Virus record (IMG/VR): IMGVR_UViG_3300044691_000355 | Location: 1 to 64,000 of that record | Origin: a virus | Reading direction: 5' to 3' (one strand) | DNA length: 64,000 nt | In this document: positions 1 to 64,000 of the stretch, in pieces | Layout of the letters: the number at the start of each line of letters is the position of its first letter | How positions within the stretch are numbered: position 1 is the stretch's first letter | Position numbers and translations under genes: made by a program | Notes under the pieces: generated by a model | Database searches by the model: none | Told to the model about the DNA's origin: nothing | What the model saw: only the letters and a program-made list of their open reading frames with translations

Positions 1-1
1 C

Positions 2-142
2 TGCGGCATCTGGTTCCGATTGAAGTACGCGAAGGATGACCCTGACCTATTCCCCAAGGGCAAGTGGGCTACCTTGCAGCGTTTCGAGCAATTGATTGAG
101 CAGGCAGTACGCTCACAATCTGATGCCAGCGTGAAGCCTTGA
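2..142 (+). CDS. Partial hypothetical protein (5' truncated)
   Basis: Open frame from the window start to TGA at 140-142, overlapping the TTG start of the next ORF. Confidence 0.5.
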   Translation, partial: CGIWFRLKYAKDDPDLFPKGKWATLQRFEQLIEQAVRSQSDASVKP

Positions 143-345
143 GCGAGCGGCCGTATCAACGGATGAGCGTCTGCGAGCACCTTGTCTTGGGAATCTCTGG
201 CGGCGGCGTGTCGTTTTTGGCAGCATCGCTGATCGAACACTATTTCAAAGTGCCGCAATATGTGGTCCCCTTCATTGCTTTCATTCTCGGGGCGCAAGCC
301 GGGCGCGTCGGATTCGCGTGGTGGCTGCGGAGGCAACGCAAGTGA
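139..345 (+). CDS. Small membrane protein
   Basis: Two hydrophobic stretches; 4-bp overlaps with both neighbours. Confidence 0.55.
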   Translation: MSERPYQRMSVCEHLVLGISGGGVSFLAASLIEHYFKVPQYVVPFIAFILGAQAGRVGFAWWLRRQRK

Positions 346-527
346 TCATCACCGCTGAAATCTTTCAGATGCGCACAGGACAAGAGCCAGTGCACGACGA
401 CCTGGAGCGCGCCAACTGCCCGCTGGCGGGGACCTTCGGGCATTGGGGCTGCGGTTGGTGCGAACACAGCATCCCCGTATGGCAGTGCGCCGATTGCTCG
501 CTGCGGGCGGTTACGAAGGGGCGTTAG
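342..527 (+). CDS. Small Cys-rich hypothetical protein
   Basis: GTGA overlap; DDLERANC...HWGCGWC..H motif. Confidence 0.55.
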   Translation: MIITAEIFQMRTGQEPVHDDLERANCPLAGTFGHWGCGWCEHSIPVWQCADCSLRAVTKGR

Positions 528-747
528 CCAGTAAAATATCGGGCTCAAGCGCCTCATGGACCTTCCCCAGTATATCGACCCCAATGTTCGCCACTTCGGC
601 GAAGAGCGGGCTTCCATTGAAAGGGTCATCGAACTCCCTGAGAGCGACGGCGAGGCACATGAGCAACGCCTGGACGCGGCCGATATGTTCTCGCTGGGCT
701 TCAATCGTATCGATCAATTTCTTGTAGGTCTGTGGTAGGCGCTTCAC
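511..747 (-). CDS. Hypothetical helical protein, paralog of 10098-10328
   Basis: Aligns by eye with the 10098-10328 product (IEAQRE/IEAERD, CLAVA/CLAIA, EALEP/GALDP). Confidence 0.65.
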   Translation of the reverse strand: MKRLPQTYKKLIDTIEAQREHIGRVQALLMCLAVALREFDDPFNGSPLFAEVANIGVDILGKVHEALEPDILLANAPS

Positions 748-819
748 GTATCACCTTCGGGCTGTTTTTGGCCCGCGCACCCTACTACGCATCGAATCCC
801 TTTCGATACTAAGACTTCC

Positions 820-1263
820 TTAGCCCGAATTGCGCAGGCGCTCGCAGATTTTAAGGTGACCGGCGAGCGCCTGATCCCACGTGCTATAGCGCTGGCAACC
901 GTCGCTCCAAATCCCCCGCCTCTCCCCATCCTCGTCCTTCCCCGGCTTGCCGATGAGGGTCATGGTCTCAAAGAGAATCGGCACACGGGGGCCGCCGGTG
1001 AAGTTGAAACCGTGATCGAGCCCTAAGAAGATGGTCGAAACCCAGTAGTCGCCGATCTGATCCTGCTGCACGATGCGGTTCGCGTGATCCTCAAACCATA
1101 ATGCCCACAGAATGAGATCGGGGCACGCCACTGGCTCGTGTCCGCGCAGGATGTATTTGCCGGTGATATTTTCTGGATCGAATCGGTACGGAAGATCGCC
1201 GAGTCTCTTGGCGACCTCATCCATCATCAACTTTATTTCGGCGAGTTGATCTTCGTCAGTCAT
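820..1263 (-). CDS. Conserved phage hypothetical protein
   Basis: ATG at 1263 with ATGA overlap; VSTIFLGLDH...PILFETM motif typical of phage accessory proteins. Confidence 0.65.
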   Translation of the reverse strand: MTDEDQLAEIKLMMDEVAKRLGDLPYRFDPENITGKYILRGHEPVACPDLILWALWFEDHANRIVQQDQIGDYWVSTIFLGLDHGFNFTGGPRVPILFETMTLIGKPGKDEDGERRGIWSDGCQRYSTWDQALAGHLKICERLRNSG

Positions 1264-1469
1264 TGTGTGCGCGCCAGGTGCGGATGGTGCCCGCAAAAGT
1301 GATTGATAATCGCCTTCGCCATGCGCTCGGTCGCAGCCGCGCGTTGAGCTTCTGCTTCTGTCGAGCCCGCCTCCGGGAGGTCGCGAAGGCTCGCTTCGAT
1401 CACAGGCTCCGAGTGTTTCCACTCACACTCGGGGCACGACCAATCCATCGTCACCGTCAGCACTTTCAT
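1260..1469 (-). CDS. Split C2H2-type Zn-binding protein, paralog of 3996-4226
   Basis: SCPECEWKHSEP ... H-x4-HP. Confidence 0.6.
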   Translation of the reverse strand: MKVLTVTMDWSCPECEWKHSEPVIEASLRDLPEAGSTEAEAQRAAATERMAKAIINHFCGHHPHLARTQ

Positions 1470-1700
1470 GCCGGGCGCAGCCGCCCGCCTACCTACGCAG
1501 GCGAGCAGCCACGATCACGGTTACCTGCAACGCGATCCACTTGGAGGCAACCACGATAAAGTGCCAAGCCGGGTGCCACGCAAGAGGCACCCAACCGGCT
1601 GCAACCGATTCGATGAAATCCTCTGGAGTCATGACACATCACCTAGCGCCCTTTTTATGTTGCTGCATTTTGCAGGGCGCGGAGTCTACTTTGGTGTACC

Positions 1701-1937
1701 TCAAAATTCAACCTTATTTTGAGCACTGAGCACGTAGCGCTTCGCGGTCTTATCATAGGTCATCGCGCCGGGATGTCCGCGCATGTAAGTTCTGAGGTCA
1801 ACGGAGGCCTGCGGCTTCGAGATGCCGAACTTACGCTCAAGGTGCTCGCGATTGATGTAACCGAAGACGTACAGCGTCTCTGTAATCCATTGTTGCCGGT
1901 GTTGCTCATACCAGCGCACTAGCGAAAAATAATCCAC
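1701..1937 (-). CDS. Standalone winged HTH resembling the N-terminal domain of CapW-like WYL regulators
   Basis: GYINREHLERKFGISKPQASVDLRTY...YDKTAKRYV matches the CapW-type wHTH pattern; no WYL domain. Confidence 0.7.
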   Translation of the reverse strand: MDYFSLVRWYEQHRQQWITETLYVFGYINREHLERKFGISKPQASVDLRTYMRGHPGAMTYDKTAKRYVLSAQNKVEF

Positions 1938-1992
1938 AGCGCCAGCAGCATCACGGCAATGTCCCGCACGATTTCAAGGCCGCGCCTCAAGG

Positions 1993-2274
1993 TCATAGCC
2001 ACGTCTCCACCAGAAACGGAGGATCGGTCTCGTCGCGCGGCATGCATATGAGACCTAAGTTCATCAGCGCCGCGCGCACAGTGTCAAGCTGCGCGTGCTC
2101 GAAATGAACGGTGAGCGGGCCGCCAAGCTTCGTGCTGAATGGTCGGACCACATACGAGTCAGGACAGTCGAGCGGATGATCGTAGATCGCCCACGTCAAT
2201 AGATCGCTGTCGGCTATCGCCTTGTTATGCAGTACGGCCAGACTGCTGCGACTGATGCGTATAGAGTGCATCAC
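1993..2274 (-). CDS. Hypothetical protein
   Basis: WAIYDHPLDCPD...DPPFLVETW; coupled to the upstream gene. Confidence 0.65.
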   Translation of the reverse strand: MMHSIRISRSSLAVLHNKAIADSDLLTWAIYDHPLDCPDSYVVRPFSTKLGGPLTVHFEHAQLDTVRAALMNLGLICMPRDETDPPFLVETWL

Positions 2275-2579
2275 CGCTCACCTTCCAGGTACCTCACCGC
2301 CGCCTCTGCCGCCTGCCGTCGCGTGAGCGCCGGATCGTCCTCCATTCTACTGCCCCACACAAAACACGAGCAACGCCGCTGCTGATGCGCCACCGACCCG
2401 ATGATGCCGCGCATGAAACAGGCGCGGTGGAAGGGCTGCGCTCCTGGCGGAATCACCCACCCATCATCCCTGCTCTCGATGGGTTCACCGCAATGCACGC
2501 AAGTTTCACCCACCGGGGTGTCAACGTGCTCGGCATCGATATAGGCCGCAGAGTAGTAGCGCACGCCGAAGAATTTCAT
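2271..2579 (-). CDS. Cys/His-rich hypothetical protein
   Basis: CxxC, HxxC motifs; 4-bp overlaps. Confidence 0.65.
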   Translation of the reverse strand: MKFFGVRYYSAAYIDAEHVDTPVGETCVHCGEPIESRDDGWVIPPGAQPFHRACFMRGIIGSVAHQQRRCSCFVWGSRMEDDPALTRRQAAEAAVRYLEGER

Positions 2580-2950
2580 GCGCCATTCTCACGCGGCGGA
2601 TACCCCATCGCGGCGCGCTCGACTTCGATGAACGCCTCGATTTCCTCTCGCTCTGTCAGCATCGTGCCGATGGGCTCATCCGATCCGGGGAAATCGCACT
2701 CCACTAGATCATCGGCATCGACACCGAAAACCTGCCGGTCAAAGGTGATGAGGTTGTACCGCCCGGTGATATCGACGGTGACGGTGCCGTTCTCACGATA
2801 TGAGTGCAGCGTCACGCGGTGGCCTGTAGATTTCATGCGGTAGAGTCTATCCGGTGGCAGGCGCTTGCACATCCGCTGAATCACTGGCGGCCGGGTTTTG
2901 ACCCACTCTTCCCACGCGATCTGATCGAATTTCTCGGTTATCTTTGCCAT
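2576..2950 (-). CDS. Hypothetical protein
   Basis: ORF in a coupled operon. Confidence 0.6.
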   Translation of the reverse strand: MAKITEKFDQIAWEEWVKTRPPVIQRMCKRLPPDRLYRMKSTGHRVTLHSYRENGTVTVDITGRYNLITFDRQVFGVDADDLVECDFPGSDEPIGTMLTEREEIEAFIEVERAAMGYPPRENGA

Positions 2951-3085
2951 GCGCTTCACCCGCGATCCGTTTCAACCTCGAATATTCTTTCACGAATAAT
3001 TTGAAATCGCGCTCACTCAGAAACCCGTCGCGCCATTCGTAGAACTTCTCCCTCAGCGCCAGCGCCAATACGTCATTGGCGGTCT

Positions 3086-3400
3086 TCATGGCGAACAAGT
3101 CCACACGTCACACCCGCCTACGACCACGCCAGCATCCTCGACTGGCTCAAGCGTGTGAACATAGCCATTCTTCTCGACGATCCGCTGCATGCGCCCGAGC
3201 GGCGTAGGAACCGCCACAGCCTTGCCCTGCGCGTGGATCGCCGCGACCAGGGCCTTGAAGTTGCCCTTGGCTTTGCTCGTGATGAGCGACACCATGATGC
3301 GTTCTGGGAACTCCCACAGATAGCTGTCAGTGGTAAATCGGTCGGAGGTGAAGCCCAGCTCCTTCCCGCGCGCGCTATCGATGGCAATCATTTCGTTCAT
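3086..3400 (-). CDS. Hypothetical protein
   Basis: ORF in a coupled operon. Confidence 0.6.
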   Translation of the reverse strand: MNEMIAIDSARGKELGFTSDRFTTDSYLWEFPERIMVSLITSKAKGNFKALVAAIHAQGKAVAVPTPLGRMQRIVEKNGYVHTLEPVEDAGVVVGGCDVWTCSP

Positions 3401-3690
3401 GGCTTCTTCCGCAATCCATCCGCGAGCCGTTTGGCGTTCTCGCGATTCGCGGCATCGATGCGCGCCGCAAGCGCACGCAAGTTATTCGACGCAAGCGCCC
3501 CCTTGTTCCAGCCCGCTGGCCACCACAGCCACATGCCATCATCGCCCCGAATTAATTCCTGCCGGGCCACCATGAAATCCCATATTTCATCGCCTCGGTT
3601 CACGAATCGATCCCATCCACCCAGTGCACCGTACCGCAGGAGAGGCACGTCCACTTCGCGTCTTCGTAGCCACCGTCGTTTGATTCCCAC
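3397..3690 (-). CDS. Hypothetical protein (start uncertain)
   Basis: ATGA overlap at its 3' end. Confidence 0.45.
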   Translation of the reverse strand: MGIKRRWLRRREVDVPLLRYGALGGWDRFVNRGDEIWDFMVARQELIRGDDGMWLWWPAGWNKGALASNNLRALAARIDAANRENAKRLADGLRKKP

Positions 3691-3872
3691 ACCTGCACCC
3701 GATGATCCTTCAGTGCTTGCTCACGGCGGCAGAAAGTCTCCGCGACTGCCTCGCGCGTGAACGTGCCCTCCGATTCCGCCATTGGTTTCATGTGCGTCAC
3801 GGCTCTGCCTTTTTCTTCTGCCGCAAGATTGATCTCGCACGCAAGATGCCAAAGGCGATGAGCACGTTGCAC
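3600..3872 (-). CDS. Small Zn-ribbon protein (start uncertain)
   Basis: C...WES.DGGYED.K..CxxCG..HWVDGIDS. Confidence 0.55.
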   Translation of the reverse strand: MQRAHRLWHLACEINLAAEEKGRAVTHMKPMAESEGTFTREAVAETFCRREQALKDHRVQVWESNDGGYEDAKWTCLSCGTVHWVDGIDS

Positions 3873-3995
3873 ACCTCGCTCACCGACATATCGGCAATCT
3901 TCGCCACCTCATCGACGACTGCCATCTCATTGCGCGGCAGGCGCAAATCAAAAACGTGATTTTCTTTTTTCATGGTCCCTTCGGTTGTGTCGCCT

Positions 3996-4226
3996 TCATT
4001 GCTTCACCTCCCTGACGATCACATCGCGCTGATTCTCTGGGTGCGCCAGCTCCAAGTGTGCAAACACCGCCGCATCGACGCGCTCCATGAGCTGCTCTTT
4101 CAAGATACGCGAGAGCCCGGCGGGGTCGGAGAACGCGCCCATCAGGCCGGACGGCATCGCCGACTCCGTATCCGGTTCATCGTGGTGCCAGTCGCACAGC
4201 GGACAGGAAACCCTCATAATTTTCAT
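3996..4226 (-). CDS. Split C2H2-type Zn-binding protein, paralog of 1260-1469
   Basis: ATG at 4226 with ATGA overlap; SCPLCDWHHDEP ... H-x4-HP. Confidence 0.6.
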   Translation of the reverse strand: MKIMRVSCPLCDWHHDEPDTESAMPSGLMGAFSDPAGLSRILKEQLMERVDAAVFAHLELAHPENQRDVIVREVKQ

Positions 4227-4480
4227 GACTTGTGCAAATCCGCGACGATGGAAGTCGCCAGCTCCTGGGCTTCGATCTGCATTTGGCGAATGAAGTGAAC
4301 CGCCGCATCGACATCCATCGGCTGCGCCTCCATAAAGCGCTCGATCACACCCAGGGCTGCCGTATAGAAAGCGAACTTCGCTTTGCGCCGTTGCTCCACG
4401 CCGAAATCGGCGGGCAGCACATTGCGCTCGAATTCGCGCCAGTCTTCTAACAGGGTTTGCGCCACCATCTCTAGGCTCAT
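4223..4480 (-). CDS. Hypothetical protein
   Basis: QRRKAKFAFY motif; coupled operon. Confidence 0.6.
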   Translation of the reverse strand: MSLEMVAQTLLEDWREFERNVLPADFGVEQRRKAKFAFYTAALGVIERFMEAQPMDVDAAVHFIRQMQIEAQELATSIVADLHKS

Positions 4481-4601
4481 ATGACTTTATCCCACATGCG
4501 CCAGCGCGCTTTGCCGTCGCGACTCTGATGAGGACGATCACGGTATAGGTGCCAGTTGGTGAATTTCCAGCGCCCGAGAACCACGCAAAAATAACGATGG
4601 A

Positions 4602-4961
4602 TCATCGCGGCGCTTCCTTGACGGGAATGCTCTTCGCCTTCGCGATCCGCACCATGTGCGCGGTGCCACGCTCACCGGGGAAGGCCACCACAAGATCAGG
4701 ATTTAAGTCGAGCATGCGCTGGTTGCGAACGAGACCTGCGCGCGGGTTGTAGACACCGCCTACGATCCAGATCGCATCGCACGCGACGGGCTGAATGCCG
4801 TGCAAAATCGCCCAGCCGTGCGCGAGCTTGTCCGCGCCGCGAGCGTTGCCATGGATCACGTGCGTGATCGGATTCTCCTCAGTGCTCAAAAGGTCATCGA
4901 GAAAAAAGTGCAAATATTCCTTATCGCTGTACTCGCGTCCGCCGCACACCAACATTTTCAT
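4602..4961 (-). CDS. SLOG superfamily (DUF2493/YspA-like) protein
   Basis: LVCGGREY, HGNARGAD, AG.VRNQRML, VVAFPG..GT.HM motifs. Confidence 0.85.
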   Translation of the reverse strand: MKMLVCGGREYSDKEYLHFFLDDLLSTEENPITHVIHGNARGADKLAHGWAILHGIQPVACDAIWIVGGVYNPRAGLVRNQRMLDLNPDLVVAFPGERGTAHMVRIAKAKSIPVKEAPR

Positions 4962-4964
4962 GGC

Positions 4965-5198
4965 TCACGCGGCGGGTTTGAAGCGAGATTTTGGAGGCCG
5001 CGAGCGCGGCGGCTCATCAGCGGCCGGACCGGCCTGCTCTAGCTTGATCTTCTCGTAAATCTCTTCCCGGTGCACGGCCACGTCTTTCGGTGCATCGACC
5101 CCGATGCGTACCTGACTGCCATTGACCGCCATCACCGTGACTTTCACGTGCGCGCCGATCATCAAAGACTCACCGACTCTTCGCGTCAATATCAACAT
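4965..5198 (-). CDS. csrA: Carbon storage regulator CsrA/RsmA
   Basis: [15 protein letters not shown]...[20 protein letters not shown], near-canonical CsrA; AAGGAGG RBS. Confidence 0.95.
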
Positions 5199-5244
5199 TC
5201 AAAATCCTCCTTGCGGATTTACTGGTGGTCCCTCAAACATTTTT

Positions 5245-5511
5245 CTAGGCCGGTCCGTCGGTGAACCCCACGACGCCGTAGCCTTCGAGCGTCACGATGT
5301 AGGTGTGCCACTTCACCCGCTCATCCCAGACGGGCTTGTCTTTATCGAACCACGCGTAGGGCTCGACGTGCAGCGCGGGGCCGATGTCTTGCCACCAATC
5401 AAACGGTGCCAGCAGCTTTTTGATGTGAGCCACGAGCGCCGCACGGTCGGGAAGCTCCACGAGTGTCTTCATGGATTCATCCAGGCCGCCGCGATGTTCC
5501 CGGAATTTCAC
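5245..5511 (-). CDS. Hypothetical protein
   Basis: FREHRGGLDESM motif; operon context. Confidence 0.6.
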   Translation of the reverse strand: MKFREHRGGLDESMKTLVELPDRAALVAHIKKLLAPFDWWQDIGPALHVEPYAWFDKDKPVWDERVKWHTYIVTLEGYGVVGFTDGPA

Positions 5512-5514
5512 GCT

Positions 5515-6240
5515 TCACAATTCCCCTTCAAGGGTTGCGAGGGCGAGGGTGATGAGGGCGACGCGCACCCTTTCGGACTTGGCCGTGAGCGCGTGCTTGA
5601 GGTATGAGACCGTGGCCTTGCCTCCGTGCCCTGCGCCGACGGTGGCGGCCTTGGGAGCATCCTGCGATGTCGCGGCCGTTGCCGCCAATTTCTTCTCGCG
5701 CGACTCCCAGTCGTAGACCGCGTGCTTAGGCAACTTTAAATCCTTGGCAATGTCGGCGGCACGTTCGCCCGCGTGATACCGCTTCAAGGCAGCGGTCTTA
5801 AGCTTCGCGCTGTATTTTTGGCTGCCGCTCTTCGCGGCGGGAGCGCGCTCGTGCTTAGGCTCCAGCTTTCGCTTCCAGTTGTACAGCATGCTGTTGTGTA
5901 TTTTCAGCTCATCCGCCAACTCTGTAGCAGACTCGCCCGCATCGAGGCGCTTGACCGCAGCGCGACGAAAATCGTCCGAGTACACCGTGCGCCCACCGGG
6001 CCCGAAGCTCACGCCCTTTCGACCGGACTTTTTTGAACCCTTTGCCTCGACAACCCAACGGCGCACGACGCTGCCGGAGATGCGCAACTCATCGGCCACC
6101 GCATTTGCTGCCTCGCCTTTCTTGACGCGCGCAACCACGCCCCGCTTGTAGTCATCGGAGAACTGACGTTTCTTACCCGCGACCGGCGGCCCGATGCCAT
6201 TCGCCTTGGAGGCGGTGCTTTCCGAGGTTTGCTCGCTCAT
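5515..6240 (-). CDS. DNA-binding protein with three tandem transposase-type HTH (HTH_Tnp_1-like) domains
   Basis: Three repeats: FSDDYKRGVV..GE...VADEL.I..W / YSDDFRRAAV..GES...LADELKI..W / YSAKLKTAAL..GE...IAKDL..W. Confidence 0.75.
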   Translation of the reverse strand: MSEQTSESTASKANGIGPPVAGKKRQFSDDYKRGVVARVKKGEAANAVADELRISGSVVRRWVVEAKGSKKSGRKGVSFGPGGRTVYSDDFRRAAVKRLDAGESATELADELKIHNSMLYNWKRKLEPKHERAPAAKSGSQKYSAKLKTAALKRYHAGERAADIAKDLKLPKHAVYDWESREKKLAATAATSQDAPKAATVGAGHGGKATVSYLKHALTAKSERVRVALITLALATLEGEL

Positions 6241-6479
6241 CGTCTAGCTTTCCTTTTACTGCGCCGTAATTGGCTCAAAGCCTCTTGCTGATCGATCCTA
6301 CGTTCCCGGCGGTGCGTGATCCGAAACAGGCTTCTAGTGTAGCGGTGATTACGGTCGAGGATTTCATCCGGCCTCAGCTTTTCATAGCGCGCCATCGATG
6401 CGCGGCAGTTCTTGCAATACCTTCGACGGCTATGCGTCGCCAGTATTTCCGGGCAATTTTCAGTCGGACACTTCGCCAT
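6237..6479 (-). CDS. Basic Zn-finger hypothetical protein, first gene of the leftward operon
   Basis: CPTENC..YCKNC; AAGGA RBS. Confidence 0.6.
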   Translation of the reverse strand: MAKCPTENCPEILATHSRRRYCKNCRASMARYEKLRPDEILDRNHRYTRSLFRITHRRERRIDQQEALSQLRRSKRKARR

Positions 6480-7028
6480 TCCTTAGTGCTCCTTGTTGTC
6501 TATACCGCATCCGAATTGCGCGCGTTTCCCTTGAATCCACCGATATGCACAGTTATTCAAGTCCACCACGCTGTACTTTGTCAAGCAAACCTCACCAATT
6601 TAGTGCGCCAATATCATGGTCAAAACATTAGGTCAAATTAAATGTACACGCGTTTTTTAGGGTTTTGCCTGACAGTTTCAAGCTATACATACTCCAACAA
6701 CATCATTACCAGATTTTTTTATTATCGTCGAGATAAATAAACGGAAGTCAAGCATAATGTACCTGGAATCAGGTAATAAATCGGCCTCCACAGATGCCAC
6801 AGGACGGGCTTTCAGCCCATTGCGATAGGAATGCCAAGGGTACACCTTACGCGTACCAGGGACGGCCTACGCCCCTCCTATGCGCTTTCCAAAATACTTT
6901 TAGACGCGCGGCAAATTTCAATGAAAAATAAACATGAAATATGTCACATACCCTCTATACGCCTAACTTGGAGTACGCTAAACTTGCACCTCGGAAAGTT
7001 TGAACGGCTCACCAAGAGGGTTAACACA
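6480..7028. promoter_or_regulatory. AT-rich divergent control region
   Basis: Markedly lower GC; operons diverge on both sides; contains TTGACA (minus strand, 6579-6584) and the first AATACTTTTAG motif. Confidence 0.7.
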
Positions 7029-8096
7029 ATGTCAGACAATATCGATATGAGTAACGGTCAAGCCAACGTCGCGGCAGTCGGCGGCGCTGGCAGTATGTGG
7101 CATAAGAAAGGGAATGAAATCCTAGCCACGGACACAATGTCAGATGTCGCGCGCAAGGCAGGCATGGCGCACATCGTCACTTCCTCCCCAGTCACCTACA
7201 CGGACGGCGCTGGCATCGTTCGCGAGATGCCCAATACTCGCGTGAACTTTCGCGCAGATACGGGCGCAGCCCTGGGCATACGCTCGGATGACTACAAAAT
7301 CCTTCAGCCTGCCCAAGTCCTCGAATTTTTGTGGGACTGGTCGAAAAAGAATAATTGCCCTGTCCACACGGCGGGCAGCCTCGCAGGCGGAAAACGCGTT
7401 TGGGCCATGTGCAAGCTCTCGAAGGAGTTCGGGTTCATGCTGCCAGGCAAGGACAAAATCGACTCCTACCTGCGGTTCATGACGGGCTTTGACGGTAAGA
7501 CGGGCACTTCGGCGGTAGGCACCTCCACGCGCCAAGTGTGCGAGAACACTGAGAACCTGATCAATCGCACGGATGGCAAAAATTCCTACAACGTCTCGCA
7601 CATGGCGCAATTCGATCCAGTGGCGCTACAGCAAGCGCTTGGCATGATGGGGGAGTCCCATCGCATCACCTCGCAATTCTGGAATGAGCTGTGCAAGCGC
7701 AAGGTAAACGACGCGGAGCGCGATAAATTCTTCTGCGATCTGTTCGAGATCGATGTAGCGCAACGCGACGCGGTAGACAGCGCGGGCAAAACCATCGTCA
7801 AGACTCGCACGCGCAACATGCTGAGCCAATTGACGGCGGCCTTTAACAACGCCCCTGGGCAGAATCTGAAGTCTGCCAAGGGCACGGCCTACGGCCTTTT
7901 GCAGGCGGTCACGTACTGGACGGATCACGAGTCGCGCTCGAATGACATCCACAAGGATGGCGCTGACGCGGCGCGTTTCAACTCGGCGCAATTCGGCCTC
8001 GGTGCTCGCACGAAAGCGGACGCGCAATACCTTGCGGCAGAGTTGGCGGGTTGCCTGGAACTGGTAGTGCCTGCCTCGCAGCTAGTCGCGGCCTGA
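7029..8096 (+). CDS. DUF932 (TIGR03299 phage/plasmid-like) protein
   Basis: WHKKG, YKILQP, TAGSL.GGKRVW, RQVCENT, GTAYGLLQAVTYWTDH motifs. Confidence 0.85.
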   Translation: MSDNIDMSNGQANVAAVGGAGSMWHKKGNEILATDTMSDVARKAGMAHIVTSSPVTYTDGAGIVREMPNTRVNFRADTGAALGIRSDDYKILQPAQVLEFLWDWSKKNNCPVHTAGSLAGGKRVWAMCKLSKEFGFMLPGKDKIDSYLRFMTGFDGKTGTSAVGTSTRQVCENTENLINRTDGKNSYNVSHMAQFDPVALQQALGMMGESHRITSQFWNELCKRKVNDAERDKFFCDLFEIDVAQRDAVDSAGKTIVKTRTRNMLSQLTAAFNNAPGQNLKSAKGTAYGLLQAVTYWTDHESRSNDIHKDGADAARFNSAQFGLGARTKADAQYLAAELAGCLELVVPASQLVAA

Positions 8097-8109
8097 TCGG
8101 TGAGCCTTA

Positions 8110-8140
8110 CCCCCTGGCAGAAATGTCAGGGGGCTTTTTT
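8110..8140 (+). terminator. Rho-independent terminator
   Basis: CCCCTGGCA-GAAA-TGTCAGGGG stem followed by TTTTTT. Confidence 0.75.
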
Positions 8141-8171
8141 GGACGAAAATACTTTTACAAGGATTTTGAAA

Positions 8172-8594
8172 ATGGCTCAGATTCACGGCACTTTTTTATG
8201 CTTCGGCGCGACGGCGGAACCCGGCGTGGTGCTCCTCGGCGCGTATGAGCTGTCAACCATTGGCGAGTCCATGCGCATCGCTGAAACGCGGTGCAGGAAT
8301 ATCCCAGAGGCGCGCGAGCGGGTTTACGCGAAATACTTTTACGCGGGCGTTCAGTACGCCATTCCGGCCTGGGTGCCAGATGCCATGCTCTCGATTGTCG
8401 AGCATTACGCGGGACCTAACAGCCTGCGCATACGCACCCTCGCAGCCATGATTTACGAGGGGAAACATTACGGCTTCAACGGCGACGGCCCCTCCGATCC
8501 CAAGGGCGGCCAGCCTGCATTGCTTGACCCAGTGAAACCGAAACCGCGCAAGCCTTCCGGGGCGGCGCGCATCAAAACCCCTGCGACGGCGTAG
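8172..8594 (+). CDS. Hypothetical protein
   Basis: AAGGA RBS and ATG at 8172. Confidence 0.6.
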   Translation: MAQIHGTFLCFGATAEPGVVLLGAYELSTIGESMRIAETRCRNIPEARERVYAKYFYAGVQYAIPAWVPDAMLSIVEHYAGPNSLRIRTLAAMIYEGKHYGFNGDGPSDPKGGQPALLDPVKPKPRKPSGAARIKTPATA

Positions 8595-8639
8595 GCCTCA
8601 AAATACTTTTAGCGGCTCGACAATCAAACGGAGAATTCT

Positions 8640-8822
8640 ATGACGAATGTCAACACGAAAATTGCAGGCAAGATTCTGACCATTACGGTGGACCTGAGCG
8701 AACGCCACGGCGCGAGCGCATCCGGGAAGACGACCATCATTGCCAGCACGCAAGGCAACCAGAAACTCCCGGCCCCCTTCGCGGACGTGAGCCTCGGCCT
8801 GAACATCTACACGAAGCCTTAA
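8640..8822 (+). CDS. Conserved small phage protein
   Basis: LTITVDL...SASGKTTIIAST.GN motif; GGAG RBS. Confidence 0.75.
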   Translation: MTNVNTKIAGKILTITVDLSERHGASASGKTTIIASTQGNQKLPAPFADVSLGLNIYTKP

Positions 8823-8840
8823 GCCTGGAGTTCCCAGCTT

Positions 8841-8867
8841 GGAGCCCTGCGAATCGCGTAGGGCTCC
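8841..8867 (+). other. Intergenic hairpin
   Basis: GGAGCCCTGCG...CGTAGGGCTCC inverted repeat without a U-tract. Confidence 0.55.
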
Positions 8868-8908
8868 CGGATGGATCACGGGGCGAAATACTTTTAGGAG
8901 GTTTTCAG

Positions 8909-9253
8909 ATGGCGAAGAAAAAAGCGGGCGCGGAAATCAGAAGTGCGGCCAATTCCCCCGAGATGGCTGCGCGACACCCTCACGCACCTGCGCCCTGGAC
9001 AATCGGCAAAGACGAAAACGGCACGGTGATCCGGGACGCTCACGGCTGGAGCATCGCGCATATGTACGGCGTTTGGAATAACGCCCACGCCAATGAGGCG
9101 GTAATCGTGGCGGCCCCCGATACGACAGCGGCGCTGCGCGCGCTTCTCGACTGGGCACGCGAGAACACCTCCCCGACGGACGCCAACAGTCCGCATGAAT
9201 TGCTAATCGCTGCGGCTGCGGCGCTAGTCAAGGCTGACGGGCTGGTTTGGTAA
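8909..9253 (+). CDS. Hypothetical protein
   Basis: P.PW...ANEAVIVAAPD motif; AGGAGG RBS. Confidence 0.7.
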   Translation: MAKKKAGAEIRSAANSPEMAARHPHAPAPWTIGKDENGTVIRDAHGWSIAHMYGVWNNAHANEAVIVAAPDTTAALRALLDWARENTSPTDANSPHELLIAAAAALVKADGLVW

Positions 9254-9275
9254 TGAATACTTTTAGGAGATTTCG

Positions 9276-9563
9276 ATGATGCCTAACAGCGAGCGCAAGC
9301 CGGAACAATTCGCCTACCCCTACGTGAACATGAACGGCGATACCCGCGAGACGCTGATCGAGGATCGGCTGGCGACGGTAAACGCGCTGTGTCTCGCTAT
9401 GGAGCGCCTAAGCGCGCAGTACCCCCACGGGCGCAACTACCAGACGGCCCCTCCCGGAGCCTATTTGCGGGCGCGCGAGCTGCACGATGCGCGGGTGGCG
9501 ACACTACGGCGGATCGCGTCAGAAATTTCGGTCGAGGCGCTTTTCATTCAAGGAAACTTTTAG
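9276..9563 (+). CDS. Hypothetical protein
   Basis: PYVNMNG..PHGRNYQ motif; AGGAG RBS. Confidence 0.7.
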   Translation: MMPNSERKPEQFAYPYVNMNGDTRETLIEDRLATVNALCLAMERLSAQYPHGRNYQTAPPGAYLRARELHDARVATLRRIASEISVEALFIQGNF

Positions 9564-9570
9564 GAGCGAA

Positions 9571-9900
9571 ATGATGAACAAAAAAGACCTCGCCATCGTG
9601 GCCAAGGCCGTCCGACTGGTGCGGCCGATCTCGACCGACACGAGCAATCACGGAGTGCGCGCGGCTCACGAGGCGCTCGATCAGTTTGTCCGCGAACTGG
9701 CTGATCTACTGGGGAGCCAGCGCAACGGATTTCTCAAAAGGCAAGCATTCATCGCCGCGTGCCAAACCGGCGGCGACCCCCCGGATCGGCTGCCTCATTC
9801 TGGAGGCCTCGCCGATAGCGATACCCAGCACGGGCGCTACATCGATTGCGGCCCGCAAGCCTGGGACGATTCCGGGCGCGGGGACTTCGATGGCGACTGA
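9571..9900 (+). CDS. Hypothetical protein
   Basis: AGGAG RBS, ATG at 9571. Confidence 0.65.
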   Translation: MMNKKDLAIVAKAVRLVRPISTDTSNHGVRAAHEALDQFVRELADLLGSQRNGFLKRQAFIAACQTGGDPPDRLPHSGGLADSDTQHGRYIDCGPQAWDDSGRGDFDGD

Positions 9901-10132
9901 AATACTTTTAGACGCGATCACGGCGCGCCTGGCACAGCATGTGGAGTACAGCCTCAAGCGCGACGAGTGCGCCCGCCGGGCAATCGCTTTGTTCGAGAGC
10001 GGCAAGGTCGATGAGGGCATGGACGTGGCCGAAGAGGCGGAACTTTGGGCTCTTAGAGCGATGGCGCTGGAGCCCGGCAACGAAAGGAGTAATCCGAATG
10101 ACGAGCGACCGAAAGATTCAAATTCTGCTTGA
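9890..10132 (+). CDS. Hypothetical protein
   Basis: ATG at 9890 in a coupled operon. Confidence 0.55.
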   Translation: MATEILLDAITARLAQHVEYSLKRDECARRAIALFESGKVDEGMDVAEEAELWALRAMALEPGNERSNPNDERPKDSNSA

Positions 10133-10328
10133 GGCAATCGAGGCCGAGCGTGACAACCTGTCTCGCGCAGCATCGGTGCTCGGGTGCCTTGCAATCGCGA
10201 TGGAACACGGGGAGCGCGGGCACAAGGGGCCGTACTACCCGGACGTGGCACAGATCGCGCTCGACATGGTGAGGAAATCCATCGGCGCATTGGACCCGAT
10301 CAACTTGCCGAGTGGAGCGACGCCATGA
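10098..10328 (+). CDS. Hypothetical protein, paralog of 511-747
   Basis: AAGGAG RBS; similarity to the 511-747 product. Confidence 0.7.
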   Translation: MTSDRKIQILLEAIEAERDNLSRAASVLGCLAIAMEHGERGHKGPYYPDVAQIALDMVRKSIGALDPINLPSGATP

Positions 10329-10549
10329 TGAGCCCCCACGAACAGAAAAAACTTTTGGAGACTTTCATCGACGGCGTGAAAGAGGAGCTGATCAAGCGCT
10401 CCGACCGCTGGCCGCCCGAGTGGGACGGTCACGAACTGCGGGAGCTGGCGGCCGATGCCTTCGACTGTGAGCGAACGGCCCTCATGAAGACGAGCCGCAA
10501 GCGCCTCCGGGAGTATCAGAACGAGTGTCTCGTCAACAATCTTTTTTGA
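10325..10549 (+). CDS. Hypothetical protein
   Basis: ATGA overlap; PEWDGHELR motif. Confidence 0.65.
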   Translation: MMSPHEQKKLLETFIDGVKEELIKRSDRWPPEWDGHELRELAADAFDCERTALMKTSRKRLREYQNECLVNNLF

Positions 10550-10574
10550 CGCTGGTACGAGTTTCGCGTATACT
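10546..10574 (+). promoter_or_regulatory. Sigma70-type promoter
   Basis: TTGACG-17 nt-TATACT. Confidence 0.7.
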
Positions 10575-10752
10575 TCACTCAGGTACTTTTACAGGAGCGG
10601 AAATTGCAATTCACCATCCCCATCAAGCAGAGTGCAAAACGGGCGCGCAATCGCCGACTGTGTTGCCGCTGCGACGCGCTGCCCTTTCCGCATCGCAGGG
10701 GATCGAGCTACGACATGGGGCGCATCGTTGCACGCTGCCCACCACTGGAGAA

Positions 10753-10941
10753 ATGAGCATGGAATCGACCATTGTCACGCTACAAGCGAAGGGCCACGAG
10801 TACACGTTGCACGTCGAGTTCGATGTGCGTCGTGCGGCCGAGGAACTTTTACATCGCGCGGTTCGCAACAAGTCCCACGTGGCCCGCGCCGTTAATGGCG
10901 CGCTCAAGGTCAAGATGATTGCCAAGGTGCCAACCAAATGA
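10753..10941 (+). CDS. Hypothetical protein
   Basis: GGAG RBS, ATG at 10753. Confidence 0.6.
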   Translation: MSMESTIVTLQAKGHEYTLHVEFDVRRAAEELLHRAVRNKSHVARAVNGALKVKMIAKVPTK

Positions 10942-11240
10942 AGACTGATCGCAACTGCCCATACTGCGGCGAGGGGCCGGTACCAGGACCCACGGCAACG
11001 CTTTTCGGCGTCCGCGCTCGCTGGCATCCAAAATGTTTTACGGCGACGCAAGCTCAGGGCTTCGCAAAACAGGCAGCCCCGAAAGGCTACCGCTACATCG
11101 TGCGCTTGAGCGACTCGCACAGGATTATGGGCATGTGGGTCAACCGCCCGGATGCCTGCGAGCAAGCCTGGGACTGGAATCGGGCACGCTCTGACGGGCA
11201 AGGGCATGTCTACATCGAGGATCAAGGAGAAACCGCATGA
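10938..11240 (+). CDS. Zn-binding hypothetical protein
   Basis: CPYC..HPKC; ATGA overlaps. Confidence 0.6.
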   Translation: MKTDRNCPYCGEGPVPGPTATLFGVRARWHPKCFTATQAQGFAKQAAPKGYRYIVRLSDSHRIMGMWVNRPDACEQAWDWNRARSDGQGHVYIEDQGETA

Positions 11241-11680
11241 CTCACATTTATTACAACGTCGCACCCCGCTACTCGTGCGGCTCCCCGGCTCAGGTTGACC
11301 GTAAGACGGCGCTTCGCGTAGCAGGTCAGGAAATCGACGGCTACCAGCGGGCGATTGAGGGCGCGTATGGGGAGGAGGAGCGCAAGCACGCGCTGGCCGT
11401 CGGCACCTCCGGCATTGTCGAGGAGCGCGAAGTCTTTGCGCACCACTACCTCGCAATCGACTGCATCACGGGCCAACGGCGCGACAGCCGACAGCCGAGC
11501 AGAGAGCAGCTCGCGGCGGTCGAGCGCTGGAAGCGGCTGCACGGGCGGCACTGGAAAAACGCGTTGAGCGATGCATGGATGCGTGCGGGCGAAGGCGTCC
11601 ACGGCTACGAGCCAGCCCTCCAGCAACTGAGAAACAACTTCGGCCCCTCGTGGCTCTACAGCCGCAAGGTAAAGACATGA
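11237..11680 (+). CDS. Hypothetical protein
   Basis: GRHWK..L..AW...LQQLRNNFGPSWL motif. Confidence 0.7.
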   Translation: MTHIYYNVAPRYSCGSPAQVDRKTALRVAGQEIDGYQRAIEGAYGEEERKHALAVGTSGIVEEREVFAHHYLAIDCITGQRRDSRQPSREQLAAVERWKRLHGRHWKNALSDAWMRAGEGVHGYEPALQQLRNNFGPSWLYSRKVKT

Positions 11681-12264
11681 GCGGCAAGCTTTATCTGTGC
11701 CCAGAGACAGGCGCAACTGTCTGGGACCCCAATGCCATCGAGAAGGAAAAGCCGATGAACGAATATTTCACCATCAGCGTCCTGGACCTGAATGCGGGCA
11801 CGCGGGTCACAGAGACCTTCCGATCAGCGCACAAGGCGACGCAGAGGGTTGACCAGATCAATTTCCAAAGTGCAGCGACCCACATCAGCGCTGAGTACAT
11901 CGGGGACATCCGGGCGCGCAAGTACGTCAAGCAATTTGCACGCGTCCGCGAGGTTCAAGATGAATTGTTACGGCAGCATCAGCTAGCGGAGCAAAAGAAA
12001 AGGAAAAGCGCCAGCGCCGAATGGAAGCCGGTGATGTGGATTCCAGAAAAGAGCGTGGTCATCATTCAATTAGGGGATGAGAATAATTCGTGCATGGTCC
12101 GGGGAGATAAGCACGAAGTCAACGCGAAGCTCATCAATGACGCGCCCAAATTGTTAGCGGCGTTGCGTGACGTGGTGCGGTGGCTCGATAACACGGGGCA
12201 CCTATACAGCACCGACTCCCTGGTGCCGCACTTGCGCGCTGCCATCAAGGACTTGGACGTATGA
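11677..12264 (+). CDS. Hypothetical protein (alternative start 11755)
   Basis: ATGA overlaps; NAKLI..AP.LLAAL motif. Confidence 0.6.
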   Translation: MSGKLYLCPETGATVWDPNAIEKEKPMNEYFTISVLDLNAGTRVTETFRSAHKATQRVDQINFQSAATHISAEYIGDIRARKYVKQFARVREVQDELLRQHQLAEQKKRKSASAEWKPVMWIPEKSVVIIQLGDENNSCMVRGDKHEVNAKLINDAPKLLAALRDVVRWLDNTGHLYSTDSLVPHLRAAIKDLDV

Positions 12265-12494
12265 ACGCGCAATACGTGGCCCCGAAAATGAACCCGTCGG
12301 AACTGCTGGCCTATGGCCTTCAGCAGGCCCGCAAAGCCGGGCACGCGCGCAAGTTTCCCGTCTATGGCGTCTGGCATAACGGCGAACTCGTCTTCTATGC
12401 CTACGGTCGGCGCAGCGCGGCGGCACGCTGGGCCGGGGAGCGTGAGAACGGGTTTTTAGGCGCGCTCACGGTCACGTACATGGGGCGCGGTTGA
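12261..12494 (+). CDS. Hypothetical protein
   Basis: ATGA overlap. Confidence 0.55.
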   Translation: MNAQYVAPKMNPSELLAYGLQQARKAGHARKFPVYGVWHNGELVFYAYGRRSAAARWAGERENGFLGALTVTYMGRG

Positions 12495-12500
12495 TTCGAT

Positions 12501-12587
12501 GAGGGCATTTAGTGGAAATCGAGGGGACAGAACGACAAGGACCGGGGACGCCCGGTGACCGGACAAGCCTCTTGACTAAGTGCCCTC
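12501..12587 (+). ncRNA. Candidate structured RNA containing five GGA motifs
   Basis: GAGGGCATTTAGT pairs with ACTAAGTGCCCTC; inner GAGG/CCTC and ACCGGG/CCCGGT stems; 5 GGA in about 50 nt. Confidence 0.45.
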
Positions 12588-12612
12588 TTCCAATCGACTA
12601 CGAGGTGATGAA

Positions 12613-13314
12613 ATGAAACCCTTACAACCAGCCACGCCCATGCCGCCGAAGTGGACCACGTGGGCCGCCTCCGTGTTCAAGAGCACTGGCCTGTCGATGG
12701 AGCAGATCAAAAAAATCTACGATGAGGAATTCCTTGAGGGGCAGACCTGGATGAATGGGCAATACGTGGTCATCCAAAAAGATTTTCCGAGTGGGATGAC
12801 GCACTTGTCGATCAGGCGGCAGGATCGCAGGGCGTGCCGCGACTGGCGCGATTTTCAGGCCATCAAGAATCAGCTCTGCGGCGACGAGCGTGAAGCCATC
12901 GAGCTATACCCGGCTGAGTCGCGCGTGGTGGACACGGCGAATCAGTTTCACCTGTGGGTGATGCCGGAGGGCGAGAAGCTTCAGATCGGCTGGAGCGTGC
13001 GCAGCGTCTGCGGGCCGGATCAGATGCCCATACCCGGCGCGGTGCAGCGGGCCTTTGACGCGGAGGATCGCATGAGCGGCCCCGTCAATATGCAGGCAGT
13101 CGCCCAAATCCGCGACAAGGTCCGCTTGGTGGCCGCCGATCCTGCCTACTTCGGCGTGCTCTCGACGGGCGAGAAATGCGCGGTGGCCCTCGTGCTCGAT
13201 GACCCGGAACTCTGCAAATGGTGGGGCACGATGCTCGACTGCGTTGACCGGCTCGAAGGCGATTGGATACAGGCTGCAATCTACGTACAACGCAACGGAT
13301 GGAACCCAGAATGA
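12613..13314 (+). CDS. Conserved phage protein
   Basis: HLSIRR.D...DWRDFQAIKNQLCG.E.EAIELYPAESRVVDTANQFHLW motif. Confidence 0.75.
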   Translation: MKPLQPATPMPPKWTTWAASVFKSTGLSMEQIKKIYDEEFLEGQTWMNGQYVVIQKDFPSGMTHLSIRRQDRRACRDWRDFQAIKNQLCGDEREAIELYPAESRVVDTANQFHLWVMPEGEKLQIGWSVRSVCGPDQMPIPGAVQRAFDAEDRMSGPVNMQAVAQIRDKVRLVAADPAYFGVLSTGEKCAVALVLDDPELCKWWGTMLDCVDRLEGDWIQAAIYVQRNGWNPE

Positions 13315-13643
13315 TTACTGTCATCAAGATCGATGTGAAGCACCGAGCGATCCTACGGATCGATATAGGCAAGACGCTCACGGACTTTTACCAGCACATC
13401 GGCTGCAACTGCATGGAGGCGGTGCGCGTTGCCGGGCTCGTGCCCACGGATCGGCTCTACGTCGATGAGGAGGGGTTGCTCACGCCGGGCAAGGCATTCT
13501 TTTTGATCGAGGGGTACGCGCAGCCCCTCGCGGGCAATGGCTTGATCGTCGGGCACAACGATGAGGGCGAATCGGTGAGCGCGGCAACGCCGCTCGGCAA
13601 AGTCTGGCCGCGCATCCAATTTTTAGAGGGGATTTCGACATGA
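13311..13643 (+). CDS. DUF3846-like protein
   Basis: LYVDEEGLL...PLAGNGLIVG..DEGE. Confidence 0.75.
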   Translation: MITVIKIDVKHRAILRIDIGKTLTDFYQHIGCNCMEAVRVAGLVPTDRLYVDEEGLLTPGKAFFLIEGYAQPLAGNGLIVGHNDEGESVSAATPLGKVWPRIQFLEGIST

Positions 13644-13867
13644 GCAGAATGTTTGCGGTAGTGAACGATGTGGAAAAGACGGCGGTATTTGTCAAGCTGG
13701 GCGAGGTGGGATTCTGGCCGTGTAAGCCGGAGCATGAGCCTACGTGGTCACGGATGCACCACGCGCAAGGCGAGGCGGTGACGGCGGCGGCTAAGGCGGG
13801 ATCGATCTTAGGCTGGAATGTACCGGCGGCACGGGCGGCGGTTGAGGCGGCCAGGGCTACCCCGTGA
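13640..13867 (+). CDS. Hypothetical protein
   Basis: VKLGEVGFWP..AAKAGSILGWNVPAA. Confidence 0.65.
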   Translation: MSRMFAVVNDVEKTAVFVKLGEVGFWPCKPEHEPTWSRMHHAQGEAVTAAAKAGSILGWNVPAARAAVEAARATP

Positions 13868-13944
13868 ACGACGTACCGCTGATCGCTGGCCCTCCCCTGC
13901 AAGCTTCACGTATCATGGTCGCTACTCGTAATAGCGGAGGTGGT

Positions 13945-14265
13945 ATGTCGAACAATGAAACGGGAATTGGGCCGGAGGAAGTGCGGGCGGCGCGCGCGGC
14001 ATGCGGCTTGACACAAGCCGAGGCTGCCCCGCTGGTTCACACCGCTATTGACAACTGGCAGAATTGGGAGCAGGGGCGCTACTTCATGTCCCCGGCGCTG
14101 TACGAATTGTTTTTGCTCAAGACTGGGCAGTTCACCTTGCGCGAAATCGTGCCAGACGCTGAGTACGCGGTGATGCGCTTGAGGCTCCGCACCGGCAAGG
14201 TCGTTAATCTGCCGATCAAGCACGCGGTCCTCAAGGATATCGCGGAGGCGACGAGTGCGGCATGA
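13945..14265 (+). CDS. XRE-family HTH regulator
   Basis: VRAARAACGLTQAEAA.LVH....WQNWEQG; GGAGG RBS. Confidence 0.8.
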   Translation: MSNNETGIGPEEVRAARAACGLTQAEAAPLVHTAIDNWQNWEQGRYFMSPALYELFLLKTGQFTLREIVPDAEYAVMRLRLRTGKVVNLPIKHAVLKDIAEATSAA

Positions 14266-14480
14266 GCCCGGCGCAGTGCCGCGCCGCGCGTGGCCTTCTC
14301 GATTGGTCGCAGCTCTGCCTTGCTCATCACGCCCATGTGGCGCACTCGACGGTTGCGGATTTCGAGCGCCAGGCACGCCAGCCGATTGCCAATAACTTAG
14401 CGGCGATGCGCAAGGCCTTTGAGCACCAAGGATTGAAGTTCATGAGTGGCGGCGTTGTCTGGGCATGGCAGGCGCAGTGA
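14262..14480 (+). CDS. XRE-family HTH regulator
   Basis: AQCRAARGLLDWSQ..LA..A.V...TVADFER. Confidence 0.85.
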   Translation: MSPAQCRAARGLLDWSQLCLAHHAHVAHSTVADFERQARQPIANNLAAMRKAFEHQGLKFMSGGVVWAWQAQ

Positions 14481-14519
14481 TTCGACGACGGTAGATCAAT
14501 AAATTGTTAGGGGACTTTC

Positions 14520-14960
14520 ATGACTCCACTTGTGCTCGGCGAAGTACAGTTAAAGCAGCTTTCCGATCTGCGCGCGCTCGCAGCAGAGCACCCGGTGCGC
14601 ATGAAATGGCTGACCGAACTGATCGCGGACCCCATTCATAAAGCCGCGCACATGGCGCAGATGTCGCGCCAGACCGTGGTACTCCCCTTCGGCTTTTGCG
14701 TGACCTTCTCCATCGAGCTGGAGCACCCTGTCGGCGCATGCCGTCACATGAGCATGTCATCCCCGGCGAAAGGCCGTGCGCCCTCCCCCGAAGCGGTTGA
14801 CATGGTTGCCGACGTGCTTGGCTTCGTCGGCGGGTTTCGCGCGTGCAGCGTGTGGCTGGAGGACTTGGAGCGCGGCGGCGATGAGAAACAAAAGGCCGTG
14901 AATTTGGTACAGCCCATTGCAATCACTCAGGAGACAGGCAATGACGCCGGAAGAAATTGA
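14520..14960 (+). CDS. Hypothetical protein
   Basis: TFSIE..HP.G.CRHMSMS motif. Confidence 0.65.
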   Translation: MTPLVLGEVQLKQLSDLRALAAEHPVRMKWLTELIADPIHKAAHMAQMSRQTVVLPFGFCVTFSIELEHPVGACRHMSMSSPAKGRAPSPEAVDMVADVLGFVGGFRACSVWLEDLERGGDEKQKAVNLVQPIAITQETGNDAGRN

Positions 14961-15279
14961 AGCGCTGGAATACAAGGCTCCCCGCTTACTTCCCACGGGC
15001 GAGTGGGCCGGGCTCCAGCAAATGATATTCACCGTCGGCCTATTCGTCGGTCTTGATCAGACCGGCTACCGCACGCGCTTTTGTTACCCGAATTTCTGGA
15101 CGGCGGTCCTCGCAATCCACGAGTGGGACGGCACGGGCGATCCGCCGGGGCCGTGGATCAAACAGAAGGGTATTCCCGGCATCGGTGATCGGCCTAATCC
15201 GCGCGCTGGCGAATTCAAGGGCATCGCGATCATCGAGGAGTCCGCGCCGATCAGCGAAGAGGCGTGGGGGCGGCTATGA
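14941..15279 (+). CDS. Hypothetical protein
   Basis: GY.TRFCY...WDGTGDPPGPWIK.KG motif. Confidence 0.7.
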   Translation: MTPEEIEALEYKAPRLLPTGEWAGLQQMIFTVGLFVGLDQTGYRTRFCYPNFWTAVLAIHEWDGTGDPPGPWIKQKGIPGIGDRPNPRAGEFKGIAIIEESAPISEEAWGRL

Positions 15280-15485
15280 AAGCGCTCATCAAAGGCAGCA
15301 CGAAGGATCGCGCGGCCATTCGACTATTCAAGTCGGTGGCTTACTACGTGAAGGTTCACGGCGGCAACGTCATGGTGACCGGAGGCGTGCATATCATCCG
15401 CTGGCCGGGGGAGCGCGAACTCAACTGGACAATCGGCATCAAGTGCACGGGGTTGCCGCCGAAGAAAGACGAGGAAGCAGCATGA
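15276..15485 (+). CDS. Hypothetical protein
   Basis: ATGA overlaps. Confidence 0.55.
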   Translation: MKALIKGSTKDRAAIRLFKSVAYYVKVHGGNVMVTGGVHIIRWPGERELNWTIGIKCTGLPPKKDEEAA

Positions 15486-15907
15486 TCGAAATCACCGAAC
15501 GCTCACTCGCCTTTTGGTACGTGCAGGGCAAGCGCATGGACTGGCTGGCGCACATCGAGACCACCGATGTGCCGGATGGCTTCAAGCTCACCTATCGGTT
15601 CCGCTACTACACGGAAAAAATGAAGTGGGACGAGGATGAGTGGGATAACAGCAAGGATCGCAAGAGCTGGTACAGCTTAAAGGGGAAGGGGATTGCGAAG
15701 GGGATCGAAGCCACGCGCGTGGTGGCCGAGATGACCAAGGCGAAGGCGCAAAGCGAGGGGCGCGGGGAAATGTGGGAGCTGCTGCGCGGCACCGGCACCG
15801 TGAGGGACCTCATGAAGCAATACGCAGCCCTGCCCTTCGTGCACATGAAGCAAGTAAGCAAAGAGGAATTTGAAGTCTTGACCGGCAAGTGTGTGCTAGA
15901 AAAATGA
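15482..15907 (+). CDS. Hypothetical protein
   Basis: GAGG RBS, ATGA overlap. Confidence 0.6.
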   Translation: MIEITERSLAFWYVQGKRMDWLAHIETTDVPDGFKLTYRFRYYTEKMKWDEDEWDNSKDRKSWYSLKGKGIAKGIEATRVVAEMTKAKAQSEGRGEMWELLRGTGTVRDLMKQYAALPFVHMKQVSKEEFEVLTGKCVLEK

Positions 15908-16058
15908 ACCACAACATCCTCATGGCCATCGCGTGGTTTTTGATCGCGGTGAATTTTGGTCTGATCGGAATCAATGGGGTTTTGCTGCGCAGGAATCGGC
16001 ATATCGCCGAGCTGCTGCAAGCGGCGCTTAGCGATGTGCGAAAAATAGGAGGGAGCTG

Positions 16059-16259
16059 ATGCCGCTGGGACCGGGGAAGTATGACGATGACTGCACGTTG
16101 GTGCGCGAGCGCAATCAGGCGGACGGGGTCTTGATTATTGTATTCGGCGGAGCGAAGGGAACCGGATTCGCAGCGCAGCTCAATGGGCTGCTGACGTTGC
16201 TCACGCCGCAAATCTTGCGCGACGTGGCGAAACAGATCGAAGACAGCGGGGGCGTGTGA
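16059..16259 (+). CDS. Hypothetical protein, last gene of the rightward operon
   Basis: GPGKYDD.CT..RE motif. Confidence 0.65.
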   Translation: MPLGPGKYDDDCTLVRERNQADGVLIIVFGGAKGTGFAAQLNGLLTLLTPQILRDVAKQIEDSGGV

Positions 16260-16282
16260 CCACCCACCCCCGCGCCGAGGTC

Positions 16283-16966
16283 TCAAGTCGCGCTGAAGTG
16301 GATGTCCTTGATGTAATACTGATTTCCCAGTGCGTTCTGCGGCATGGTTCCCCATGTCATCTGGTCCTGTAAGTTGAACTTCAAAATCATCGCGCCAGCA
16401 ATCGCTCCTAGCGGGATTTTATAGGTTGCGTATTTGCCTACCACGGGCGCAGGACCGAAGGTCTCAACCTCAATCGGAACAGCACCGGGAACAGGTGTAT
16501 CGTTAGCTCCCTCAAAACCGCTGCTCCACTGCTGCCCTGCTCTGGTCGGAGCAAGCGTCATATTCAAAAATGCTAACCCAGTGGTATTGAACACATTGTT
16601 CGTGTTGGGCGGATTTTCGTAATAGGGCTGAAACCCTCCACCACCCGCATGGCCGTCCGCGCCCATCGGCGTGGTCGCAGTGATCAGTATCGCAGGCTGC
16701 CCATCTGGACCCGTGACGTTATCCGTCTCCTGTGCGCCGCCATAGTTCATGTTTCCGGTCCACAAATTCTTACCGTTGGCCACTACTTGATTGGCCCCTG
16801 TCGCAGGCGGCACCACGGGAGGTGTTACAGGCGGTGCGACCGTACCGAGAGCAGCGGCCACCGCCGCCACAAAGGACGGTGTCGCGGCCAATGCGGCGGC
16901 GACAGATGCCGCCGTCGGAGGAGTTGGAATAGAGAAACTGACTGTACCGACTACCGTGGTGGTCAT
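16283..16966 (-). CDS. Protein with a Pro-rich linker and a putative carbohydrate-binding beta-sandwich domain
   Basis: APPVTPPVVPP linker, then FNTTG..FL..TL.P...W...VGKYATYKIPL, resembling CBM11/galactose-binding-like folds; AAGGAG RBS. Confidence 0.55.
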   Translation of the reverse strand: MTTTVVGTVSFSIPTPPTAASVAAALAATPSFVAAVAAALGTVAPPVTPPVVPPATGANQVVANGKNLWTGNMNYGGAQETDNVTGPDGQPAILITATTPMGADGHAGGGGFQPYYENPPNTNNVFNTTGLAFLNMTLAPTRAGQQWSSGFEGANDTPVPGAVPIEVETFGPAPVVGKYATYKIPLGAIAGAMILKFNLQDQMTWGTMPQNALGNQYYIKDIHFSAT

Positions 16967-16986
16967 TGAAATCTCCTTGGGTTAAT

Positions 16987-17427
16987 TTATTCCGCGCGGC
17001 ACTTCGCCACTAGGGCGTCGTATCGATCTGCGAAGGCGAACAGGAAGGGTCCGTAATCTGGCCCAGGCACTTTTGCATCAGCGCTCGGGCTGCCCCCGGC
17101 GGCGGCAGGTAGCTCTTGTCCACGATCTGCGGCGGCGGGCATATTGGCGCTTGGGGTTGATGGGCACAGCCGCACAACCATGTCAGGCTTAGCATCGCGC
17201 CCAAGCTGCAAAATCTTTTTCTCATTCTCATAGGCCGTCTCTTTGGTTTGGATCGCCAGCTCGCGCGCGCTCCACGCATCAGCCAGCGCCTTTAATTGAA
17301 CGATGTTCGCGGCCTGCGCTTTGTCGGTCGCGGAGAGGCCGCCCTGGTGGTAGCCGAAAAAGAACGTCGCGAGCACTGATGCGAGCACGGCCAATGCAAT
17401 CGCCGCGTACTTGTAAGCGCCGGTCAT
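16987..17427 (-). CDS. Rz: Inner-membrane spanin
   Basis: N-terminal TM, coiled coil, C-terminal Cys; contains a nested lipoprotein gene. Confidence 0.75.
   Translation of the reverse strand: MTGAYKYAAIALAVLASVLATFFFGYHQGGLSATDKAQAANIVQLKALADAWSARELAIQTKETAYENEKKILQLGRDAKPDMVVRLCPSTPSANMPAAADRGQELPAAAGGSPSADAKVPGPDYGPFLFAFADRYDALVAKCRAE
17010..17225 (-). CDS. Rz1: Outer-membrane lipoprotein spanin nested in Rz
   Basis: MRKRFCSLGAMLSLTWLCGC signal/lipobox followed by a Pro-rich segment, in an alternate frame inside Rz. Confidence 0.75.
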   Translation of the reverse strand: MRKRFCSLGAMLSLTWLCGCAHQPQAPICPPPQIVDKSYLPPPGAARALMQKCLGQITDPSCSPSQIDTTP

Positions 17428-18761
17428 GGCGCGCTTAAGCATCCCGACCAATAGGTGAGATCGAGCGTGCCTTGCGGACTTCCCGCCGCGCCGTAAATCT
17501 GCACAGGCCCAGGCCCCTCGAATACGTCCGAGCCATCCCGTTGCAGGGCGAAGGTGGGGATTCCGGGGACGCAGGGAGTCTTAACGGACGTGATACCGGC
17601 GGCGCACGCGGTGGCAACTCCATTGATCAAAATCGTCCCTGGAGCCGTTAGAAACGCGAGGCACTCGATGTTTGAGGTCTCTGTCTCGCCGGGAATGATG
17701 AGCACTGGGTTGGCTTGATTGAGGTGCAAGGCCGTAGAGGTCATCTTCCGGTAGCTGACGTACAGAACGTCTTTTGTGATGTCGGGCTGCACGCCCGACA
17801 TGAACCAGGCTGCGTAGTAGGCCAGCAAATAGTAATATCCTGTGCCGATGTTCAACGCCAGAGTTGCATCGGTGAACGGCTGGATTTGGCCGGATTCGGA
17901 AAAGTCATTCCACGTGATGACCTGGATGAACTTCGTGATGCCAGCGAGCGCGCCTGCAATCGCCGCCTCCAAGCAATCGCGGAAAGTGTCGAAGTTCGAG
18001 GCTTCCCAAAACATCCCATCTTTCGCCCGGAACTGCTGAGACAAGACCGCCATCATGAAACAGGGCGGACACGAGAGTGCAGCGGCAGGGGTCGCCGTAC
18101 CCCAATCGCCGAGTCCGTGACTGACCGCTGCCAATGGGTTCGATGCAGGCTCGCCCAGCAGGATCGGGATGAACGCGACGTGAACACCCTTGGCATTCAG
18201 AGCGCTGTCCACGCCCTGCCAGTACGACAGCGGTTGCTTGGTGGCGTTGAACGCAGTGAACATCAGCCGCCCGTCTGGCAAGCGGAAGAATGCGGGGGCC
18301 TTGCAGGATGCAAGGATTTGCACGATTTGATCTTGCGTGAATGCAGTGCTCATGTCGGGCATGGGGATGACGGAAAAGCGCGGATCAACTGCCGCCGCAG
18401 CTTGAGCCATCATCTGCAAATGCCCAGTGGGGGACATTGCGTCTGCGAAGGATAGGATATCGACGTTGAACCCAGTGATGCCGACAGCAATTGCCATTCT
18501 GACTTCTTGCATCATGTTGGCGAGTCCGTACAAAGGCCACGCGCCCCCGGCGGGCACCGGCAATGGACGAGCGCGCAGGTAGCCGCCCTGCGCCAGATAC
18601 TTGTTGGCCTCCCCCGAGGGCTGAAGAAAGTTGTGGTTGTAGTAGTCAGTCGCCGATGGCGCATTGTCAATCGAGAGGGGAAATGAGGGGAAGTAGTGCG
18701 CGACGACGCGCCTTTCAAAGCTGAACGGATCGGGCATGTCAAATGGCAATGCTGACTGCAT
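17424..18761 (-). CDS. Glycoside hydrolase, GH71 (endo-alpha-1,3-glucanase-like)
   Basis: VVAHYFP.FPLSIDN, GGYLR.RP, EVRMAIA.GITGF.VD, IQVITWNDFSE motifs; GAAGGA RBS at ATG 18761; ATGA overlap with Rz. Confidence 0.75.
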   Translation of the reverse strand: MQSALPFDMPDPFSFERRVVAHYFPSFPLSIDNAPSATDYYNHNFLQPSGEANKYLAQGGYLRARPLPVPAGGAWPLYGLANMMQEVRMAIAVGITGFNVDILSFADAMSPTGHLQMMAQAAAAVDPRFSVIPMPDMSTAFTQDQIVQILASCKAPAFFRLPDGRLMFTAFNATKQPLSYWQGVDSALNAKGVHVAFIPILLGEPASNPLAAVSHGLGDWGTATPAAALSCPPCFMMAVLSQQFRAKDGMFWEASNFDTFRDCLEAAIAGALAGITKFIQVITWNDFSESGQIQPFTDATLALNIGTGYYYLLAYYAAWFMSGVQPDITKDVLYVSYRKMTSTALHLNQANPVLIIPGETETSNIECLAFLTAPGTILINGVATACAAGITSVKTPCVPGIPTFALQRDGSDVFEGPGPVQIYGAAGSPQGTLDLTYWSGCLSAP

Positions 18762-18766
18762 GGAAT

Positions 18767-19006
18767 TTATTCCTTCGGATCGATGACGATTACCGTGGGC
18801 TTGTCCGGGAAGAACGTGTTGAATAGGCCGACCGCGATGGTCGCGACGCCGATGACACCCATCGCGATGCCTAGGCTTTTCGGCGGAATGAAGAGCCCGA
18901 GCTTGTCTTGATTTAAATACAGATAGCTCGCGCCTGTGCCGATGCCACCGATGGCCTTCGTGCGATGCGACCAGCACCACAGCGACCACGCTTTGAGCCT
19001 GAACAT
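18767..19006 (-). CDS. Putative holin
   Basis: 79 aa with hydrophobic helices, coupled directly downstream of the endolysin. Confidence 0.55.
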   Translation of the reverse strand: MFRLKAWSLWCWSHRTKAIGGIGTGASYLYLNQDKLGLFIPPKSLGIAMGVIGVATIAVGLFNTFFPDKPTVIVIDPKE

Positions 19007-19506
19007 CACGAGAGCAGCACGCCGCCCGAGGCGGAATAGAAATTCGTCAGGTACAGCGAGGTGCGCTCCGGCTGGTGGCTGCTGCCTCCCGGCAAGCTCG
19101 CCCACTCATTGCGACACTTGAAAATGGCGTCATTGATGCGGCCGTTGAATACATCCATGAACGCGCCCAACTGCTGAAGCAGCAAAACTGCGCAAGCGTC
19201 TTGAGCGGTCGCATCGAAGCGTGTCAATTTTAAGCTGGCCTTGCAGTCAAGAAACGTGCGCAGCCGCATCTGGTAGCGCCCTGCGGCCGAGCTGTGCATC
19301 CCGACGTACAGCGCTCCCAGGTCGTCCAAGGGTTCGCCCTTCCATTCGACTGCCCCGTCGGGCGGGCGGTGTTCAGCCGGGTGGAAATTTAAATCGATGA
19401 TCGTGTGCTTGAATCCGTAGCACACCCGATAAGGATCGGCCGCGCGGTCGGTGCCTTCGCTGTGCGCGAGCATGCTCAAGAACGCGGCGGTGTTCGGTGT
19501 CATCAT
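19006..19506 (-). CDS. Endolysin, lambda R-type lytic transglycosylase
   Basis: AFLSMLAHSEGT, SAAGRYQ, AQD..A, EWASLPG. Confidence 0.92.
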   Translation of the reverse strand: MMTPNTAAFLSMLAHSEGTDRAADPYRVCYGFKHTIIDLNFHPAEHRPPDGAVEWKGEPLDDLGALYVGMHSSAAGRYQMRLRTFLDCKASLKLTRFDATAQDACAVLLLQQLGAFMDVFNGRINDAIFKCRNEWASLPGGSSHQPERTSLYLTNFYSASGGVLLS

Positions 19507-20153
19507 CGCGCCAAGTGCAGGAACAAGGTCGTGCAGAGCGATAGCACACCGAGCACAATCGCCGCCGCCACGCCGATGACAGTTGCGCTACTGGTCGTCT
19601 GCTCGCGCCGCGAAGTGCGCGCGAGCTTGCCCCCTTCGTCACTCCCCTCAAAGCGAAGCAGGCGCTCTTTCAGGTCATCGATTTTATCGCTGGTCGAGAT
19701 GCCGTATGTTTTGATCAACTCGCCCAACTGGTCGATCTGTTTATTGGTCGCCGCTTCCGACTTGGCAATCGAGAGCGAGGAGGCCTCATTCTGCTTGCCG
19801 ACCGCTTTCTCGGCGGCCTGCAACGCCGCATCGAGCGCCTCCTTGGAGGCCTTGGCGGTCTGCTCGACACGAATATCCCGCTCGCGAAACTGCGTCGTCA
19901 CGCCCGCGAATTTCTCGTCGGTGTAAGCAAAGCGCTCCCATACCAGCAGCTTCAATTGCCCGATTTCCTTGTCGAGCTGGGTCGGCACCCGCGTGATGTT
20001 GTCGGAGAACACACGGATCACGTTGTCCGTCGCGTCTAGGCGCGTAAACACCAAATCCTTGAGCGAGCCGATCTCGCGCAGCAAGTTGGCCGTGGTCAAG
20101 ACGGTCGGGTCTGGATCGGGTCTCATTTGCATTATCGGTTCTTCCTTGCCCAT
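19503..20153 (-). CDS. Coiled-coil protein with a C-terminal TM (possible holin/antiholin)
   Basis: Heptad-rich body, single C-terminal hydrophobic helix, coupled to the endolysin. Confidence 0.6.
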   Translation of the reverse strand: MGKEEPIMQMRPDPDPTVLTTANLLREIGSLKDLVFTRLDATDNVIRVFSDNITRVPTQLDKEIGQLKLLVWERFAYTDEKFAGVTTQFRERDIRVEQTAKASKEALDAALQAAEKAVGKQNEASSLSIAKSEAATNKQIDQLGELIKTYGISTSDKIDDLKERLLRFEGSDEGGKLARTSRREQTTSSATVIGVAAAIVLGVLSLCTTLFLHLAR

Positions 20154-20177
20154 GGTTTTTTTTCCTTTACGCGAACG

Positions 20178-20321
20178 TCAAAGTCTCCCGCTCAACAGCA
20201 ACACCAGTAAAAGAACGAGCAACAACCCGCCGCCGCCGTAGCCGTAGTTTCGCGAGTAGACCCCGCCGAGGCCGCCGCCGACGACGAGCACCATCACCAC
20301 GACCAATAAAATTAGCCACAT
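20178..20321 (-). CDS. Small membrane protein (DUF3309-like)
   Basis: 47 aa MWLILLVVVMVLVVGGG...YGYGGGGLLLVLLLVLLLSGRL; AAGGAG RBS. Confidence 0.7.
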   Translation of the reverse strand: MWLILLVVVMVLVVGGGLGGVYSRNYGYGGGGLLLVLLLVLLLSGRL

Positions 20322-20340
20322 ATGCCCTCTCCTTTTTTAA

Positions 20341-21282
20341 TCAATAGCCAAACACTGCCCAGTAGTAGCCGCTGGTCGAGGCCCCGATGATCAGGCTCGC
20401 CGTGGTCGGGCTCAGGATGTCGATGCAACAGGTTCCGGTGGCACCTTGCGCGCACACCATCCCCCATATGACGTTGTTCGTGAAAGCTGGAAACGTGATG
20501 TTGCGCGGCGATCCGGGGCCGGGCGGTGAGAAACCGAAGCGCACTTGAAGGGTATTGCCAAAGAGCGCATCGCTATTGCCATTCACCCCGCCGTTATGGA
20601 AGTTGCCGAGCGCGGCGCTCGTAAACGCCTCAGCCGTGGCCAAGACGCCCTGCGCAAAAGCGGTCGTCGCGAGCTGCGTGGTGTTCGTGCCCACGCTCGC
20701 GGTCGGTGCCACGGGAATTCCGGTGAGCGCTGCATTCGCCGCGTTCGCTTTGAGTGCAAGGGCTGCATTGGTCGCGTAAGCGGTGAGCGTGCTGGCAAGA
20801 CTCGCATTGGTGACGTAGGCGGCCAGTGTCGCGCCCAGGGTCGCATTGGTGACGTAGTTTGCGAGCGTTGCGGTGAGCGCGGCCGTGGTCTCGTAGGCGG
20901 CGAGCGCCGTGCTGATCGAGGCCGCTACTTGTGCGGCGTTCGGATAATTTTTCAACGGTGCCCAGTTCACCGTACTCGTACTCGGCAAATTGCCGATGTT
21001 TCCTGCGGTGAGGGACTGCATCAAAATGCCAAGATCGCCAAGCACGGTATCGCCGATCTGATACGTCTCTGCGGCGTCGTAGTCCACCACGCCACGGCGG
21101 GAGAAGTAGCGCACGCCGTTGCTGGCGTAGTTCAAGAGCCAATTGAAAAACTGGCGCGAGGGTGGCGTGGCGCTCTCCTGCCAACCCGCCGCCACATACG
21201 TATCGCCCGGATCGACGATATCCGTGGTCGGGATCGCGACATTCGCCCAGGACTGGCGGACCGCAGGTTTCGTGATGGCCAT
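20341..21282 (-). CDS. Tail fibre protein
   Basis: GW...PPSRQFFNW N-terminal baseplate-attachment motif, Y.T.A.L repeats, LTG.P.APT..TTQLATTAF motif. Confidence 0.85.
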   Translation of the reverse strand: MAITKPAVRQSWANVAIPTTDIVDPGDTYVAAGWQESATPPSRQFFNWLLNYASNGVRYFSRRGVVDYDAAETYQIGDTVLGDLGILMQSLTAGNIGNLPSTSTVNWAPLKNYPNAAQVAASISTALAAYETTAALTATLANYVTNATLGATLAAYVTNASLASTLTAYATNAALALKANAANAALTGIPVAPTASVGTNTTQLATTAFAQGVLATAEAFTSAALGNFHNGGVNGNSDALFGNTLQVRFGFSPPGPGSPRNITFPAFTNNVIWGMVCAQGATGTCCIDILSPTTASLIIGASTSGYYWAVFGY

Positions 21283-21290
21283 TTAAGTCC

Positions 21291-24200
21291 TCAAGGTGTG
21301 TAAGTGATGCTGCCGATGCGCACGCCTGCGGGGCGCGGCAGCAAGTCCAAGGGTCCGACCAGTGCCTGCTCCTCTGGGGTGATAGGCACAGGCACTGTGA
21401 TCGCAAGGGAGAGCGTGCCCAAATCGGCGACCTGACAAGGCACGCCAAAGATATCGAGCAGTGAGGCCGCAATCTCCGGCTCCGTGCCATCGGACTGATT
21501 GCGAATGATGCGGGCCTTCAAGAGCGTGCGATACGCGGAATCGCCCAAGGTGGCGGTGCCGGTCGAGGGCTCATTCAATTCATACCAGCGCCCGCCCTTG
21601 GATGAATCGGTCAGCTCGCCAAAGGGCAACGCTTCCACATCATCCGCAAAGCCGAAAAAACCGGTGAGCAAAATGGACTGGATCACGCGCGGCTGCCCGA
21701 CCCACAGGCCGATGATGTCGAGCTGATTGCCGACCGCCAAATCCAAATCAAAGGCCGCCGGGATCGCGGCGGTGGCCTGCGCGATATCGCCCATCACGCT
21801 GCACAGGAAACTCACCAGCGCCATGTATTTGGGCTTCTGGTTGTGCTCGCTCGTGATCAGCTTCGCGTACTTGGCACCATTGGCACTCGTGTAGAGCGCC
21901 GAGACAAAGAGGTCCACCGTACTGCCAGGCGGCACGCCCCCAGGTGGCGAGTAGGCGAAGATGATGCCGATGGGCCAGACATCGCTTACCCCTTCGATCA
22001 CGGTGCCGAGGGTGAGGCCCTCTGATGCGAGCGTGGCAGTCGCATCGACGATGTTCTGCCCGATCACGGCCGGGAAGATGAGCGGCGGCCCTAAAGAGAG
22101 CACCAGATCGACCGGCGTGCCGTAGAGCGCTGTGCCAGTCACAGACTGGCTCATTATCTCGCCCGCTGGGATCGTCGGGCTGTGGCCGGTGCTCACGACA
22201 CCGAGCACCAGATTCGCCGCTACCAGGGCTGCCGAGGCGGCGCTCACCGTATCCCCGACCACATTCGGCACAGTGACCGTGGGGAGCCCCGAGGACTCGA
22301 CCATGTTGACCGTGGTGCCGTAGAGCGCCGTGCCGGTCACCGACTGGCTGATGATGCTGCCGCCAGGGACCAAAATGCTCGTCGTCGAGGTCACCGTGCC
22401 GGGCACGAATCCTGCGGCAACGAGGGTCGCCGACGCGGTCGCCAGGGGCATTCCCACGACGTTGGGGACGGGCACGGTCGGCAATCCGGTGGAGTTCACC
22501 AGATCAACGCTCGCCCCGTAGATCACTGATCCTGTGATCGATTGGCTGACGATGTGCCCGGCCGCCACGCTGATGCTGCTCGCCGCGCTGACAGCGCCGA
22601 TGATGGCCCCGACCGCGACAATCGCCGCCTCGCCCGTGGCGAGCACGTTGCCCACCACATTCGGTACGGTCACGTTGGGCAGGCCAGTCGATTCCACCAT
22701 GGCGACGGCTGAGCCCGCAGACACGCTGCTGCCCGCAGCGGGAGACTGGCTGATGATGTTGCCGGAAAGAACGGTGATGCTCGTGCCCGTGCTCACGGTG
22801 CCGAGGGTTAAGCCCACTGCCAGGATGGCGGCTTCTGCCACACTCAAGGCATCGCCCACGACATTAGGCACCGTCACGGGCGGCAATGCGCCTAGCGTCG
22901 ATATGTTGCCCGACGATCCAGCAGCCACAAAGACGCCGCTGCCGTATGCGACGCTAAATGGTAATTGGCCGCTCGGGAAATTAAGCAGCTCCAGTGTCCA
23001 GCTCACCCCATCGGGCGAGCTGGCGACGCCGCCATCGCTATCGATGGCAATAAACGTTCCGCCGCCGTACTGAATCCAATTCGATCCGCTCGCCAGCCCC
23101 GTTGGGGTATCAGCGGCACTCGCGAGTCCCGCAAGCGTTGCCGCGACGCGCACTGTCGCAGTCGAACTATTCCCAGAGACATAAACGCCTGCGCCAAAAG
23201 CAATCTGCGAAAAATTAAAATCAGTCGGGGCGGCGACCGTCGCCCAGGTGCGCCCGTCGGCCGAGGTGGCAATCTTGGTAGCGTTGCTGGCATCTACGCA
23301 GGCGCAATTAAAATTCGTGCCATCAACCCCGATGGCCTGATCGCCGAAATAGTGACAGTCGAAAATATTTGGCAGCGTCCAGGTGAGGCCGCCGTCGGTT
23401 GACACCATGTAATTATCGGTGCCCGCCGTCGATGAGCCGGTTGACACCGCGACGACCCAGGTTCCCGACTGAAATCCCACACTGCCGGGGTCGGGGTACG
23501 CGGCACTACCGAGCGCGGGTAACCCGGTGACATGAGTCCAGGTGAGCCCATCATTGGTGGAGCGGTACACGAGCGGCGCAAGACTCGGATTCGTGCTCCC
23601 GCCCACCGCGATCCACACCCCCGCCCCGTAGGCGAGATCGTTCATGGCCTGAAAGCTCACGAGGCCTGATGTGAGGAGAACTTGGGTCCAGGTCACGCCG
23701 CCATCGGTCGAGCGCACGACGTAGGCGGTATCCCCCGCCACATTGGTGGTAAGGCCCATGAACACGCCGTTCCCAAAGCGAACGGGGGAAATGTCCGTGG
23801 TGACCGCGCTCGTCCGATGGGTCCAGGCGACCGGGTCAGGGAACGGCGCGCTCGCCGGAGTGTAGTTTGCGGTGTAGAGCGCGACGCCCTTGGTCACGCG
23901 AAATTCGTCTATCTGACCATTGACGCCGTGACTGGGGCTCGCATTGGGACATGCGCCAATGATCCAAGTACCAGAGGAGGCATCGACGCCATCGCTAGCA
24001 GTAAAGGTGGCAACCGAAATGCCTCCCACGTAGGCTGTATAGACATTGCCCTGCCGCACAATCGCAATGGCTTGCCACGTATTTGAGACGATGGTATGCA
24101 GCGCGCCGTTGAGACCATGCCCTCCGCCGGTACTAGCTACGAATCCGTCAAAGCCACCAGAGAGATCAACTTGCAGGCTGATGCCGACCGTGTTTGATGC

Positions 24201-24875
24201 GTTGAGCGTGCCAAAGACACCGAAGGACTGAGCACCCACTGGCGTCTTGAGCCAAAACTCTACTGTCCAATCGCCCCCTGTAAGATCGAGGGGTCCGCCC
24301 GCTGTAATAGGAACCTGCAAATTAGAAGTAATCGCTCCATTAAAGAGCGCTGCGCCGGTCCCCAATGCAGGACTGGCGGTGGTTACTGTCGCATTTGAGG
24401 CGGTGACAACATTGCCCAGGCCGGAGGTATCTGGAAACGAAGTTGAGCCGTTCGTTCCATCCATGTGCAGTAACAGCACGTAGTCAGGAGTCTGAAAAGT
24501 CGCAGTCGCATTTGCCGCGAAAGCGGCCGCCATGGTGGCAAGGTTATAACTGGAGCCACCACCAGGAAACACCCACGTGGTGTACCCCGTAGAGGAACTG
24601 AATCCCTCAAAAGACACGCCTGCGTCTCGTGTATTTACCGTCTGGCCGCCGATTGTCAATGCTGAGAAAAAGTATTGAGGCAAATTGCCCTGTAGCTCAA
24701 CCTGAAGATCACCGCCAGATGAGAGGATCGCAATTGATCCTATCTGTGCCCCCAAAAGCGTTGCCGGAGTCAAACTGCCAAATGCTGAGTGATCAAATGG
24801 AATGTTGATCGCAAAACCAACATATCCAGCCAATCCCCCGGTTCCTGCCGCGTTTACCGGTGTGAACGTAGCCAT
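21291..24875 (-). CDS. Baseplate wedge (DUF2612) protein fused to LamG, BNR/beta-propeller and five PASTA domains
   Basis: LLLHMDG..WTVEFW..GQIDEFRVTKG (LamG); S.DGG.TWT repeats; 5x VPNVVG; C-terminal LITSEH..FDLD.AVG.QLDIIG.WVG..LLPRPAGV. Confidence 0.85.
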   Translation of the reverse strand: MATFTPVNAAGTGGLAGYVGFAINIPFDHSAFGSLTPATLLGAQIGSIAILSSGGDLQVELQGNLPQYFFSALTIGGQTVNTRDAGVSFEGFSSSTGYTTWVFPGGGSSYNLATMAAAFAANATATFQTPDYVLLLHMDGTNGSTSFPDTSGLGNVVTASNATVTTASPALGTGAALFNGAITSNLQVPITAGGPLDLTGGDWTVEFWLKTPVGAQSFGVFGTLNASNTVGISLQVDLSGGFDGFVASTGGGHGLNGALHTIVSNTWQAIAIVRQGNVYTAYVGGISVATFTASDGVDASSGTWIIGACPNASPSHGVNGQIDEFRVTKGVALYTANYTPASAPFPDPVAWTHRTSAVTTDISPVRFGNGVFMGLTTNVAGDTAYVVRSTDGGVTWTQVLLTSGLVSFQAMNDLAYGAGVWIAVGGSTNPSLAPLVYRSTNDGLTWTHVTGLPALGSAAYPDPGSVGFQSGTWVVAVSTGSSTAGTDNYMVSTDGGLTWTLPNIFDCHYFGDQAIGVDGTNFNCACVDASNATKIATSADGRTWATVAAPTDFNFSQIAFGAGVYVSGNSSTATVRVAATLAGLASAADTPTGLASGSNWIQYGGGTFIAIDSDGGVASSPDGVSWTLELLNFPSGQLPFSVAYGSGVFVAAGSSGNISTLGALPPVTVPNVVGDALSVAEAAILAVGLTLGTVSTGTSITVLSGNIISQSPAAGSSVSAGSAVAMVESTGLPNVTVPNVVGNVLATGEAAIVAVGAIIGAVSAASSISVAAGHIVSQSITGSVIYGASVDLVNSTGLPTVPVPNVVGMPLATASATLVAAGFVPGTVTSTTSILVPGGSIISQSVTGTALYGTTVNMVESSGLPTVTVPNVVGDTVSAASAALVAANLVLGVVSTGHSPTIPAGEIMSQSVTGTALYGTPVDLVLSLGPPLIFPAVIGQNIVDATATLASEGLTLGTVIEGVSDVWPIGIIFAYSPPGGVPPGSTVDLFVSALYTSANGAKYAKLITSEHNQKPKYMALVSFLCSVMGDIAQATAAIPAAFDLDLAVGNQLDIIGLWVGQPRVIQSILLTGFFGFADDVEALPFGELTDSSKGGRWYELNEPSTGTATLGDSAYRTLLKARIIRNQSDGTEPEIAASLLDIFGVPCQVADLGTLSLAITVPVPITPEEQALVGPLDLLPRPAGVRIGSITYTP

Positions 24876-24879
24876 TGTT

Positions 24880-26061
24880 TTAAGTCACGATGAAGGTGAC
24901 ATCGGAGATCGAGGAGACGGCTGCCTCGTTATAAAGCAACTGGATATCGGCACTCACGGGCGTCAGCGCATTTTTCTGAATCGTCATCGCCGTGATGTTG
25001 TAAGTACCGAGCACGGTGCTGCCCGGCAGGTACGCGGGCACGATCAATCCTGTGTAGCTGATATTCGCGCCAATGGGCAGCGCTGAAAGATAAGCCACCA
25101 CGGCTTCGGCTATCAGCGCTTCGGTCGCCGTGCTCCAAGCAGCCAGCGCCTTGACCGTGACGACTACCGAAATGGTCGCATCGGTGGGAGGCGAATATTT
25201 GATGAGGCGCGTCGAACCGCTCGGATCGGTGATCGTTGCACTCACGCTGCCGAAGGTCGGAATTCCCGGCGTGATCTTCATGAAGATCGCGTTTTGAATA
25301 TCTGCCTCTACCCCGCCCTCAACGATGAAGGCCAGCGTGTTCGCCGGTATCCCGTTCGCATCCGCGCCGGAAGTGTTGTTCTCGATGCCGCGCACGCGCG
25401 TGACGCCGGGGAGCTGCTCGATGGAGGCGACGATGCCGGAGAAAATACTTTGGCTGGGCAGCGCGACAGACTGCGCCTGACGCACGCGCAACTGCGCATC
25501 GGTTTCAACCGGCGCGCCCAGTGCCGCCGCTGCGACGTTGTTCACGCTCGCGATCCCGAGCACTTGATTTTGCAGCGTCACGATGCTGCCAGGAGCCGCC
25601 TGCGTCGCGCCCAACACCGAGCATGTCGCGGTCACGACGATGGTGCCGCTGCCGGGGATGGTGACGAGAGCCGGCAAATTCCACGGCACGCGATTCACAT
25701 CGAGCACCGCGCCATTGATGATCGGAACCGAGACGGTGCCGACAATGGTCATCGCCACGGTCGAGGCGGTGGGGACGTTGCGTCTCAGGCCATTGATCTT
25801 GACCACGGAGGAGAGCCCCGCCCCTTGCGCGGTCGCGGGCGAGAAGGCGTTATAAGCGGCAATCGCTGAGGAGCACGCATCGGAGGCCGCGAGCGCGAAT
25901 ACGCTCAAGAGTTGAAAATCTTGGGAGTCGTTCCCGAGATAGGTATCGGGACCAAAAATCACCTTGTACTGCGCCTCAAAAAAGGCGAGCCACTGCGCAA
26001 AGGTACCCGCAGTGATGCCATTGACCGTGATGACCGGCGCTAACCCCGAGGAGGATGCCAC
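24880..26061 (-). CDS. Baseplate J/gp47 protein
   Basis: FSPATAQGAGL, G...ETDAQLRVR motifs. Confidence 0.9.
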   Translation of the reverse strand: MASSSGLAPVITVNGITAGTFAQWLAFFEAQYKVIFGPDTYLGNDSQDFQLLSVFALAASDACSSAIAAYNAFSPATAQGAGLSSVVKINGLRRNVPTASTVAMTIVGTVSVPIINGAVLDVNRVPWNLPALVTIPGSGTIVVTATCSVLGATQAAPGSIVTLQNQVLGIASVNNVAAAALGAPVETDAQLRVRQAQSVALPSQSIFSGIVASIEQLPGVTRVRGIENNTSGADANGIPANTLAFIVEGGVEADIQNAIFMKITPGIPTFGSVSATITDPSGSTRLIKYSPPTDATISVVVTVKALAAWSTATEALIAEAVVAYLSALPIGANISYTGLIVPAYLPGSTVLGTYNITAMTIQKNALTPVSADIQLLYNEAAVSSISDVTFIVT

Positions 26062-26062
26062 G

Positions 26063-26407
26063 TCAAATTCCTCCGGCTAATGCCGCGAGGCCGTAGACAG
26101 TATTAAGCGTTCCGCTCACGAAGAGTTGTCGCGTCACCGTGTTTTGAGTGCTGCTGAAGGTCACGATGGCAATGACTCCTGGGGTCTCTAAAATTCGCTG
26201 TTTGATGTACACGTCGGGGTGAAGCTGCGCGGTCATCCCTAAGACGTTCTGCCGCCACGGGGTGCCGTCGCTTAAGTCGGCGAACCATTCGCCCTTCCAT
26301 AATTTCAGGCGCGTCAAAACCGCTTGGGCGACGCACGCGGGCGAGTTGAACAGGAACGACAAATTGAGCGGGTAATCCCCGCTTGCATCGAGCTGGCGGT
26401 AGCGCAT
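26063..26407 (-). CDS. Baseplate gp46/W-like protein
   Basis: VAQAV.TRL.LW.GEWF.D..DGTPW, RILETPGV. Confidence 0.85.
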   Translation of the reverse strand: MRYRQLDASGDYPLNLSFLFNSPACVAQAVLTRLKLWKGEWFADLSDGTPWRQNVLGMTAQLHPDVYIKQRILETPGVIAIVTFSSTQNTVTRQLFVSGTLNTVYGLAALAGGI

Positions 26408-26412
26408 GGGCT

Positions 26413-27123
26413 TTAAGGAACCGGAGGACCGGAGATGCCGCCGCCGGTCTGCACGCCCGAATGCGTGTGAGTTTCGACCACAATCCCATCACCGATGGTG
26501 ACGCCATCGGCTGTGAAGGTTCCCGGCACCACTACGTTGCCGCTCGCGTCGATGGTCACTCCATTCATCGTGATTCCGCCTGGCGCGACGATGTCAATCG
26601 CTTGGGTTGTGGGATTTAATTTGTAGTACGTACTGGCGTCATCGCTCATCAGCGTCGCGTTGTCCGTATCCACAGGCAACGCGCGCGGGAGGCTGCGCAC
26701 CCCGACGAGTGCAAACCCATCGGAGAGGTTGTGCATGCGGTACTGCGGCGGATCGTTCTCCGCGTTCGGCTTCTCGGGCGTGCCGCCGGAAGCGAAGCCT
26801 TTACCAAACCACCTATCGATGCAGCGGCTGGAAAACACCACCAGACACTCGTCCCCGGCCTTGATCGGGAAGGTGAGCGTGGCCCCGCCGCCGCCCTGCC
26901 ATTGCACCGGGCAATCCAAGAGCAGCGGCATTTGCGTCGGTGACCATCTGCCATTGGACAAGCGCTGCCTGCCGTTAATCGCAGGCTGAACCACCACTGT
27001 TTGCTTGGCCGCGTTGTAGCTTTGCACCACACCGGGGAGCGCCGTCCAGATGCGCGCCTGCAAAGCCTCACCGGCCGTGCGCAACAGCTCCTCAAGCTTC
27101 GGTGCCCGCTCGCGCCGATCCAT
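26413..27123 (-). CDS. Baseplate spike (Gp138/gpV-like)
   Basis: LTFPIKAGDECLVVF..RCID, R.H.LSDG, C-terminal HTHSGV. Confidence 0.9.
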   Translation of the reverse strand: MDRRERAPKLEELLRTAGEALQARIWTALPGVVQSYNAAKQTVVVQPAINGRQRLSNGRWSPTQMPLLLDCPVQWQGGGGATLTFPIKAGDECLVVFSSRCIDRWFGKGFASGGTPEKPNAENDPPQYRMHNLSDGFALVGVRSLPRALPVDTDNATLMSDDASTYYKLNPTTQAIDIVAPGGITMNGVTIDASGNVVVPGTFTADGVTIGDGIVVETHTHSGVQTGGGISGPPVP

Positions 27124-27125
27124 CT

Positions 27126-28094
27126 TTAGTACCGGACCGTGGGCGGCGGCGAGGCGATGAGCGCGGCCGTCAAGTCCACGTTGCTGAGCTGCGAATCAAT
27201 TGCGAGACACGTCGCGGTCGTGTACCACTCAGTGCCGCGCGTATCGCCATCGTGACTCGCATTCATCACGTAATACAGGCCGTCCGCGTTGATGTTGTTT
27301 TGCCGCGCTGAATTGACGTTGTTCGCCTGCGAGGGCAGATCGACCCCGAAGCGCAGGCGATTGATCGTCGCGTTGAGTTGGATCAGCGAGCACACCTTGA
27401 TGTTGGCATTCAAAAGCGTGCGCAGGACGATGCCGTTCTGCGTCTGCTCGGGCGTCCCGATGAGCCCTGAGTTTGGCCCGATCAGAATCACCTCTTCCTG
27501 CGGCACTTCAGTGTGCGAAACGTAGGTGGGATTGCCGCCTTGGATAGACCAGTAGAAATCGCCGTTATCGGCCAGCAAGCGCATCTCATCCTTGACGCTG
27601 CCGTAGCTCGAATAGCCGCGCACCGAATCGACCACTTTGTCTTTGATGAATTGCGGGATCGCTGGCGTGTTGACCCCGTAGATTTTCATCGCGTTTTGCA
27701 AGAGCTGCGCAATGCCACCGGGGTTTAGGGCCGCTTGCGCGGCAGATACGGCGGCGAAACTGTAGGCATGATCGCCATCCGCTGCGGTCACATCGACGTA
27801 AGTGTCGAGCTGGCTTTCCCGCCCGATGCGCACTTGCGCAATGGTGCCGGAGAACACTTCCGCGTAATTGCCCTCATACCCTGCACTCACAGTGAGGGTC
27901 TGAAATTCCGAAGTCCTGGGCGCAAGGGTGTTGGCCGTGTCGTCGCTCAAGTTATAAATGCGCACATCGCAAGAGTTCGGCGACTGCTGATCGCCTTTGC
28001 GAATCTGAAAGCGGCAGCGAAACTGCGCGAAGTCCAAGCGCTGCGTCTCGCTCGCGATGACGACGCTGACTTTCCGAAGGTACTGTTTGGTCAC
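27126..28094 (-). CDS. Baseplate hub protein
   Basis: IYNLS, AGY, AADGD, GLIGTPEQT, GDTRG.EWY. Confidence 0.85.
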   Translation of the reverse strand: MTKQYLRKVSVVIASETQRLDFAQFRCRFQIRKGDQQSPNSCDVRIYNLSDDTANTLAPRTSEFQTLTVSAGYEGNYAEVFSGTIAQVRIGRESQLDTYVDVTAADGDHAYSFAAVSAAQAALNPGGIAQLLQNAMKIYGVNTPAIPQFIKDKVVDSVRGYSSYGSVKDEMRLLADNGDFYWSIQGGNPTYVSHTEVPQEEVILIGPNSGLIGTPEQTQNGIVLRTLLNANIKVCSLIQLNATINRLRFGVDLPSQANNVNSARQNNINADGLYYVMNASHDGDTRGTEWYTTATCLAIDSQLSNVDLTAALIASPPPTVRY

Positions 28095-28408
28095 GCCGTG
28101 ACCCAGTACAGTTTCGAGTCGAGTCCCAAGTTATCGAAAGCGGGCGGATCATCGGGCGCGCCTCCATTGAAGAGCGCCAAGATGCCGCCGAATTGCAGGT
28201 ACTCGTACTGCGCGAGCAAATCCGAGCCCGTGACGAAGGGGATGCCCAGGAGGATCGGATTGCCAGCCACATCCGCGATGTCCATGATCCAGCCGCCTTC
28301 GGCCGTGTCCCGGAAGTTCAACGTCAGGGCGTACTGCACACCATTGAATAAAACGGTCAAGGTCTGCGCGGCGGGCAGCAGCGGCACGATGGAATAATTC
28401 AAACTCAT
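28091..28408 (-). CDS. Baseplate plug/adaptor protein
   Basis: W.MDI.D..G.P...GIP.VTG.DLL.QY. Confidence 0.8.
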   Translation of the reverse strand: MSLNYSIVPLLPAAQTLTVLFNGVQYALTLNFRDTAEGGWIMDIADVAGNPILLGIPFVTGSDLLAQYEYLQFGGILALFNGGAPDDPPAFDNLGLDSKLYWVTA

Positions 28409-29157
28409 AGCGGTGCTCGCGCCACATTCTCAATCGACTGGATCGATTCCAGGAGCCCCGGCAGCACGGGCAACGGGTCGGCCGTCATCAAGGACTGCAC
28501 GCCCTGAAATACCGGGGCTGCGGTGCTCTGCGGCTGGGTCTGATTGCTTGGGTCCACCGAGGTGCCAAGTACATCGACCAAAATCACTTCTTTGCACGTG
28601 ATGCTGCACATCAGCACCTGATAGGTCTTCTGATCGCGCGTCACCGAAATACCGGTGATGAGCATGCTTTTGTAGAGCATGAGCGACGTGACGATGCTCA
28701 AGGGCTGGCGCGCCTCTTTGAGCGCGGTCAACTGCGAGAAAATACCCGAGATGTAATCCTGCGTCGTCAACGAGCCGGAATTCATCAGCGATAACTGCGC
28801 GCCCAACTGCACATCCATCGAGGGCGGGGAATTCGACCACGCGCAGCGCAGTACGATTTCGGCGGGCTGGTTGTAGCTGTGATCGGCGATGTTGGCGGAT
28901 GATTGCACCGGGTGCGTCGTCACCTCGACACTCTGGTGGTGAACCTCCTCTAGCGTCGCCTGGATGGTGATCGGCTGAATTCCGATGGAGGTTAAGTCCG
29001 CTGAGCCAAATGAATTCGGCGGCCCTGGTGGATCGGGCGGCCCTGGGTTCACAAAGACGCTGCGCACTTGCCCGGTCGGCAGGAGCGAAATGATGTTCGC
29101 CGCGACGTTGGTCAGGCTCGGCACCGGCAGGATCGAGAGGGGCGGAATGAGCGACAT
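28405..29157 (-). CDS. Dit-like tail tube initiator
   Basis: EE.H...VT.HPV....IADH..P, Y.SMLI; follows the tape measure gene. Confidence 0.8.
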   Translation of the reverse strand: MSLIPPLSILPVPSLTNVAANIISLLPTGQVRSVFVNPGPPDPPGPPNSFGSADLTSIGIQPITIQATLEEVHHQSVEVTTHPVQSSANIADHSYNQPAEIVLRCAWSNSPPSMDVQLGAQLSLMNSGSLTTQDYISGIFSQLTALKEARQPLSIVTSLMLYKSMLITGISVTRDQKTYQVLMCSITCKEVILVDVLGTSVDPSNQTQPQSTAAPVFQGVQSLMTADPLPVLPGLLESIQSIENVARAPL

Positions 29158-31109
29158 TATTGAACAGTCATTTGTAGCGCGCGCTGCGCTTCGCGATGAG
29201 TGTTGTCAACTACGCGCTGGATTTCCCGTGCCGTCGAATCGTCGGCATGGCCGATGTGGATATCGGTTTTGACATCCATGTGCACGCTGCGGCCCATGAG
29301 ACCTTCGGCCTTATCGCCGCGCAGCGATGAGCGGTCAGTGGAGCGCTCATACAATGAGTTCATGAAATTCGCGGACTCGCGCGCATTGGCGCTTTGGCGG
29401 ATGGCATCCCCGGCGCGATTCTCAGAGTGGCGCAGCTCCCAATCGACGAACTGTAATTGCTCCTCGCGCGAGCTGCCGTGGATGTCGCGTCCGGGGAAGA
29501 CCTTGGCGAAGTTTGCTTGCCGATCCTTGTGCCACTGCGCGATACCGTAGGCCTCGCCTGGCATGCCCCTGCCCTCCCCCTTCGAGGCCGCACCATACGC
29601 GTCGGGGTTTAAGTTTGCAGAGGCAGACTCGACTTGCAGGTTCGCCAAAATTCCCGCCGACTGCTCTTTACTCCAGCCCATGGCTGCGAGCATTTGCGCG
29701 GGGTCCGCGCCCGCATATCCCTGCTTCGCATTCACCTTATCGCGATACCAATCGACCCCGCGCGAGACACCCTCGCCCGCCTTGGCGAGCGGCCCGTTCG
29801 GAAATAAATCATTGATGGTGTCGCCCAGCTCGTAGCCTAACCAGACGGCCGTGCCGATGCCGCTCAACTTACTCGCGAGCGCACCCGCCGCCGCCAGCCT
29901 GCCTACGCGCGGAATGAGCGCCGCCTTGCCAGCCTGACGCGCCGCCGTCGCTTCGGCCGCTGCAACCCGCGATGACGCCATCGCCTCTATCACCTCGGCT
30001 TCGGTGCCTGCCGCAAGCGCGCGCGCTTCGTGCGCCAGCACCTCATTACCCAGAGCATTGGCCCGCCCGAAATGCTCGGCCGCCGCCGCTGCCCGCGCCG
30101 CCGTTGCCGCCGCCTCGGCCGCCGTACCGATGGCGCGATAGCCCGTTACGAGACCGAACAGCGCCTCGCCCACTTTCCAAATCCCGGACAGAATCTTAAA
30201 TCCGCCGAAGGCGCTCATCAGCGCCATCACGCCGATGATGGTAGTGCTCAAGCCCCCGGTGACTTTATCGAGCCACTCGAAGGCGTGAATGATCGCCATC
30301 ACGATGGGAGCCATCACCTCCAGCAAATGAATGAACACCTCGACGCCGTGCACGATTTTGTCCGCAATGGCATCGCCGTTCTTGGCGAGGTACTCGTTTA
30401 GCTTCCCCATCGAGAAGCCGAGCTTCGTCAGCAAGACATCGCCCACCTTCGCGCCGATGATGGTCAGCCAATCACCGGTCTCGCGCAGGGCGCGCATGAA
30501 ATTCTTGGCATCATCGGTGGCCTTCGCAAAGCCCGCCGCCTCCAGGCGCTTCGCGGTGGCCTGCTGCCTATCGCCAAAGCCCGCCATCTGAATTTGCAGG
30601 GCGGTTTCGCTGGAGATGCCCCACTGACTCGCCAACTGATCATTCAGGCGCGCATTGCCTTCGCGCGTGTTCTTCGCAAAGAGTTCACCGATGGAGGCCA
30701 GGTCCACCGCTTTGTCGCCCGTCAAGTGCTTGCCGACTCCGGCCAGCCACTGATTGATCATCCCGCTGCCGCCCGCCGGATTGTTGCGCAGGAATGTGGT
30801 CAGTCCCTCAATCGCGGACATCGCGCCTTCGGCCGTGCCGCCGAAATCTTGGATCGTGCGCTCAAACGCCTTGATGTGCGTCGCGCTCGTGCCGGTGCGA
30901 TACGCGGCGAAGTAGAGCTTCTCCATGTTCGCGGCGAAGCGCTCGACGCCAATCGCTACTGTGGTGGCTGTCGCGCTGACGGCGGTCGCAAGTAGGAATA
31001 CGGACTTTGTCGCGCGGTCGATGCCGTCGCCGAATTTCTTTAGCGCACTCTCGTCGGTTTTGAACCCGAGTGTGACTAAGAATTTCTTGATGACGGATTC
31101 ATCGGCCAT
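29157..31109 (-). CDS. Tape measure protein with a C-terminal phage tail lysozyme domain
   Basis: IKKFLV.LGF N-terminus, Ala-rich helices; AGILANLQVES, AYGIAQW, QLQFV.WEL, YER. Confidence 0.88.
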   Translation of the reverse strand: MADESVIKKFLVTLGFKTDESALKKFGDGIDRATKSVFLLATAVSATATTVAIGVERFAANMEKLYFAAYRTGTSATHIKAFERTIQDFGGTAEGAMSAIEGLTTFLRNNPAGGSGMINQWLAGVGKHLTGDKAVDLASIGELFAKNTREGNARLNDQLASQWGISSETALQIQMAGFGDRQQATAKRLEAAGFAKATDDAKNFMRALRETGDWLTIIGAKVGDVLLTKLGFSMGKLNEYLAKNGDAIADKIVHGVEVFIHLLEVMAPIVMAIIHAFEWLDKVTGGLSTTIIGVMALMSAFGGFKILSGIWKVGEALFGLVTGYRAIGTAAEAAATAARAAAAAEHFGRANALGNEVLAHEARALAAGTEAEVIEAMASSRVAAAEATAARQAGKAALIPRVGRLAAAGALASKLSGIGTAVWLGYELGDTINDLFPNGPLAKAGEGVSRGVDWYRDKVNAKQGYAGADPAQMLAAMGWSKEQSAGILANLQVESASANLNPDAYGAASKGEGRGMPGEAYGIAQWHKDRQANFAKVFPGRDIHGSSREEQLQFVDWELRHSENRAGDAIRQSANARESANFMNSLYERSTDRSSLRGDKAEGLMGRSVHMDVKTDIHIGHADDSTAREIQRVVDNTHREAQRALQMTVQ

Positions 31110-31114
31110 GCGTT

Positions 31115-31279
31115 TCAATCTCTCTTCGGGTGGGCTAGGTCATCGTTGTCAGCGCGCACAGCAAGGGCATCGTTCAAGAGCGCGATGTCGGCAAGATCAA
31201 GCGTGCCGTCGAGCAGGCTTTCGTACTTGCAAAGCCCCGCCATCACCGGGCCTAACAGCCAGTCCTCCTCGTCCGGCAA
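31115..31279 (-). CDS. Tail assembly chaperone, C-terminal (frameshift) part
   Basis: LPDEEDWLLGPV..GLCKYESLLDGTLDL.DIALLND; the -1 frame is open back to CCTTTT in the upstream chaperone. Confidence 0.7.
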   Translation of the reverse strand: MPDEEDWLLGPVMAGLCKYESLLDGTLDLADIALLNDALAVRADNDDLAHPKRD

Positions 31280-31290
31280 ATGATTCCAGA

Positions 31291-31746
31291 CTATGCCGCT
31301 GTGGCTATCGCTTCGGTCTGCTGCTGGCCGGTAAGCAGACCTTGAATAAAAGGCCCGAGAGAATCCGTGAGTACCTTGATGATCAGGGGAAGGATTTTGC
31401 CGAGGTCTTTTAAGTCCTCGAACATGATCACGTTGCCGCGTGAGACCACGGGCATCCAGTTATCCCCAACGCGGCGTTGCAACGCGGCCAATGAGGCATC
31501 GTAGATGTAGTCAAAGCGCTCATCCTTCATGTCTGCGAAGGATTCGGCGAAGGGCTGCAACATCTCAGCCAAGGGCTCCAGGAAATCCAAGGGGCCGCCA
31601 GCGGTTGCTTTGGTTTTCACAATCGCGTTGAACGCGGGCACCAGCGGCAGGATCAACGGCAAGAGGCGTCGCGAGATATTCGCCTGCGTCTTCGCGGGGA
31701 TTACGAGCGTGCGGTACTGCGCGCCGTCCTGTTCAAATTCGATCAT
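31291..31746 (-). CDS. Tail assembly chaperone
   Basis: Position between tube and tape measure; IEFE..G..YR..SRRLLP. Confidence 0.8.
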   Translation of the reverse strand: MIEFEQDGAQYRTLVIPAKTQANISRRLLPLILPLVPAFNAIVKTKATAGGPLDFLEPLAEMLQPFAESFADMKDERFDYIYDASLAALQRRVGDNWMPVVSRGNVIMFEDLKDLGKILPLIIKVLTDSLGPFIQGLLTGQQQTEAIATAA

Positions 31747-32186
31747 TAGTAGAATCCGAGCACGGTGTTAATGTGCACGGCCTCCAAATGCCATTCAACG
31801 ATGTCGCCGTCTTTCTTGTAATTGATATTCGGCTTGCGCTTGAACGCACACTGCTGCGCGGTGGAAACATCGCCCGATTGAGTCTGGCGCACCACGATGG
31901 TGTTCTGCCCCCAGAATGAGGCGGAAGTTTGCTGCGCGTCGTACATCGCCATGAGCGCGGCATTGACCGGGGAAATCTTGAGCAGGCGCACCACGACGGA
32001 GCCGGACTTATCGGCGTGCAGCGAGTGCATACCCTTGCCGTCCGCGCCGATCAGCATCGTGTTCTTATCCCCAGCCACATCGATGGAGATGCCCTCGTCG
32101 GCCACGGATGAGCCGTAACCTAAATCAACGGTGCCGGTCGGCCCCGCGAGCGAGGCGGAAACATCCTTGAAGGAATACGTGTTCAT
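31746..32186 (-). CDS. Tail tube protein (DUF3277)
   Basis: TYSF.DV.A.L.GP, IGADG.GMHSL.ADKSG, LLK.SP.N. Confidence 0.9.
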   Translation of the reverse strand: MNTYSFKDVSASLAGPTGTVDLGYGSSVADEGISIDVAGDKNTMLIGADGKGMHSLHADKSGSVVVRLLKISPVNAALMAMYDAQQTSASFWGQNTIVVRQTQSGDVSTAQQCAFKRKPNINYKKDGDIVEWHLEAVHINTVLGFY

Positions 32187-32201
32187 ACGAAAAGACTCCG
32201 G

Positions 32202-33686
32202 TTACTGGTTGACGTTGAGGAGGACGCTCGCCGAATGAATGGCCCCCGCGAGCTTGATGGCGGCCGTGATGACGGTCGCTTTGCGCGCGGCGCGATCCGC
32301 TTGTAATTGGGCTGCGACAGGTCCCGCGAACACGTAGTACCCGGCAGAGAGGGTCTGCCCCGTGACGATCACGCCGATGGGCGGACCGGTCCACACGCCC
32401 GCTGCGACCAGGCCGTTATTCACGGAGATATCGAGCACCTGAGAAACGGTGGCGACGAGGCGCGTCATGCCGGGATCGGTCTGCGGGACTTTCCCCGAGG
32501 TGAAAAGCACGTTGAAAAGCGCGGTTTGAATCGCGTTTTGCAGCCAGTCGGTGCCCTGCACGACATCGAAGAAATAGCCGTTCGACATCACGCCTTGCTG
32601 CAAGATCGCGGTGTTGTTGTTGTACTGAACGAAGACGTTGCAATTCTTCGCCGCGCACGTCGCCGCTTGGCTCTCGGTCAAGACTTCCGGCTGTAGCCCG
32701 CCCTCCACCTTGAACTTCAAAGTGATCGCCGTGCCGATGCCGTTGAAATTCACCGTGAAGGCGATGCCGAAGACTGCGGCCACCGCGTAGGGCGATGAGG
32801 AGCTGAACTGCACGAAGCTTCGGCCTTGCGCCAATTGACTCGCGACATCGGCGCTTGAGCCTGCGTTGAAGACGGTCGCATCCTGCGTCGTGACACCCAA
32901 GATGTGCGAGGTGGTAAGGCCCGCGATGAGCGCGGCCACCGCAACGTAATCGGCGGTGGCGGGCATCACGGAGGCGGCGAACATCAAGCCGTACCAGGCA
33001 CCCGACAAGGCCGCGAAGAGCGCGGCGCAGGCCGCTGCGGTCTCGGCAATGATGCCCGGAGCCACGAAGCCGCCTTGGAGCGCCTGGAATCCTAAGAGCC
33101 CGCCGATATCGGGCGATGGTGCCGTGGTTGAGAAACTGACCGAGGAGGTCGCGCCCGTGGTCGCGGAGGTGAGATTGAATTGCGCGTTCGCCGAATCCCA
33201 GGTGACGATGCCCGATGCGCCCAAAGCGGTGGTCAAGATTCCGGCGACCTGGCTCAAACTGGTGGCTGCGGATAAATTGATCGCGGCCAACGGATGCACC
33301 GTGCCATCGATGGTCACATTCAAAGTTCCGGCGACCACGGCGGTGAAGAGGGAAAGCACTTGCTGCGCGGAGCCACGGACAGCGCCGATCAAGCGCCCGG
33401 CCTGCGCGGTGCGCGCCCAGAGGCCGATGTAGAGCTGCTGCGGCTGCGGGGTCTGGCCAAAGAATAAAGAGGCGGCGAGATATTCAGGCGCTGTGGTGCC
33501 GAAGTCGGAGGCCACACCCGCAAGCCCTGAGTAGGAGCGCATGCGCGAGACCGAGTCGATCACGGGCGAGTCGCCCAAGATCAGAAGACTCCCGAAGTTT
33601 CGCTGCTGGGCAGCGGTCGGTGCCAGCGAGACATTGACACTGACAACGTCATTGACCGACAAACCGGTATTGAGAATGCTGCTCAT
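32202..33686 (-). CDS. Tail sheath protein (DUF3383)
   Basis: DFG...PEY.AA..FF.Q.P, ITLKFK, DWLQN.IQ, K.PQTD.G, KLAGAIH. Confidence 0.92.
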   Translation of the reverse strand: MSSILNTGLSVNDVVSVNVSLAPTAAQQRNFGSLLILGDSPVIDSVSRMRSYSGLAGVASDFGTTAPEYLAASLFFGQTPQPQQLYIGLWARTAQAGRLIGAVRGSAQQVLSLFTAVVAGTLNVTIDGTVHPLAAINLSAATSLSQVAGILTTALGASGIVTWDSANAQFNLTSATTGATSSVSFSTTAPSPDIGGLLGFQALQGGFVAPGIIAETAAACAALFAALSGAWYGLMFAASVMPATADYVAVAALIAGLTTSHILGVTTQDATVFNAGSSADVASQLAQGRSFVQFSSSSPYAVAAVFGIAFTVNFNGIGTAITLKFKVEGGLQPEVLTESQAATCAAKNCNVFVQYNNNTAILQQGVMSNGYFFDVVQGTDWLQNAIQTALFNVLFTSGKVPQTDPGMTRLVATVSQVLDISVNNGLVAAGVWTGPPIGVIVTGQTLSAGYYVFAGPVAAQLQADRAARKATVITAAIKLAGAIHSASVLLNVNQ

Positions 33687-33706
33687 CGTGAGTAACTCCA
33701 AAAGAT

Positions 33707-34288
33707 TTAAGGCGTGGTGAAAGTCTCGGTAACCGTCGGCGCATCGCGCTCCAAGGTGACGGTGCTCGAAGCGAATGAAGTGATCGGGTAGGTGCGAGTC
33801 ACTTTGCGGCGCAGGTGCAGCGTCATATCGCGCCGCTTGATCCAGGTTTGATTGATCAGCTCATTGCCCGCGACAATCGGACCGGTCTCGATCAGGCCCA
33901 TCGCCAGCGTGATCAACGGTTCCAAGTTCTGCGGGACGGAGAGCCCATCGCGCGCAATCGCGGCGAAGGTTTTGGCGAGCGGGCCGTAGAAGCTCGCGAG
34001 CGCGAGGATGTCTTCGTGGCGCGTGAGAACGCCCACGTCGTTCACCGGATCGTAAGTGATCGACGGCCCATCATCGGGCGTGTCGGCGGTCACGCCGATG
34101 GCGCACCAATTGATATTCGCTTCGGGGCGCTTTTGCGGAATCGGCTGCCAGCGCGGGCGCACGAATTTCCCATCGAGCCCCGTCACGCCGACGATCAATG
34201 ATTGCAGCGCCGTGTCGAGCGCATCATCGTCAACTGGATAGGGCGTGGCGGGCGCAAGCGGCCCGCCCGTCGAGGATGTGTTGGGCAT
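33707..34288 (-). CDS. Neck/tail terminator protein
   Basis: GVTGL...VRPRWQ..P..WCAIGV. Confidence 0.8.
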   Translation of the reverse strand: MPNTSSTGGPLAPATPYPVDDDALDTALQSLIVGVTGLDGKFVRPRWQPIPQKRPEANINWCAIGVTADTPDDGPSITYDPVNDVGVLTRHEDILALASFYGPLAKTFAAIARDGLSVPQNLEPLITLAMGLIETGPIVAGNELINQTWIKRRDMTLHLRRKVTRTYPITSFASSTVTLERDAPTVTETFTTP

Positions 34289-34660
34289 TTAGCCCGCCAA
34301 CTGTTGAAGTTCGGCGGTCGCCTGACAGAAGCCTGAGCCGTAGCGCGAATAGTCATCGATTTGCGTGACGGTGTAGGAGTTGCCGTTCCACACGACGACA
34401 TCGGCCGAGAGCGCGGTGTTGCCCGTGTAGAGCAAGAAACGCGTCACGATGCTGATCGTGCCTTGGTTGTATTCGCCATCGGGTTTGCGCAGCAGCTCCT
34501 GGCCGCTCATTGCCGTGACGACGCCGGAGAATGGGATCGGCACTGGCACTGAAATCGCGCGCCCGTCCTCGCCCATGGTCTGCGGATTGCGCATGCAGAT
34601 GAGCGAATCGTCCGCAAAGTCAGGATCATCGAGCACATCGGAGACATCGAGCAGCGGCAT
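34289..34660 (-). CDS. Head closure/head-tail adaptor
   Basis: LDVSDVL.DPDF, ADVV.WNG..Y.V, YG.GF. Confidence 0.8.
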   Translation of the reverse strand: MPLLDVSDVLDDPDFADDSLICMRNPQTMGEDGRAISVPVPIPFSGVVTAMSGQELLRKPDGEYNQGTISIVTRFLLYTGNTALSADVVVWNGNSYTVTQIDDYSRYGSGFCQATAELQQLAG

Positions 34661-35233
34661 TTACAGCTTGCCCACGTTCACTGATGAGGTGATCGCATCG
34701 CGCAACTCGCCGGAATTGATCAGCGGCTGAATACCCGCCATCGCCTGCGCTTCCGATGGCGGCGTGCCGCCCGCCACGAGGCTTAGATACTTGATCTCAT
34801 CGCGGCTGCGCGCCTCGCCGCGCGCGCGAGCGCGTCCCGCAATCGTCGCGGGTTGCAACGGCGCGTAAGCGGCGCTCGACATCTCGGTCTTGACACTCGC
34901 GACGCCAATGGCCCCGGCCCGCGTCAACGCGGCCAAGGCTTCGGGGCGCAGCCCGTTCAACATGGCCTTGGTGGCGCGCTCCACCTGCGGCAACATTTTT
35001 GGGATGGCTTTTTCCGTGCCGGGAACCAAAAAGGGACGCGCGGGAATGTTGTGTGCGGGGCTGCCTGTTTCCATGACGTAGCCGATCATGGCGTTGTGAA
35101 TTTCATCGCCGCTTAAGGTCGTGCGCTCGGAATTCTCAGGGATGCCGATGATCAGCGATGTACTGACAAGCGCGTGCAGACTCTTTAAAACCCCATCCTC
35201 TTCATCGATTTCGATCTCAACCCGTGAAGCCAA
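34661..35233 (-). CDS. Neck/tail completion protein (HK97 gp10-like)
   Basis: NA.IGY..E.GSP..NIPARPFL, PLINSGELR.AIT; TTG start with AAGGA RBS. Confidence 0.75.
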   Translation of the reverse strand: MASRVEIEIDEEDGVLKSLHALVSTSLIIGIPENSERTTLSGDEIHNAMIGYVMETGSPAHNIPARPFLVPGTEKAIPKMLPQVERATKAMLNGLRPEALAALTRAGAIGVASVKTEMSSAAYAPLQPATIAGRARARGEARSRDEIKYLSLVAGGTPPSEAQAMAGIQPLINSGELRDAITSSVNVGKL

Positions 35234-35663
35234 AGGGGAATCCTTCAGGACCTGGAAAACTTCGCGCGTCCACTTGCATGCCGCCCGCGCCCACCTGGCC
35301 CATGAGCTGATACAGCTCGATGCCGTAGCGGGTGAGATTCCATTGCCCGGCACCCTGCATGAGTATCGAGTTCACATCGTAGGAGACGGACACCTTATCC
35401 ACGCTCTTGGAGGTGGCGAGGCCGCTCACCAACCCCGGCGCGACGTTGCCCTTGCCCCGACTCGCCGCTATCGCTTCCTTGCGTGCCAAGGACATGAAAT
35501 GCGCGACGAACAGCGACACGCCGTAATCGAGCAGCGAGTCCCAGCGCTGCGCATCCAGGCGCAGCAGCGCGAGGGCGGAATACGCATTGATCGCAATGTC
35601 GGGGTACGCGCCCAGATCAGTGAACTCCGGGAACATCGCGCGGAAGGTGGCGTTTGCGAACAC
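35217..35663 (-). CDS. Head-tail connector (DUF4054)
   Basis: FRA.FPEF, LFVAH, KSVDKVSVSYD, WNLT.YG. Confidence 0.85.
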   Translation of the reverse strand: MFANATFRAMFPEFTDLGAYPDIAINAYSALALLRLDAQRWDSLLDYGVSLFVAHFMSLARKEAIAASRGKGNVAPGLVSGLATSKSVDKVSVSYDVNSILMQGAGQWNLTRYGIELYQLMGQVGAGGMQVDARSFPGPEGFPFGFTG

Positions 35664-36086
35664 TTACGCGCTCACGGACCGACCGCTTTTCTTTCCCTTC
35701 GCGCTTCCCACCTGTCGCGCACGCAAGATAGCAATCGGCGTATTCAATTCCTCTTCCGTGGCCTTGGAGGCTGCCACGCGCGGCGGCAACGTGCGCTCCA
35801 TGCGCTCGAAGTTCGCCTGCGCCTGCGCCTTCGCATTGATCGCATCGATGTTGGCCTGTTTGCGCTTCGCATCCGCGATTTTCTTGCGCGCCTTCGCCGC
35901 CGCTTCACTTTCAATGCAGCCATCGGCGAGATTTGGGGGAGCCATCCATGGATGCGCGGCGATTTCCTTGCTGATCTCGTGCTCGCCGACTGGGAAGATT
36001 TTCTCCATGGGGAGGGGCTGTCCCTTTTCACGGTTCGCGGGAACCGTGAAACGGAACGCTCTCAAGACATTGATCTTGATGCCCAT
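35664..36086 (-). CDS. Head-associated small protein, paralog of 36092-36481
   Basis: I.V...F.F ... F.VG.HEI..EIAAHPW. Confidence 0.65.
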   Translation of the reverse strand: MGIKINVLRAFRFTVPANREKGQPLPMEKIFPVGEHEISKEIAAHPWMAPPNLADGCIESEAAAKARKKIADAKRKQANIDAINAKAQAQANFERMERTLPPRVAASKATEEELNTPIAILRARQVGSAKGKKSGRSVSA

Positions 36087-36091
36087 GGGCG

Positions 36092-36481
36092 TTACTTCCC
36101 GGCCGGAGCGGGCTTCTCTGCCGCCCTGGCGTCCCGATCTGCCTTGGCTTTGGCTTGCTCGGCTCGGGTAGCTGCGACCCTGGCCTGCGCGTCGGCAGCC
36201 GCCTTATCGATGGCCTCCTGATCGGTGCGGGCCTGCTTCTGATCCTCCGTTTCGATGGACCCGTCCGCGCCGTCCATGATCCACGGATGCTCGATCATCT
36301 CAGGCGTGGTCTCGTGCTCGCGAGCCTCGCCATTCGGGCCGACGCCAAACTCTTTGGCGTACCCCGGCGTCGCGTGCTGCGTGATCTTGTTCGTCGCTGG
36401 GTCCCTGATCGCCGCCGTGCCCGCATGGGAGAACGTGAAAGGCTTCACCACGACAATCGTCTTGCCTACTTTGCTGGTCAT
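36092..36481 (-). CDS. Head-associated small protein
   Basis: IVVVKPFTF...FGVG...HE...EM.EHPWI; directly downstream of the capsid gene. Confidence 0.65.
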   Translation of the reverse strand: MTSKVGKTIVVVKPFTFSHAGTAAIRDPATNKITQHATPGYAKEFGVGPNGEAREHETTPEMIEHPWIMDGADGSIETEDQKQARTDQEAIDKAAADAQARVAATRAEQAKAKADRDARAAEKPAPAGK

Positions 36482-36565
36482 GAAAATCTCTCCGATTCAA
36501 AAAGTTGAAGACCGCCCCCACGAAATGCACGAATTGCCGTTCGTGCCTCATCGTGGAATTAGTGC

Positions 36566-37660
36566 TTACAGGTTGGAGCGACGAGCGCACACCTCGGGGT
36601 ACACCATCTCGACGCCGCCGATGCGACCGAAGTAGGTCGTGATCTGGCGGATGTCGCGGTACTCAATCGGTGTGCGCTGGAGCGGCACCAACGGCAGACG
36701 CACGCGCGTCGGGTCCTTGATGTAGGCGAACATCGAATTGGTCGCGATGCCGAGCGGGTTGGTCGGCTGCGTCGCGGTGCCCAGGAGCCACTTGCACGGC
36801 AGAATCTGGAACGGCGTTGTGGTCTGACCGACGGCAACGTTATTTTCCAGCAAGTACGTCAGGATCGACTGGCTGCCCGCTGTTGAAATCAGCGTCGAGC
36901 GCAAAATCGAATAGGACACCGGATCAATCAGCAGCCGGTCTGGCATCGCTGCGTAACCGCTCGCGGCCCATGCGCTGTTCAAGATCGCATTGACATCGGC
37001 GAGAATCAGCGCGGCGGTCGCGGACGCCCAGCCGCCCGTCACGGCATTGCCCGTGTTGGTCAAAGCGGCGTGATTCAGAAGACCGTTCATCCTCATGATC
37101 ACATCGCCCGTGTAGGCCTCTTCGTCCAAGTCCATGTTGTACTTGAGCATCATGGCGTCGAACTTCTGCTGATCGATGGGGCGGCCCAACTGCTGCGCGG
37201 AAATCAGTTCCGGCAACGTCCAGGTCAACTGCACCATCCACAGCGGCAACGCAGAAATCTGCTTACCGATGTCCAGCGACACGCCGACAATCGCATTCGC
37301 CTCCTTGCTCGCCCAGGCCTTATTCGAGCCCGCGATTCCCTGCCCGGACGCGAATGAGCTGTTCGTAAAGCTCGATTCCTCATCCCCCATCGTCACGTCT
37401 TCGCGAAGATCGATATCGCGCGCCCACGTGTAGGCGACCAGCGGCATGTGCAGCCGGGGGTCCAAGCGCTCCAGCTCGCTGAGCAAAAACACGCCCGCTG
37501 AATCAATGGTGTTGCGGTCGTAGGTTTGGAATGCATCGCGCGTGCGCGCATGCACACGATGGGTCAGCCGCGTATCAACGCCATGAACGACGTTTAATCC
37601 GTGGCCGTTCGCGCGGGCATTCGCCAGCGCCGTTTTTACGGACTGATTGAGACTTAGCAT
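36566..37660 (-). CDS. Major capsid protein (DUF2184)
   Basis: FL.SELERLD, TW.RDI.LREDV, GRPID.QK, Y.GD, GGVE.VYP. Confidence 0.92.
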   Translation of the reverse strand: MLSLNQSVKTALANARANGHGLNVVHGVDTRLTHRVHARTRDAFQTYDRNTIDSAGVFLLSELERLDPRLHMPLVAYTWARDIDLREDVTMGDEESSFTNSSFASGQGIAGSNKAWASKEANAIVGVSLDIGKQISALPLWMVQLTWTLPELISAQQLGRPIDQQKFDAMMLKYNMDLDEEAYTGDVIMRMNGLLNHAALTNTGNAVTGGWASATAALILADVNAILNSAWAASGYAAMPDRLLIDPVSYSILRSTLISTAGSQSILTYLLENNVAVGQTTTPFQILPCKWLLGTATQPTNPLGIATNSMFAYIKDPTRVRLPLVPLQRTPIEYRDIRQITTYFGRIGGVEMVYPEVCARRSNL

Positions 37661-37727
37661 TGATGTTGCTCCGATGAAGGGAATGAAGAAACCAAAAAAG
37701 CGGCGCGGCGATGCAGCGCTGAGGCTT

Positions 37728-38225
37728 TTAGATGTTGAAGCGAATTTCCGCGTTGCCGCTCGGGTCGGAGGGCGTCATGAAGAACGCGTTGATGCCGATG
37801 TTGGTGCCCGAGATGAAAGCCGCCTCGATGCCGCCCAAGACCGCTGCGCCCGCCGCATTCGCGTAGCGCATGAACGCTTGACCGCCCTGCGCTGCGACGC
37901 CCGCCTGGCAGAACACATTCATGTAGCCGCGTACCATCACGTCGGCTTGTCGGCCCGCCGTGCACTTCGGCACCCCTGTGCCCAAAGGATCGGAGGCATT
38001 CAGGCCGGTGGTCGGATAGGGGCGCGCCAGGAAGCCATAGGCTGCGACATCGCCAACGACGGTCAGGGGAACGAACAGGCCGCCGACCATCTTGCCGGGA
38101 AAGCCAAAGGCGGAGAACGGCGTTGCTGGATTGAAGGCTTGCGGTTCCACCGTCGCGCCAGCCGCGTTGCGCGAGATGTCTCCAGGCACGCCGAAGTTCA
38201 TACGATACAAAATTGCGTTAGACAT
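37728..38225 (-). CDS. Capsid decoration/cement protein
   Basis: YRM..G.PGDISR, G.L.RPYP, RGYM.V; between protease and capsid. Confidence 0.8.
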   Translation of the reverse strand: MSNAILYRMNFGVPGDISRNAAGATVEPQAFNPATPFSAFGFPGKMVGGLFVPLTVVGDVAAYGFLARPYPTTGLNASDPLGTGVPKCTAGRQADVMVRGYMNVFCQAGVAAQGGQAFMRYANAAGAAVLGGIEAAFISGTNIGINAFFMTPSDPSGNAEIRFNI

Positions 38226-38304
38226 GAGTGTTCCTCAAATTGAATTGCTTAAGTGATCGATCCTGATTGCGAGCGCTTAAGCTCGCTCGAAAAGAGACGT
38301 GCGG

Positions 38305-39018
38305 TTAAACGCCGCCGCTGCGCGAGGCCCAGAATTTGCGATTGGTTTCATTCAAGGATGCGGTGGTGACCGCCTTGCCGAAATCCTTGACGGTGAGCTT
38401 GACGTTTGCGCCCGCCTTGTTATTGCGCTCGCGCATCAGCTCGGCGGCTCCAGTGAAGACGCCTGCAACGTTGTCGAGCGTCACTGCATCGATCTTCTCG
38501 CCAAGCAAGAAGGGCTCGATCACCGCTTTGCCGTCGTCGGTCGCATAGGCTGTCTGCACGGCTTTGAGCATCAGGGCTGGCAGCGCATCCTTGGCCTGCG
38601 CACTGTCGCCCGTCGGCACCGCGATACCGGGGCTCAAGATTTCCGCACGCGCGAAAATGTGCTTGGACACTTGCGCCGCATCGGAGGTGCCGAGCACGCC
38701 GACATTGCGGGTACGCGCGGCTTCAAGCGCGGCTGCGGAATCGGTGGCGGCCTTCGCGGCAACGGCGTCCTCGGCTGCCTTTTTCTTCATCGCACAGTCG
38801 GCCGCTTCCTGTTCTTCCTCGGCATCCTTCACCGCCTGGCGCTGCTCATCGACCCACGCGAGCGCGTCCTGGATGCGCTTATCCATGGCTGAGTCTGTCG
38901 TCCCGCCATCGTTGCCGCCCGTGTCATCATCGGCGAGTTCTTTATCGAGTGTTTCCGCGTCGCGCGCATTGAACGCCTGCATGACACGGATGAATTTATC
39001 GGCAAATTTCGATTTCAT
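38305..39018 (-). CDS. Possible nested scaffold protein from an internal start
   Basis: AGGAGA RBS about 10 nt before the in-frame ATG of MKSKFADKF. Confidence 0.5.
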   Translation of the reverse strand: MKSKFADKFIRVMQAFNARDAETLDKELADDDTGGNDGGTTDSAMDKRIQDALAWVDEQRQAVKDAEEEQEAADCAMKKKAAEDAVAAKAATDSAAALEAARTRNVGVLGTSDAAQVSKHIFARAEILSPGIAVPTGDSAQAKDALPALMLKAVQTAYATDDGKAVIEPFLLGEKIDAVTLDNVAGVFTGAAELMRERNNKAGANVKLTVKDFGKAVTTASLNETNRKFWASRSGGV

Positions 39019-39942
39019 GATTGAACGGTCTCCTAACGGTTTATAAATGCGCGATTTCGCCGCGCTGCTGGGTCTGCTCGGTTTCGACTTGCGTTGCAGC
39101 GCTCGATAGGCCGCCATGTGCTCTTTGCTCTTCGCCGTGTGTACGGCGAAGGACTTCTGATTGCCTGCCGCATGCGCGGCGGTTGCGGCTTCGAGGTGCA
39201 GGCCAAGGGCATGCCAATGGGCTTCCTCATCGCCACTCGTTTGCGCCGCTGCACTCGCCGCATGCGCGGCGGCTGAGCGCAGGCTGGTGCCACCGCCGCC
39301 ACCACTCCAGCGCCCGGTCGCATCGCGCTTCTCGGTGGGGTTGAACTGATCCCACACGGAATCCTTGATGGCGCAGCGCGAGCCTGCGCGCCCGCGCCCG
39401 TCGAGTAGCGCCACGTGATTGCCGATGATGTTGTACTGCGTCGCGCGCCCCACGTCGGTCTGCTCATATTCCGCGTCATAGCCGCAGGAAAGTTCCGGGT
39501 GCTTGCGATTCACGAAGGCAATCGCCTCACCGTCGGTGATGATCAGATCGCCCACGAGCGTGTCATCTTCGATGCCGCTGCCACGGCGCACGTTGTGCAC
39601 GGTGCCCACGGAATGTTTCTTCCAACTGCCGGGGGTCACGAATTCGTTCGGATGCTCCAAGGTGACCGGCTTGCCCTCGAAGCTCGACATCGTCTTGTCG
39701 CTGAAAACCTCATCCGCGAGGCGCGTGACGATGATCTCGCCCGCGCCATTGGCATCCAAGGGCAGCTCGGATTTGTGGTAGCGCTGCTCGCCCGTGCGCG
39801 CAATCGCCACCCCCTCGCACACCATGTACCCTTCAGGCGTAAGCCTGCGGCTCTTGCCCACCGCGCCTGGCGCATAGAAAGCGGTTTTGTCGATGACCCC
39901 GACACGGTCGAACACATTGAAGCGCTCGCGCACTTTCTTCAT
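38305..39942 (-). CDS. Head maturation protease/scaffold (DUF2213) with a tagged insertion
   Basis: TPEGY, IARTG, EVF...SFEGKPVT.EHP, ELSCGY, GNHVAL..GRAG.RC.I.D. Confidence 0.9.
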   Translation of the reverse strand: MKKVRERFNVFDRVGVIDKTAFYAPGAVGKSRRLTPEGYMVCEGVAIARTGEQRYHKSELPLDANGAGEIIVTRLADEVFSDKTMSSFEGKPVTLEHPNEFVTPGSWKKHSVGTVHNVRRGSGIEDDTLVGDLIITDGEAIAFVNRKHPELSCGYDAEYEQTDVGRATQYNIIGNHVALLDGRGRAGSRCAIKDSVWDQFNPTEKRDATGRWSGGGGGTSLRSAAAHAASAAAQTSGDEEAHWHALGLHLEAATAAHAAGNQKSFAVHTAKSKEHMAAYRALQRKSKPSRPSSAAKSRIYKPLGDRSIMKSKFADKFIRVMQAFNARDAETLDKELADDDTGGNDGGTTDSAMDKRIQDALAWVDEQRQAVKDAEEEQEAADCAMKKKAAEDAVAAKAATDSAAALEAARTRNVGVLGTSDAAQVSKHIFARAEILSPGIAVPTGDSAQAKDALPALMLKAVQTAYATDDGKAVIEPFLLGEKIDAVTLDNVAGVFTGAAELMRERNNKAGANVKLTVKDFGKAVTTASLNETNRKFWASRSGGV

Positions 39943-40268
39943 GTGTTCGCAATCGAGGGATAGGTGCGCACTGGCAGGATGCCCGACCAGTCCAAGATTT
40001 TTTCTGGGTTGCTCGTGGCGCACGACACGCCGATGGCGTAGTCGTTGTAATCCACGCCAGCCGATACCGGCAGCAGCACTTGTGTGCTGGTGGAGCCGAG
40101 CACGGCGGTGCCCAAGATCAAGCCAGCCCCGTTGGTGTCGGTGCCCCAGATATGATTGAGAACGACCGTCGGCGCGCCGGTCAGGGTTTCCCCAACCAGC
40201 AGCCCCAATGCAAAGTTGAACACCAGTTCAACCGCTTCCAGGGGTGCTTTTTCACTGAATCGCTGCAT
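39939..40268 (-). CDS. Fibre adaptor protein
   Basis: K.P.E...L.FNF...L..GETL pattern; follows the repeat fibre gene. Confidence 0.65.
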   Translation of the reverse strand: MQRFSEKAPLEAVELVFNFALGLLVGETLTGAPTVVLNHIWGTDTNGAGLILGTAVLGSTSTQVLLPVSAGVDYNDYAIGVSCATSNPEKILDWSGILPVRTYPSIANT

Positions 40269-40282
40269 GTCTTAATTCCTTT

Positions 40283-41860
40283 TCAAGGTGATCGCGTCCA
40301 CGTGACTTCACGCGCGGGCGCGCTCATCGCGGCTTCGGCGGGGGGCACGTAGGAGACGGTGAAATTTCGCGCACCGAGCTGTGCCTGCGCCGCCGCCTCA
40401 TACGAAGCGGTGAAATTTCGCGCAGGGATATCGATGACGAAGGGGCCTGGCCCTTGGCTGGTCGCGGTGGTCGATAAGATCGAATGCAGCGTGTCGGGCG
40501 CTTCATGCGCGCCCAAGGCCGCAGCCACGCTCAAGAGACTCTGCGCAATCAGCGCATCCGCCCCTTCCACCACAATCGCATTGGCGGCTTCGAGCAACTG
40601 CGCGAAACTCGTAATCGTATCCGGCGCTTCCGTGCGGGTAAGACTCGCGCCCACGGTGAGCGAGAGCGCGGCGGCGAGCGCATCAGGGCCTTCCGTTTTT
40701 GTCAGCAGCGCCGTGATCGGCACCGCACCTGAAACGGCGATGAGCGTATCTGCGCCTTCGAGAATCGCAGCGTTGATCACTTCGGGCAGCGTTGCCGCAG
40801 CACTGAGTGTGTCGCCGCCTTCGGTCTTCGCGAGGCTGATCGCTTCAGGCAGCGTGGCGGCGGCGCTGATCGTATCGGGCGCTTCGGTGATCGATGCATT
40901 GATCGGCGTGCCGCTCAGACTCGCCGCTGCGCTGATCGTATCGGCGGCCTCGGTCAAGGCCGCATTCAAACTTTCAGGCAGCGTGGCCGCCGCCGCAATC
41001 GAATCAGCACCTTCGGTCAGCGCGCAAGCAATCGCTTCGGGCAGCGTTGCGGCTGCGCTCGACGTGTCGGCCCCTTCGGTCACGCTTAAAGACGCAACCG
41101 ACACGGGCGCGCCTGCCGTTGCGCTTAAGGTATCTGCGCCCTCCGTCACCCCGGCGTTGAGAACCTCGGGCAACGTGACAGCGGATGCGAGCGTGTCCGC
41201 ACCTTCCGTATCGGTGAGCGCCATCGCTTCCGGCAGCGTGGCACTCGCTGCAATCGTGTCCGCACCTTCCGTTCTGCTCAGCGCTACCGCAACCGGCAGC
41301 GTGGCACTTGATGCAACAGTGTCAGCGCCCTCGGTGTCGGTGAGCGTGACGGCAGCGGGCAGCATCACCGCCGCACTCAAGGTGTCGCCGCCCTCGACTA
41401 TCGATGCGCTTACCACCTCGGGCAGCGTCGCGGTCGAGCTGCTGGTGTCTGCGCCTTCCGTCTTTGACAGGCTCACCGCAACCGGCAAGGTCGCGGCGGC
41501 ACTGATTGTGTCGGCACCCTCCGTGACGCCTGCGCTTGCGCCCGCTGGCGCTATTGCGGCTGCGGCAATCGTGTCCGCACCTTCGACAAGAGCGGCGGCA
41601 GCACCGGCTGGCGCGCTCGCGGCCGAACTGATCGAATCAGCACCTTCGGTGATGCTCGCGCTGATCGCTTCGGGGAGCGTCGCCCCCGCGCTTAAGGCAT
41701 CTGCGCCTTCAGTCTTCGCCAAGTTAACCGCAACCGGCAGCGTCGCAGCGGCGCTTGAAGTGTCCGCGCCTTCGGTGGCGGCAAGGGCCGCATTCGTGCC
41801 GCCCGATACGGCAGGCAAGTCCCAGTCGAACCACTTTTGAATGAGAAGATCGAGGCTCAC
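40283..41860 (-). CDS. Repeat fibre protein with about 21 copies of a 21-aa repeat
   Basis: TEGADT.SAAATLP.A.... repeated about 21 times. Confidence 0.8.
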   Translation of the reverse strand: MSLDLLIQKWFDWDLPAVSGGTNAALAATEGADTSSAAATLPVAVNLAKTEGADALSAGATLPEAISASITEGADSISSAASAPAGAAAALVEGADTIAAAAIAPAGASAGVTEGADTISAAATLPVAVSLSKTEGADTSSSTATLPEVVSASIVEGGDTLSAAVMLPAAVTLTDTEGADTVASSATLPVAVALSRTEGADTIAASATLPEAMALTDTEGADTLASAVTLPEVLNAGVTEGADTLSATAGAPVSVASLSVTEGADTSSAAATLPEAIACALTEGADSIAAAATLPESLNAALTEAADTISAAASLSGTPINASITEAPDTISAAATLPEAISLAKTEGGDTLSAAATLPEVINAAILEGADTLIAVSGAVPITALLTKTEGPDALAAALSLTVGASLTRTEAPDTITSFAQLLEAANAIVVEGADALIAQSLLSVAAALGAHEAPDTLHSILSTTATSQGPGPFVIDIPARNFTASYEAAAQAQLGARNFTVSYVPPAEAAMSAPAREVTWTRSP

Positions 41861-41861
41861 G

Positions 41862-42572
41862 CTAGAACCACTCGGCTATGTTCAGCCCCATCGCTAATCC
41901 CCCTTGACGGCCGCGACGTTTCATCGCTCCAGGGGGTGGCTTGCCAGCGACTGCGGCGGACTTGAACGCAACCGTCGCAATGGTCCAAACATCAGATGAG
42001 GCCATCGTGGCCGTGGCGTTTGCGGTGCCCAGCGCTGAGGTCGTGGTCTGACTCATCGCGTAGAAGAAACCGGCGTGCTGGTCGAGGAGGACCGTGAACC
42101 CAGGTCCAGGGGTTATTGCCTCCCCGCTGCTCGGCTGGATGACGGAGAGGATGAGATCAGTGGCATTGGCCAGAGTCCCCATCGCCATCGATATGGCCGT
42201 GGTCGCGCCGACCGTGAGGGCGCTGGCAACAGCGCCAGGGGTGCCGTCCGTGTAGCCACTGGTCGGACAACCGGCCAGCTCATATGCAATTGCCTCACAC
42301 GCGATGCTCGGGTTGATGGTGAACGTGCCGGAGGAAGTCACCACGGGGGCGACAAAAATCCACGAACCATTGTTATTTGCTGTGTCGATGCAGCTAGCAA
42401 CATTCGCGTAGCTGTTTGGGGGCGACTGGTTGTCGGAACACGACTCAGACGGCTGGACGTTGGTCGCCAACACCACAATCAAGTTGCCGACCGTGGGGGC
42501 CGATGGGAACGAGATACCCCCGCCCCCTGCGATAAAACCTGTCTGTTGAACGATGCTCGGTGCGCCGCTCAC
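41862..42572 (-). CDS. Fibre-associated beta-rich protein
   Basis: FPSAPTVGNLIVV..SDNQ..N.Y pattern; Ser/Thr/Gly-rich. Confidence 0.65.
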   Translation of the reverse strand: MSGAPSIVQQTGFIAGGGGISFPSAPTVGNLIVVLATNVQPSESCSDNQSPPNSYANVASCIDTANNNGSWIFVAPVVTSSGTFTINPSIACEAIAYELAGCPTSGYTDGTPGAVASALTVGATTAISMAMGTLANATDLILSVIQPSSGEAITPGPGFTVLLDQHAGFFYAMSQTTTSALGTANATATMASSDVWTIATVAFKSAAVAGKPPPGAMKRRGRQGGLAMGLNIAEWF

Positions 42573-43607
42573 CTAGATGCTCGCGTTAATGCATTCCGCC
42601 GCGACAATCGTGTTCGTGCCCGAGAAGGAGGTTCCGCCGTTGACGGAAACTCCCAAAATAGAACCTGCTGGCGTCGAGTTAAATCCGCTGGATACGGTTG
42701 TTATTAGTCTAATGCCTCCGACATTGACAGGAGTCGATGCGAGACCCGTTACCGCTAGAAAGCTAAGTAGCTTCAAGTTTCCAACCACTACGGCTGAGGT
42801 ACCCGAACCCACCGTGCGGAAATGTAATTCCAATTCAAATTTACCGGTGTCCGCAACAGCGGTGCCTGCGCCGAATGTAAAGGTCAGAATAGCTGTATCG
42901 GCAGTGGTTCCTGCTGTGCCATAACGCACAGTGACAACGAACGCCGCTGTGCCCGCAGCGGTCTTCACCATATCGAATATGAGTCGATACTTAGTCCCCA
43001 CCACAGGGCCGCCCGCACCCAACGCAATCGCCGATCCCGCCAGATATGTGTCGGCGGCAAAGCCCGCGCTGACCGTGGATACAGAACGATTCGACAGGGT
43101 CGCGAGCGCATACTTCACGCCCAATGCGGCCGATGCAGCGGCCATGAGCGAGGTGCCATCTGCGCCAACCGGAATGCGGTCAGGGCCGGTGTCAAAGCCG
43201 ATCAAGTCGCCCTTCGTCGTCAAGGGCAATCCCAGCGTTTCAACCAGGCCCGCAGCGCTGTACTTAGTCCACACGCCCAGCTCATCGAAGATTACTGACT
43301 CACCGGGCAGCAGCGTACCGTTCCACAGGCTTTCCGCCGTTGTGCCGTCGAAATGCTCTACCAGAACCGTGGTTGACACCGTCGCATGCGTGTTGTTGAT
43401 ATCGAGCAGCTTGACGTTGCGCTGCACGCTTGAGCCAGGAGAGCCGACAACCGTCGTCGTGGTGGCAGTCGAGATACTCGCGGTGTTCGTGCGCCCCGGC
43501 GTAATGACCCCGGAGGCATTGTCCATATGCGATTCGTGAACATCGAGCGCCGCCGCCGATCCGGTCGTGACACGGACGATGTCGGAGACCGAGGTAAGCA
43601 GCAGCAT
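42573..43607 (-). CDS. Fibre-associated structural protein
   Basis: TTKGDLI...RIPVGADG..L.A..A..G..Y fibre repeat. Confidence 0.7.
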   Translation of the reverse strand: MLLLTSVSDIVRVTTGSAAALDVHESHMDNASGVITPGRTNTASISTATTTTVVGSPGSSVQRNVKLLDINNTHATVSTTVLVEHFDGTTAESLWNGTLLPGESVIFDELGVWTKYSAAGLVETLGLPLTTKGDLIGFDTGPDRIPVGADGTSLMAAASAALGVKYALATLSNRSVSTVSAGFAADTYLAGSAIALGAGGPVVGTKYRLIFDMVKTAAGTAAFVVTVRYGTAGTTADTAILTFTFGAGTAVADTGKFELELHFRTVGSGTSAVVVGNLKLLSFLAVTGLASTPVNVGGIRLITTVSSGFNSTPAGSILGVSVNGGTSFSGTNTIVAAECINASI

Positions 43608-43615
43608 GAGAGCTT

Positions 43616-43804
43616 TTACGCCTTCGGCGCGAGGGCTGCGGCAGCGTCGTCGTGGGCTTTCTTCTCAACCGCGATCTGCGCGTCGAGTACGATCTTCTCC
43701 ACCGCACTGAGCGCGGCGAGCAGAACGACCGAGTCCTCATCCGTGTGAGTCGCGATAGAGGCGATCCCTTCCGCCACGATCTGAATCTTTTTTGCGATAT
43801 CCAT
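43616..43804 (-). CDS. Small helical protein
   Basis: AAGGA RBS; operon context. Confidence 0.55.
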   Translation of the reverse strand: MDIAKKIQIVAEGIASIATHTDEDSVVLLAALSAVEKIVLDAQIAVEKKAHDDAAAALAPKA

Positions 43805-43816
43805 GGGCTAACTTCC

Positions 43817-44221
43817 TTACGCGTTCGCGGAGGTGAGGGTGAAGGTGTTGACCGTCCAGGCCTGCGCGCTCGCAGCGACCGGATTGTCCATGGTCATATC
43901 CCCACCGCCGCCCGTGGCGGTCACGCTGCCTTGAACGTGGCACGTCGTTCCGGTGCTGTCATAAATACGGAAGTATCCGACCGTTCCCGCAGCGCTAAAT
44001 GTGCCGGTCCATGTGCCCGCTTTCGCCTTCGCGCCAGCAGAGGCATTCGCCAGCCAGTCAGAGGGCAACGCCTGCGAGGCGAGGTTGGTGCCGCTCGCAG
44101 CGGTCGCGCACGTGGCTGGCTCCGCGCCCGTGTAGAACTTGAGCAACGGCGCAGTGCTGATCGTGGTCTCGATTTGATCGAGCTTGGCGTTGAGCACTGT
44201 TTGGCTGTATTGCAGGGCCAT
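43817..44221 (-). CDS. Conserved virion fibre-module protein
   Basis: L..YTG..PA.C..A.SGT.L...LPSDW...GYFRI...QGSV..TGGGGDM. Confidence 0.75.
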   Translation of the reverse strand: MALQYSQTVLNAKLDQIETTISTAPLLKFYTGAEPATCATAASGTNLASQALPSDWLANASAGAKAKAGTWTGTFSAAGTVGYFRIYDSTGTTCHVQGSVTATGGGGDMTMDNPVAASAQAWTVNTFTLTSANA

Positions 44222-44245
44222 GAATACGTTCTCCGGTGAAATTCT

Positions 44246-45079
44246 TTAAACGATGATTTCTGCCCAGCAGCGGCATTCCCAAATGCACCCAGGATGAAAG
44301 CGCATCAGTCGGCCGCTCTCTTCGATCTCGGGCGGGTTGGCCCACTCGCATACGCGGCCGTCCATCGCGCGATGATTCGGGCGAGTCACATGATCTTTGG
44401 TCGCGCGCCAGCGGTAGGTCGGAAGCCCGGCGATGCTCGCGCGTGCTTGGGTCAAATTCGATGCGGTGCGCGACACCTCGGTGCGTGCGATCAGCCGCGC
44501 GTGCGCTGCGCTCACCTCGCCTGAGCGCTCGATCTCGCGCACGATCCTTCCTAATCGCTCGCCCTCGATCAGGCCGGTCAAGGTGAGGCGTTGCACACGC
44601 TGCGCAGCTTCGATGGGCAAGGAGGCAATCAATTCGGTTTGCTCGGCCATGAGTTTGGCCATCACTGCGCCGACTTGCGTGTCACGGATTTCTTGCGCGA
44701 CGCCAGCGGACATGCTCTTGGCCAGCGCGCGCCAGGTTTCGATATCGCGCGCGTTGACTTCCTCGATCATCCTGGCCGATGCTTTTTTGGCCCATGGCCG
44801 AAGCACCTGGCTGTAGGCGTGCAGCACCGAGACCAGCTCTTCGTTACCCGCCCTTTGGGCGGCGGGGAACGCATTGATCAGATGCCCGATGTGTTCACCC
44901 ACCTTGCCGAGCGAACGCTCGAATTCTTCCGTCGCGCGGCCGATCCGTGGCTTGCCTCGCGCTCGCTTCGCGCGCGCATCCATGGCGCGGTGACGCTGCG
45001 CCCGCGAGCCAAGGGAGTACGTTAGGTGGCCGCACGTGAGCAGCGGCACGAATTTCGGTTTCGGTTTCGCCGCGATCAC
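44246..45079 (-). CDS. MuF/SPP1 gp7 minor head protein
   Basis: ARLIARTE, Y.WR..D..TR..H..MDG, HPG.IW.CRC; GTG at 45079 with GTGA overlap. Confidence 0.9.
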   Translation of the reverse strand: MIAAKPKPKFVPLLTCGHLTYSLGSRAQRHRAMDARAKRARGKPRIGRATEEFERSLGKVGEHIGHLINAFPAAQRAGNEELVSVLHAYSQVLRPWAKKASARMIEEVNARDIETWRALAKSMSAGVAQEIRDTQVGAVMAKLMAEQTELIASLPIEAAQRVQRLTLTGLIEGERLGRIVREIERSGEVSAAHARLIARTEVSRTASNLTQARASIAGLPTYRWRATKDHVTRPNHRAMDGRVCEWANPPEIEESGRLMRFHPGCIWECRCWAEIIV

Positions 45080-45258
45080 GGCGTTGTCGGCGGCGTCACC
45101 ACGGCATTGATCAGTGCATCGGCGTACCCGACGCACACTCGCGCAAGGTCTGCGGGATCATTGCGTGCGCCGCGCACGATGGCAGCGGTCAGGAAGACCC
45201 CCGCGAGCGCGAGGCGCAAGACTTGATCGCGATCTTCAAAATCGATGGGCTCACTCAT
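45076..45258 (-). CDS. Small hypothetical protein
   Basis: ATGA/GTGA overlaps on both sides. Confidence 0.6.
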   Translation of the reverse strand: MSEPIDFEDRDQVLRLALAGVFLTAAIVRGARNDPADLARVCVGYADALINAVVTPPTTP

Positions 45259-45389
45259 TCCGTCTCATCCTCGTCTTCGTCGATGGGCTCATCATCAAAC
45301 GGATACTCCATGCCCTCGGGCAGATGCGCTTCGACCGGCTGATAGTCGTTCAAGCGCTTGATGAAATCCTCGGAGACTTTCTCGGTCAT
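45255..45389 (-). CDS. 44-aa highly acidic protein (candidate inhibitor of the upstream ADP-ribosyltransferase)
   Basis: MTEKVSEDFIKRLNDYQPVEAHLPEGMEYPFDDEPIDEDEDETE; ATGA overlaps at both ends. Confidence 0.65.
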   Translation of the reverse strand: MTEKVSEDFIKRLNDYQPVEAHLPEGMEYPFDDEPIDEDEDETE

Positions 45390-47764
45390 AACAGCGCTCC
45401 TTGAGCGGGGGCCTTCACGCGCGGCTTGCGTAGCTTCGGCGGTTGCACCGATGAACTGACCGCCGTGGCATGCACCACGATTCGCGCGAGTTCGCCCTCG
45501 CCTTTCGTGACCTTGGTGATTTTGAAGACCGTGCCCCGTGGCAGCAGCGCTTCGGCCTCGCCGTCGGCGAATGGCACGTCAGTGCCGTTATGCTGATTGG
45601 CCAATTTGCCGAAGGTGGGGATGGATAGGAACTTGAATCCCTTCGGGATGGTGATATGCATCAGCCCGTCTTTACTGAACACGTGCGCCACGCTCTTGGC
45701 GAACGAGGTGGAGCAATACGCGTGATCCATCATCGTGTCACCGACGCCGATGGATTCAACAAGGATGCGGGGAAGGCCGCGCGCGACCAGCAGCTTGCGC
45801 GGCGAGCCCTTCACGGCCTGCATGGCTGTATCGATGCCACGGATGTACGTCTGCATGTAGCTCGACACTGCGTCGAGATTGCCTTGGCTACGACGCAAAT
45901 CATCGTTGATCGAAGAACCTCCGGTGTACTTGACGACCCCGTCGATGATCTCGGGCGTAGGATCTGGCGGCGGCATCTTGAATGCGCGCTCGGCGAGGCG
46001 TGAGGCCTCTGTGCCGCTGCTGCCGCGCATTTTTATCAACATTTCAGGCAACGTCTTCGGATCAACGGGCTCAGGCGGCGCGTTGTTCGCTGCGGATGAC
46101 GCCGCGTAAGCCTGCGCTTCGGCCGTCGAGGCCTTCGTGTATTCCGCTTGCCACGTCGCTTTCTCAGCCCCAGTCATGCTGGTGGAGGCGTACACGGTCG
46201 ATGCCATGTTGGTGAAGGCATCGAGCTTTTCGACGGCGGCGAAGTGTGCGGCCTTGAGTTTGTCCAGCTCCGTTTGCGGCTTCGCCGACATCTTTTGCGC
46301 GAGCTTCTGCTTCTCCAGCGCCGCATTCAGCGCAGCCTCTGCTGCGTTTTCGTTGAACTGCGCTTCACTCACCAGCGCTTTCAGATGCGCGAGCTGCTCG
46401 GGGATGGCAGTCCCTGACGTGAACGCTTGAACGAGCCGCATGACAGCCGCTTCGTTCTCGGCGCGCGCCTCCAGATGCGCCGCCTGCAACTCCTGCAACG
46501 GCGTGAGAGGCGCGGGCGCATTCATCTGATTGACGTAGGTTTGCATCACTGAGCCGAAATGCGCGAGCGTCGCGGGCCCATCGGCCTGCGCGGCGTTCAT
46601 GATCTGAAGGAATTTCTTCGGTGAAGATTTGCCGTACAGGTACAGCTCGTGCACGCCGTATTGCAGATTGCCGACCCACAGCTTGGTCGCCTCGGTCACC
46701 TCGAAATTTTCCTGCACGTGCTTGAGCGAGCCCGCTTCGGCGGAATACGTGAAATCGAGTTTCTGCGCCGCCTGGGTGTCGAGTTGCTCCAACTCCAACA
46801 CCTTATCGGTCTCGGCATCTGCCTTGTACGCGGCTTGAAGCGCCTCTTGAATACGCTTCTTCTCCAGCACCGCTGCCTGATGCAGCGCCGCTTTCTCTTT
46901 CGCATACGCCATCGCGGTGCCTGTCACCGTCGGCGGGAAGAGCTGATTGAAACTGCCTTTGGTCCACTTGCCGGTCGCGTCGCGCTTCTGATCGGGGTCG
47001 AAATGATTCTTCTCATCATCGCGAGTCACACCGATCAATGCGGCGCGGCGCGCAAAGAACGTGCGCGCCAGCGTCGCGGAATTCTTCAAGCCGGAGGCGA
47101 CGAATGCGCCCTCAATGGCATTGCTATCAAGGCCGCGCACGCGCTCAAGCGCCGTATCAAAGGCCTTCGGGTCCAAGCGGCGCAACTGATTGAACACGGC
47201 ACCGGAGGGTAAATGCTCGCGCATCAGGCTCGACTTCTCGCTCACATCGGCGTCGTAGTCCTTATGCTGCCCCTGCGCGCGAAATTCAAACGCGCCGCCC
47301 AGATCGAGCTGCACCAAGTGACCTTGCGCGTCTTGCGCGATGTTCGAGTAATCAATTCCCAGCACGTCCCAGTTTTTGGTGAGCACGGCCGCGTAATACA
47401 TGGTCGCCAAGTCCACGCGCCGCTCAGCGTCGAGGAGCTGCACCGCGCCGGGCCACTTCACGGGCTTCGCCTCAATCCACGGGGAGACCAAGGCCTCCTT
47501 GCCGTGCACGGATTCGACATGCGGCATCGTGGTGCGCACACCCAACTGTCCGACCAGCGCGCTGGCGAGCGCCTCGCTGCGGCCCTGATCGGGGTTTGCG
47601 TAGAATTTGATGTAGTGCTTCTGACCCGCACTCGTGAACACGCCGCCGGGGTTTGAACCTAACTGCGCGCCGCTCTTCGTCCAGCGGCCTTGCGTGTCGC
47701 GCTTCTCAGCAGGATCAAAGCCGTCGTATGCCCTCGCGACGCGCGCATCCCACTGAGCGCTCAC
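45386..47764 (-). CDS. Head-module polyprotein: tag, HipA/PI3K-like kinase, tag, helical region, ADP-ribosyltransferase (VIP2/Alt-like)
   Basis: GSNPGG..YIK..E..NWD....N...LD.GG kinase motifs; Y.G.SSINDDLR, RG, STS, ExE-ALLPRG ART motifs. Confidence 0.85.
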   Translation of the reverse strand: MSAQWDARVARAYDGFDPAEKRDTQGRWTKSGAQLGSNPGGVFTSAGQKHYIKFYANPDQGRSEALASALVGQLGVRTTMPHVESVHGKEALVSPWIEAKPVKWPGAVQLLDAERRVDLATMYYAAVLTKNWDVLGIDYSNIAQDAQGHLVQLDLGGAFEFRAQGQHKDYDADVSEKSSLMREHLPSGAVFNQLRRLDPKAFDTALERVRGLDSNAIEGAFVASGLKNSATLARTFFARRAALIGVTRDDEKNHFDPDQKRDATGKWTKGSFNQLFPPTVTGTAMAYAKEKAALHQAAVLEKKRIQEALQAAYKADAETDKVLELEQLDTQAAQKLDFTYSAEAGSLKHVQENFEVTEATKLWVGNLQYGVHELYLYGKSSPKKFLQIMNAAQADGPATLAHFGSVMQTYVNQMNAPAPLTPLQELQAAHLEARAENEAAVMRLVQAFTSGTAIPEQLAHLKALVSEAQFNENAAEAALNAALEKQKLAQKMSAKPQTELDKLKAAHFAAVEKLDAFTNMASTVYASTSMTGAEKATWQAEYTKASTAEAQAYAASSAANNAPPEPVDPKTLPEMLIKMRGSSGTEASRLAERAFKMPPPDPTPEIIDGVVKYTGGSSINDDLRRSQGNLDAVSSYMQTYIRGIDTAMQAVKGSPRKLLVARGLPRILVESIGVGDTMMDHAYCSTSFAKSVAHVFSKDGLMHITIPKGFKFLSIPTFGKLANQHNGTDVPFADGEAEALLPRGTVFKITKVTKGEGELARIVVHATAVSSSVQPPKLRKPRVKAPAQGALL

Positions 47765-50628
47765 GGCCCAAACATTTCCGCATACACGGAATCGAAATCC
47801 TCATCGCCGTCATCATCGTCATCGCCGGGGTCAACGCTTTGCCAATCTGGCGTCTCGCCCACATAGCCATGCGTCTCTAAGAAATCGGTCATCGCTTGCT
47901 CACTCGTCACGGCTGCATCGGCGGCAAACAGGCGGCCGATCCAGTCCTTGACCTTGGATTTTTTCACTGGGGCTGTTGCACTCCAGGCTTTCCACACCAT
48001 CGGATCGATGTAGGACTTCAAGGCCTGCGCGGGCTTGTTGCCGAGCTTATCGCTGACCTTTTCAGCGATGGCGGCCACAGAGGCCTTGTGCTCTTTCGCA
48101 TCCATCGGCACCGGCATTTTCTTGACCTGCGCGCGCGCCATGTCGGTGGCGACCCATGTGCGCATGTCCTTCAAATCGAATTCTGAAGCCCCAATGCCGT
48201 GGAAGTAATCGCGCACGTGGGTTTCGCTCACCTGGAAAATCTGCTTATTCTCGCCCGTCGCACGCTGGCGTAGGAAGGTCGCGACCTTCGCATCCTTGAC
48301 GATGTGATGCTGCGTAACGCCGCTCTTGCCGGGGAAATCGAACGTGGTCGAATCGCCTGAGACCTTGACGTGCTGGCCTTCCAACTGCGTCGCCCCATGG
48401 GCTTTGACATCCGCGCCCGTGTCCTTTTCGGAGCCGGGACGAAAGCCAGTCTGCGAGACCAAGTACACGACTGCGGCGGCATCCTGTACCGCGCGCGGCA
48501 GCTTCGGATCGTTCATGTCGGCGGCGGCCTTGGCAACCACGCGATCCCGTACCTTATTGAAGGCGACGAGGCGCGAGAATTTCTCCACGTCCTGCTCGCC
48601 GCGATGGCCCGGCAGCTCGCGTGACTGTGAGCGGCCCTTGACATCGCGCCCCGTCACTTGCTTGCCTTCGGTCGGATCGGGATTCAAGCGAATGTCGGTC
48701 CACGCGGGCGGTATTTTCAGCGCCTTCAATCGCGCGTGCTCTTCGGGCGTGCCGCCATGCCACTTCTCATTTGCGCCGTACACGGTGTGCGCTGGCACCA
48801 TCTCGCCCTTGACGAGCTGCGCGGGGATGAGCGTGCCGCCGGAGCGCGTGAACACCTTGCTCGATGTGCTCCAGCGATTCGCAATTGGATTCTTGGACAC
48901 GTAGGACTTTTCAGGCACCGCTGCCTTGCCCTGATTGCCTATCGTCCATTTGCCTTCGGGGTCGCGCTTCTCCTGCGGATTGAACCCGTGGTGCGGCTGA
49001 CCGCCTGACGTGACGTGCTTCAACTTATCGAAGTTCGGGATATTCTCGAAGCGGTCAAAGAAATCCGCGTCGCGGCCTTTCTTGGTCTTCGGCGGCGGCT
49101 TCTTCGCGACCTTGGAGGCCTTGCTCTTCGCGCCCGGCGCTTTGGCAGCGCCTGACTCTGAGCCACGGCCGGGACGCGCGGGCGTCTTGCCCTTTGCGCC
49201 GGGTTTCGCAGCGCCCGGCGGTGCACCGGGGGCGGGCTTCGGCAGCACCAGGCCCAGCGCTTCGGGCGTGGGATCGGGCAGCGACTCGGCGTTTTTGATG
49301 TCCTCATCCGCGATATTCGAGAACGCGCCGGTAATGAGCGACATCGCCTTGAGTTCCTTCAGGCCCGTCGCTTTGTTGATGAGCTGCGCGGAGAAGGCCT
49401 CGGTAACGGCCGCCACCGTGGTGTTGGTGACCTGGGATTTCTCCGTGTCGGACAACTGCCACAGGGATTTGAACTCTAAGGTGAATTCTTTCGGCGGCTC
49501 GGTGCCGAATTTGCTGATGTACGCCAGGCGATACACCGTCTCGATGCCATCACCCAGCCACGTGACTTGCTGCTGCTTCACTGAATCGTGATAGCCGCGA
49601 ATGTCGGCATCCCCGGTCGAGAACCCGGCAGGCGATTGACCGAAGAGGCGCACCAGCGGTATTTCAACGGCCCCCGCCAACTGCTCGCCGAACTGCGACA
49701 GGATCACATCGAGACCGGCAAATGCGTACTGGTGCGTCTCAAAAGTGTCGCGCGTATCCAAGAGGGTGAGGCCCTCATTGGTTTGCATCGCGCGAATCAT
49801 GTTGATGTTGGCGAGCAAGCCTTTCATCGCGGCCGATGTGCCGCCGATGATTTCGCGCAGGCCCTCCACCGACAGCGTGCGCAAATGCGCCTTGTAGACC
49901 ATCTGCGAGATGCCAGCGGTGGCCGAGTCATACGCGATCAGCCGATCCCACATCCGCTCGATCACTGACTGGCCCCACAGGTTCTCACCGATGCGCTGCC
50001 AGTACGGCAGCTCCACGCCCTCGATGCGGATCACGCGCGAGTAGTGGATTTTCATGCGCGGCATGCCGCCCGTGTCGGTGATCGTGTCGTAGAAGCGCGG
50101 TTTGCCGAAGTACGGCCCCATGTCATCGACCAAGTCGGTCAAGGAGGGCTGCAACACCCACCGATCCAGCGGCATCAAACCTTTGAATTGCCCCTGGCGA
50201 ATGCGATCCAATTTCAATGGCGTCGCGGGGTTTTGCCCATCGATCATCATGAAGGCGACAGCGCCGCCATAGAGGCGCGCCCACTTAATCGTGTCGCGCA
50301 GTTGCTTCCACAATTGCAGGCGCGCGATTTCCTTATTGAAGTCCGCGATCTTTGACGGCTTATCGCTCGTGGTGATTTCCATGCCCTCGCGGGTCATGTC
50401 CTGCGCGTAGACATCGACCACGCGACCGGCGATCCAAGAGCCCCGGTACACCATCTCCATCTGCATGCGGTTGCGCGAGATGGGATTAAACCCATACGCG
50501 CCGCCATCGCCCTGATTGCCCGTGCCGCGCCCCACGTGCGCAAGAAAATTCTGAAAAGTATCGTGAGTTTGGGCGGCCTCCGCGTCTGCGAACTTCTTGA
50601 CCAGTCGCGGACTGCGCCGATTGCTCAT
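47761..50628 (-). CDS. Portal protein (DUF1073-type) fused to DNA topoisomerase IB and an acidic tail
   Basis: YRGSWIA..VVD..A.DMTR, W.RLYGG, IHYSR, IP..RLFGQSPAG (portal); IPPAW, GRD.KGR.Q, GFRPG, F.GKSG, KD.RT..A, LGN....KSYIDP (TopIB). Confidence 0.9.
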   Translation of the reverse strand: MSNRRSPRLVKKFADAEAAQTHDTFQNFLAHVGRGTGNQGDGGAYGFNPISRNRMQMEMVYRGSWIAGRVVDVYAQDMTREGMEITTSDKPSKIADFNKEIARLQLWKQLRDTIKWARLYGGAVAFMMIDGQNPATPLKLDRIRQGQFKGLMPLDRWVLQPSLTDLVDDMGPYFGKPRFYDTITDTGGMPRMKIHYSRVIRIEGVELPYWQRIGENLWGQSVIERMWDRLIAYDSATAGISQMVYKAHLRTLSVEGLREIIGGTSAAMKGLLANINMIRAMQTNEGLTLLDTRDTFETHQYAFAGLDVILSQFGEQLAGAVEIPLVRLFGQSPAGFSTGDADIRGYHDSVKQQQVTWLGDGIETVYRLAYISKFGTEPPKEFTLEFKSLWQLSDTEKSQVTNTTVAAVTEAFSAQLINKATGLKELKAMSLITGAFSNIADEDIKNAESLPDPTPEALGLVLPKPAPGAPPGAAKPGAKGKTPARPGRGSESGAAKAPGAKSKASKVAKKPPPKTKKGRDADFFDRFENIPNFDKLKHVTSGGQPHHGFNPQEKRDPEGKWTIGNQGKAAVPEKSYVSKNPIANRWSTSSKVFTRSGGTLIPAQLVKGEMVPAHTVYGANEKWHGGTPEEHARLKALKIPPAWTDIRLNPDPTEGKQVTGRDVKGRSQSRELPGHRGEQDVEKFSRLVAFNKVRDRVVAKAAADMNDPKLPRAVQDAAAVVYLVSQTGFRPGSEKDTGADVKAHGATQLEGQHVKVSGDSTTFDFPGKSGVTQHHIVKDAKVATFLRQRATGENKQIFQVSETHVRDYFHGIGASEFDLKDMRTWVATDMARAQVKKMPVPMDAKEHKASVAAIAEKVSDKLGNKPAQALKSYIDPMVWKAWSATAPVKKSKVKDWIGRLFAADAAVTSEQAMTDFLETHGYVGETPDWQSVDPGDDDDDGDEDFDSVYAEMFGP

Positions 50629-50639
50629 TCAGGATTCCT

Positions 50640-50900
50640 TTTCGGGGTTAATATCCACGTCGGTGCCACGGGACATTCCCGTTATAAACGCCCCTCGGAC
50701 ACAGTTCCGTTGTGCGCCGATGATTCAACATCGCGCGAGGGGCGGGCCAGAAAAAAGGGCCGGTGCTTTGATCGGGCGTCCTTCCCACACGCCCTAAGCG
50801 TGACGGCGCACCAATCCGTGTTTCTCGCTGGTAGTCCCCCGCGCAAAAATTTGTGCTGGGCATTTTTGGCCGGTGCCCCAACCTCACCGATCTCTTTCGA
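50640..50900 (-). ncRNA. Candidate structured RNA upstream of the portal gene
   Basis: Several nested inverted repeats, including a GAAA-capped hairpin, in a long intergenic gap. Confidence 0.4.
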
Positions 50901-50908
50901 GAGCCGGT

Positions 50909-51004
50909 CTACTTGATGATGTCGCCAGCCAGGCGCTTGCAGCGCATACAGATCGCTTTCAAGGGGCTGCGCTTATGGCCGAAGAAAAAGCAAAGAATGT
51001 TCAT
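50909..51004 (-). CDS. 31-aa Cys/His peptide (DUF1660-like)
   Basis: LCFFFGHK...CMRC; ATGA overlap with terL. Confidence 0.55.
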   Translation of the reverse strand: MNILCFFFGHKRSPLKAICMRCKRLAGDIIK

Positions 51005-52347
51005 TCGCCCAACTTCTCCCACTGCGCACCGACGCCGCGCCTTTGGATGTAGCCATCGAGCCCGTAGCGAACCGCGTCCCATCCATGGTTGTGTGCATCG
51101 ACGATGATGGGCAACACATCGCCCGTGATCCGGTCCACCTTGTAAGCGTACAGACGCGCCTCTTCCTGCATGTGCTTGCAGCGCTCGTGAATATGGATGC
51201 GGACGAAGCCTTTTAAATGCGCAACGCCGTCCTCTAACGACCCCGGCCATTTATCGGCGGCCGAAATGTTGAAGGACTTGCGCGCCATGTAGGAAATCGT
51301 CTCAGGGCGCGCGCAGTCGGCCCTGATCGGCCAGGCCCTTGAGCCGGGCACGGAGTCAAACAATTGCGGGGTCTCATCGATCTCCACGCGGTAGCCGAAG
51401 GCCTCGTGACTGATCCACAACTCCTGACTGTGATCAGGATTCTCAGTGACCCAGAAACGAATGAGCGCGGTAGGATCATTTGCAAAACCCCAGTCTGCGC
51501 CGTAAAAAATGCGGGTGTCTTCATGGGGATTGCCAAAGGATTCTACGAGGACCCGACGGCGGAACACCGCCGCATTGGAATTCTTTTGAAGCTTGCCTTC
51601 CCAGACGTGATCGTAATCGGCCTGTAACTGGGAGCGCTCATCATCATCGGTAGCCTCGGCGATGCGCCGCCAGTCATTCTCGCGCTCGGCCTTCAGCTCA
51701 TCGGGGAACCATGGATTGTCGTTCCAGTTCACCTCGACGCTGCGCATGTCCGGGCGCGTCGCGAGCACGAAGCGCTCGTACGTCGGGTCCGTCTCATCGC
51801 GCGGGTTGAACACCACCCAGATTTCGGATGAGCCCAACTTGGTGCGAATGGTGGGAATCAAATATTTCCAGGACGCATCGGAGACGCGCTCCGCTTCCTC
51901 GACCAGGCAGATATCAATCGCTTCGAGCGACTTGATCTTGAGCGGGTCCGTCTTGATCCCCGCGAAAATAAACTCGGTGCCGTTGACCCCAAAGATGGCC
52001 TGCGCCTGAATCTCGTAGAAGCGCGTGAGGCCCATCTGTTCGATGCGATCCGTGATCAGTTTGTAGATCGAATCGCGAATCGAGGTCTGGTACTCGCGCG
52101 CGCAGAGGATGCGCAGCCGGTGCTGCGTGCCCAACACGGCGCATAGGCCTGCAAAGCTCCAGCTCTTCCCCGATCCGCGCCCCCCGTAGGCCACCTTGTA
52201 GCGGCTCGGAATAAACACGGGCATGCCGCCGGGGCCCGGCCTGAAAAAGAGGTCCCGCAGTTTTGGCGGGAGAAAATCGTTAGTGGGTGAGTTGCGGCTC
52301 GGGGTCCTCATCCGTTGCTTCGGGTTTCTCAGCGGCTCCGGGTTCAT
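51001..52347 (-). CDS. terL: Terminase large subunit (PBSX-type); start uncertain
   Basis: GGRGSGKS Walker A, LVEEAE Walker B, FNP, GADWGFANDP, NH..DAVRY. Confidence 0.95.
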   Translation of the reverse strand: MNPEPLRNPKQRMRTPSRNSPTNDFLPPKLRDLFFRPGPGGMPVFIPSRYKVAYGGRGSGKSWSFAGLCAVLGTQHRLRILCAREYQTSIRDSIYKLITDRIEQMGLTRFYEIQAQAIFGVNGTEFIFAGIKTDPLKIKSLEAIDICLVEEAERVSDASWKYLIPTIRTKLGSSEIWVVFNPRDETDPTYERFVLATRPDMRSVEVNWNDNPWFPDELKAERENDWRRIAEATDDDERSQLQADYDHVWEGKLQKNSNAAVFRRRVLVESFGNPHEDTRIFYGADWGFANDPTALIRFWVTENPDHSQELWISHEAFGYRVEIDETPQLFDSVPGSRAWPIRADCARPETISYMARKSFNISAADKWPGSLEDGVAHLKGFVRIHIHERCKHMQEEARLYAYKVDRITGDVLPIIVDAHNHGWDAVRYGLDGYIQRRGVGAQWEKLGE

Positions 52348-52735
52348 AGATCAATGCCTTTTTCGGAAGGCCTGGACCGCCATCGGCGAAGGAGATACCA
52401 AGCTTCGGGTGATCGACCGGCCTGCCCTGCGCATCGAGCAATTGGTTTTGCACCACGTTGACCTCGCGCCAACCGGCTTGGGATTTCATCCAGAAAATCG
52501 CAGCGCCCAGGTTCATATCCACGGTGGCCATAGTGAAGAGCGTCTTGGCCACGGTCGCATTGCCGCGCGCCTTGCCCTGGTCTAATTCCAATTTGTAATA
52601 CTTGAGCAGCGTCGGGGTCGAGATGTTCATCAGCAGCGCGATGTCGTGATGAGGGGTGCCGACCGTGGCATACGCGCGCGCTTCGAGTGAATCCTTCTCC
52701 GTCTTGATGTGCTTCTTACCCCGCGTGCCCGCCAT
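52280..52735 (-). CDS. terS: Terminase small subunit
   Basis: IA..I...TL.KYY..EL..G...A.IFW.K..AGW.E; directly upstream of terL. Confidence 0.8.
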   Translation of the reverse strand: MAGTRGKKHIKTEKDSLEARAYATVGTPHHDIALLMNISTPTLLKYYKLELDQGKARGNATVAKTLFTMATVDMNLGAAIFWMKSQAGWREVNVVQNQLLDAQGRPVDHPKLGISFADGGPGLPKKALIYEPGAAEKPEATDEDPEPQLTH

Positions 52736-52736
52736 T

Positions 52737-53006
52737 TTATTTGCGCGCTACCAGCGAGGCGGCCACGGTGACGGAGGCTTGCTGCACGCCTTGATCCGAT
52801 TGCCACAAGGAGCCGTTCATGCTCACCCCAACATCGCGGGCGTCATCGTCGGCAAGAATACCGACGAAGGCATCGGCTGCGGCCTGCGCCTGGACGGCAT
52901 CCGCCGCGTGCACCGACTGCGCGACAACGGTCGCATGCAGTGCTTCGGCGACTTTGTCTAAGGCCTCGGCTTTGGTTGCGCCGGTAACCTGGAATGAATA
53001 GGACAT
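52737..53006 (-). CDS. Hypothetical protein
   Basis: MSYSF.V...TKAEA..Q.VH..D; GAGG RBS. Confidence 0.65.
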   Translation of the reverse strand: MSYSFQVTGATKAEALDKVAEALHATVVAQSVHAADAVQAQAAADAFVGILADDDARDVGVSMNGSLWQSDQGVQQASVTVAASLVARK

Positions 53007-53011
53007 TGCAA

Positions 53012-53326
53012 TTACCTCGTTAGATGCTTGACGGCCCACATGACCGCCTCTTCGATTTTCGTCTTCGCCACCGACATCTCGCGGCTCGTGCCCAAGGAGT
53101 CGAAATACCCGTGCATCTGAAGGCCCAGGTCCTTGACCTTTTGCATCGCGATCTTTTCGGCATCGCTCAAGACCCGGTACTCGTGGCGCATGACGTTGTT
53201 GACGGTGCGTGCATCCGAGGCCGAATGCACGCTCTGCGCGGGACCGCCGAAGGCCGGGCTTGAGCGCGCGGCCTCCGGGATGTCGGCAGGCTTCGCGGCG
53301 TTTGCGATTTCGCGGGCGCTGTTCAT
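53012..53326 (-). CDS. Acb2/Tad1-family nucleotide-signal sponge (anti-defence)
   Basis: YR.LS..E...M..VK.LG and SRE.S.A.TKIEEAVMWAVK motifs. Confidence 0.75.
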   Translation of the reverse strand: MNSAREIANAAKPADIPEAARSSPAFGGPAQSVHSASDARTVNNVMRHEYRVLSDAEKIAMQKVKDLGLQMHGYFDSLGTSREMSVAKTKIEEAVMWAVKHLTR

Positions 53327-53559
53327 GCGGCGGGCGCGGGTGCAGCCGGAGTGTTGGCGGTGACGGCGGCGGCGAGCTTCGTGGACTCGGCAGTCAAGGA
53401 ATCCGACAAGGCTTGCAGCGCGGTGCCATCACCAGCGGCGTTCGCGGCAATCGCGGCATCGAGCTGCGTCTTCAATCCGGCGAGCAAGGTGATCGCAGAA
53501 TCTGCGGCGGTGGTGTTGGCGGCGACGGCGGCCGTTAATGCGTCGAGTTGTGTGCTCAT
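53323..53559 (-). CDS. Ala-rich helical protein (may start at 53634)
   Basis: LDALTAAVAANT..DSAITL; AGGA RBS. Confidence 0.6.
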   Translation of the reverse strand: MSTQLDALTAAVAANTTAADSAITLLAGLKTQLDAAIAANAAGDGTALQALSDSLTAESTKLAAAVTANTPAAPAPAA

Positions 53560-53673
53560 GTTTTCCTGTCCTATGATCAGAGTGGATAGAGATGCGGCGA
53601 TGTAGCGCCACGCTTGAAATATGTTCATTCGCATTTAGGAGTACAATGTACGTCTTACTTGGAGGTACGCTAA

Positions 53674-54012
53674 TTGATACAAGAAGATTTACTCCGTGCG
53701 ATTTCGATTCGTCAGCCCTTGGTCGAGCTGATCCTGACGGGGGAGAAGGACATCGAATTCCGTTCACGCCCAACCAACATCCGCGAGCGCGTGTATCTGT
53801 ACGCCTCGCGCTCACTCACCACGGTGGATGGCTATCCAGAGGCCCAGGCGCAGCTACTTCCGCGCGGCCTGATCGTGGGCTCGGTCGAGATCATCGATTG
53901 CTTATGCGATGAAGAGGGCTGCGGCTACATTCTCGCGAGCCCCGTCCGCTATCTGAAACCATGGCGGCCACACGGCGTGCCACAGCCTTGCTTCTGGCGG
54001 CCTACGCGCTAG
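53674..54012 (+). CDS. ASCH domain protein
   Basis: AISIRQP...I..GEK.IE.RS..T..R..V.L.AS, PRG.IVG.V.I.DC; GGAGG RBS. Confidence 0.85.
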   Translation: MIQEDLLRAISIRQPLVELILTGEKDIEFRSRPTNIRERVYLYASRSLTTVDGYPEAQAQLLPRGLIVGSVEIIDCLCDEEGCGYILASPVRYLKPWRPHGVPQPCFWRPTR

Positions 54013-54778
54013 GGACTTCGATCCCAAACTCTTCGAGTAGCGCGGCTCCGTTCTGGTAGCGGTTCGCCTCCCAGCCTTTCGCCTTGATCAACGCATCGAC
54101 GGCATCGCCGGTCGCAAACACGAACACCAAATAGTTCTCTGACTCGCCCTTGCGCTTATTGGCCTCGGCGACCTTGGTGTATTTCTCGGAGATTTCCGCG
54201 AGGTGCGTGGCGAAGTCGGACAAGTCCTTGTCGCGGTTGTCGAACACCCCGGTGCCAAACATCTGCACCATGTCATTCTGCGTAAACCCTGCGCCCAGGA
54301 TCGACACTTCCGCATCGGAGAACACCGATTGCAGCAGGTCCAAGTCAAACGTGCCCATCGCCTGGGAGTTGTTCAACAGCACGTTCAATTCTTTTTCGCG
54401 CGCTGCCTCGACATCGATGACCGACACTTGCATCGTGTAGTCCTGCGTGCCCATCAGCGAATCCATGATCGAGATGCGCTGATGCCCGCCCACCAGATTG
54501 CCGGTGCGTTTATTCCACGTCACGGGGGCGACCAGGCCGTGGCGCTTGAGCGCGGCCTTCAACTTGTCGCGTTCCTGATCAGTGATCTTGCGCGGGTTGT
54601 ACGCGGCGGCCGTCAAGGTGGCGCGCGGCATCTCCTCGACGATGAAATTCTCAAGGCCTGCGGCTTTGAGCGAGGTGAACTTTTCCTTCACCGGCTTGCG
54701 CGGCTTGCTCGGCGTGGGCGGCGCATCGACGACCGGCGGCAGCACCTCGTTCAGCAGCACGTTGCCCTCGCCGCTCAT
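54002..54778 (-). CDS. ParB/Sulfiredoxin-like domain protein
   Basis: A.YNPRKI, GLV.P..WN.RTGNLVGGHQR, EKELN..LN. Confidence 0.88.
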   Translation of the reverse strand: MSGEGNVLLNEVLPPVVDAPPTPSKPRKPVKEKFTSLKAAGLENFIVEEMPRATLTAAAYNPRKITDQERDKLKAALKRHGLVAPVTWNKRTGNLVGGHQRISIMDSLMGTQDYTMQVSVIDVEAAREKELNVLLNNSQAMGTFDLDLLQSVFSDAEVSILGAGFTQNDMVQMFGTGVFDNRDKDLSDFATHLAEISEKYTKVAEANKRKGESENYLVFVFATGDAVDALIKAKGWEANRYQNGAALLEEFGIEVPSA

Positions 54779-55458
54779 GCGTGCCCCGTCTCGGGGAACC
54801 AGCGCTCGTGCAGCACCACGGTTTCGATGTACGGGAAGTATCCGCGCATGACTTCGTAATCCTCGCGATGATTGTGGTAGGCGTGTAAGATTTCGGAATT
54901 CATCAGCGAGAACCCGCCATTGTCGCCACGCCCCACGTCGGGGATCGGGATTTTGGCGGCCTTCAAGTACGACAGCACTTCCCATTTCAGCCAGTCCGAC
55001 AGCGGATGGATGACATCGGCCATCGTGTTTTTCTGATTCGACATGCGGCGGCGGCGAAAGATGCCGTCGGCTTTCTTCTCGCCATCGAGGATCAGCGTGG
55101 CCCCTGTGTCGGCCTTGATCCAGTTGTAGAGCGTGCGCCGGTCCAAGCTCGGCAGCGCATCCAGCTCAGGCAGCTCGTCGCAAAATAAACCGATGCGCAG
55201 AGCGTCGATGCCATCGGTCGAAGGGTATTTGCGGACGTTCAATCCATACCGCTCTTTGGCGAAGTAAATCTTCGACTCCTCGTGTTTCAGGCCTGGCACG
55301 AAGTAATAAAAATACGGGATGACGACTTTAAAAAACTTCACGGCGAGATCGAGGGTCGCGAGTGAATCCTTGCCGCCGGAGAAACCGACCGCCACGGTGC
55401 TGTGCGACTTGGCCAGCTCCGTCAATCGGTCGAAGGTTTCTTGCAGGTGCTCAGCCAC
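54775..55458 (-). CDS. PAPS-reductase-family (PP-loop) enzyme
   Basis: FSGGKDSL PP-loop, G.KKAD...RR, PL.DW...EV..Y. Confidence 0.85.
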   Translation of the reverse strand: MAEHLQETFDRLTELAKSHSTVAVGFSGGKDSLATLDLAVKFFKVVIPYFYYFVPGLKHEESKIYFAKERYGLNVRKYPSTDGIDALRIGLFCDELPELDALPSLDRRTLYNWIKADTGATLILDGEKKADGIFRRRRMSNQKNTMADVIHPLSDWLKWEVLSYLKAAKIPIPDVGRGDNGGFSLMNSEILHAYHNHREDYEVMRGYFPYIETVVLHERWFPETGHA

Positions 55459-55653
55459 CTAGAAACTCGACTTCGCCCCGCGCGAGGTGCGCCTGTTGCC
55501 TTTCATAGCTGCCCGGCGCGCCTTCAATTTGCCGCGCTTGGCTGCCTTTTTGCGCAAGGATGCCAAGGCCTGCGGCGTGAGGGGTGCGCCCGCGCGCTTG
55601 CCCCTGACGCCGTGCATCCGCCGGAGCACCGCGAAGCTCTTGGCGGATGCCAT
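55459..55653 (-). CDS. Small Arg/Lys-rich protein ending RGAKSSF
   Basis: 64 aa, no acidic residues; stop abuts the PAPS-reductase start. Confidence 0.7.
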   Translation of the reverse strand: MASAKSFAVLRRMHGVRGKRAGAPLTPQALASLRKKAAKRGKLKARRAAMKGNRRTSRGAKSSF

Positions 55654-55664
55654 GGGTCATCGCC

Positions 55665-55895
55665 TTAGTAGCTCGACTTCGCGCCGCGCGCCATCGAGCG
55701 CTTGCCTCGAAATCCTGCGCCCTTGCCCGACCGCACGAAGCCGCGTCGGCCGCCCTTGCCTGCGGCGCGCTTGCGGATCAGGTCGCCCAAGTTGCCCGTG
55801 GTGCGCGCGTTCTTCGCGCTGCGGGCCTGCGCGCCCTTGCTGATTTTGCGGGTGCCCGCCTTCTTCTTCGCTGCCTTTTTCTTCGCCTTCGCCAT
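55665..55895 (-). CDS. Small Lys/Arg-rich protein ending RGAKSSY
   Basis: MAKAKKKAAKKKAG...; GAGGA RBS. Confidence 0.7.
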   Translation of the reverse strand: MAKAKKKAAKKKAGTRKISKGAQARSAKNARTTGNLGDLIRKRAAGKGGRRGFVRSGKGAGFRGKRSMARGAKSSY

Positions 55896-56187
55896 AAATA
55901 AAATCCTCGGTGGGTGAATCAACAACGCCGACCGTTCGGCACGCGCACGCGCGCAAGACCTCAAAGAGGTTTTGGCCTCTTAAGAACCTTGTAGGCGTAA
56001 GAACTTGAGGTGTTTGCCGCGATTTGCAGCGATTGAGCCGGTGCCTGATGGGCGCAGCTCGCAAACATTGACGTATCAGGCGCGAAAGTACGCCATGTTG
56101 GACCCCAAATGCAAGCGGCTACCAAGCAAAACGCCCACGAATTTGTCTACCGAGACAATGTGCGATGCAGCACGCGAGTTGGTGGAG

Positions 56188-56673
56188 TCAAACGTAGCGC
56201 ACCGCCACGGGTGATTTTGCCAGTCGATAGCCCACCTCTTCGGCGTCGCGATTGTGCTGCACGTACCCGGCAAGGTGCGACTTGAGCAACTCCAGTTGCT
56301 TCCAATAATCGTGCTCAGGGATCGGGATCACCGGGGCCTTGATGCGCACTGGGATTTCCCGCCACACGTAGTGCGCGTCTTGAATCAGCCGCCAGACTTG
56401 ATTCGGCATCGAGTACCAGGCGCGGTGCACGAGCAGCCCCATGCCGCTGTACACCTCGGGCCAATTCTGGTTCACGACCCCCATGGTGGATGCGCCCTCG
56501 GCTTCCTCCTTGATCCGTCCCAGCGTGCATGCGAGTTTGCCCAGACGTTCACTCGGCTCCAGCATCGATGCCAGAGTGATGCCGTGAATCTTGCGACGCG
56601 TCTGCGCCCAAGCCTTACACCAAATATCCACCTCATCGTCTTTCCAGCGCACGGCGTTTCTCCCTGGCGACAC
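56188..56673 (-). CDS. Hypothetical protein, possible late regulator (Q position)
   Basis: Last early/middle gene before the late-operon gap; C..WA..R N-terminus. Confidence 0.5.
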   Translation of the reverse strand: MSPGRNAVRWKDDEVDIWCKAWAQTRRKIHGITLASMLEPSERLGKLACTLGRIKEEAEGASTMGVVNQNWPEVYSGMGLLVHRAWYSMPNQVWRLIQDAHYVWREIPVRIKAPVIPIPEHDYWKQLELLKSHLAGYVQHNRDAEEVGYRLAKSPVAVRYV

Positions 56674-56787
56674 TCAAGCAAACCGAACAAATAAACTTGC
56701 CGCGCACCAAGCGGCTATCGATGGCGCTGCGCGGATGGTGGCAGCGCGTGCAGATGCGCAGGAAAGTGATGCCGCGCGTGACGCCCG

Positions 56788-57330
56788 TCATCGCAGCCAC
56801 CGACGCATGGCATCGGGCGTCATGACCTCGGGCGGACGCACGGGCTGCGGCGCAGCGCCGACCACGCTGATGTCATCCAGTCTGAAAACCGGATACGGAG
56901 TTAGTGACGCGCGTGCAACCAGCAACTGCCGCGTGAGGCGAATCGCCGTGCCGTTCTTCACGAGCGCCTGATTGAAGCGCAGCACATGCCAGCCCAGGAG
57001 CGCCGCGTTCGCGTACTTGATGCAATCGGCCTCGAAGCCCACGAACGTGCAGTGACGGCCCAGGGCATAGGGCACGCCCTTGATGTAGCTCTTGCGCAGG
57101 CCCTCGATCTCCACGCCGACCTTCAACTCAGGCCACGCAAAATCCATTTTCCAGCGGCGGCTGTTATCGAATCGGAATTCGCGTACGCACGTCGGGAGTC
57201 GATAGCCCGCGTTGCAAACCTGCAACCAGAACATCTCCTCGCCCTTGGACTTCGCACGCGGTTGGCGCTTCGCCTTCGGGATGTTGGCCTTTGGAAATGC
57301 CGTGCGGGCCTGGGCGACGCTCATGCGCAT
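56788..57330 (-). CDS. PD-(D/E)xK endonuclease (DUF559/Vsr-like)
   Basis: REFRF..RRW..DFAWP..K..VEIEG, D..KY..A...GW.VLRF. Confidence 0.85.
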   Translation of the reverse strand: MRMSVAQARTAFPKANIPKAKRQPRAKSKGEEMFWLQVCNAGYRLPTCVREFRFDNSRRWKMDFAWPELKVGVEIEGLRKSYIKGVPYALGRHCTFVGFEADCIKYANAALLGWHVLRFNQALVKNGTAIRLTRQLLVARASLTPYPVFRLDDISVVGAAPQPVRPPEVMTPDAMRRWLR

Positions 57331-57491
57331 CAGAACCCCATCCGATTTTCGAGGAGCGTTACCAGCCGCTCCAACAATTCACGCACCTGCTCTAACCGCG
57401 TGTCGATGCTCGCGAGCACCTCCAGGCTTTGCAGTTGAATCCGCGCGGATACGATGGCCGCTTCGACTGGAGTATGCGGATCGTCCATCAT
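57330..57491 (-). CDS. Small coiled-coil protein
   Basis: Coupled overlaps on both sides. Confidence 0.5.
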   Translation of the reverse strand: MMDDPHTPVEAAIVSARIQLQSLEVLASIDTRLEQVRELLERLVTLLENRMGF

Positions 57492-57643
57492 GGACGGCGT
57501 CGCTTACCGCTAAGCTTGCGTTGCCAGGCGACTCCGGCTTTCCAAAACGGCCAGCATCCAAACCAGGCGGAGGGCTCGATCCGGTTCTTGCGCATGTACG
57601 CCTCGAAGGCCTTGCGGGAACTGATAGGCGGGATTCTCGTCAT
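57488..57643 (-). CDS. Small hypothetical protein
   Basis: GGAG RBS; AFEAY..W..WKAG..W. Confidence 0.5.
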   Translation of the reverse strand: MTRIPPISSRKAFEAYMRKNRIEPSAWFGCWPFWKAGVAWQRKLSGKRRRP

Positions 57644-57656
57644 CGGTTTTCTCCAG

Positions 57657-57968
57657 TTACTTCCGTATCGCTGTGCGCCGTCCCTTGCGCTGTCTTGATG
57701 GGGCGCATGGCGCTACCTGAACCTTCGCGTAACCACGCTCGAAGGCGTCGCCCCAAGTCTGCCGCTCGACACCGTAGCGGGCCTTGGGGTTGATGAACTC
57801 TTCGGTGAGCCCATTCGCGAGGATGAAAGCTCCGATACGCTGCTCGCGTTCCTCGGGAGTCGTGACCCCACGGAATAGATCAACGCCAAACGCGCGAAAT
57901 ATTCTTTCGTGGAAATAGTCATCGACCGCCATGCGCGCGAACAGCGCCTCATTGCTCGGGCCAGACAT
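57657..57968 (-). CDS. Hypothetical protein
   Basis: Operon context. Confidence 0.5.
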   Translation of the reverse strand: MSGPSNEALFARMAVDDYFHERIFRAFGVDLFRGVTTPEEREQRIGAFILANGLTEEFINPKARYGVERQTWGDAFERGYAKVQVAPCAPSRQRKGRRTAIRK

Positions 57969-58686
57969 CAGCGTCATCGAAGAAGTTTGCGGCGGCTTCG
58001 GTCTCGGCAGGCGAGGCTTCCCAAAAGATGCCATCTTTCGGCCGGAACTGCGCATCCTCGATGCTGCCTGACACTTCGAGCGGTGGCACATTGGGCGCAA
58101 CTAGCAAGCCGGTCTTCTGCGCCGCAATCTTTTTCGCAAGGCCGGTCTGTTCATTGATGCCGCCGCGTGTCGCGATGCGCTTGAACATCGCCATGACTCG
58201 CGCGTGGCGTTCCGTATCGGCGAACATCTCGGCGACGGTGACGCGTGTGACGGTGAAGTCATCGCGCGTGATGCACACGGCCGACAGCGCGGAGTTGCGT
58301 TGCTTATCGACCCACCACTCCCGGAAATCATATTCCCAGGGGGCTGCGATCTCGCGCGGTGTCAGATGCAGCCGATCCATCGCGTAGGCGCAGAGCTGCT
58401 CTTGCAGTGAGGCAATCGGCTTCTCACCGGGCGGCGCGTCCTGCACGGCATTGGGTCCAACCCGGCGCAGCTCGCGGTGCAGGTTCCACACCTGCGGCAC
58501 GTTCGGCATCTTCTCAGGCCCGTCCTCGGATAACGCCCGCTCCATCACGCGCCCGAGCTGCACGAGGGTGAGCTTCTGCAATCCGATCCAGTACGCCTCG
58601 ATTCGATCAGGCGAGGGGAAGTCCCCGTATGCGCCGAAGAATTTACGCATCTGCGAATTGAATTCATCGCGGTCATTGCTTTGCAC
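57949..58686 (-). CDS. Replication-associated protein (helicase-loader position)
   Basis: GGAGG RBS, GTG at 58686; follows the initiator; YW..L..L...MP motif. Confidence 0.55.
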   Translation of the reverse strand: MQSNDRDEFNSQMRKFFGAYGDFPSPDRIEAYWIGLQKLTLVQLGRVMERALSEDGPEKMPNVPQVWNLHRELRRVGPNAVQDAPPGEKPIASLQEQLCAYAMDRLHLTPREIAAPWEYDFREWWVDKQRNSALSAVCITRDDFTVTRVTVAEMFADTERHARVMAMFKRIATRGGINEQTGLAKKIAAQKTGLLVAPNVPPLEVSGSIEDAQFRPKDGIFWEASPAETEAAANFFDDADVWPEQ

Positions 58687-59689
58687 GTTCGGCCTCCTCC
58701 GCTTCGTCCGCTTCGAGTTGTGCCAAGGTCTTCGCCACGCGCGGTGCTGGTTTGCCTGCGCGCTTCTCGGGGATCGTCCAGGGCATCGACCAGGGCCGGT
58801 CATCGGCGTGAAAGAATTTCGATGGGTTCATGACGAACGCGCCGGTCCCCTGCACGTAGAGCTTGTAACGCATCACGGCGGCGTAGAGTTCCGCCCACGT
58901 GGCGAGGCCATCGTCCACCAGCTTGCTCGCGAATCTCTCGGCTCCGATCCAATCGACGCGCCCGCCGCCGTCCGGGTAGTCGGCTCGACACATGCTCCAC
59001 CTGCGCTTGCGCTCGATCTCGGAGTTGAGCTGCGGGACGTGCGGGATCGCGGCCGTCGGGAAATCATCCCATCCGCTCGATGCACCGTGCCCGTTCTGTA
59101 ACGCCGTTACATCGCCGTTACCGGGAGGGGGTCTCTTCTCTTCCTCTTTTCTTTTGTCTTTTTCTTTCTTAAGGTCTGGGTCTGGGTCTACCACTTTAGT
59201 AACGGTGGTTTCTGACTTTGTAACGGTGCTAGTCTCTGTTACATGAGCGTTACCGCCGACCTTTTTCTTGGCCCTGAAATTCGCTACGCGCGCGTTACTC
59301 TTGGCGGTGGCATTCTTCTTTGCAATCAAGGAGTTCTTTTCGCAATAGCCCGGCAGTGTCAGTGTCCCATCGTCGAGTTCGTCCACCCAGTCACGCGAGA
59401 TGACATCAAAGAATCCGGCGATTCCGACCAACGCATCGAGCGCGGCGGCCTGCATCGGTAACGAATTATCTTTGCGCAAATGCACGTCGGCGTATTTCCA
59501 CAGCGTTACAACACCCCCGGTAATGGCGTTACATTGGAAGCGCAATTGGTCCCCCGGCGAGAGCGGGCGTTCACCCTGCGGTGTGATTTCCATGACGGTG
59601 TAGCGCTTGGTCAGCTCCTGCGCCGCGTTCAACAGGCGCGGGTCCTCGGCCATATCCTTGTCGAACTTGATGTAGCCGCCACGCTTCAT
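58673..59689 (-). CDS. Putative replication initiator (O-like)
   Basis: N-terminal YIK...DP, R...FR.KK, repetitive VT linker, KEK patch, C-terminal Y...FVMNPSKFF..W domain; downstream of cro. Confidence 0.7.
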   Translation of the reverse strand: MKRGGYIKFDKDMAEDPRLLNAAQELTKRYTVMEITPQGERPLSPGDQLRFQCNAITGGVVTLWKYADVHLRKDNSLPMQAAALDALVGIAGFFDVISRDWVDELDDGTLTLPGYCEKNSLIAKKNATAKSNARVANFRAKKKVGGNAHVTETSTVTKSETTVTKVVDPDPDLKKEKDKRKEEEKRPPPGNGDVTALQNGHGASSGWDDFPTAAIPHVPQLNSEIERKRRWSMCRADYPDGGGRVDWIGAERFASKLVDDGLATWAELYAAVMRYKLYVQGTGAFVMNPSKFFHADDRPWSMPWTIPEKRAGKPAPRVAKTLAQLEADEAEEAERAKQ

Positions 59690-59842
59690 GGCAGCAGTAC
59701 CGGCTTTCGGCTACTTTTTTCCCACGCGAAGATTTGATACAGTTTCCTGTACCACCCATGGGGCAAGTTGAACAGGAGGTACAGCGTGATGGATTTTCCT
59801 TCGCCGCCCACGCGACAATCAGAAGCTGATCGAGCAGATCGG

Positions 59843-60088
59843 TTACTTGGCCCGGTGTCGCGCGGCGCGACTTTGCCGCTCTTGCTTCATCCGCAGTCGC
59901 TGCATGCGCAGGCGCGTGTAGTGCAAGGGCTTTACTTGCAGCGCGCCATCCGTGATCGTTTGAAGTTTGTAGGCGTGCCCCTCGGGCACCAATTTCGGCC
60001 ACATCCAAACACCCTGCTTGGAAATGCCGACCGCTTTACCGACCGCCTCTAGGGTTCCAAAATGAGCGTGTGCATCGGACTTCAACAT
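59843..60088 (-). CDS. cro: Cro-like repressor
   Basis: KSDA.AHFG....V.KA.GISKQ.V..W...VPE..A..LQ.IT.G.L. Confidence 0.85.
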   Translation of the reverse strand: MLKSDAHAHFGTLEAVGKAVGISKQGVWMWPKLVPEGHAYKLQTITDGALQVKPLHYTRLRMQRLRMKQERQSRAARHRAK

Positions 60089-60141
60089 GGCCCGGACGGT
60101 ACAGCTTGTGATACCAGCAAGTCAAGACTAATGTACGCAAC

Positions 60142-60444
60142 ATGGGGTACAATGCTGTGATGCCAGAAGAAACGATAGGGCAAAGAATTCGCATCCGACG
60201 CGAATCCATGCGCCTCACCCAGACTGACCTCGCCGAAGCCGTCGGTGTGACGAAGACGGCGGTGTCAGCCTGGGAGACGGGCTATGCTGAGAATATCAGG
60301 CTGCACACCTTCGGGATGCTGTGCAAGGTGCTGGCCGTGAACTATGAGTATCTGATCTGGGGGGCGGACCGCAACAAGAGCGGGCAACCGCCCCCGGTGG
60401 TTCCGGTGGCTCGGAGGCGGAAGAAGTCTCCGCCCACCAATTGA
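60142..60444 (+). CDS. CI-like XRE repressor (no S24 peptidase domain)
   Basis: IGQRIR.RR...LTQ.DLA..VGV...AVS.WE.G; divergent from cro. Confidence 0.85.
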   Translation: MGYNAVMPEETIGQRIRIRRESMRLTQTDLAEAVGVTKTAVSAWETGYAENIRLHTFGMLCKVLAVNYEYLIWGADRNKSGQPPPVVPVARRRKKSPPTN

Positions 60445-60844
60445 CATAAATAACGTTCTCGATCTGCTTTGTTGGCGGCAACTTAAACATTTCCGGTGAT
60501 TCCCTTACGGGTTGCGTTTCTTCATGCAATCGCCAACTACTCCCTTCCAACCGGCAATTGCGACGTGCGAGATTTTTACCTCGTATGACCGTTCGATGCC
60601 TTGATTTTTAAACTACAGCCCCTCCCTTTAAGCTCTGACGCTCAAACTGGGTCGGTAACGATTCCATACCATAATACTCCTCGTCTGTGCGGTAGCGTAC
60701 ATTAAGATGTACTTGCGCCTTTCCCCGACAGCCCGGTGCTAATTCGGCGTTCCAAGTTCAACATGGTGGACAAGAAGTCCAATTAGTTGTACTCTAGGCA
60801 CTTCCTCAAGGGTCTCATGGACCCTATCACGGGAGTGCCTAAAA

Positions 60845-61099
60845 GTGTACGTCTATCTACCGAACCCTTGCGCGACCCACGCCAGCAACGCGCGCTTCAC
60901 CGTCGGCTTCTTCGATCCCTTTGGGGCCTGGCGACCGGAAAGCGATTACCCCTCTGCGGAGGCAGCCTCGCAGCGCGTGCACTTCATGAACGGCGGCGCG
61001 GGTAAACGCACCCTGAATGGGATTCGCGCGCTCGAATTCCACTTCCACGCACAGCAGGCAGACGGCCACGCCCCTGCCATCGTGGCGGCGGGACCATGA
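60845..61099 (+). CDS. Hypothetical protein
   Basis: TVGF.DP.G.W.PESD....EAA..RV.F.NGG motif; GGAG RBS. Confidence 0.65.
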   Translation: MYVYLPNPCATHASNARFTVGFFDPFGAWRPESDYPSAEAASQRVHFMNGGAGKRTLNGIRALEFHFHAQQADGHAPAIVAAGP

Positions 61100-61282
61100 G
61101 AAAGAAACACGGCGTTGCAACCCCGGAAGAAACGCGCCTGATGAATGAGTGGCAGGCGCGGCACGATGCGGCCATGAAGGATCACGCGCTACGGCGGCAA
61201 CGCGAGGCTTCCGGCCTGCCTGATAAAGACTTTTCGGTGCATCGGCTCAACGGCGATCCGGTGCCCTCAACGTAATCCAAGT

Positions 61283-61310
61283 TTGACGTAGTACGTGAAA
61301 CCTGTATAAT
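61283..61310 (+). promoter_or_regulatory. Sigma70-type promoter of the recombination operon
   Basis: TTGACG-16 nt-TATAAT. Confidence 0.7.
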
Positions 61311-61350
61311 GTCTTTGGGTCTATTTCAATCAACGCGAGAGGACATCTAA

Positions 61351-62433
61351 ATGAGCGTCGAACGACGGGACATGGAATTGGAGACCAGCACGCAAGACTC
61401 CCCGATGGCGATGGCCATTATCAGCGCCACCATGAAGGCGGAGCTTGACCAGCAAATTGTGACGGCGCGCGCCAATCCGCGCAGCATCAAACACTTCGTG
61501 ACGGAGTGCATGGACTTGGCGTGTCTCTCGGAAGAGGTGGCGAGTGAGTGCTACTTCGTACTGCCCAGAGCGAAAAAGAATATCGAAGGCCCCGCCGTTC
61601 GGCTCGCTGAGATTGTGCAGTACGCGTGGGGCAATTCCCAATCTGGTTCCCAGGTCATCGATGAGGGGGAGGAGTTCGTCACGGCACAAGGCGTCTTCTA
61701 CGACATGGAGCGCAACAACCGCGTTACCGCCATCGTCAAGCGGCGCATCATCGATAAGGACGGGCATCGCTTCAATATCGACATGATCGGGGTCACCGGC
61801 ATGGCGGCGTGCAGTATCGCGCGGCGCAACGCCATTTTTCAGGGCATCCCTAAAGCGCTGTGGAACAACATTTATCTGGCTGTGCGCAAGTGCGCGGCGG
61901 GCAATATCAAGTCCCTCGTCACCAATCGCACGGAGGCCTTGAACTATCTTGCGCGCAAGGGCGTGACCGAGGCGGTGGTGATCGCGGCATTGGGTGTCGG
62001 CGGCATCGAGGACATCGGCTTAGATGAGCTGGCGACCATTCGCGGCATGATCACGGCAATCAAGGATGAGGGCGTCACCATCGAGGATGCGTTCGCGCCG
62101 AAAGAGGCGGCGGTGGGCAAGCCCAGGACTGCGGAGCCCAAGGCGAGGACCAGCGCGAAGACCACGGACCCAGACGCCTTCAAAGTCGAGCGCGAGCCCG
62201 GCACGGATGATGAGCCGCCCCCGCCCGCCGGTCGCGTGCGGGCTCGCACGCAAGATGCCCAGCCTGTGGTGACTGCCTCGCAGCGCGGCAAGCTTGAGGC
62301 CAAGGCCACGGCTGAGGGGATCGATATCAAGGCGCTGTGCACACATTTCCGAGTGGAGGTTTTAGATGACTTGCCTCAATACCAGTACGCGGCGGCATAC
62401 ACCTGGCTTGGAAGTGTCGCAGCCCCTGCTTGA
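61351..62433 (+). CDS. Putative single-strand annealing/recombination protein
   Basis: Q...A...PR...Y.LPR....IEGP.VRLAE....WGN; adjacent to the exonuclease. Confidence 0.6.
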   Translation: MSVERRDMELETSTQDSPMAMAIISATMKAELDQQIVTARANPRSIKHFVTECMDLACLSEEVASECYFVLPRAKKNIEGPAVRLAEIVQYAWGNSQSGSQVIDEGEEFVTAQGVFYDMERNNRVTAIVKRRIIDKDGHRFNIDMIGVTGMAACSIARRNAIFQGIPKALWNNIYLAVRKCAAGNIKSLVTNRTEALNYLARKGVTEAVVIAALGVGGIEDIGLDELATIRGMITAIKDEGVTIEDAFAPKEAAVGKPRTAEPKARTSAKTTDPDAFKVEREPGTDDEPPPPAGRVRARTQDAQPVVTASQRGKLEAKATAEGIDIKALCTHFRVEVLDDLPQYQYAAAYTWLGSVAAPA

Positions 62434-63043
62434 TTTCGACGAGGCAACACACACCTACCGCGATTCGCGCGGTGTGGTGGTGCCTGGCGTCACCTCGGTG
62501 CTGGAGCCCTTGCAGTTGTACGACTGGGAGGACAACCCCTTCATCACCCCCGATGTGCTTCAGCGGGCGCGTGACTTCGGGCGGCACGTGCACTTAGCGG
62601 TGCACCTCTTCAATATTGGCGAGCTGATCGAGGAGGAGTTGGACCCGGCGCTGGTTCCATACCTTGCGGGCTGGAAAGCGTTTCTCTTTGAGACGGGCTG
62701 CACCATCACGCATTCCGAGCAGATCGTGCATCACAGACGCTACGGCTACGCGGGCATGCTCGATTCGCGCGGCCTTCTGTCGAAGCGGCATTGGCTTATC
62801 GATGTGAAAACGGGGAGCGTGATTCCCTGGACGGTCGGCTACCAGACGGCGGCGTATCAAGAGGCGCTGCCACCCGATGAGCGGCCGAAGAACCGGCTCG
62901 CCGTGCAGCTACTTGAGAATGGGCGATTTCGCATCCATGAGCAAAAGGATCAAGGCGATTTTCAGATTTTTTTGAGTGCGTTGAACATTTTCAAAGCGAA
63001 GGCGCGCAAAAGGGTACCTATCAATGTCAGCGAATACTGTTAG
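62414..63043 (+). CDS. PD-(D/E)xK exonuclease (Cas4/lambda exo-like)
   Basis: H.Y...PGVTSVL, G..VH, E......YAG.LD, IDVKTG, QTAAY. Confidence 0.85.
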   Translation: MSQPLLDFDEATHTYRDSRGVVVPGVTSVLEPLQLYDWEDNPFITPDVLQRARDFGRHVHLAVHLFNIGELIEEELDPALVPYLAGWKAFLFETGCTITHSEQIVHHRRYGYAGMLDSRGLLSKRHWLIDVKTGSVIPWTVGYQTAAYQEALPPDERPKNRLAVQLLENGRFRIHEQKDQGDFQIFLSALNIFKAKARKRVPINVSEYC

Positions 63044-63851
63044 AGAGCCACCTGTCAGGGTGGAACTCCACGATAAGCATGGCTATGTCGCGCCGTTCAC
63101 CCCGGACCTCGCCTCAGACCCCACGGTGGTGGCACTGCGCCCGGCCTTGGGCTCGAAGACTCTGCTGATCAAAACGGCGGACGATTACGAGTGCGCGTCC
63201 ATGGTGCTGATGCAAGTGAAGACCTCGCTCGACATCATCGAGACGGCGCGCCTGAAAATCACGGTGCCCTTGAATGCGGCCTTGAAGGCGGCGAACGAAC
63301 AGGCGCGAACGGCGAAGGCTCCGTACCTCAATGAAGAGCAGATCATCAAGACGGCGCTGCTTGCCTACGATGATATCGAGGAAGAGGCGCGCGAGGATGA
63401 GCAGCGCAAGGCCAATGCCATCGCACGGGCGGAACAGGATCGCTTGGAGGCGATTGCCGATGCGGCCCGAGAGAAAGCGGACACGGCGGCGCGCGAGCTG
63501 CGCGAACAGGCGGAGGCGGCGCAGGCCAAGGGCGATGTGCGGGCGGCCGAGAAACTTTTAGGGCGCGCCTCAACGATTGAGAGCACGGGGGAAGCCAAGG
63601 CGGACCTGTACAACGAGCGCGCGTCCCAAGTGGTTGCGATGGTCTCCAGTCGTGCACCGCCGAAGGTGACCGGCATCGCGATCCCGAAAGTCTGGGACTT
63701 CGAGGTGATGGAGGAGGACAAGGTGCCCCTCGCCTACCGCCCGGTCGATGAGACGCTGATTCGCAAAGTGGTGACGGCCTTGAAGGGCCTCACCAACATT
63801 CCCGGCGTGCGCGTGTTTGAGCGCAAGCGCATCTCGGCGGGACGCGCCTAA
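63024..63851 (+). CDS. Coiled-coil phage protein of the recombination module
   Basis: Long helical region; C-terminal W.FEV....VP..Y..DE..I.K....IPGVR. Confidence 0.7.
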   Translation: MSANTVREPPVRVELHDKHGYVAPFTPDLASDPTVVALRPALGSKTLLIKTADDYECASMVLMQVKTSLDIIETARLKITVPLNAALKAANEQARTAKAPYLNEEQIIKTALLAYDDIEEEAREDEQRKANAIARAEQDRLEAIADAAREKADTAARELREQAEAAQAKGDVRAAEKLLGRASTIESTGEAKADLYNERASQVVAMVSSRAPPKVTGIAIPKVWDFEVMEEDKVPLAYRPVDETLIRKVVTALKGLTNIPGVRVFERKRISAGRA

Positions 63852-64000
63852 ATGGGTGATGTCGCTGACATGGTGCTCGATGGCACGCTGTGCGAGGGCT
63901 GCGGCGTGTACATCGAGGGCCCGTCCGATGGCGTCCCACGCCTGTGCTCATCGTGCGATAGCGAGGGCGCGCTCGTCGAGGAGGGCTGTCCGGGGCCTGG
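63852..64000 (+). CDS. Partial Zn-ribbon protein (3' truncated)
   Basis: MG.VADM.LDG.LCE.CG...G.PR.C..C. Confidence 0.6.
   Translation, partial: MGDVADMVLDGTLCEGCGVYIEGPSDGVPRLCSSCDSEGALVEEGCPGP

Follow-up and report, generated by a model that had tools for sequence, protein, structure and literature searches.

The window, a stretch of 64,000 nucleotides from an uncultured virus record, carries a head module whose gene order is TerL, portal-TopIB, 792-aa gene and MuF, followed further on by protease and capsid. Its genes and domains, together with four copies of a short peptide tag, are as follows.

51001..52347, minus strand: large terminase, start of the head module (context; Pfam search)
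47761..50628, minus strand: portal-TopIB fusion gene, 955 aa (Pfam PF06381, 3.2e-103)
49402-50463, minus strand: portal domain, residues 56-409 (PF06381)
48943..48984, minus strand: tag copy 1, FNPQEKRDPEGKWT, residues 548-561 of the portal ORF 47761-50628
48025-48747, minus strand: TopIB part, residues 628-868 (Pfam and PDB matches)
45386..47764, minus strand: gene of the 792-aa, putatively two-enzyme cargo protein (relatives P0273 and P0274)
47678..47719, minus strand: tag copy 2, FDPAEKRDTQGRWT, residues 16-29 of the 792-aa ORF 45386-47764, with the kinase-like domain directly after
47015-47677, minus strand: kinase-like domain, residues ~30-250 (AlphaFold and Foldseek)
46961..47002, minus strand: tag copy 3, FDPDQKRDATGKWT, residues 255-268 of the 792-aa protein, at the joint between the kinase-like domain and the helical region plus ART
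Residues ~270-600 of the 792-aa protein: helical region
45464-45937, minus strand: R-S-ExE ART, residues 610-767 (Pfam PF03496)
44246..45136, minus strand: stand-alone MuF (head morphogenesis) protein, 296 aa (Pfam PF04233, 5.4e-17)
38305..40023, minus strand: DUF2213 protease-tag-three-helix insert-scaffold gene (Pfam PF09979, 4.5e-46; PHROG head maturation protease)
39358-39849, minus strand: protease domain, residues 59-222 (PF09979)
39304..39345, minus strand: tag copy 4, FNPTEKRDATGRWS, followed by GGGGG, residues 227-240 of the 572-aa ORF 38305-40023
39085-39291, minus strand: insert helices (AlphaFold model)
39016-39018, minus strand: start of the scaffold part, Met336 (alignments and model)
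36566..37660, minus strand: major capsid protein (PF09950), without the tag (head-module context)

An earlier, sequence-only reading had reported four copies of the motif F[DN]P.[EQ]KRD..G[RK]W[TS], and our six-frame regex scan recovered exactly four matches, all on the minus strand and each where it had been placed. The back-translated pattern matched four times in the window, whereas 100 dinucleotide-preserving shuffles yielded 0.00 matches on average. The whole 132,772-base (133-kb) virus record likewise contained four matches, with 0 in the reversed control, and a much looser pattern, PxQ/ExRDxxG[RK..][WF..], returned the same four only. At the DNA level, the copies had 25-30 of their 42 bases in common and just 5-9 of 14 third positions, while their 60-base flanks agreed at 13-24 of 60 bases. 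This scarcity of common third positions and flanking bases indicates conservation at the peptide level and no recent DNA duplication. The tag is selected as a peptide, and its synonymous positions differ. In two AlphaFold models, the tags were disordered and undocked in their own proteins, at pLDDT values of 42-62 (copy 2, 43-62; copy 3, 42-48; copy 4, 52-54) versus >90 in the flanking domains, and the tag is therefore predicted to be disordered on its own.

The same reading held that each tag precedes a domain outside the structural core. This was upheld by Pfam for the TopIB and the ART, and for the kinase is supported by predicted fold only (Foldseek). Upstream of tag copy 1 is a Pro/Ala/Lys-rich linker, and the TopIB N-terminal domain comes 67 residues after the tag. 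The topoisomerase core matched Pfam Topoisom_I (PF01028, 1.3e-20; 74.2 bits against a cut-off of 23.7), the bacterial N-terminal domain matched Top1B_N_bact (PF21338, 5e-08; 33 bits against a cut-off of 27), and the PDB entry 2f4q was matched at 2e-22. Near the C-terminus, which ends in an acidic tail, lies LKSY, which we take to be the C-terminal SxxY tyrosine motif of type IB topoisomerases; the catalytic core, the bacterial N-terminal domain and SxxY were thus all found in the C-terminal cargo of the portal. Portals of isolates aligned to the window portal only up to about residue 460 of the query.

The 792-aa gene, which has a GTG start, overlaps the end of the portal gene by 4 bases (GTGA). 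The ART region of its product matched ADPrib_exo_Tox (PF03496, 1.6e-11; 44.3 bits against a cut-off of 23.4) and contains VARGLP from residue 660, STSF at 685 and EAEAL at 736, that is, the Arg, Ser-Thr-Ser and Glu-x-Glu elements of an R-S-ExE ADP-ribosyltransferase. The kinase-like domain had no family match in Pfam or PDB sequence searches. Its AlphaFold model (pTM 0.77) gave 54 Foldseek matches at E<=0.001, the best of which were atypical kinases (CtkA at 9.7e-06, TM 0.50-0.53; PI4K, HipA, LepB and actin-fragmin kinase), and GSNxGG, K53, E64, NWD, N141 and DxGG were invariant in 11 of 11 sequences; it is the predicted fold that suggests a kinase. In Yersinia phage fHe-Yen8-01, a giant protein that shares this module carries the annotation 'phage particle associated'. 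By Pfam, the 792-aa protein carries tags without any carrier domain, and neither it nor portal-TopIB contained a peptidase family (E<=0.01). The window MuF had neither a tag (regex, loose pattern) nor a fused toxin. In the protease gene, whose called product is 545 aa long and starts from 39942, tag copy 4 begins 5 residues past RCAIKD, with which the conserved part of the protease domain ends. The 'His/Ala-rich insert' that had been counted among the tagged domains proved to be a confidently predicted three-helix unit (pLDDT >90), and what comes next is the scaffold domain rather than an enzyme.

The strict DNA pattern matched 32 IMG/VR stretches. A profile built from 29 tags matched 2108 of 1.84 billion representative proteins (clusters) at E<=1e-3 and 312 at E<=1e-10. 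The 2108 were mostly giant multi-tag proteins (2-10 copies), but include false positives, since at least one of the best 150 matches was an unrelated repeat protein with a beta-propeller fold. Among the best 150 of the 2108, each protein had between 1 and 10 tag copies by regex, 553 in all; successive copies were a median of 241 aa apart (interquartile range 181-314), about the size of a domain. In 85 of these 150, no more than 60 aa separated the N-terminus from the first copy, and the last was always at least 34 aa from the C-terminus (median 320). Over 583 HMM hits, the core was conserved at 1.00 for R, 0.97 for D, 1.00 for G and 0.98 for W. The cargo in 38 sampled proteins included MuF (8), DUF7178 (8), ADPrib_exo_Tox (5) and ART-PolyVal (3), along with GNATs, Zeta_toxin, His_Phos_1, InPase, Acb1, HD_4 and PI3_PI4_kinase. 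The tag lay between MuF and ART in L010 and L037, and before DUF7178 and PBECR3 elsewhere. Only a single copy was present in 5 of 11 near-complete tag-bearing genomes, and untagged cargo-like ART proteins were found beside a tagged one, indicating that the tag is not obligatory for head cargo.

Comparison of a MuF clade (16 aligned relatives) separated tag from carrier. The tag or a near variant stood right after the conserved MuF end in 12 of 12 MuF-ART proteins, whereas the four relatives with other or absent C-terminal parts all lacked it, and homology among the relatives stopped just upstream of the tag. This pattern makes the tag part of the cargo cassette, and the alignments showed a peptide that travels with the cassette and not with the carrier. 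The linkers between tag and next domain varied in length, and 5 of the 12 MuF-ART proteins have G, N or A in place of the tag Asp. The kinase-ART cargo retained the tag both when fused to the portal, as in P0273, and when free-standing, as in the window phage and P0274. Together, the profile search, cargo survey and MuF comparison bore out the idea of a portable peptide preceding interchangeable non-structural modules; the sequence-only interpretation as a whole was partly supported.

Genomic context was assessed in 17 tag-bearing contigs and in 10 neighboring ORFs, the latter from contigs mostly lacking a Pfam MuF hit. Tags clustered on one strand within a few kilobases, genome by genome, and lay near MuF wherever a MuF hit existed; eight of the ten neighbors were a portal (3), large terminase (2), head protease (2) or tape measure (1). 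In the contigs examined, the tag sits in head-module genes or neighborhoods. Among the 17 contigs, DUF2213 was found in 1, Peptidase_S78 in 1, ClpP in 0 and MuF in 9, and the capsid and portal families of the window phage in 1 each. Judged by these family matches, the tag was shown to be independent of the portal, capsid or protease family of its phage. A true tag occurred in 7 of 120 DUF2213 proteins (among the matches listed) and at 1 of 80 IMG/VR DUF2213 loci. Among isolates, Magia and IFTN9 are the closest that have the same head module; neither carried a tag in its first 12 kb (the head-module part). The capsid protein of the window phage, the canonical substrate of head proteases, was also untagged, as the record's only four tags lie elsewhere. 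Both results run counter to the proposed link between tag and DUF2213 protease.

We propose that the tags are portable short linear 'module headers' of head-delivered effectors, marking where modules are released or handled, and assign this reading a probability of roughly 0.5. The header would consist of the core [QE]-x-R-D-x-x-G-[RK]-W-[TS], usually with [FY]-[DN]-P before it and Gly-Gly and a variable linker after it, and would stand where the add-on modules of head-built phage proteins begin, at their N-terminal edge. In the window, the marked joints would be those between portal and TopIB, N-terminal leader and kinase-like domain, kinase-like domain and helical region plus ART, and protease and helical insert plus scaffold. 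Some factor would read the tag, probably as a small beta-hairpin, and its most likely job would be to mark where modules part from the carrier or from one another, leaving each enzyme free to act alone; this could happen in the head or after ejection. Many unrelated uncultured phages have the same peptide in front of such modules, which suggests a general, as yet undescribed label for head-carried phage proteins; we found no description of it in the literature. Release is preferred because it covers every placement, including the portal, MuF and protease fusions, where a docking signal would be redundant. Against it, the prohead proteases of tag-bearing phages differ or go unrecognized, which would make a shared specificity surprising, and the tag in the protease gene precedes a small helical spacer and scaffold with no enzyme; the single-copy genomes, the untagged cargo-like ARTs and the variable tag Asp also weigh against it. 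The scaffold may be made separately from an internal start, in which case a cut at the protease/scaffold joint would be less needed. A wider and more tentative version, which we consider possible but doubtful, makes the tag a universal signal for phage-delivered proteins independent of head lineage, a capsid counterpart of a secretion signal, with a common phage or host reader that would release modules and send them out.

The early position of the first copy in 85 of the best 150 matches, the tagged but carrier-less 792-aa protein and the avidity that many copies per protein could confer would also suit a peptide that loads its modules by binding a head component (inner face of the capsid, portal, MuF or scaffold) as the procapsid assembles, in the manner of the T4 capsid targeting sequence, the P1 DarB signal or the cargo-loading peptides of encapsulins. 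N-terminal packaging signals are described as established for T4 and P1 (PMC9024508). We nevertheless regard such docking as rather unlikely. The tag is retained in portal, MuF and protease-scaffold fusions that are built into the head anyway, the AlphaFold models left it undocked on its own proteins, and the portal, capsid and MuF families are common to just 1, 1 and 9 of the 17 contigs, so that a conserved receptor surface is hard to picture. Independence from head lineage points to a reader common to many systems. After delivery, the tag might be recognized in the infected cell by a conserved host protease, chaperone or localization partner, or it might help each module through the portal and tail channel; the predicted disorder of the tag would be expected of a motif bound by another protein. 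The profile, however, matched no solved structure (best E 3.3), and we consider this explanation unlikely.

The sequence-only reading had the DUF2213 head protease cut after a nearby Asp, freeing tag-cargo units that dock in the head and exit with the DNA. The protease gene is itself tagged at its protease/scaffold joint, which is where the head proteases of some other viruses, such as herpesvirus assemblin, cut themselves. All 120 DUF2213 sequences compared have the same H, S and H, as would suit a serine protease. The 'Asp sites' nevertheless failed as a signal. They are unevenly spaced, lying 1, 6, 6 and ~30 residues upstream of the tags, in proteins where an Asp is found by chance within 7 residues upstream of 28-42% of positions and within 31 residues of 73-88%, and the 29 aligned tags show no conserved upstream Asp column. 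Together with the single DUF2213 hit in 17 contigs, the few tagged DUF2213 genes, and the untagged capsid protein and same-head-module relatives, this renders the scheme quite improbable; the tag reader is not specifically the DUF2213 protease. Least credible of all is that the tag has no recognition role and serves as a hinge or cap in the structure, or is what a joint used for swapping cassettes by recombination leaves behind in the protein. Similarity between MuF variants does end just upstream of the tag, and gene fusion or fission also occurs at it (kinase-ART cargo, P0273 versus P0274). Yet four residues are 97-100% invariant before unrelated folds, the codons vary freely, including in an AT-rich genome, and the variable linker means that the tag does not cap the domain that follows.

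Module headers of the kind we favor can be set beside several known systems. Polyvalent proteins join unrelated enzymes (ART, atypical kinase, GNAT, 2H, PBECR and others) in one polypeptide, also fused to MuF, portal or a capsid-processing peptidase; they are described as encoded in head modules, predicted to be packaged and injected, and processed by embedded zincin-like peptidases (Iyer, Burroughs, Anand, de Souza, Aravind 2017, PMC5512222; PMC9503650). The window resembles them in its portal-TopIB fusion, in the kinase-like domain and ART of one protein, and in the location of its cargo genes inside the head morphogenesis module, but Pfam found no embedded peptidase, a common rather than obligatory feature, in its cargo. 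The text portions of PMC5512222 and PMC9503650 covered here mention no short inter-module peptide, and the supplementary alignments could hold the motif. In MuF polymorphic toxins, the carrier belongs to the head module and the C-terminal toxin varies, an ART being frequent (Jamet et al. 2017, PMC5576092; Bxa, PMC11699363); L010 and L037 are exactly MuF-tag-ART, whereas the window MuF stands alone. A term search of the main text of PMC5576092 and the portion of PMC11699363 covered gave no sign of the tag. In T4 (capsid targeting sequence) and P1 (DarB N-terminal signal), a short front peptide sends cargo into the head, and in T4 the head protease (gp21 processing) then removes it; these signals are described as phage-specific, N-terminal only and without a common consensus (PMC9024508). 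The tag, by contrast, is also internal (three of the four window copies), reaches 10 copies per protein and is found across phages whose head genes are unrelated. In polymorphic toxins, boundary motifs (VENN in CdiA and the DPxGL type at the end of the Rhs core) mark the joint between carrier and toxin tip, coincide with recombination breakpoints and belong to secretion systems, and the Rhs motif is part of an autoprotease fold. The tag likewise sits between a carrier and a swappable module, but differs in sequence and in its capsid context, and is predicted to be a disordered peptide without a catalytic set. Cargo-loading peptides of encapsulins are short and disordered and load enzymes into an HK97-fold shell; most lie at the C-terminus and are specific for a single cognate shell protein, unlike the tag, which is N-terminal to its modules and independent of capsid family.

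Phages are known to carry enzymes in their heads and to inject them; to our knowledge, it is only for T4 and P1 that anything is known of how fused modules are recognized, separated and delivered. The tag could serve as a sequence marker for injected effectors in metagenomes (our sample held an anti-CBASS Acb1 domain, ARTs, kinases and acetyltransferases), its four near-invariant residues would offer a concrete handle on the processing of polyvalent proteins, and it is a possible portable label for loading proteins into phage particles. If the universal version were true, any tagged protein could be called an injected effector from its sequence, and about 20 added residues would let many phages load and deliver foreign proteins. 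A portal-borne type IB topoisomerase was not seen among the polyvalent domains in the text portions of PMC5512222 and PMC9503650, and in the main text of PMC5512222 'topoisomerase' appears once, in the reference list only. The architecture of the window phage points to a virion-borne type IB topoisomerase carried on its portal.

The virus record comprises 132,772 bases, is estimated to be 96% complete and has the window as its first 64 kb. The tag, the peptide F[DN]Px[EQ]KRDxxG[RK]W[TS], occurs in three genes of the head module, which is laid out as follows:

36.5-52.3 kb, minus strand, head module
51001-52347, minus strand, large terminase
47761-50628, minus strand, 955-aa portal with a C-terminal type IB topoisomerase (TopIB)
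45386-47764, minus strand, 792-aa protein, GTG start in a four-base overlap with the portal stop
44246-45136, minus strand, stand-alone MuF protein
39939-44221, minus strand, five genes between MuF and the protease gene
38305-40023, minus strand, DUF2213 protease-scaffold gene
between the protease-scaffold and major capsid genes, minus strand, small virion protein
36566-37660, minus strand, major capsid protein

A six-frame scan of the window returned exactly four tag matches, confirming the positions proposed in the sequence-only reading: 48943-48984 in the portal-TopIB protein, 47678-47719 and 46961-47002 in the 792-aa protein, and 39304-39345 in the protease-scaffold. The back-translated pattern also matched four times, against 0.00 matches in 100 shuffles; the whole record held four matches, compared with none for its reversed control, and a far looser pattern added no further copies. 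The DNA copies had 25-30 of 42 bases in common, agreed at no more than 5-9 of the 14 third positions of codons, and had unrelated flanks; conservation is therefore of the peptide, not of the DNA.

The domains assigned after the tags stood, two of them with a refinement. TopIB and ART are solid, the "kinase" is supported by fold only, and the protease's "His/Ala-rich insert" was modelled by AlphaFold as a three-helix unit (pLDDT >90), with the scaffold domain after it. Since Pfam and PDB sequence searches with the kinase-like region gave no sequence-family match, a fold search was needed; AlphaFold predicted a confident fold for residues 1-275 of the 792-aa protein (pTM 0.77), the best matches of which were the atypical kinases CtkA, PI4K, HipA, LepB and actin-fragmin kinase (54 matches at E<=0.001). 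A protein atlas lead agreed with atypical kinases, and the Gly-rich loop, Lys, NWD and DxGG were kept in 11 of 11 relatives.

Sequence comparison indicates that the tag belongs to the cargo, the add-on enzyme module, and not to the carrier built into the head. The tag pattern matched 15 among the 120 listed relatives of one MuF-tag-ART protein, 16 of which were aligned. In all 12 aligned MuF-ART proteins, the conserved MuF end was followed at once by the tag or a close variant of it, five of the 12 having G, N or A in place of the tag Asp, and all four relatives with another or no C-terminal part were without it. Similarity stopped just upstream of the tag, which was followed by Gly-Gly, a linker of highly variable length and then ART. 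In MuF-only proteins of about 340 aa (P0294-P0297 and similar), the corresponding place held ...YEPFVDPDxEFEVTKWP..., apparently a degenerate form or relative of the tag, shorter by one residue. The window's kinase-ART cargo recurred in two other proteins, portal-fused in P0273 and free-standing in P0274, with the tag preceding the kinase-like domain in each at a different spacing. P0273 (1171 aa, metagenomic) reads portal, ParB-like (DGHHR), tag, kinase-like, ART, and has the 792-aa cargo of the window on the portal of a related phage; another protein, P0129, reads tag, ParB-like, tag and an unknown part. Seven among the 120 listed DUF2213 proteins carried the tag, always directly after the protease domain, in an insert that varied everywhere more than in the tag itself.

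Across 18 records, a loose tag pattern gave 35 matches and none in reversed controls, and in each genome the tags formed a cluster spanning no more than a few kb of one strand, near MuF where MuF was found. Ten ORFs adjoining tag genes, mostly in contigs lacking a Pfam match to MuF, comprised three portals, two large terminases, two head maturation proteases, one tape measure and two unmatched. Among 17 longer tag-bearing contigs (10 at least 90% complete), MuF was found in nine and the window's capsid and portal families in one each; a protease census that covered DUF2213, S78 and ClpP found DUF2213 in one, Peptidase_S78 in one and ClpP in none. A true tag was present in one of the best 80 IMG/VR loci with a DUF2213 protease. 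In these records, the tag is a head-module feature, independent of any one head lineage. One tag-bearing contig, L037, has further ART proteins without the tag: at 919-10229, its MuF-tag-ART gene is adjoined by two untagged ART-bearing proteins of 439 and 1708 aa, together with a methyltransferase and an ADP-ribosylglycohydrolase-like gene that may be an immunity gene. In the phage locus L028 (2970-5282), an untagged 771-aa "head maturation protease" with an RNA-ligase-like middle module lies next to a tagged gene and is a further head protease bearing an enzyme module.

The strict DNA pattern matched 32 IMG/VR stretches, where tag-bearing proteins reached 1996 residues. The tag stood between MuF and ART in two loci (L010, L037), before DUF7178 in two (L012, L019), before a PBECR3 nuclease in L025 and upstream of a 2H-like domain in L007; three of nine scanned tag-bearing ORFs had no Pfam match. 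A motif profile, as proposed in the sequence-only reading, was built from 29 tag instances and searched against 1.84 billion representative proteins, yielding 2108 matches at E<=1e-3, 312 at E<=1e-10 and 10 at E<=1e-30, with varied enzyme modules among the sampled best matches. In every fourth of the best 150 (n=38), Pfam identified MuF (8), DUF7178 (8), ADPrib_exo_Tox (5) and ART-PolyVal (3), as well as GNATs, DUF3626, His_Phos_1, Zeta_toxin, InPase, Acb1, HD_4 and PI3_PI4_kinase. The best 150 of the 2108 contained 553 copies by pattern matching, 1-10 per protein at a median spacing of 241 residues; the first lay <=60 residues from the N-terminus in 85 of 150, and the last was never <34 residues from the C-terminus. 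A local HMM re-scan (583 hits) revealed a near-invariant core of R (1.00), D (0.97), G (1.00) and W (0.98), along with Q/E (0.96), R/K (0.88) and T/S (0.85), and a weaker [FY]-[DN]-P part (F 0.60, D/N 0.75, P 0.79) and Gly-Gly tail. Four profile matches were inspected at full length, and one of them, the metagenomic protein P0073 (622 aa, 1.7e-18), was rejected as an unrelated signal-peptide-bearing NHL-type beta-propeller whose blades contain IQKRDAQGNWSVIA, resembling the tag core; the total of 2108 thus includes false positives.

When AlphaFold modelled the protease-scaffold (120-row alignment), the tag had pLDDT 52-54 and no contacts, compared with >90 for the protease domain and insert, and both tags in residues 1-275 of the 792-aa protein fell below about 62. 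Given these low values in both models, the tag is predicted to lie in disordered sequence and to behave as a short linear motif. By analogy with the P0073 look-alike, its core could form a beta-hairpin around the D-x-x-G turn; the profile matched no solved structure (best E 3.3).

These comparisons support the idea of a portable tag, which heads cargo cassettes in proteins predicted to be head-delivered and does so irrespective of head lineage. As to mechanism, the tag would serve as a release or handling site for modules, a reading we put at about even odds (roughly 0.5). It is favored because it explains every tag placement: the carrier-cargo joints of portal, MuF and protease fusions, the joints between successive modules, and the short leader before the first module. 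The estimate goes no higher because the tag-bearing contigs had no protease in common among the families DUF2213, S78 and ClpP. The cleavage proposed earlier, by the DUF2213 protease after Asp, is improbable, with DUF2213 in only 1 of the 17 contigs. The Asp sites lie 1, 6, 6 and about 30 residues upstream of the tags, a chance-level occurrence in the tag-bearing window proteins, where 28-42% of positions have an Asp within 7 residues and 73-88% within 31, and no conserved column precedes the tag among 29 instances. Co-folding the tag with residues 28-196 of the called protease product, its DUF2213 domain, with alignments for both partners, gave a score of 0.12 and a mark of 0.32 in a run without controls, which weighs on binding in neither direction.

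Capsid targeting peptides are described for T4 and P1 in the pertinent part of PMC9024508. A docking signal that loads modules into the head is unlikely here, being redundant in carrier fusions and needing a conserved receptor, none of which is visibly common to these phages. A reader of the tag acting after delivery is less likely still, and a purely structural or recombinational role has very little probability. Self-cleavage at [DN]-P was rejected as a general mechanism because F, D/N and P vary while R, D, G and W are near-invariant, with no invariant nucleophile. Tag-to-tag pairing of carrier with cargo was judged unlikely, as 5 of the 11 near-complete genomes that bear the tag contain just one unique copy, and so was DNA binding, because the consensus is acidic.

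Tagged proteins have the same architecture as phage-type polyvalent proteins and MuF-, portal- and protease-fused effectors, as outlined in the relevant parts of PMC5512222 and PMC9503650, and as the MuF polymorphic toxins treated in parts of PMC5576092 and PMC11699363. A term search of the main texts of these four papers found no mention of the peptide, and a full-text literature search for the motif found no paper, although published supplementary alignments may contain it. The tag is real and widespread, and is an apparently undescribed trait of an already known class of phage proteins. Among cultured phages, tblastn of a 34-aa tag segment gave chance matches only (E 6-10), and the inspected hit regions of Magia, IFTN9, Lilbeanie, phiAsp2, CRP-738 and GX15bay were without the tag. 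It was also not found in the inspected regions of two phages of about 90 kb, Pseudomonas phage Jeremy (L005 7090-10731) and Yersinia phage fHe-Yen8-01 (L006 4360-10800), whose giant "ADP-ribosyltransferase" proteins, the latter annotated as particle-associated, have the window's kinase-like module and no RDxxGRW tag. Jeremy has one copy and fHe-Yen8-01 three copies of another peptide of about 20 residues, ...G-x-x-G-M-L-V-F-K-D-G-H-W-x-K, and a weaker version stands near the N-terminus of each giant; this peptide may be a further type of module header.

In core gene order the window phage matches the nearest cultured phages, Burkholderia phage Magia and Bordetella phage IFTN9, neither of which has the TopIB extension, 792-aa gene or protease insert of the window phage; Magia also has no genes at the MuF-protease interval, where the window phage has five. 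Among these five, 43817-44221 (minus strand) encodes a PHROG 3758 virion structural protein. A 525-aa Thr/Ala/Gly-rich protein (40283-41860, minus strand; PHROG 38872) consists of repeats of about 20 residues, e.g., TEGADTxSxAATLPEA, with a 63-base period (TRF). At the C-terminus of the portal-TopIB protein is a strongly acidic tail (47764-47850, minus strand), ...DPGDDDDDGDEDFDSVYAEMFGP. Nested scaffold genes made by internal initiation are exemplified by lambda C/Nu3. In the protease-scaffold gene (39016-39048, minus strand), a Shine-Dalgarno-like AGGAG lies 11 bases 5' of an in-frame ATG (Met336), which is the exact start of the scaffold domain and is kept in 7 of 7 tag-bearing homologues, suggesting that the scaffold may likewise be a nested gene product of internal initiation.

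Follow-up and report, generated by a model that had tools for sequence, protein, structure and literature searches.

Head-packaged ADP-ribosyltransferases (ARTs), T4 Alt among them, are a known means by which phages take over the host within seconds of infection. C3, VIP2 and the iota/CDT enzymatic components are secreted toxins with eukaryotic Rho or actin as their targets, and in the ARTs that have been studied an ExE motif goes with the modification of arginine. Among phage systems, packaging and injection are attributed to T4 Alt and to ARTs that are joined to MuF or portal proteins (Iyer et al., 2017, PMC5512222; Iyer et al., 2022, PMC9503650). Bxa, a MuF-fused ART of a Bacteroides stercoris prophage, modifies arginine and poisons bacterial cells; small ORFs next to its gene counteract it, with Bsi and BAH as the immunity proteins of the system (Alexei et al., 2024, PMC11699363). 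In the MuF polymorphic toxins (Jamet 2017; Bxa, Apk2) the MuF domain forms the N-terminal part of the same polypeptide, and a small cognate immunity ORF directly follows the toxin. Large phage proteins with predicted injection also include kinase-fold domains, described as a clade of the polyvalent proteins that is Ser/Thr/Tyr-kinase-like, is missing the whole C-terminal subdomain, conserves a His and an Asp separated by an insert, and occurs mainly in (pro)phages of Verrucomicrobia-Chlamydia and Bacteroidetes (Iyer et al., 2017, PMC5512222). CtkA of H. pylori is encoded by an ICE and relies on type IV secretion (PMC5536186).

The locus analysed here lies in a window of 64,000 nucleotides, the whole stretch of DNA under analysis, from an uncultured phage whose virus genome of 132,772 bases (~133 kb) is judged 96% complete. 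Its central gene encodes a protein of 792 aa, P0001, in which a kinase-fold domain precedes an ART domain. The features are as follows.

45386..47764, minus strand: whole ORF P0001, 792 aa, an uninterrupted reading frame with a GTG start
47678-47719, minus strand: tag copy 1, FDPAEKRDTQGRWT, residues 16-29, from a six-frame motif scan
47015..47692, minus strand: atypical kinase-fold domain, residues ~25-250, from the AF2 model, fold matches and alignment
46961-47002, minus strand: tag copy 2, FDPDQKRDATGKWT, residues 255-268, from a six-frame motif scan
45965..46954, minus strand: orphan middle region, residues 271-600, with no detectable relatives
45440..45955, minus strand: ART domain, residues ~604-775, with Y613, R662 (ARG), S685-T-S687 and E736-A-E738
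45389..45439, minus strand: C-terminal tail, residues 776-792, basic and Pro-rich, of low model confidence
45255..45389, minus strand: very acidic 44-aa ORF, its ATG overlapping the stop of the ART gene (ATGA)
44246-45136: MuF, a separate gene downstream of P0001 (Pfam Phage_Mu_F, E 5.4e-17)

The GTG start of P0001 overlaps the TGA stop of the portal gene (GTGA). This upstream gene encodes a portal-TopIB protein (Pfam Phage_portal_3, E 3.2e-103), TerL is also located upstream, and two small coupled ORFs lie between the P0001 gene and MuF. A preliminary description of this DNA, made from the sequence, had placed the gene between portal and MuF, and the Pfam matches for both flanks agree. Every motif that it had named is present, namely GSNPGG (36-41), YIK (51-53), E64, NWD (131-133), N141 and DLGG (154-157) in the N-terminal half, and ARG with R662, STS (685-687) and EAE (736-738) in the C-terminal half; their conservation among relatives, given below, exceeds what chance would produce. 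The check it had asked for, structure prediction for each domain, was run and matched both a kinase fold and an ART fold. With the full-length protein, NCBIfam and the PDB sequences (phmmer) gave no match.

The C-terminal domain is, by profile and by model, a C3/VIP2-type ADP-ribosyltransferase with its catalytic set intact; Pfam, profile and model all agree on this type, in keeping with the R-S-E transferase that had been proposed for this half. The Pfam family ADPrib_exo_Tox (PF03496) scores 44.3 bits over residues 610-767 (cut-off 23.4, E 1.6e-11), phmmer and jackhmmer recover relatives of the domain, and its profile matches Lmo0066 (3e-31), Vip2 (1e-28) and C3 (2e-18) as well as CdtA and iota Ia. 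A word-index search started from the ART region by itself retrieved nothing but that region, a blank that, given the phmmer and jackhmmer relatives, is due to the word filter. C3, VIP2 and the iota/CDT components, whose structures are solved, share the ART fold and the Arg, STS and Glu catalytic motifs with P0001 (profile E 1e-28 to 1e-18), although these are secreted toxins and P0001 is a phage protein. The model (pLDDT 91.2) superimposes on C3bot with a Z of 19.1 and an rmsd of 2.1 over 168 aa, and on VIP2 with a Z of 17.8. All 27 aligned ART domains have R662 and E736, and each of S685, T686 and E738 is kept in at least 90% of them; R662 aligns with the Arg of the C3 FRG motif and E736-x-E738 with the C3 QxE. 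The ExE of P0001 is shared with VIP2 and iota, whereas C3 has QxE, and it suggests modification of arginine, the residue that Bxa modifies (PMC11699363). Like T4 Alt and the Alt/VIP2-family ARTs with MuF or portal fusions, P0001 is an R-S-E ART encoded among head genes; it matches the Alt-like PHROG 802 weakly (E 1.4e-5) and over 36 residues only (734-769), and PHROG 3895 (“ART exoenzyme toxin”) better, at 3.4e-9.

The N-terminal domain belongs to an unnamed and very large family of atypical kinases and looks intact. The AF2 model (pLDDT 88.7, pTM 0.83) finds its best Foldseek match in H. pylori CtkA (E 2e-6), and VIA-align gives a Z of 17.5 and an rmsd of 3.4 over 213 aa for this pair, followed by CotH (Z 14.8), HipA (13.5) and PI4KII-alpha (13.2; 13.2-14.0 with the exhaustive search included). 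The matches are to a two-lobed kinase fold and span 205-233 aligned residues, and an exhaustive structural search of 48,161 chains returns the same ranking while adding MavQ (Z 13.3) and Fam20 (Z 12.0). Structure prediction and profile searches support the HipA/PI3K-like kinase of the preliminary description, as an atypical kinase fold of the HipA/PI3-4K-like kind. The expected kinase set is present, comprising a Gly-rich loop (G36-G41), the Lys and helix-C Glu (K53, within strand 48-53 of the model, and E64, within helix 58-73), the catalytic Asp and Asn (N131-W-D133, N141) and the metal-binding Asp of DxG (D154-x-G-G), with the catalytic roles of K53, E64, D133, N141 and D154 assigned by position and pattern. 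None of the 31 cut-out kinase domains that were aligned departs from G36, S37, G40, G41, K53, D133, D154 or G156, and N38, E64, N131, W132, N141 and G157 are each kept in at least 90%. A basic segment, F161-R-A-Q-G..K168, is likewise invariant C-terminal to DxGG in the 31 domains, and the model retains a helical C-lobe after it (helices 186-253).

P0001 stays below the threshold of every Pfam kinase model, and HipA_C (PF07804) has no match to it; among relatives this family is weakly matched in 6 of 31 (best E 0.041) and, within the N-lobe only, in 3 of 10 that stand alone (E 0.0075-0.011, 15.8-16.4 bits against a cut-off of 30.5). The kinase profile gives only chance-level matches to PDB sequences (a surface-layer beta-propeller at E 0.0035; coiled coils). 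Since sequence searches of the PDB are blank or at chance level, the kinase assignment rests on fold comparison. As many as 5,812 clusters at 50% identity match the domain, for which Pfam has no model.

It is also important to consider how this domain differs from the kinases already described. Sequence identity to CtkA and HipA is only 13-14%, the domain differs from both in its N-W-D-x7-N catalytic loop with the invariant FRAQG..K segment after it, and the domain is linked to an ART, a linkage not recorded for CtkA or HipA. CtkA and P0001 are both encoded by mobile elements, and by analogy P0001 is probably delivered into another cell as well. The polyvalent kinase clade, here compared by its text description (PMC5512222), is Ser/Thr/Tyr-kinase-like with H..D, whereas P0001 keeps the helical C-lobe, has NWD and is nearest in fold to CtkA, PI4KII and HipA. 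The passages of PMC5512222 and PMC9503650 consulted here contain no mention of the N-terminal kinase-fold domain of P0001. Because the fold neighbours include lipid kinases (PI4KII, MavQ) along with protein kinases (CtkA, HipA, CotH, Fam20), the substrate of the domain may be a protein, a lipid or a small molecule.

The order of kinase then ART is a conserved unit across phages, either fused or neighbouring and with either of two ART families. In a sample that is biased, consisting of redundant metagenomic contigs and the best-scoring 150 of the 5,812 clusters, a VIP2-type ART is found in 79 of 196 kinase-bearing proteins and is downstream of a kinase in 75 of the 79; among 80 IMG/VR loci the ART is in the kinase ORF, always after the kinase, in 21 (VIP2-type) and 15 (DRAT-type), in 20 more loci the kinase stands alone and the ART is encoded by a separate gene, frequently the next one, and the association in the same or a neighbouring ORF thus extends to 56 viral loci, leaving 24 without an ART seen, some of them on short contigs. 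The distance from kinase to ART is usually 60-190 aa (median gap 182), and one relative, P0063, carries the pair five times in a single protein. Other partners of the kinase domain are NUDIX, HD and PTP-like phosphoesterases, and among 58 relatives there are fusions to MuF (12), portal (6) and minor capsid protein 2 (5). From the conserved pairing we argue that kinase and ART work together, as opposed to being two separate weapons. Complex prediction for the two domains, run without controls, scores 0.00 (mark 0.32) and speaks neither for nor against contact. Our literature search, to which most subscription journals and supplements were closed, returned no paper on the pair, which is widespread and apparently unstudied, though the kinase domain could be listed in the domain tables of Iyer et al.

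The preliminary description had noted a copy of a shared tag in each half of P0001 and had proposed a fusion of two tagged modules. Both copies are real: a six-frame scan of the whole window with RD..G[RK][WF] gives four matches, all with the extended motif, and the other two are in the portal-TopIB protein and a DUF2213 protease/scaffold protein. The end of copy 1 enters the first strand of the kinase domain (29-32 in the AF2 model), and copy 2 is immediately C-terminal to that domain. The proposed fusion is not supported, as hundreds of relatives conserve kinase-then-ART as a unit, and we also rejected the notion that two cargo modules of independent origin were recently fused, as the closest relatives have a single tag ahead of the kinase. 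Since these relatives, which are portal-kinase-ART fusions, have this one tag and a gap of ~60 aa between kinase and ART, tag copy 2 and the orphan stretch of 330 aa appear to have been inserted into a pre-existing pair. The stretch (residues 271-600) is Ala-rich (20% Ala; A+E+K+Q+L 53%), and by composition its ~330 aa would be helical. A search of 5.8 billion proteins recovered only the region itself, and it has no internal repeats. Pfam DUF3417 (E 0.0027) falls under the cut-off here, and the single PADLOC match, “Cyclase” (E 0.008), is weak and was set aside as irrelevant. A literature search on the tag motif gave nothing relevant; the 14-aa tag may be a loading signal or a processing site.

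We favour the reading, at a probability of roughly 55%, that P0001 is a two-enzyme effector of the head module that is packaged and ejected with the DNA, after which ART and kinase act on the host. P0001 would be made late with the portal, to whose gene it appears translationally coupled, and would be loaded into the prohead, with the tag shared among head-module proteins perhaps serving in loading or processing. Ejected into a new host together with the DNA, its ART would ADP-ribosylate host proteins using NAD+ and its kinase, with ATP, would act on these targets too or elsewhere in their pathway, while the acidic 44-aa ORF may restrain the ART inside the producing cell. We infer the packaging, processing, injection and targets of P0001. 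It is plausible, by gene context and by analogy with Alt-type ARTs, that P0001 is packed in the capsid, injected at the start of infection and directed at host defence proteins or RNA polymerase. A relative of 2146 aa from Yersinia phage fHe-Yen8-01, with the same kinase-then-ART order and a kinase domain ~29% identical to that of P0001, is annotated in GenBank as “phage particle associated protein”, for which our literature search found no underlying paper. Unlike most relatives and the Alt-family ARTs with such fusions, P0001 is fused to neither MuF nor portal, which leaves the tag as the basis for its proposed entry into the capsid.

Beyond this favoured reading, an unlikely alternative is that the kinase does not phosphorylate host proteins independently but acts on the substrate or product of the ART, for example by phosphorylating the ADP-ribose mark or a small molecule derived from NAD or ADP-ribose, giving a composite modification that host hydrolases could not reverse. 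The strict order and the five-fold repetition in P0063 argue for such coupled chemistry, as does the persistence of the pair with two ART families and as separate neighbouring genes; the invariant F161-R-A-Q-G..K168 hints that the whole family acts on a single substrate, which may bear phosphate, and the NUDIX, HD and PTP-like phosphoesterase partners and the lipid kinases among the fold neighbours point in the same direction. Against it, the literature searched holds no such reaction, the nearest fold match, CtkA, is a Ser/Thr protein kinase (PMC5536186), and ARTs are the commonest enzyme of polyvalent phage proteins (PMC5512222), which could inflate their co-occurrence with the kinase.

The small acidic ORF bears on a second alternative, which we judge to be similarly improbable, namely that P0001 is a polymorphic toxin or fitness factor of the MuF type, with an ART that is mainly an antibacterial or host-cell toxin, is released from lysed or particle-producing cells as for Bxa and Apk2 and does not serve take-over in its own infection; the small downstream ORFs would then be immunity proteins. 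[quoted passage not shown] The 44-aa ORF is ATGA-coupled to the ART stop, the two closest relatives (L003 and L004) have comparable small acidic ORFs after the ART, and by analogy to Bsi (PMC11699363) the 44-aa ORF is a candidate inhibitor or immunity partner of the ART. No ARH-type hydrolase gene lies in the P0001-to-MuF interval. The toxin reading is opposed by the separate MuF gene, P0001 itself having no MuF match, and by the record, which is a virus genome and not a prophage within a bacterial contig. Bxa, in contrast to P0001, is MuF-fused and has no kinase domain, and the word “kinase” is absent from PMC11699363. Release as a toxin and take-over of the host can both hold.

A more specific two-step machine, which we rate as quite unlikely, would have the ART add ADP-ribose and the kinase phosphorylate the mark or site, with the tag as a head-protease cut that separates the two enzymes in the capsid; the NUDIX or HD domain of some relatives would trim the mark further.

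That a kinase-fold protein can act on an ART-bearing partner is a further consideration: SidJ, which has a kinase fold, regulates SdeA by modifying it. The kinase-fold domain of P0001 could similarly switch the ART by modification or recruit its targets, and the obligate adjacency of the two domains, usually 60-190 aa apart, is in line with this. We nevertheless find such a regulator or adaptor very improbable, given the stand-alone kinase genes with an ART on the opposite strand and, in P0001, the 330-aa spacer and possible processing site between the domains; the conserved ATP-binding and catalytic residues fit any active enzyme and do not discriminate here. Least probable is that P0001 acts undelivered in the producing cell, late and at head assembly, on phage or host proteins. 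Its co-transcription and translational coupling with assembly genes and the tag it has in common with the protease/scaffold protein speak for this; the relatives fused to portal or MuF, the one annotated as particle-associated, and the delivery of Alt and the polyvalent proteins (PMC5512222, PMC9503650) speak against it.

The analysis thus links a very large, unnamed kinase-like family in fixed order to ARTs of the head-packaged type. Fixed-order pairing, whether fused or neighbouring, usually marks enzymes of one pathway, and the substrates of the pair, once found, could expose a common and unstudied mechanism of host take-over or anti-defence, possibly with new chemistry on ADP-ribose marks. 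Relatives in cultured Pseudomonas putida phages, such as Jeremy and Dolphis, make the question directly testable. A composite mark, if true, would be a new type of post-translational modification used by thousands of phages.

The open reading frame at 45386..47764 (minus strand) encodes 792 aa without interruption, and shares the sequence GTGA with the portal gene, whose TGA stop overlaps the GTG start. The large terminase gene, whose product has a best identity to named relatives of 47%, lies directly upstream of the portal gene. The source virus genome comprises 132,772 bases, is judged 96% complete, and contains the kinase domain once and the ADP-ribosyltransferase (ART) domain once. The surrounding features, including one copy of a 14-aa motif referred to as the tag, are:

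47761-50628, minus strand: portal-TopIB protein, 955 aa; Phage_portal_3 (PF06381, E 3.2e-103), then type IB topoisomerase (PF01028, E 1.3e-20)
45255-45389, minus strand: first small ORF after the ART gene, 44 aa, very acidic, its start coupled to the ART stop by an ATGA overlap
45076-45258, minus strand: second small ORF, 60 aa, with an ATGA overlap with the 44-aa ORF; precedes the MuF gene
40283-41860, minus strand: repeat protein, 525 aa, almost all of it about 20 degenerate repeats TEGADT(L/I)SAAATLPE; between the MuF and protease genes
38305-40023, minus strand: protease/scaffold-like protein, 572 aa; DUF2213 domain, PHROG "head maturation protease"
39304-39345, minus strand: tag copy inside ORF 38305-40023, directly after the DUF2213 domain

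In the portal-TopIB protein, the portal is followed by a Lys/Pro/Ala-rich linker and a tag copy, and then by TopIB, which also matches the bacterial TopIB N-domain (E 5e-8). A Phage_Mu_F protein (E 5.4e-17) is encoded downstream of the two small ORFs.

On both sequence and predicted structure, the identity of the C-terminal domain as an ART is secure, because matches to Pfam and PHROGs, a conserved catalytic set, structure-profile matches and superposition of the model all agree. Residues 610-767 match Pfam ADPrib_exo_Tox (PF03496) with an E of 1.6e-11 (44.3 bits against a cut-off of 23.4), and PHROGs gives "ADP-ribosyltransferase exoenzyme toxin" at 3.4e-9 together with a short Alt-like match. 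An alignment of the query domain with 26 relatives recovers the R / S-T-S / E-x-E set: no sequence departs from R662 or E736, and S685, T686 and E738 reach a conservation of 90% or more. A profile built from these sequences matches the solved structures of Lmo0066 (3e-31) and Vip2 (1e-28), then CdtA, iota Ia, C3larvin, SpvB and C3; in the pairwise alignment to C3, the Arg of its FRG corresponds to R662 and its QxE to EAE. In the R-S-E family of ARTs, the ExE motif accompanies arginine as the acceptor. The AF2 model (pLDDT 91.2) superimposes on C3bot with a Z of 19.1 (rmsd 2.1, 168 residues) and on VIP2 with a Z of 17.8. The VIP2-like R-S-E transferase proposed in the preliminary description is supported by family match, motif and predicted fold.

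The kinase domain of the query has no match in Pfam, NCBIfam or PDB sequences, and HipA_C matches its relatives only weakly (6 of 31, best E 0.041; among stand-alone kinase relatives 3 of 10 at E ~0.01, sub-threshold and confined to the N-lobe). An alignment of 31 domains nevertheless displays a kinase-like pattern of G36-S-N-P-G-G41, K53, E64, N131-W-D133, N141 and D154-x-G-G157, followed by an invariant F161-R-A-Q-G165..K168. In the AF2 model (pLDDT 88.7, pTM 0.83), K53 ends a strand and E64 lies in the next helix. The best Foldseek match is H. pylori CtkA (E 2e-6), and VIA-align gives Z values of 17.5 for CtkA (rmsd 3.4, 213 aa), 14.8 for CotH, 13.5 for HipA, 13.2 for PI4KII-alpha and 13.1 for HipT; an exhaustive comparison against 48,161 chains leaves this picture unchanged and adds the lipid kinase MavQ (13.3), actin-fragmin kinase (12.3) and Fam20 (12.0). 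The earlier assignment to HipA/PI3K-like kinases therefore holds for fold and motifs, and structure prediction for each domain, which the preliminary description had proposed, matched a kinase fold and an ART fold. Since protein and lipid kinases are both among the fold neighbours, the substrate may be of either class. The kinase fold may also reach archaeal tailed viruses, as the BFVD entry R4T6E8 (1,100 aa), from Haloarcula hispanica tailed virus 1, matches the predicted model (E 1.6e-6, TM 0.54).

At E <= 0.001 the kinase profile retrieves 5,812 clusters (50% identity), of which 3,175 also pass E <= 1e-30, and the proteins bearing the domain span 229-7,004 aa with up to five copies each. 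Fixed order, repetition, the involvement of two ART families and the presence of unfused neighbours show that kinase and ART form a functional unit. A VIP2-type ART occurs in 79 of 196 kinase-bearing proteins and is downstream of a kinase in 75 of these; the metagenomic protein P0063 (3,416 aa) has five successive kinase-ART pairs, with the ART ~80-90 aa after each kinase. Precomputed Pfam annotations of 58 near-length relatives include PF03496 in 23, MuF in 12, the second ART family DRAT (PF07357) and portal in 6 each, minor capsid protein 2 in 5 and NUDIX in 3, and 3 of 10 examined proteins without a VIP2-type ART have a MuF-kinase-DRAT architecture. At least 521 IMG/VR stretches encode a kinase relative, and in the 80 loci retained the kinase ORF carries a VIP2-type ART in 21 and a DRAT-type ART in 15, always after the kinase. 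A further arrangement, a stand-alone kinase (~240-470 aa) whose locus also has 1-4 ART genes, frequently next to it, is found in 20 of 80; two such loci (L009, L030) have 3 or 4 consecutive paralogous small ART genes flanking the kinase. Fused or in the locus, an ART accompanies the kinase in 56 of 80. All these fractions are rough, since some loci nearly duplicate one another and the protein set is drawn from the best-scoring members of the family. Nine GenBank phages have the kinase domain; in the two proteins inspected (1,213 and 2,146 aa) it is upstream of a C-terminal PF03496 ART, and the one of the two that comes from a Yersinia phage carries the note "phage particle associated protein". 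BFVD and the ESM Atlas bear this out: the neighbours there are phage proteins that carry MuF, portal, ART, DRAT or NUDIX, mostly "hypothetical" and in a few cases auto-labelled PI3K/PI4K. Other kinase partners are NUDIX, HD and a PTP-like phosphatase (relatives P0011, P0015 and P0020; Atlas clusters), some in bacterial (Pseudomonadota) proteins.

The whole 64-kb window, translated in six frames, contains four copies of the motif RD..G[RK][WF], all in the extended form F[DN]PxxKRDxxG[RK]W[TS]: one on each side of the kinase, one between portal and TopIB, and one after DUF2213. A less strict version, often ..HPRDxxGKF, is enriched among family proteins (39 matches in 35 of 200, against 2.3 in shuffles) and is often N-terminal or immediately before the kinase. 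The tag may be a loading signal or a protease site; a literature search on the motif found no paper. The preliminary description had read the protein as a fusion of two tagged modules, which is not borne out: its closest relatives are portal-tag-kinase-ART fusions with a kinase-ART gap of ~60 aa and no second tag, and residues 271-600 have no relative in a search of 5.8 billion proteins or among the collected family members. In the simplest history suggested by these comparisons, a conserved kinase-ART pair came to form a gene of its own beside the portal, its linker probably gaining an insertion of the second tag and an Ala-rich orphan stretch.

Acidic mini-ORFs also follow the ART in two IMG/VR loci (L003, 42 aa; L004, 35 aa). 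Small immunity ORFs neutralise the MuF-ART toxin Bxa, as outlined in PMC11699363, and the 44-aa ORF resembles them. By analogy, the 44-aa and 60-aa ORFs and the L003 and L004 counterparts are candidate ART inhibitors or immunity proteins.

Sequence comparison and modelling together establish that both catalytic domains look intact, that they are conserved as a pair, and that the gene lies in the head module, translationally coupled to the portal gene. Passages in PMC5512222 and PMC9503650 provide precedents for packaged effectors in T4 Alt, MuF- and portal-fused ARTs and polyvalent proteins. Following these, the protein would be made late in infection, loaded into the prohead, possibly cut at its tags by the DUF2213 protease, and ejected together with the DNA, after which host components would be ADP-ribosylated, probably on arginines, and also modified in an ATP-dependent manner. 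The pairing suggests that kinase and ART cooperate on one target or pathway; a more far-reaching version, in which the kinase acts on the ADP-ribose mark, seems to us improbable.

The ART half is of a known kind, and the kinase half belongs to a very large family that no Pfam model covers. The clade of kinases reported among polyvalent proteins (PMC5512222) appears distinct, at least by the description in that source. A literature search of main texts, incomplete in its coverage, found no study of the kinase-ART pair. The two-enzyme head-module protein is real and well supported, and it extends the known packaged-ART effectors with a paired kinase-fold domain, its delivery and targets being putative.

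Follow-up and report, generated by a model that had tools for sequence, protein, structure and literature searches.

Polyvalent proteins, in which effector domains are fused to portal or MuF proteins of phages with portal–terminase packaging, are proposed to be packaged and injected in the passages of Iyer et al. 2017 (PMC5512222) considered here. MuF polymorphic toxins of temperate phages are associated with downstream immunity genes, according to the corresponding passages of Jamet et al. 2017 (PMC5576092). In poxviruses, the topoisomerase is made late and packaged with the genome in the particle (excerpts of PMC11980589 and PMC6336343), and the vaccinia enzyme is described as packaged in virions (same excerpts of PMC6336343). 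Finally, the 765-aa gp19 portals of the Pbunaviruses E217 and Pa193 were modelled up to residue 528, after the C-terminal barrel, while residues 529–765 are without density in the relevant sections of PMC10329688 and PMC11456595. Here, we describe a gene from an uncultured soil phage that combines a portal protein with a type IB topoisomerase (TopIB), identified in the first 64,000 nucleotides of IMG/VR record IMGVR_UViG_3300044691_000355 (hereafter “the window”).

An initial annotation of this DNA had described one uninterrupted 955-aa ORF with a portal, a Lys/Pro/Ala linker, a tag, and a TopIB in that order, and had listed torsion relief, genome circularisation, and activity against the host as possible roles. 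The frame (P0001, Table 1) is indeed open throughout under table 11, and Pfam matches, structure matches, and linker composition all agree with the proposed order. Based on family profiles, the N-terminal part is a phage portal protein of the PF06381/TIGR01555 type: P0001 was matched by PF06381 at aa 56–409 (E = 3.2e-103), by phrog_146 at aa 15–494, by TIGR01555 with 245.5 bits (cut-off 196.25), and by the solved Pam3 portal (8hds) at aa 55–456 (E = 1.6e-35), with the solved E217 and Pa193 portals also matching this domain. The N-terminus itself (MSNRR) is common to the four closest relatives of P0001. The portal is followed by a basic low-complexity linker (net charge +13 over aa 461–546; 15 K, 13 P, 13 A, and 9 G among the 80 residues of aa 461–540) with a pLDDT < 50 in the predicted model; a K-D-x-FF..F island conserved in an alignment of five close relatives is located just ahead of the tag. 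As read from its sequence, the gene encodes a phage portal with a C-terminal three-part cassette (tag, TopIB, and acidic module) placed behind a basic flexible linker.

Table 1 Features of the portal–TopIB gene and its head module (window coordinates)
Feature	Position	Strand	Basis
Whole gene P0001, portal–TopIB–acidic module protein, 955 aa	47761..50628	-	ORF open; stop codon 47761-47763
Portal domain (PF06381 / DUF1073 / TIGR01555 type), aa 1-460	49249..50628	-	Pfam, phrog_146, Pam3 8hds, TIGR01555
Basic Lys/Pro/Ala/Gly low-complexity linker, aa 461-546	48991..49248	-	Composition, charge, alignment of 5 close relatives, pLDDT
13-aa tag FNPQEKRDPEGKW, aa 549-561	48946..48984	-	One of four copies in record
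TopIB N-terminal beta-sheet domain, about aa 592-670	48619..48855	-	PF21338 aa 628-662; modelled strands
TopIB catalytic domain, aa 676-884 (R730, K768, K820, R823, N864, Y873)	47977..48603	-	PF01028, 2f4q, conservation, Foldseek
Nucleophile Tyr873 codon (SYIDP)	48010..48012	-	Motif position; alignment to 2f4q
Acidic post-TopIB module, aa 885-955, net charge -13	47764..47976	-	Profile match, complex prediction, relatives
Conserved core of acidic module, aa 904-944	47797-47919	-	DFLETHGY...DWQ...DPGDDDD, then C-terminal helix
Tag copies in P0002	47681-47719 and 46964-47002	-	Motif occurrence
Fourth tag copy, directly after protease domain of DUF2213 protein	39307-39345	-	Motif occurrence
Large terminase, upstream of portal gene	51001..52347	-	PF04466, PF17288; PHROG families
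P0002, next gene, 792 aa	45386..47764	-	PF03496 aa 610-767 (ADP-ribosyltransferase)
MuF-type minor head protein	44246..45136	-	PF04233 E 5.4e-17; phrog_324
DUF2213 head-maturation protease/scaffold protein	38305..40023	-	PF09979 aa 59-222; phrog_530, phrog_12864 'head maturation protease'
Cement protein	37728-38225		Pfam / PHROG search
Major capsid protein, E217/Pam3-like head	36566..37660	-	PF09950; PHROG

The TopIB portion was recognized by two Pfam families, both above their curated cut-offs, with a bacterial-type TopIB spanning aa 628–868: PF21338 at aa 628–662 (33 bits versus 27, E = 5e-8) and PF01028 at aa 676–868 (74.2 bits versus 23.7, E = 1.3e-20), the latter also found at the DNA level. 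As profile scores, these matches are far beyond chance. All catalytic motifs named in the initial annotation were recovered, i.e., GFRPG (aa 728–732, R730), GKSG (aa 767–770, K768), KDMRT (aa 820–824, K820 and R823), LGN (aa 862–864, N864), and SYIDP (aa 872–876, Y873), and the tyrosine codon lies exactly where it had been placed (Table 1). A residue-by-residue alignment to the Deinococcus radiodurans TopIB (PDB 2f4q, E = 1.1e-21) paired R730, K768, R823, N864, and Y873 with chain positions R137, K174, R239, N280, and Y289, which we take to be the catalytic residues of the Deinococcus enzyme; the catalytic pentad Arg-Lys-Arg-Asn/His-Tyr is complete in P0001. Across an alignment of 31 portal–TopIB fusions, which takes in 30 of the 54 fusion relatives identified (those left out are mostly near-identical 974-aa members), R730, K768, R823, and Y873 were invariant while K820 and N864 were ≥90% conserved, and Tyr873 was present in all 31 of these fusions as well as in all 73 TopIB relatives scanned.

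The fold predicted for this region is consistent with the same assignment. In an AlphaFold2 model of aa 541–955 (pLDDT 76.7, pTM 0.71), beta strands were found at aa 592–671 (model residues 52–131, pLDDT 81–91), and a Foldseek search returned Deinococcus TopIB chains as best matches (3m4a/2f4q, E = 5e-15), followed by human Top1 and the variola topoisomerase. TopIB chains ranged from E = 5e-15 to 3e-9, compared to 5.5e-4 for the best recombinase (XerH) and 0.23 for TelA. A telomere resolvase or tyrosine recombinase in place of TopIB was ruled out by these fold ranks. Taken together, the sequence matches and the model identify the portal-fused domain as a bacterial/poxvirus-type TopIB, which, judging from its residues, looks catalytically intact. 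The window showed no avoidance of CCCTT, the poxvirus TopIB site, which may not be the site of this enzyme: 110 occurrences were observed against 89.05 ± 8.30 in shuffled sequences, a count reached in 2 of 100 shuffles.

The other two parts of the cassette also recur. The record includes four copies of the 13-aa tag, all within the head module, and a related motif (F.E..HPR...G.F) lies ahead of TopIB in the majority of the 31 fusions compared and was found in 55 of the 150 TopIB relatives listed. The acidic C-terminus, initially treated as a plain tail, proved instead to be conserved as a module found together with cargo-type TopIB, whether within the same protein or as the product of the next small gene, as judged from profile matches and gene neighborhoods. 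It is kept in relatives P0003–P0006, and small acidic DWR-containing ORFs come after TopIB at loci L003–L008 and L013. A profile of 20 unrelated post-TopIB segments, whose selection by eye from 42 is a weakness, matched aa 904–944 of P0001 (E = 1.1e-5) as the sole ORF among 163 in the record, and identified the module downstream of TopIB at 7 of 23 loci, all cargo-type, compared to none of the 13 loci examined with cellular-type TopIB genes. The motif is visible by eye in the small ORF of L003, yet this ORF was not retrieved at E ≤ 1 by the 20-segment profile. An earlier profile built from six small ORFs matched P0006 with E = 0.002 and P0001 with only E = 2.7, and an hhalign comparison of five tails with the small ORFs aligned only 10 columns, around DWR, with 26% probability. 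We thus equate the P0001 tail with the separate small acidic ORFs of other phages with modest confidence, from sequence comparison.

A predicted complex of the tail with the TopIB core suggests what this module may do. The prediction scored 0.67, whereas the best of three controls scored 0.00; of 78 solved complexes, 51 attained the former mark, as did 2 of 108 mismatched pairs. Since the tail and core adjoin each other in the native chain and were separated for this comparison at a natural peptide bond, some proximity is built into it. Runs agreed in ≥78% of contacts with a partner pLDDT ≥ 50, and the predicted interface includes residues 730, 862–868, and 870–873. In this model, the acidic module is predicted to lie over the TopIB active site (R730, N864, and Y873).

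We also considered whether the fusion could be an artefact, produced by a chimeric assembly, a frameshift, or a stop codon that was overlooked, with portal and TopIB truly encoded by separate genes. The record is a metagenome assembly with two different phage head modules, and only the probable source sample offers reads that support the full length. However, both domains were found in 55 of the 121 listed relatives (query included), i.e., 54 other listed proteins carry the fusion in the same order at 35–70% identity, so that fusions recur in dozens of independent sequences, and the closest relatives align end to end. Among species-representative genomes, 3 of 24 loci were fusions, all from metagenome-assembled genomes (MAGs) labelled as three different phyla. 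Across the junction, a 59,826-nt contig produced by a second assembler from the probable source sample covers the whole gene with 0 differences at a depth of 20. An artefact is thus hardly credible, and the recurrent fusions together with the second contig lead us to reject it for practical purposes; the assembly error or missed stop that had been named as grounds for doubting the fusion finds no support. Eight short near-identical pieces from a second soil study (X2) partly cover the portal, the N-terminal region of TopIB with the tag, and the C-terminal region of TopIB. None of these pieces bridges 49013–49416, and where coverage is lacking they argue neither for nor against the fusion.

The portal–TopIB gene comes after the large terminase and is the only portal of its head module, in which genes are ordered TerS, TerL, portal–TopIB, cargo protein, MuF, protease, cement protein, and capsid protein; the DUF4055 portal also present in the record is part of the other head module, at about 105–112 kb. 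The GTG start of the next gene, P0002, overlaps the portal gene stop codon, and its product includes, in order, a tag, a kinase-like region, a second tag, and an ADP-ribosyltransferase (ART) domain. In relative P0006, the ART half of P0002 is fused directly behind the portal–TopIB–acidic module. P0002 is a second cargo protein.

Beyond this head module, the tag–TopIB–acidic cassette is mobile: according to domain searches and a tree, it changes carrier among portals, MuF proteins, and very large proteins with several enzymatic domains. Relatives of the TopIB domain formed 5171 clusters at E ≤ 0.001, of which 150 were listed and the best 73 scanned for domains. Carriers among these best 73 of 5171 included 10 MuF proteins, 6 PF06381 portals, 2 PF04860 portals, and 5 ART-PolyVal proteins, and others had InPase, Zeta toxin, NUDIX, Acb1, or 2H domains. 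The closest 150 of the 5171 were mostly multi-domain (111 were longer than 400 aa), and the cassette was found inside 1500–2600-aa multi-enzyme proteins with ART, NUDIX, Zeta-toxin, and Acb1-type domains. In phage head modules, it is also encoded as a tagged gene of its own. At L004 and L005, TopIB is split off as a protein of 336/346 aa that bears the tag close to the N-terminus, and its gene lies two positions downstream of that for a PF06381 portal. In a TopIB-domain tree of 215 rows (FastTree only, with “portal” defined as similarity to the portal type of this window), the portal label changes at least 13 times, including 9 changes forced by well-supported branches. Conversely, a survey of alternative C-terminal cargo showed that relatives of the P0001 portal carry ART, InPase, NUDIX, Zeta, LPD3, and PBECR3 domains. 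Judging from these sequence relatives, the cassette is common in uncultured phages. Among phage records, none of 1504 matching records covered ≥80% of P0001 and only 6 of 50,697 matched the TopIB domain, weakly, while a viral-contig search with a single TopIB sequence confirmed none of its 8 pattern matches.

We infer that the TopIB cargo is packaged, cleaved, and active, and see about an even chance that it is capsid-internal cargo, silenced and then released with the DNA into the newly infected cell. As suggested by solved relatives, the portal would form a dodecameric ring at one capsid vertex with its C-termini facing the capsid interior, so that up to twelve TopIB copies would be built into each head. 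The acidic module would then hold TopIB off DNA, first in the cell that makes the phage and later within the filled head. Since this module is fused in cis, activity would require its displacement or cleavage. TopIB may be freed by linker flexibility or by the head-maturation protease; the DUF2213 protein, a head-maturation protease encoded in the same head module, is the candidate enzyme for cargo release, and conserved islands before the tag (K-D-x-FF) and after TopIB (F-x-x-D) represent putative protease cut sites. A portal-tethered enzyme can exit the head only once cut, at a site that is itself putative. Freed TopIB would exit with the genome and, in the new host cell, serve as a swivel that needs no ATP, acting on the topologically constrained phage DNA as it arrives and/or on the host chromosome.

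Alternatively, TopIB could stay attached to the portal crown for as long as the particle exists, where it would relieve packaging or ejection twist without ever entering the host. This fits with portals outnumbering any other identified carrier (59 of 215 TopIB tree rows, and 55 of the 121 listed portal relatives) and with a fusion that puts TopIB where all DNA passes, while cleavage sites are putative only and the C-terminal extensions of related portals are unseen in maps, their removal not being demonstrated in the parts of the structural papers considered. We nevertheless view a resident enzyme as rather unlikely, since the cassette also resides on MuF, within multi-enzyme proteins, or in a tagged protein without a carrier, such that the portal position is not required, and since portal association was repeatedly gained or lost (≥13 times). 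A conserved module predicted over the active site would also ill suit an enzyme working inside the head, and the presence of the cassette on MuF and multi-enzyme proteins alongside host-directed effectors favors delivered cargo over a portal-specific swivel.

Delivery could also serve to attack the host, with a toxin-like TopIB that relaxes or nicks host DNA, or becomes trapped on it as a covalent complex, to shut down the host or disarm its defence, and the acidic module representing an immunity protein or inhibitor. On shared carriers, TopIB takes the position that ART, Zeta-toxin, or nuclease-type cargo has elsewhere; immediately downstream of TopIB lies a small gene for a dedicated acidic partner, which is predicted to lie over the active site; and MuF toxins with downstream immunity genes are known, at least from the passages of PMC5576092 considered. 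All religation residues are, however, conserved as in housekeeping TopIB, with no mark of a poison. In addition, we know of no defence system that TopIB would counter. We consider such a weapon improbable, although it differs from the delivery of a silenced swivel only in its target DNA, and the present data cannot separate the two. An even bolder and quite improbable extension of the silenced-cargo reading is that cargo-type TopIB is a genome-end enzyme and not merely a swivel. Poxvirus TopIB has strand-transfer chemistry on linear DNA; by analogy, the phage enzyme might leave its acidic plug at ejection, attach covalently near the end of the incoming linear genome, shield this end from host exonucleases, and join both ends to close the circle without ATP or host ligase. 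Within this same improbable reading, the “poxvirus-like” TopIB found patchily among bacteria, and perhaps the poxvirus virion enzyme as well, could be descended from an ancient and widespread phage capsid cargo.

When compared to known systems, P0001 resembles polyvalent proteins in combining a virion structural carrier with enzymatic domains in a portal–terminase phage, with at least two unrelated functional domains in one polypeptide, and relatives of its portal carry domains named for polyvalent proteins, including InPase, ART-PolyVal, and PBECR3 (passages of PMC5512222). TopIB itself lies outside the domain catalogue in the main text of that study, where, supplement aside, “topoisomerase” appears only in a reference title and “tyrosine recombinase” not at all, and the tag and the acidic partner module were both absent from the passages considered. 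With MuF toxins, it shares a head-module carrier near the portal gene and a variable C-terminal enzyme domain, and its acidic module may correspond to their small downstream protective partner (passages of PMC5576092, with no occurrence of “topoisomerase”). Unlike these toxins, the carrier is the portal itself and the putative partner is fused in cis, MuF being encoded by a separate gene at this locus. Pbunavirus gp19 portals (E217 8fvh and Pa193 9b41) are related to the P0001 portal (E = 1.9e-11 and 5.9e-14), and their head module similarly includes a cement protein and a PF09950 capsid protein, but the 237-residue gp19 extension was not matched to the P0001 TopIB, the alignment stopping at chain residue 589 (query aa 537).

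For the enzyme, the best match in both sequence (E = 1.1e-21) and fold (E = 5e-15) is the Deinococcus radiodurans TopIB (2f4q and 3m4a), which likewise combines PF21338 and PF01028 with all five catalytic residues. Cellular TopIB, however, are free proteins of about 325–370 aa, 25–31% identical to that of P0001, without tag, carrier, or acidic module. Poxvirus TopIB (vaccinia H6R/variola, PDB 2h7f) belongs to the same enzyme family and fold, with His instead of Asn at the fourth catalytic position, and we know of no inhibitor module for it. It differs from P0001 in being the free protein of a eukaryotic virus, packaged with the transcription complex and with no capsid-vertex fusion. Enzymes in phage heads are known in general, but the proposed loading of TopIB into a phage head via the portal appears new: a portal-fused or head-packaged phage topoisomerase was not found in the literature searched, including the parts considered of the two most relevant papers. 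If confirmed, this would represent a natural tag–enzyme–plug scheme for loading an enzyme into a capsid through its portal, and a natural protein inhibitor of TopIB. It would also offer a possible explanation for the patchy distribution and obscure role of bacterial TopIB. Overall, the portal-fused TopIB would then be the phage counterpart of the topoisomerase packaged in poxvirus virions.

The portal–TopIB gene of the window consists of 955 codons in one uninterrupted frame under the bacterial code, and its product (P0001) carries Pfam domains above curated cut-offs in both halves: a PF06381 portal (aa 56–409, E 3.2e-103), followed by a bacterial type IB topoisomerase (TopIB) N-terminal domain (PF21338, aa 628–662) and a TopIB catalytic core (PF01028, aa 676–868). 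The first half was also classified as a portal in PHROGs (phrog_146), and the only NCBIfam match to P0001 was TIGR01555. When sequences were compared with those of solved structures, the first half matched the portals of Pam3 (E 1.6e-35), Pa193, and E217, and the second half matched Deinococcus radiodurans TopIB (E 1.1e-21, aa 631–880). R730, K768, R823, N864, and Y873 align with the Deinococcus catalytic pentad, and K820, in the KDMRT motif, is an extra lysine. We modeled aa 541–955 with AlphaFold2, using an alignment of 31 fusions as input (mean pLDDT 76.7, pTM 0.71; pLDDT below 50 in the linker/tag region and in an acidic run at aa 919–941), and a Foldseek search of this model against the PDB ranked Deinococcus TopIB at the top (E 5e-15), with human Top1 and the variola topoisomerase next. 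Compared to this TopIB match, tyrosine recombinases appeared only from E 5.5e-4 and telomere resolvase scored 0.23, and both identities were rejected. Overall, the initial annotation of a portal and an intact TopIB in a single reading frame holds in every detail of frame, domains, motifs, and fold, including the position of the tyrosine codon at 48010–48012. Within the alignment of 31 fusions, R730, K768, R823, and Y873 are invariant while K820 and N864 are conserved in at least 90% of sequences, and 73 TopIB relatives of all architectures show no variation in the Arg, Asn, and Tyr columns. This conservation indicates, at the sequence level, that the TopIB domain is maintained as an enzyme.

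The fusion is real and recurrent. Of 8000 candidates scored in a word-indexed search covering about 5.8 billion proteins, 308 were relatives at E ≤ 0.001, and when the query and the best 120 of these 308 were searched with phmmer using the two halves as seeds, portal and TopIB were both found in 55 of the 121 proteins. Four close relatives (P0003–P0006) share 61–70% identity over 97–100% of the query, and further ones share 35–39% identity across about 91% of it. Scanning one genome per prokaryotic species recovered 24 loci that encode a TopIB relative. At three of them it is a portal–TopIB fusion, in metagenome-assembled genomes (MAGs) labeled Paceibacterota, Gammaproteobacteria, and Caldisericales; the last displays an identical gene order of large terminase, portal–TopIB, MuF, protease, and capsid protein. 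In addition, the probable source sample was assembled independently in Logan, where a 59,826-nt contig spans the gene with 0 differences at a depth of 20. Near-identical fragments of both halves were also detected in a second soil study, none of which bridges the portal–linker junction. An assembly error or missed stop codon, which the initial annotation had named as the way in which the fusion could prove spurious, is excluded for practical purposes by the recurrent fusions and the independent spanning contig. The Paceibacterota fusion (P0039, L003:5634–8846) bears the source name "anti-CBASS Acb1 family protein", which looks like a carry-over from the DUF1073 portal family rather than a description of this protein.

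The gene lies within a head module encoded on a single strand, running from small terminase to major capsid protein in the order listed in the table. Directly downstream, the GTG start of the gene for a 792-aa cargo-like protein overlaps the portal–TopIB stop codon, and this protein ends in an exoenzyme-type ADP-ribosyltransferase (ART) domain (PF03496, aa 610–767). P0001 contains the single TopIB of the entire 132,772-base record, whose first 64 kb make up the window.

Features of the portal–TopIB head module and other loci of the record
Feature	Position	Strand	Comment
Small terminase	52280–52735	(-)	
Large terminase	51001–52347	(-)	
Terminase–portal spacer	50629–51000		372 nt; operon elsewhere tightly packed
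Portal–TopIB–acidic protein (P0001)	47761–50628	(-)	tag copy before TopIB
792-aa cargo-like protein	45386–47764	(-)	
Tag copies in 792-aa protein	47681–47719 and 46964–47002	(-)	one before each half
MuF minor head protein	44246–45136	(-)	
DUF2213 head-maturation protease/scaffold	38305–40023	(-)	
Tag copy in DUF2213 ORF	39307–39345	(-)	directly after protease domain
Cement protein	37728–38225	(-)	
Major capsid protein	36566–37660	(-)	PF09950
DUF932 protein	6831–8096	(+)	E 7e-37; upstream of structural region, opposite strand
Second head module (L029)	about 105385–111604 of the record (G000:C1)		unrelated; outside the window

The second head module of the record encodes a MuF protein with an intein-splicing (Hint) domain in addition to a large terminase and a DUF4055 portal, and glycosyl-hydrolase-like proteins are found at 87–92 kb. 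The record thus looks like two phages or prophages on one contig, and its 96% completeness estimate should be treated with caution. Hint-domain proteins follow the portal gene at two further loci (L004:5798–7552 and L005:5908–7713) as well as in this second module (G000:C1:105385–107421); a domain scan matched the latter to MuF (PF04233) also, and gave no MuF match for the L004 and L005 proteins.

The cassette, i.e., the tag, TopIB domain, and acidic module, is mobile and is associated with head carriers and host-directed effector domains. A full HMMER search with aa 600–900 as a query against 1.84 billion cluster representatives identified 5171 TopIB-domain relatives at E ≤ 0.001 (950 at E ≤ 1e-30), and 111 of the best 150 were longer than 400 aa. 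Among the best 73 in rank order, all of which contained TopIB in a Pfam scan, we identified MuF (10 proteins), PF06381 portal (6), ART-PolyVal (5), GNAT (3), PF04860 portal (2), and InPase (2) domains, along with Zeta toxin, NUDIX, Acb1, 2H, and exoenzyme-type ART in one protein each. Conversely, TopIB-less relatives of the portal carry exoenzyme-type ART, InPase, LPD3, NUDIX, Zeta toxin, or PBECR3 at the same place. On a FastTree phylogeny of 215 TopIB domains (from 221 proteins with a domain of 200 residues or more, identical domains being represented once), the "portal-fused" label required at least 13 changes, and well-supported branches force nine of these. The TopIB of the window clusters with the four close relatives and two non-portal multi-enzyme proteins, one of which (P0122) combines GNAT, ART-PolyVal, and TopIB. 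Free TopIB genes (336 and 346 aa) are found at L004 and L005, between a PF06381 portal, which lies two genes ahead, and a NUDIX protein. In the close relative P0006, the acidic module is followed in frame by a second tag and the ART domain that, in the window, is part of the next gene. Two very long proteins, P0170 (2542 aa) and P0174 (2622 aa), carry TopIB in their C-terminal third (aa 1573–1832 and 2054–2309, respectively), P0174 appearing as if many cargo modules had been strung together.

The 132-kb record contains four copies of the 13-residue tag, F[DN]PxEKRDxxG[KR]W, all within the portal–TopIB head module. In most of the 31 aligned fusions, TopIB is preceded by a looser form (F-x-E-x-x-H-P-R...G-x-F). 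This form was detected in 55 of the best 150 TopIB relatives, with up to five copies in P0174, and is also found close to the N-terminus of the free TopIB at L004 and L005. The tag thus marks where a cargo module begins, regardless of the carrier, and may act as a capsid-targeting element, as a site for a protease, or in both ways.

Beyond the catalytic domain, P0001 extends for 71 residues with a net charge of −13, and this acidic module is conserved in P0003–P0006. The P0001 clade has this acidic partner fused in cis, and at loci where TopIB ends the ORF (L003–L008 and L013), the next small ORF is strongly acidic with a common pattern of a hydrophobic-Gly stretch, DWR, an acidic run, and a short hydrophobic helix. 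At least 40 residues follow the TopIB domain in 42 of 204 stored TopIB proteins, and a strict filter, which required DW[RQK] within 110 residues together with a net charge no higher than −5 over 90 residues, retained 15 of these 42 segments, with obvious variants in several more. Two earlier, smaller profile tests of the module gave weak matches. A profile built from 20 post-TopIB segments, chosen by eye and none from the clade of the window, matched P0001 at aa 904–944 (E 1.1e-5 in a 291-sequence set) and no other ORF among the 163 of the record. In 7 of 23 loci (L002, L004–L008, and L013), all cargo-type, the same profile detected the module no more than 450 nt downstream of TopIB, and it did so in 0 of 13 cellular-type loci, i.e., those with a free TopIB of about 313–409 aa and no tag, some in complete bacterial chromosomes.

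When submitted as two chains to a complex predictor, aa 590–884 and 885–955, which are natural neighbors in one polypeptide, scored 0.67 (best of three controls, 0.00), a mark that 51 of 78 solved complexes attained, as did 2 of 108 mismatched pairs. Predicted contacts agreed at least 78% between runs, with a partner pLDDT of at least 50. The confident interface comprised R730, residues 862–868 (with N864), and 870–873 (with Y873) on the enzyme side, and 915–922 and 938–953 on the tail side. This prediction supports a tail that binds over the TopIB active site.

The C-terminal crown/barrel of portals points into the capsid, so that by analogy the cargo should be placed in the head interior, in up to 12 copies. 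For the 765-aa portal gp19 of E217 and Pa193, the published models end with residue 528, beyond a short C-terminal barrel, with no density reported for residues 529–765 (PMC10329688, PMC11456595). In our sequence alignment, gp19 residue 528 corresponds to about aa 470–480 of P0001, at the start of the basic linker. The function that we infer for the fusion, with moderate confidence, is that of a silenced capsid cargo delivered with the DNA. TopIB would be incorporated into the head via the portal, and the acidic module, predicted to cover the active site, would silence it in the producing cell and the packed head. Either the DUF2213 protease or the flexibility of the linker may then free the enzyme, which would leave together with the DNA and, on the entering genome or on host DNA, work as a swivel that needs no ATP.

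Alternatively, TopIB might stay at the portal as a resident swivel. The cassette, however, is not dependent on a portal, and the ART, NUDIX, Zeta, and Acb1-type domains that accompany it would be meaningful only inside a host; for these reasons delivery is favored, and we regard a resident swivel as unlikely. A host-directed weapon, with the acidic module as an immunity-like partner, appears less probable again. MuF polymorphic toxins with downstream immunity genes have been described (PMC5576092), and the term "topoisomerase" occurs 0 times in the text of that study covered by a term search.

As far as our literature search reaches, the fusion is undescribed: a full-text search returned no publication on a phage portal or capsid TopIB, and publications on topoisomerase IB and prophages included none on phage capsid cargo, as judged by titles and abstract openings. 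Those listed as naming topoisomerase IB with capsid, phage, and metagenomics concern giant viruses or origin-of-life theory. Among deposited phage records, none of 1504 matching ones covered at least 80% of P0001, and the TopIB domain was matched by only 6 of 50,697, at 25–27% identity; the one examined of these six is a free gene outside a structural module. In cultured phages, the top match to P0001 was Burkholderia phage Magia, with 54% identity over the portal part. Jumbo phages are described as encoding free phage-specific type I topoisomerases of the tyrosine-recombinase superfamily, which are not virion fusions (PMC7824862). Portal- and MuF-fused effectors are a known theme, that of phage-type polyvalent proteins, with PBECR, 2H, and InPase domains on portals (PMC5512222, the main text of which does not mention TopIB). 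What is new here is TopIB as a cargo with its own partner module. The closest functional analog of such a phage cargo is the topoisomerase of vaccinia, a late protein that is packaged in the virion (PMC11980589, PMC6336343).
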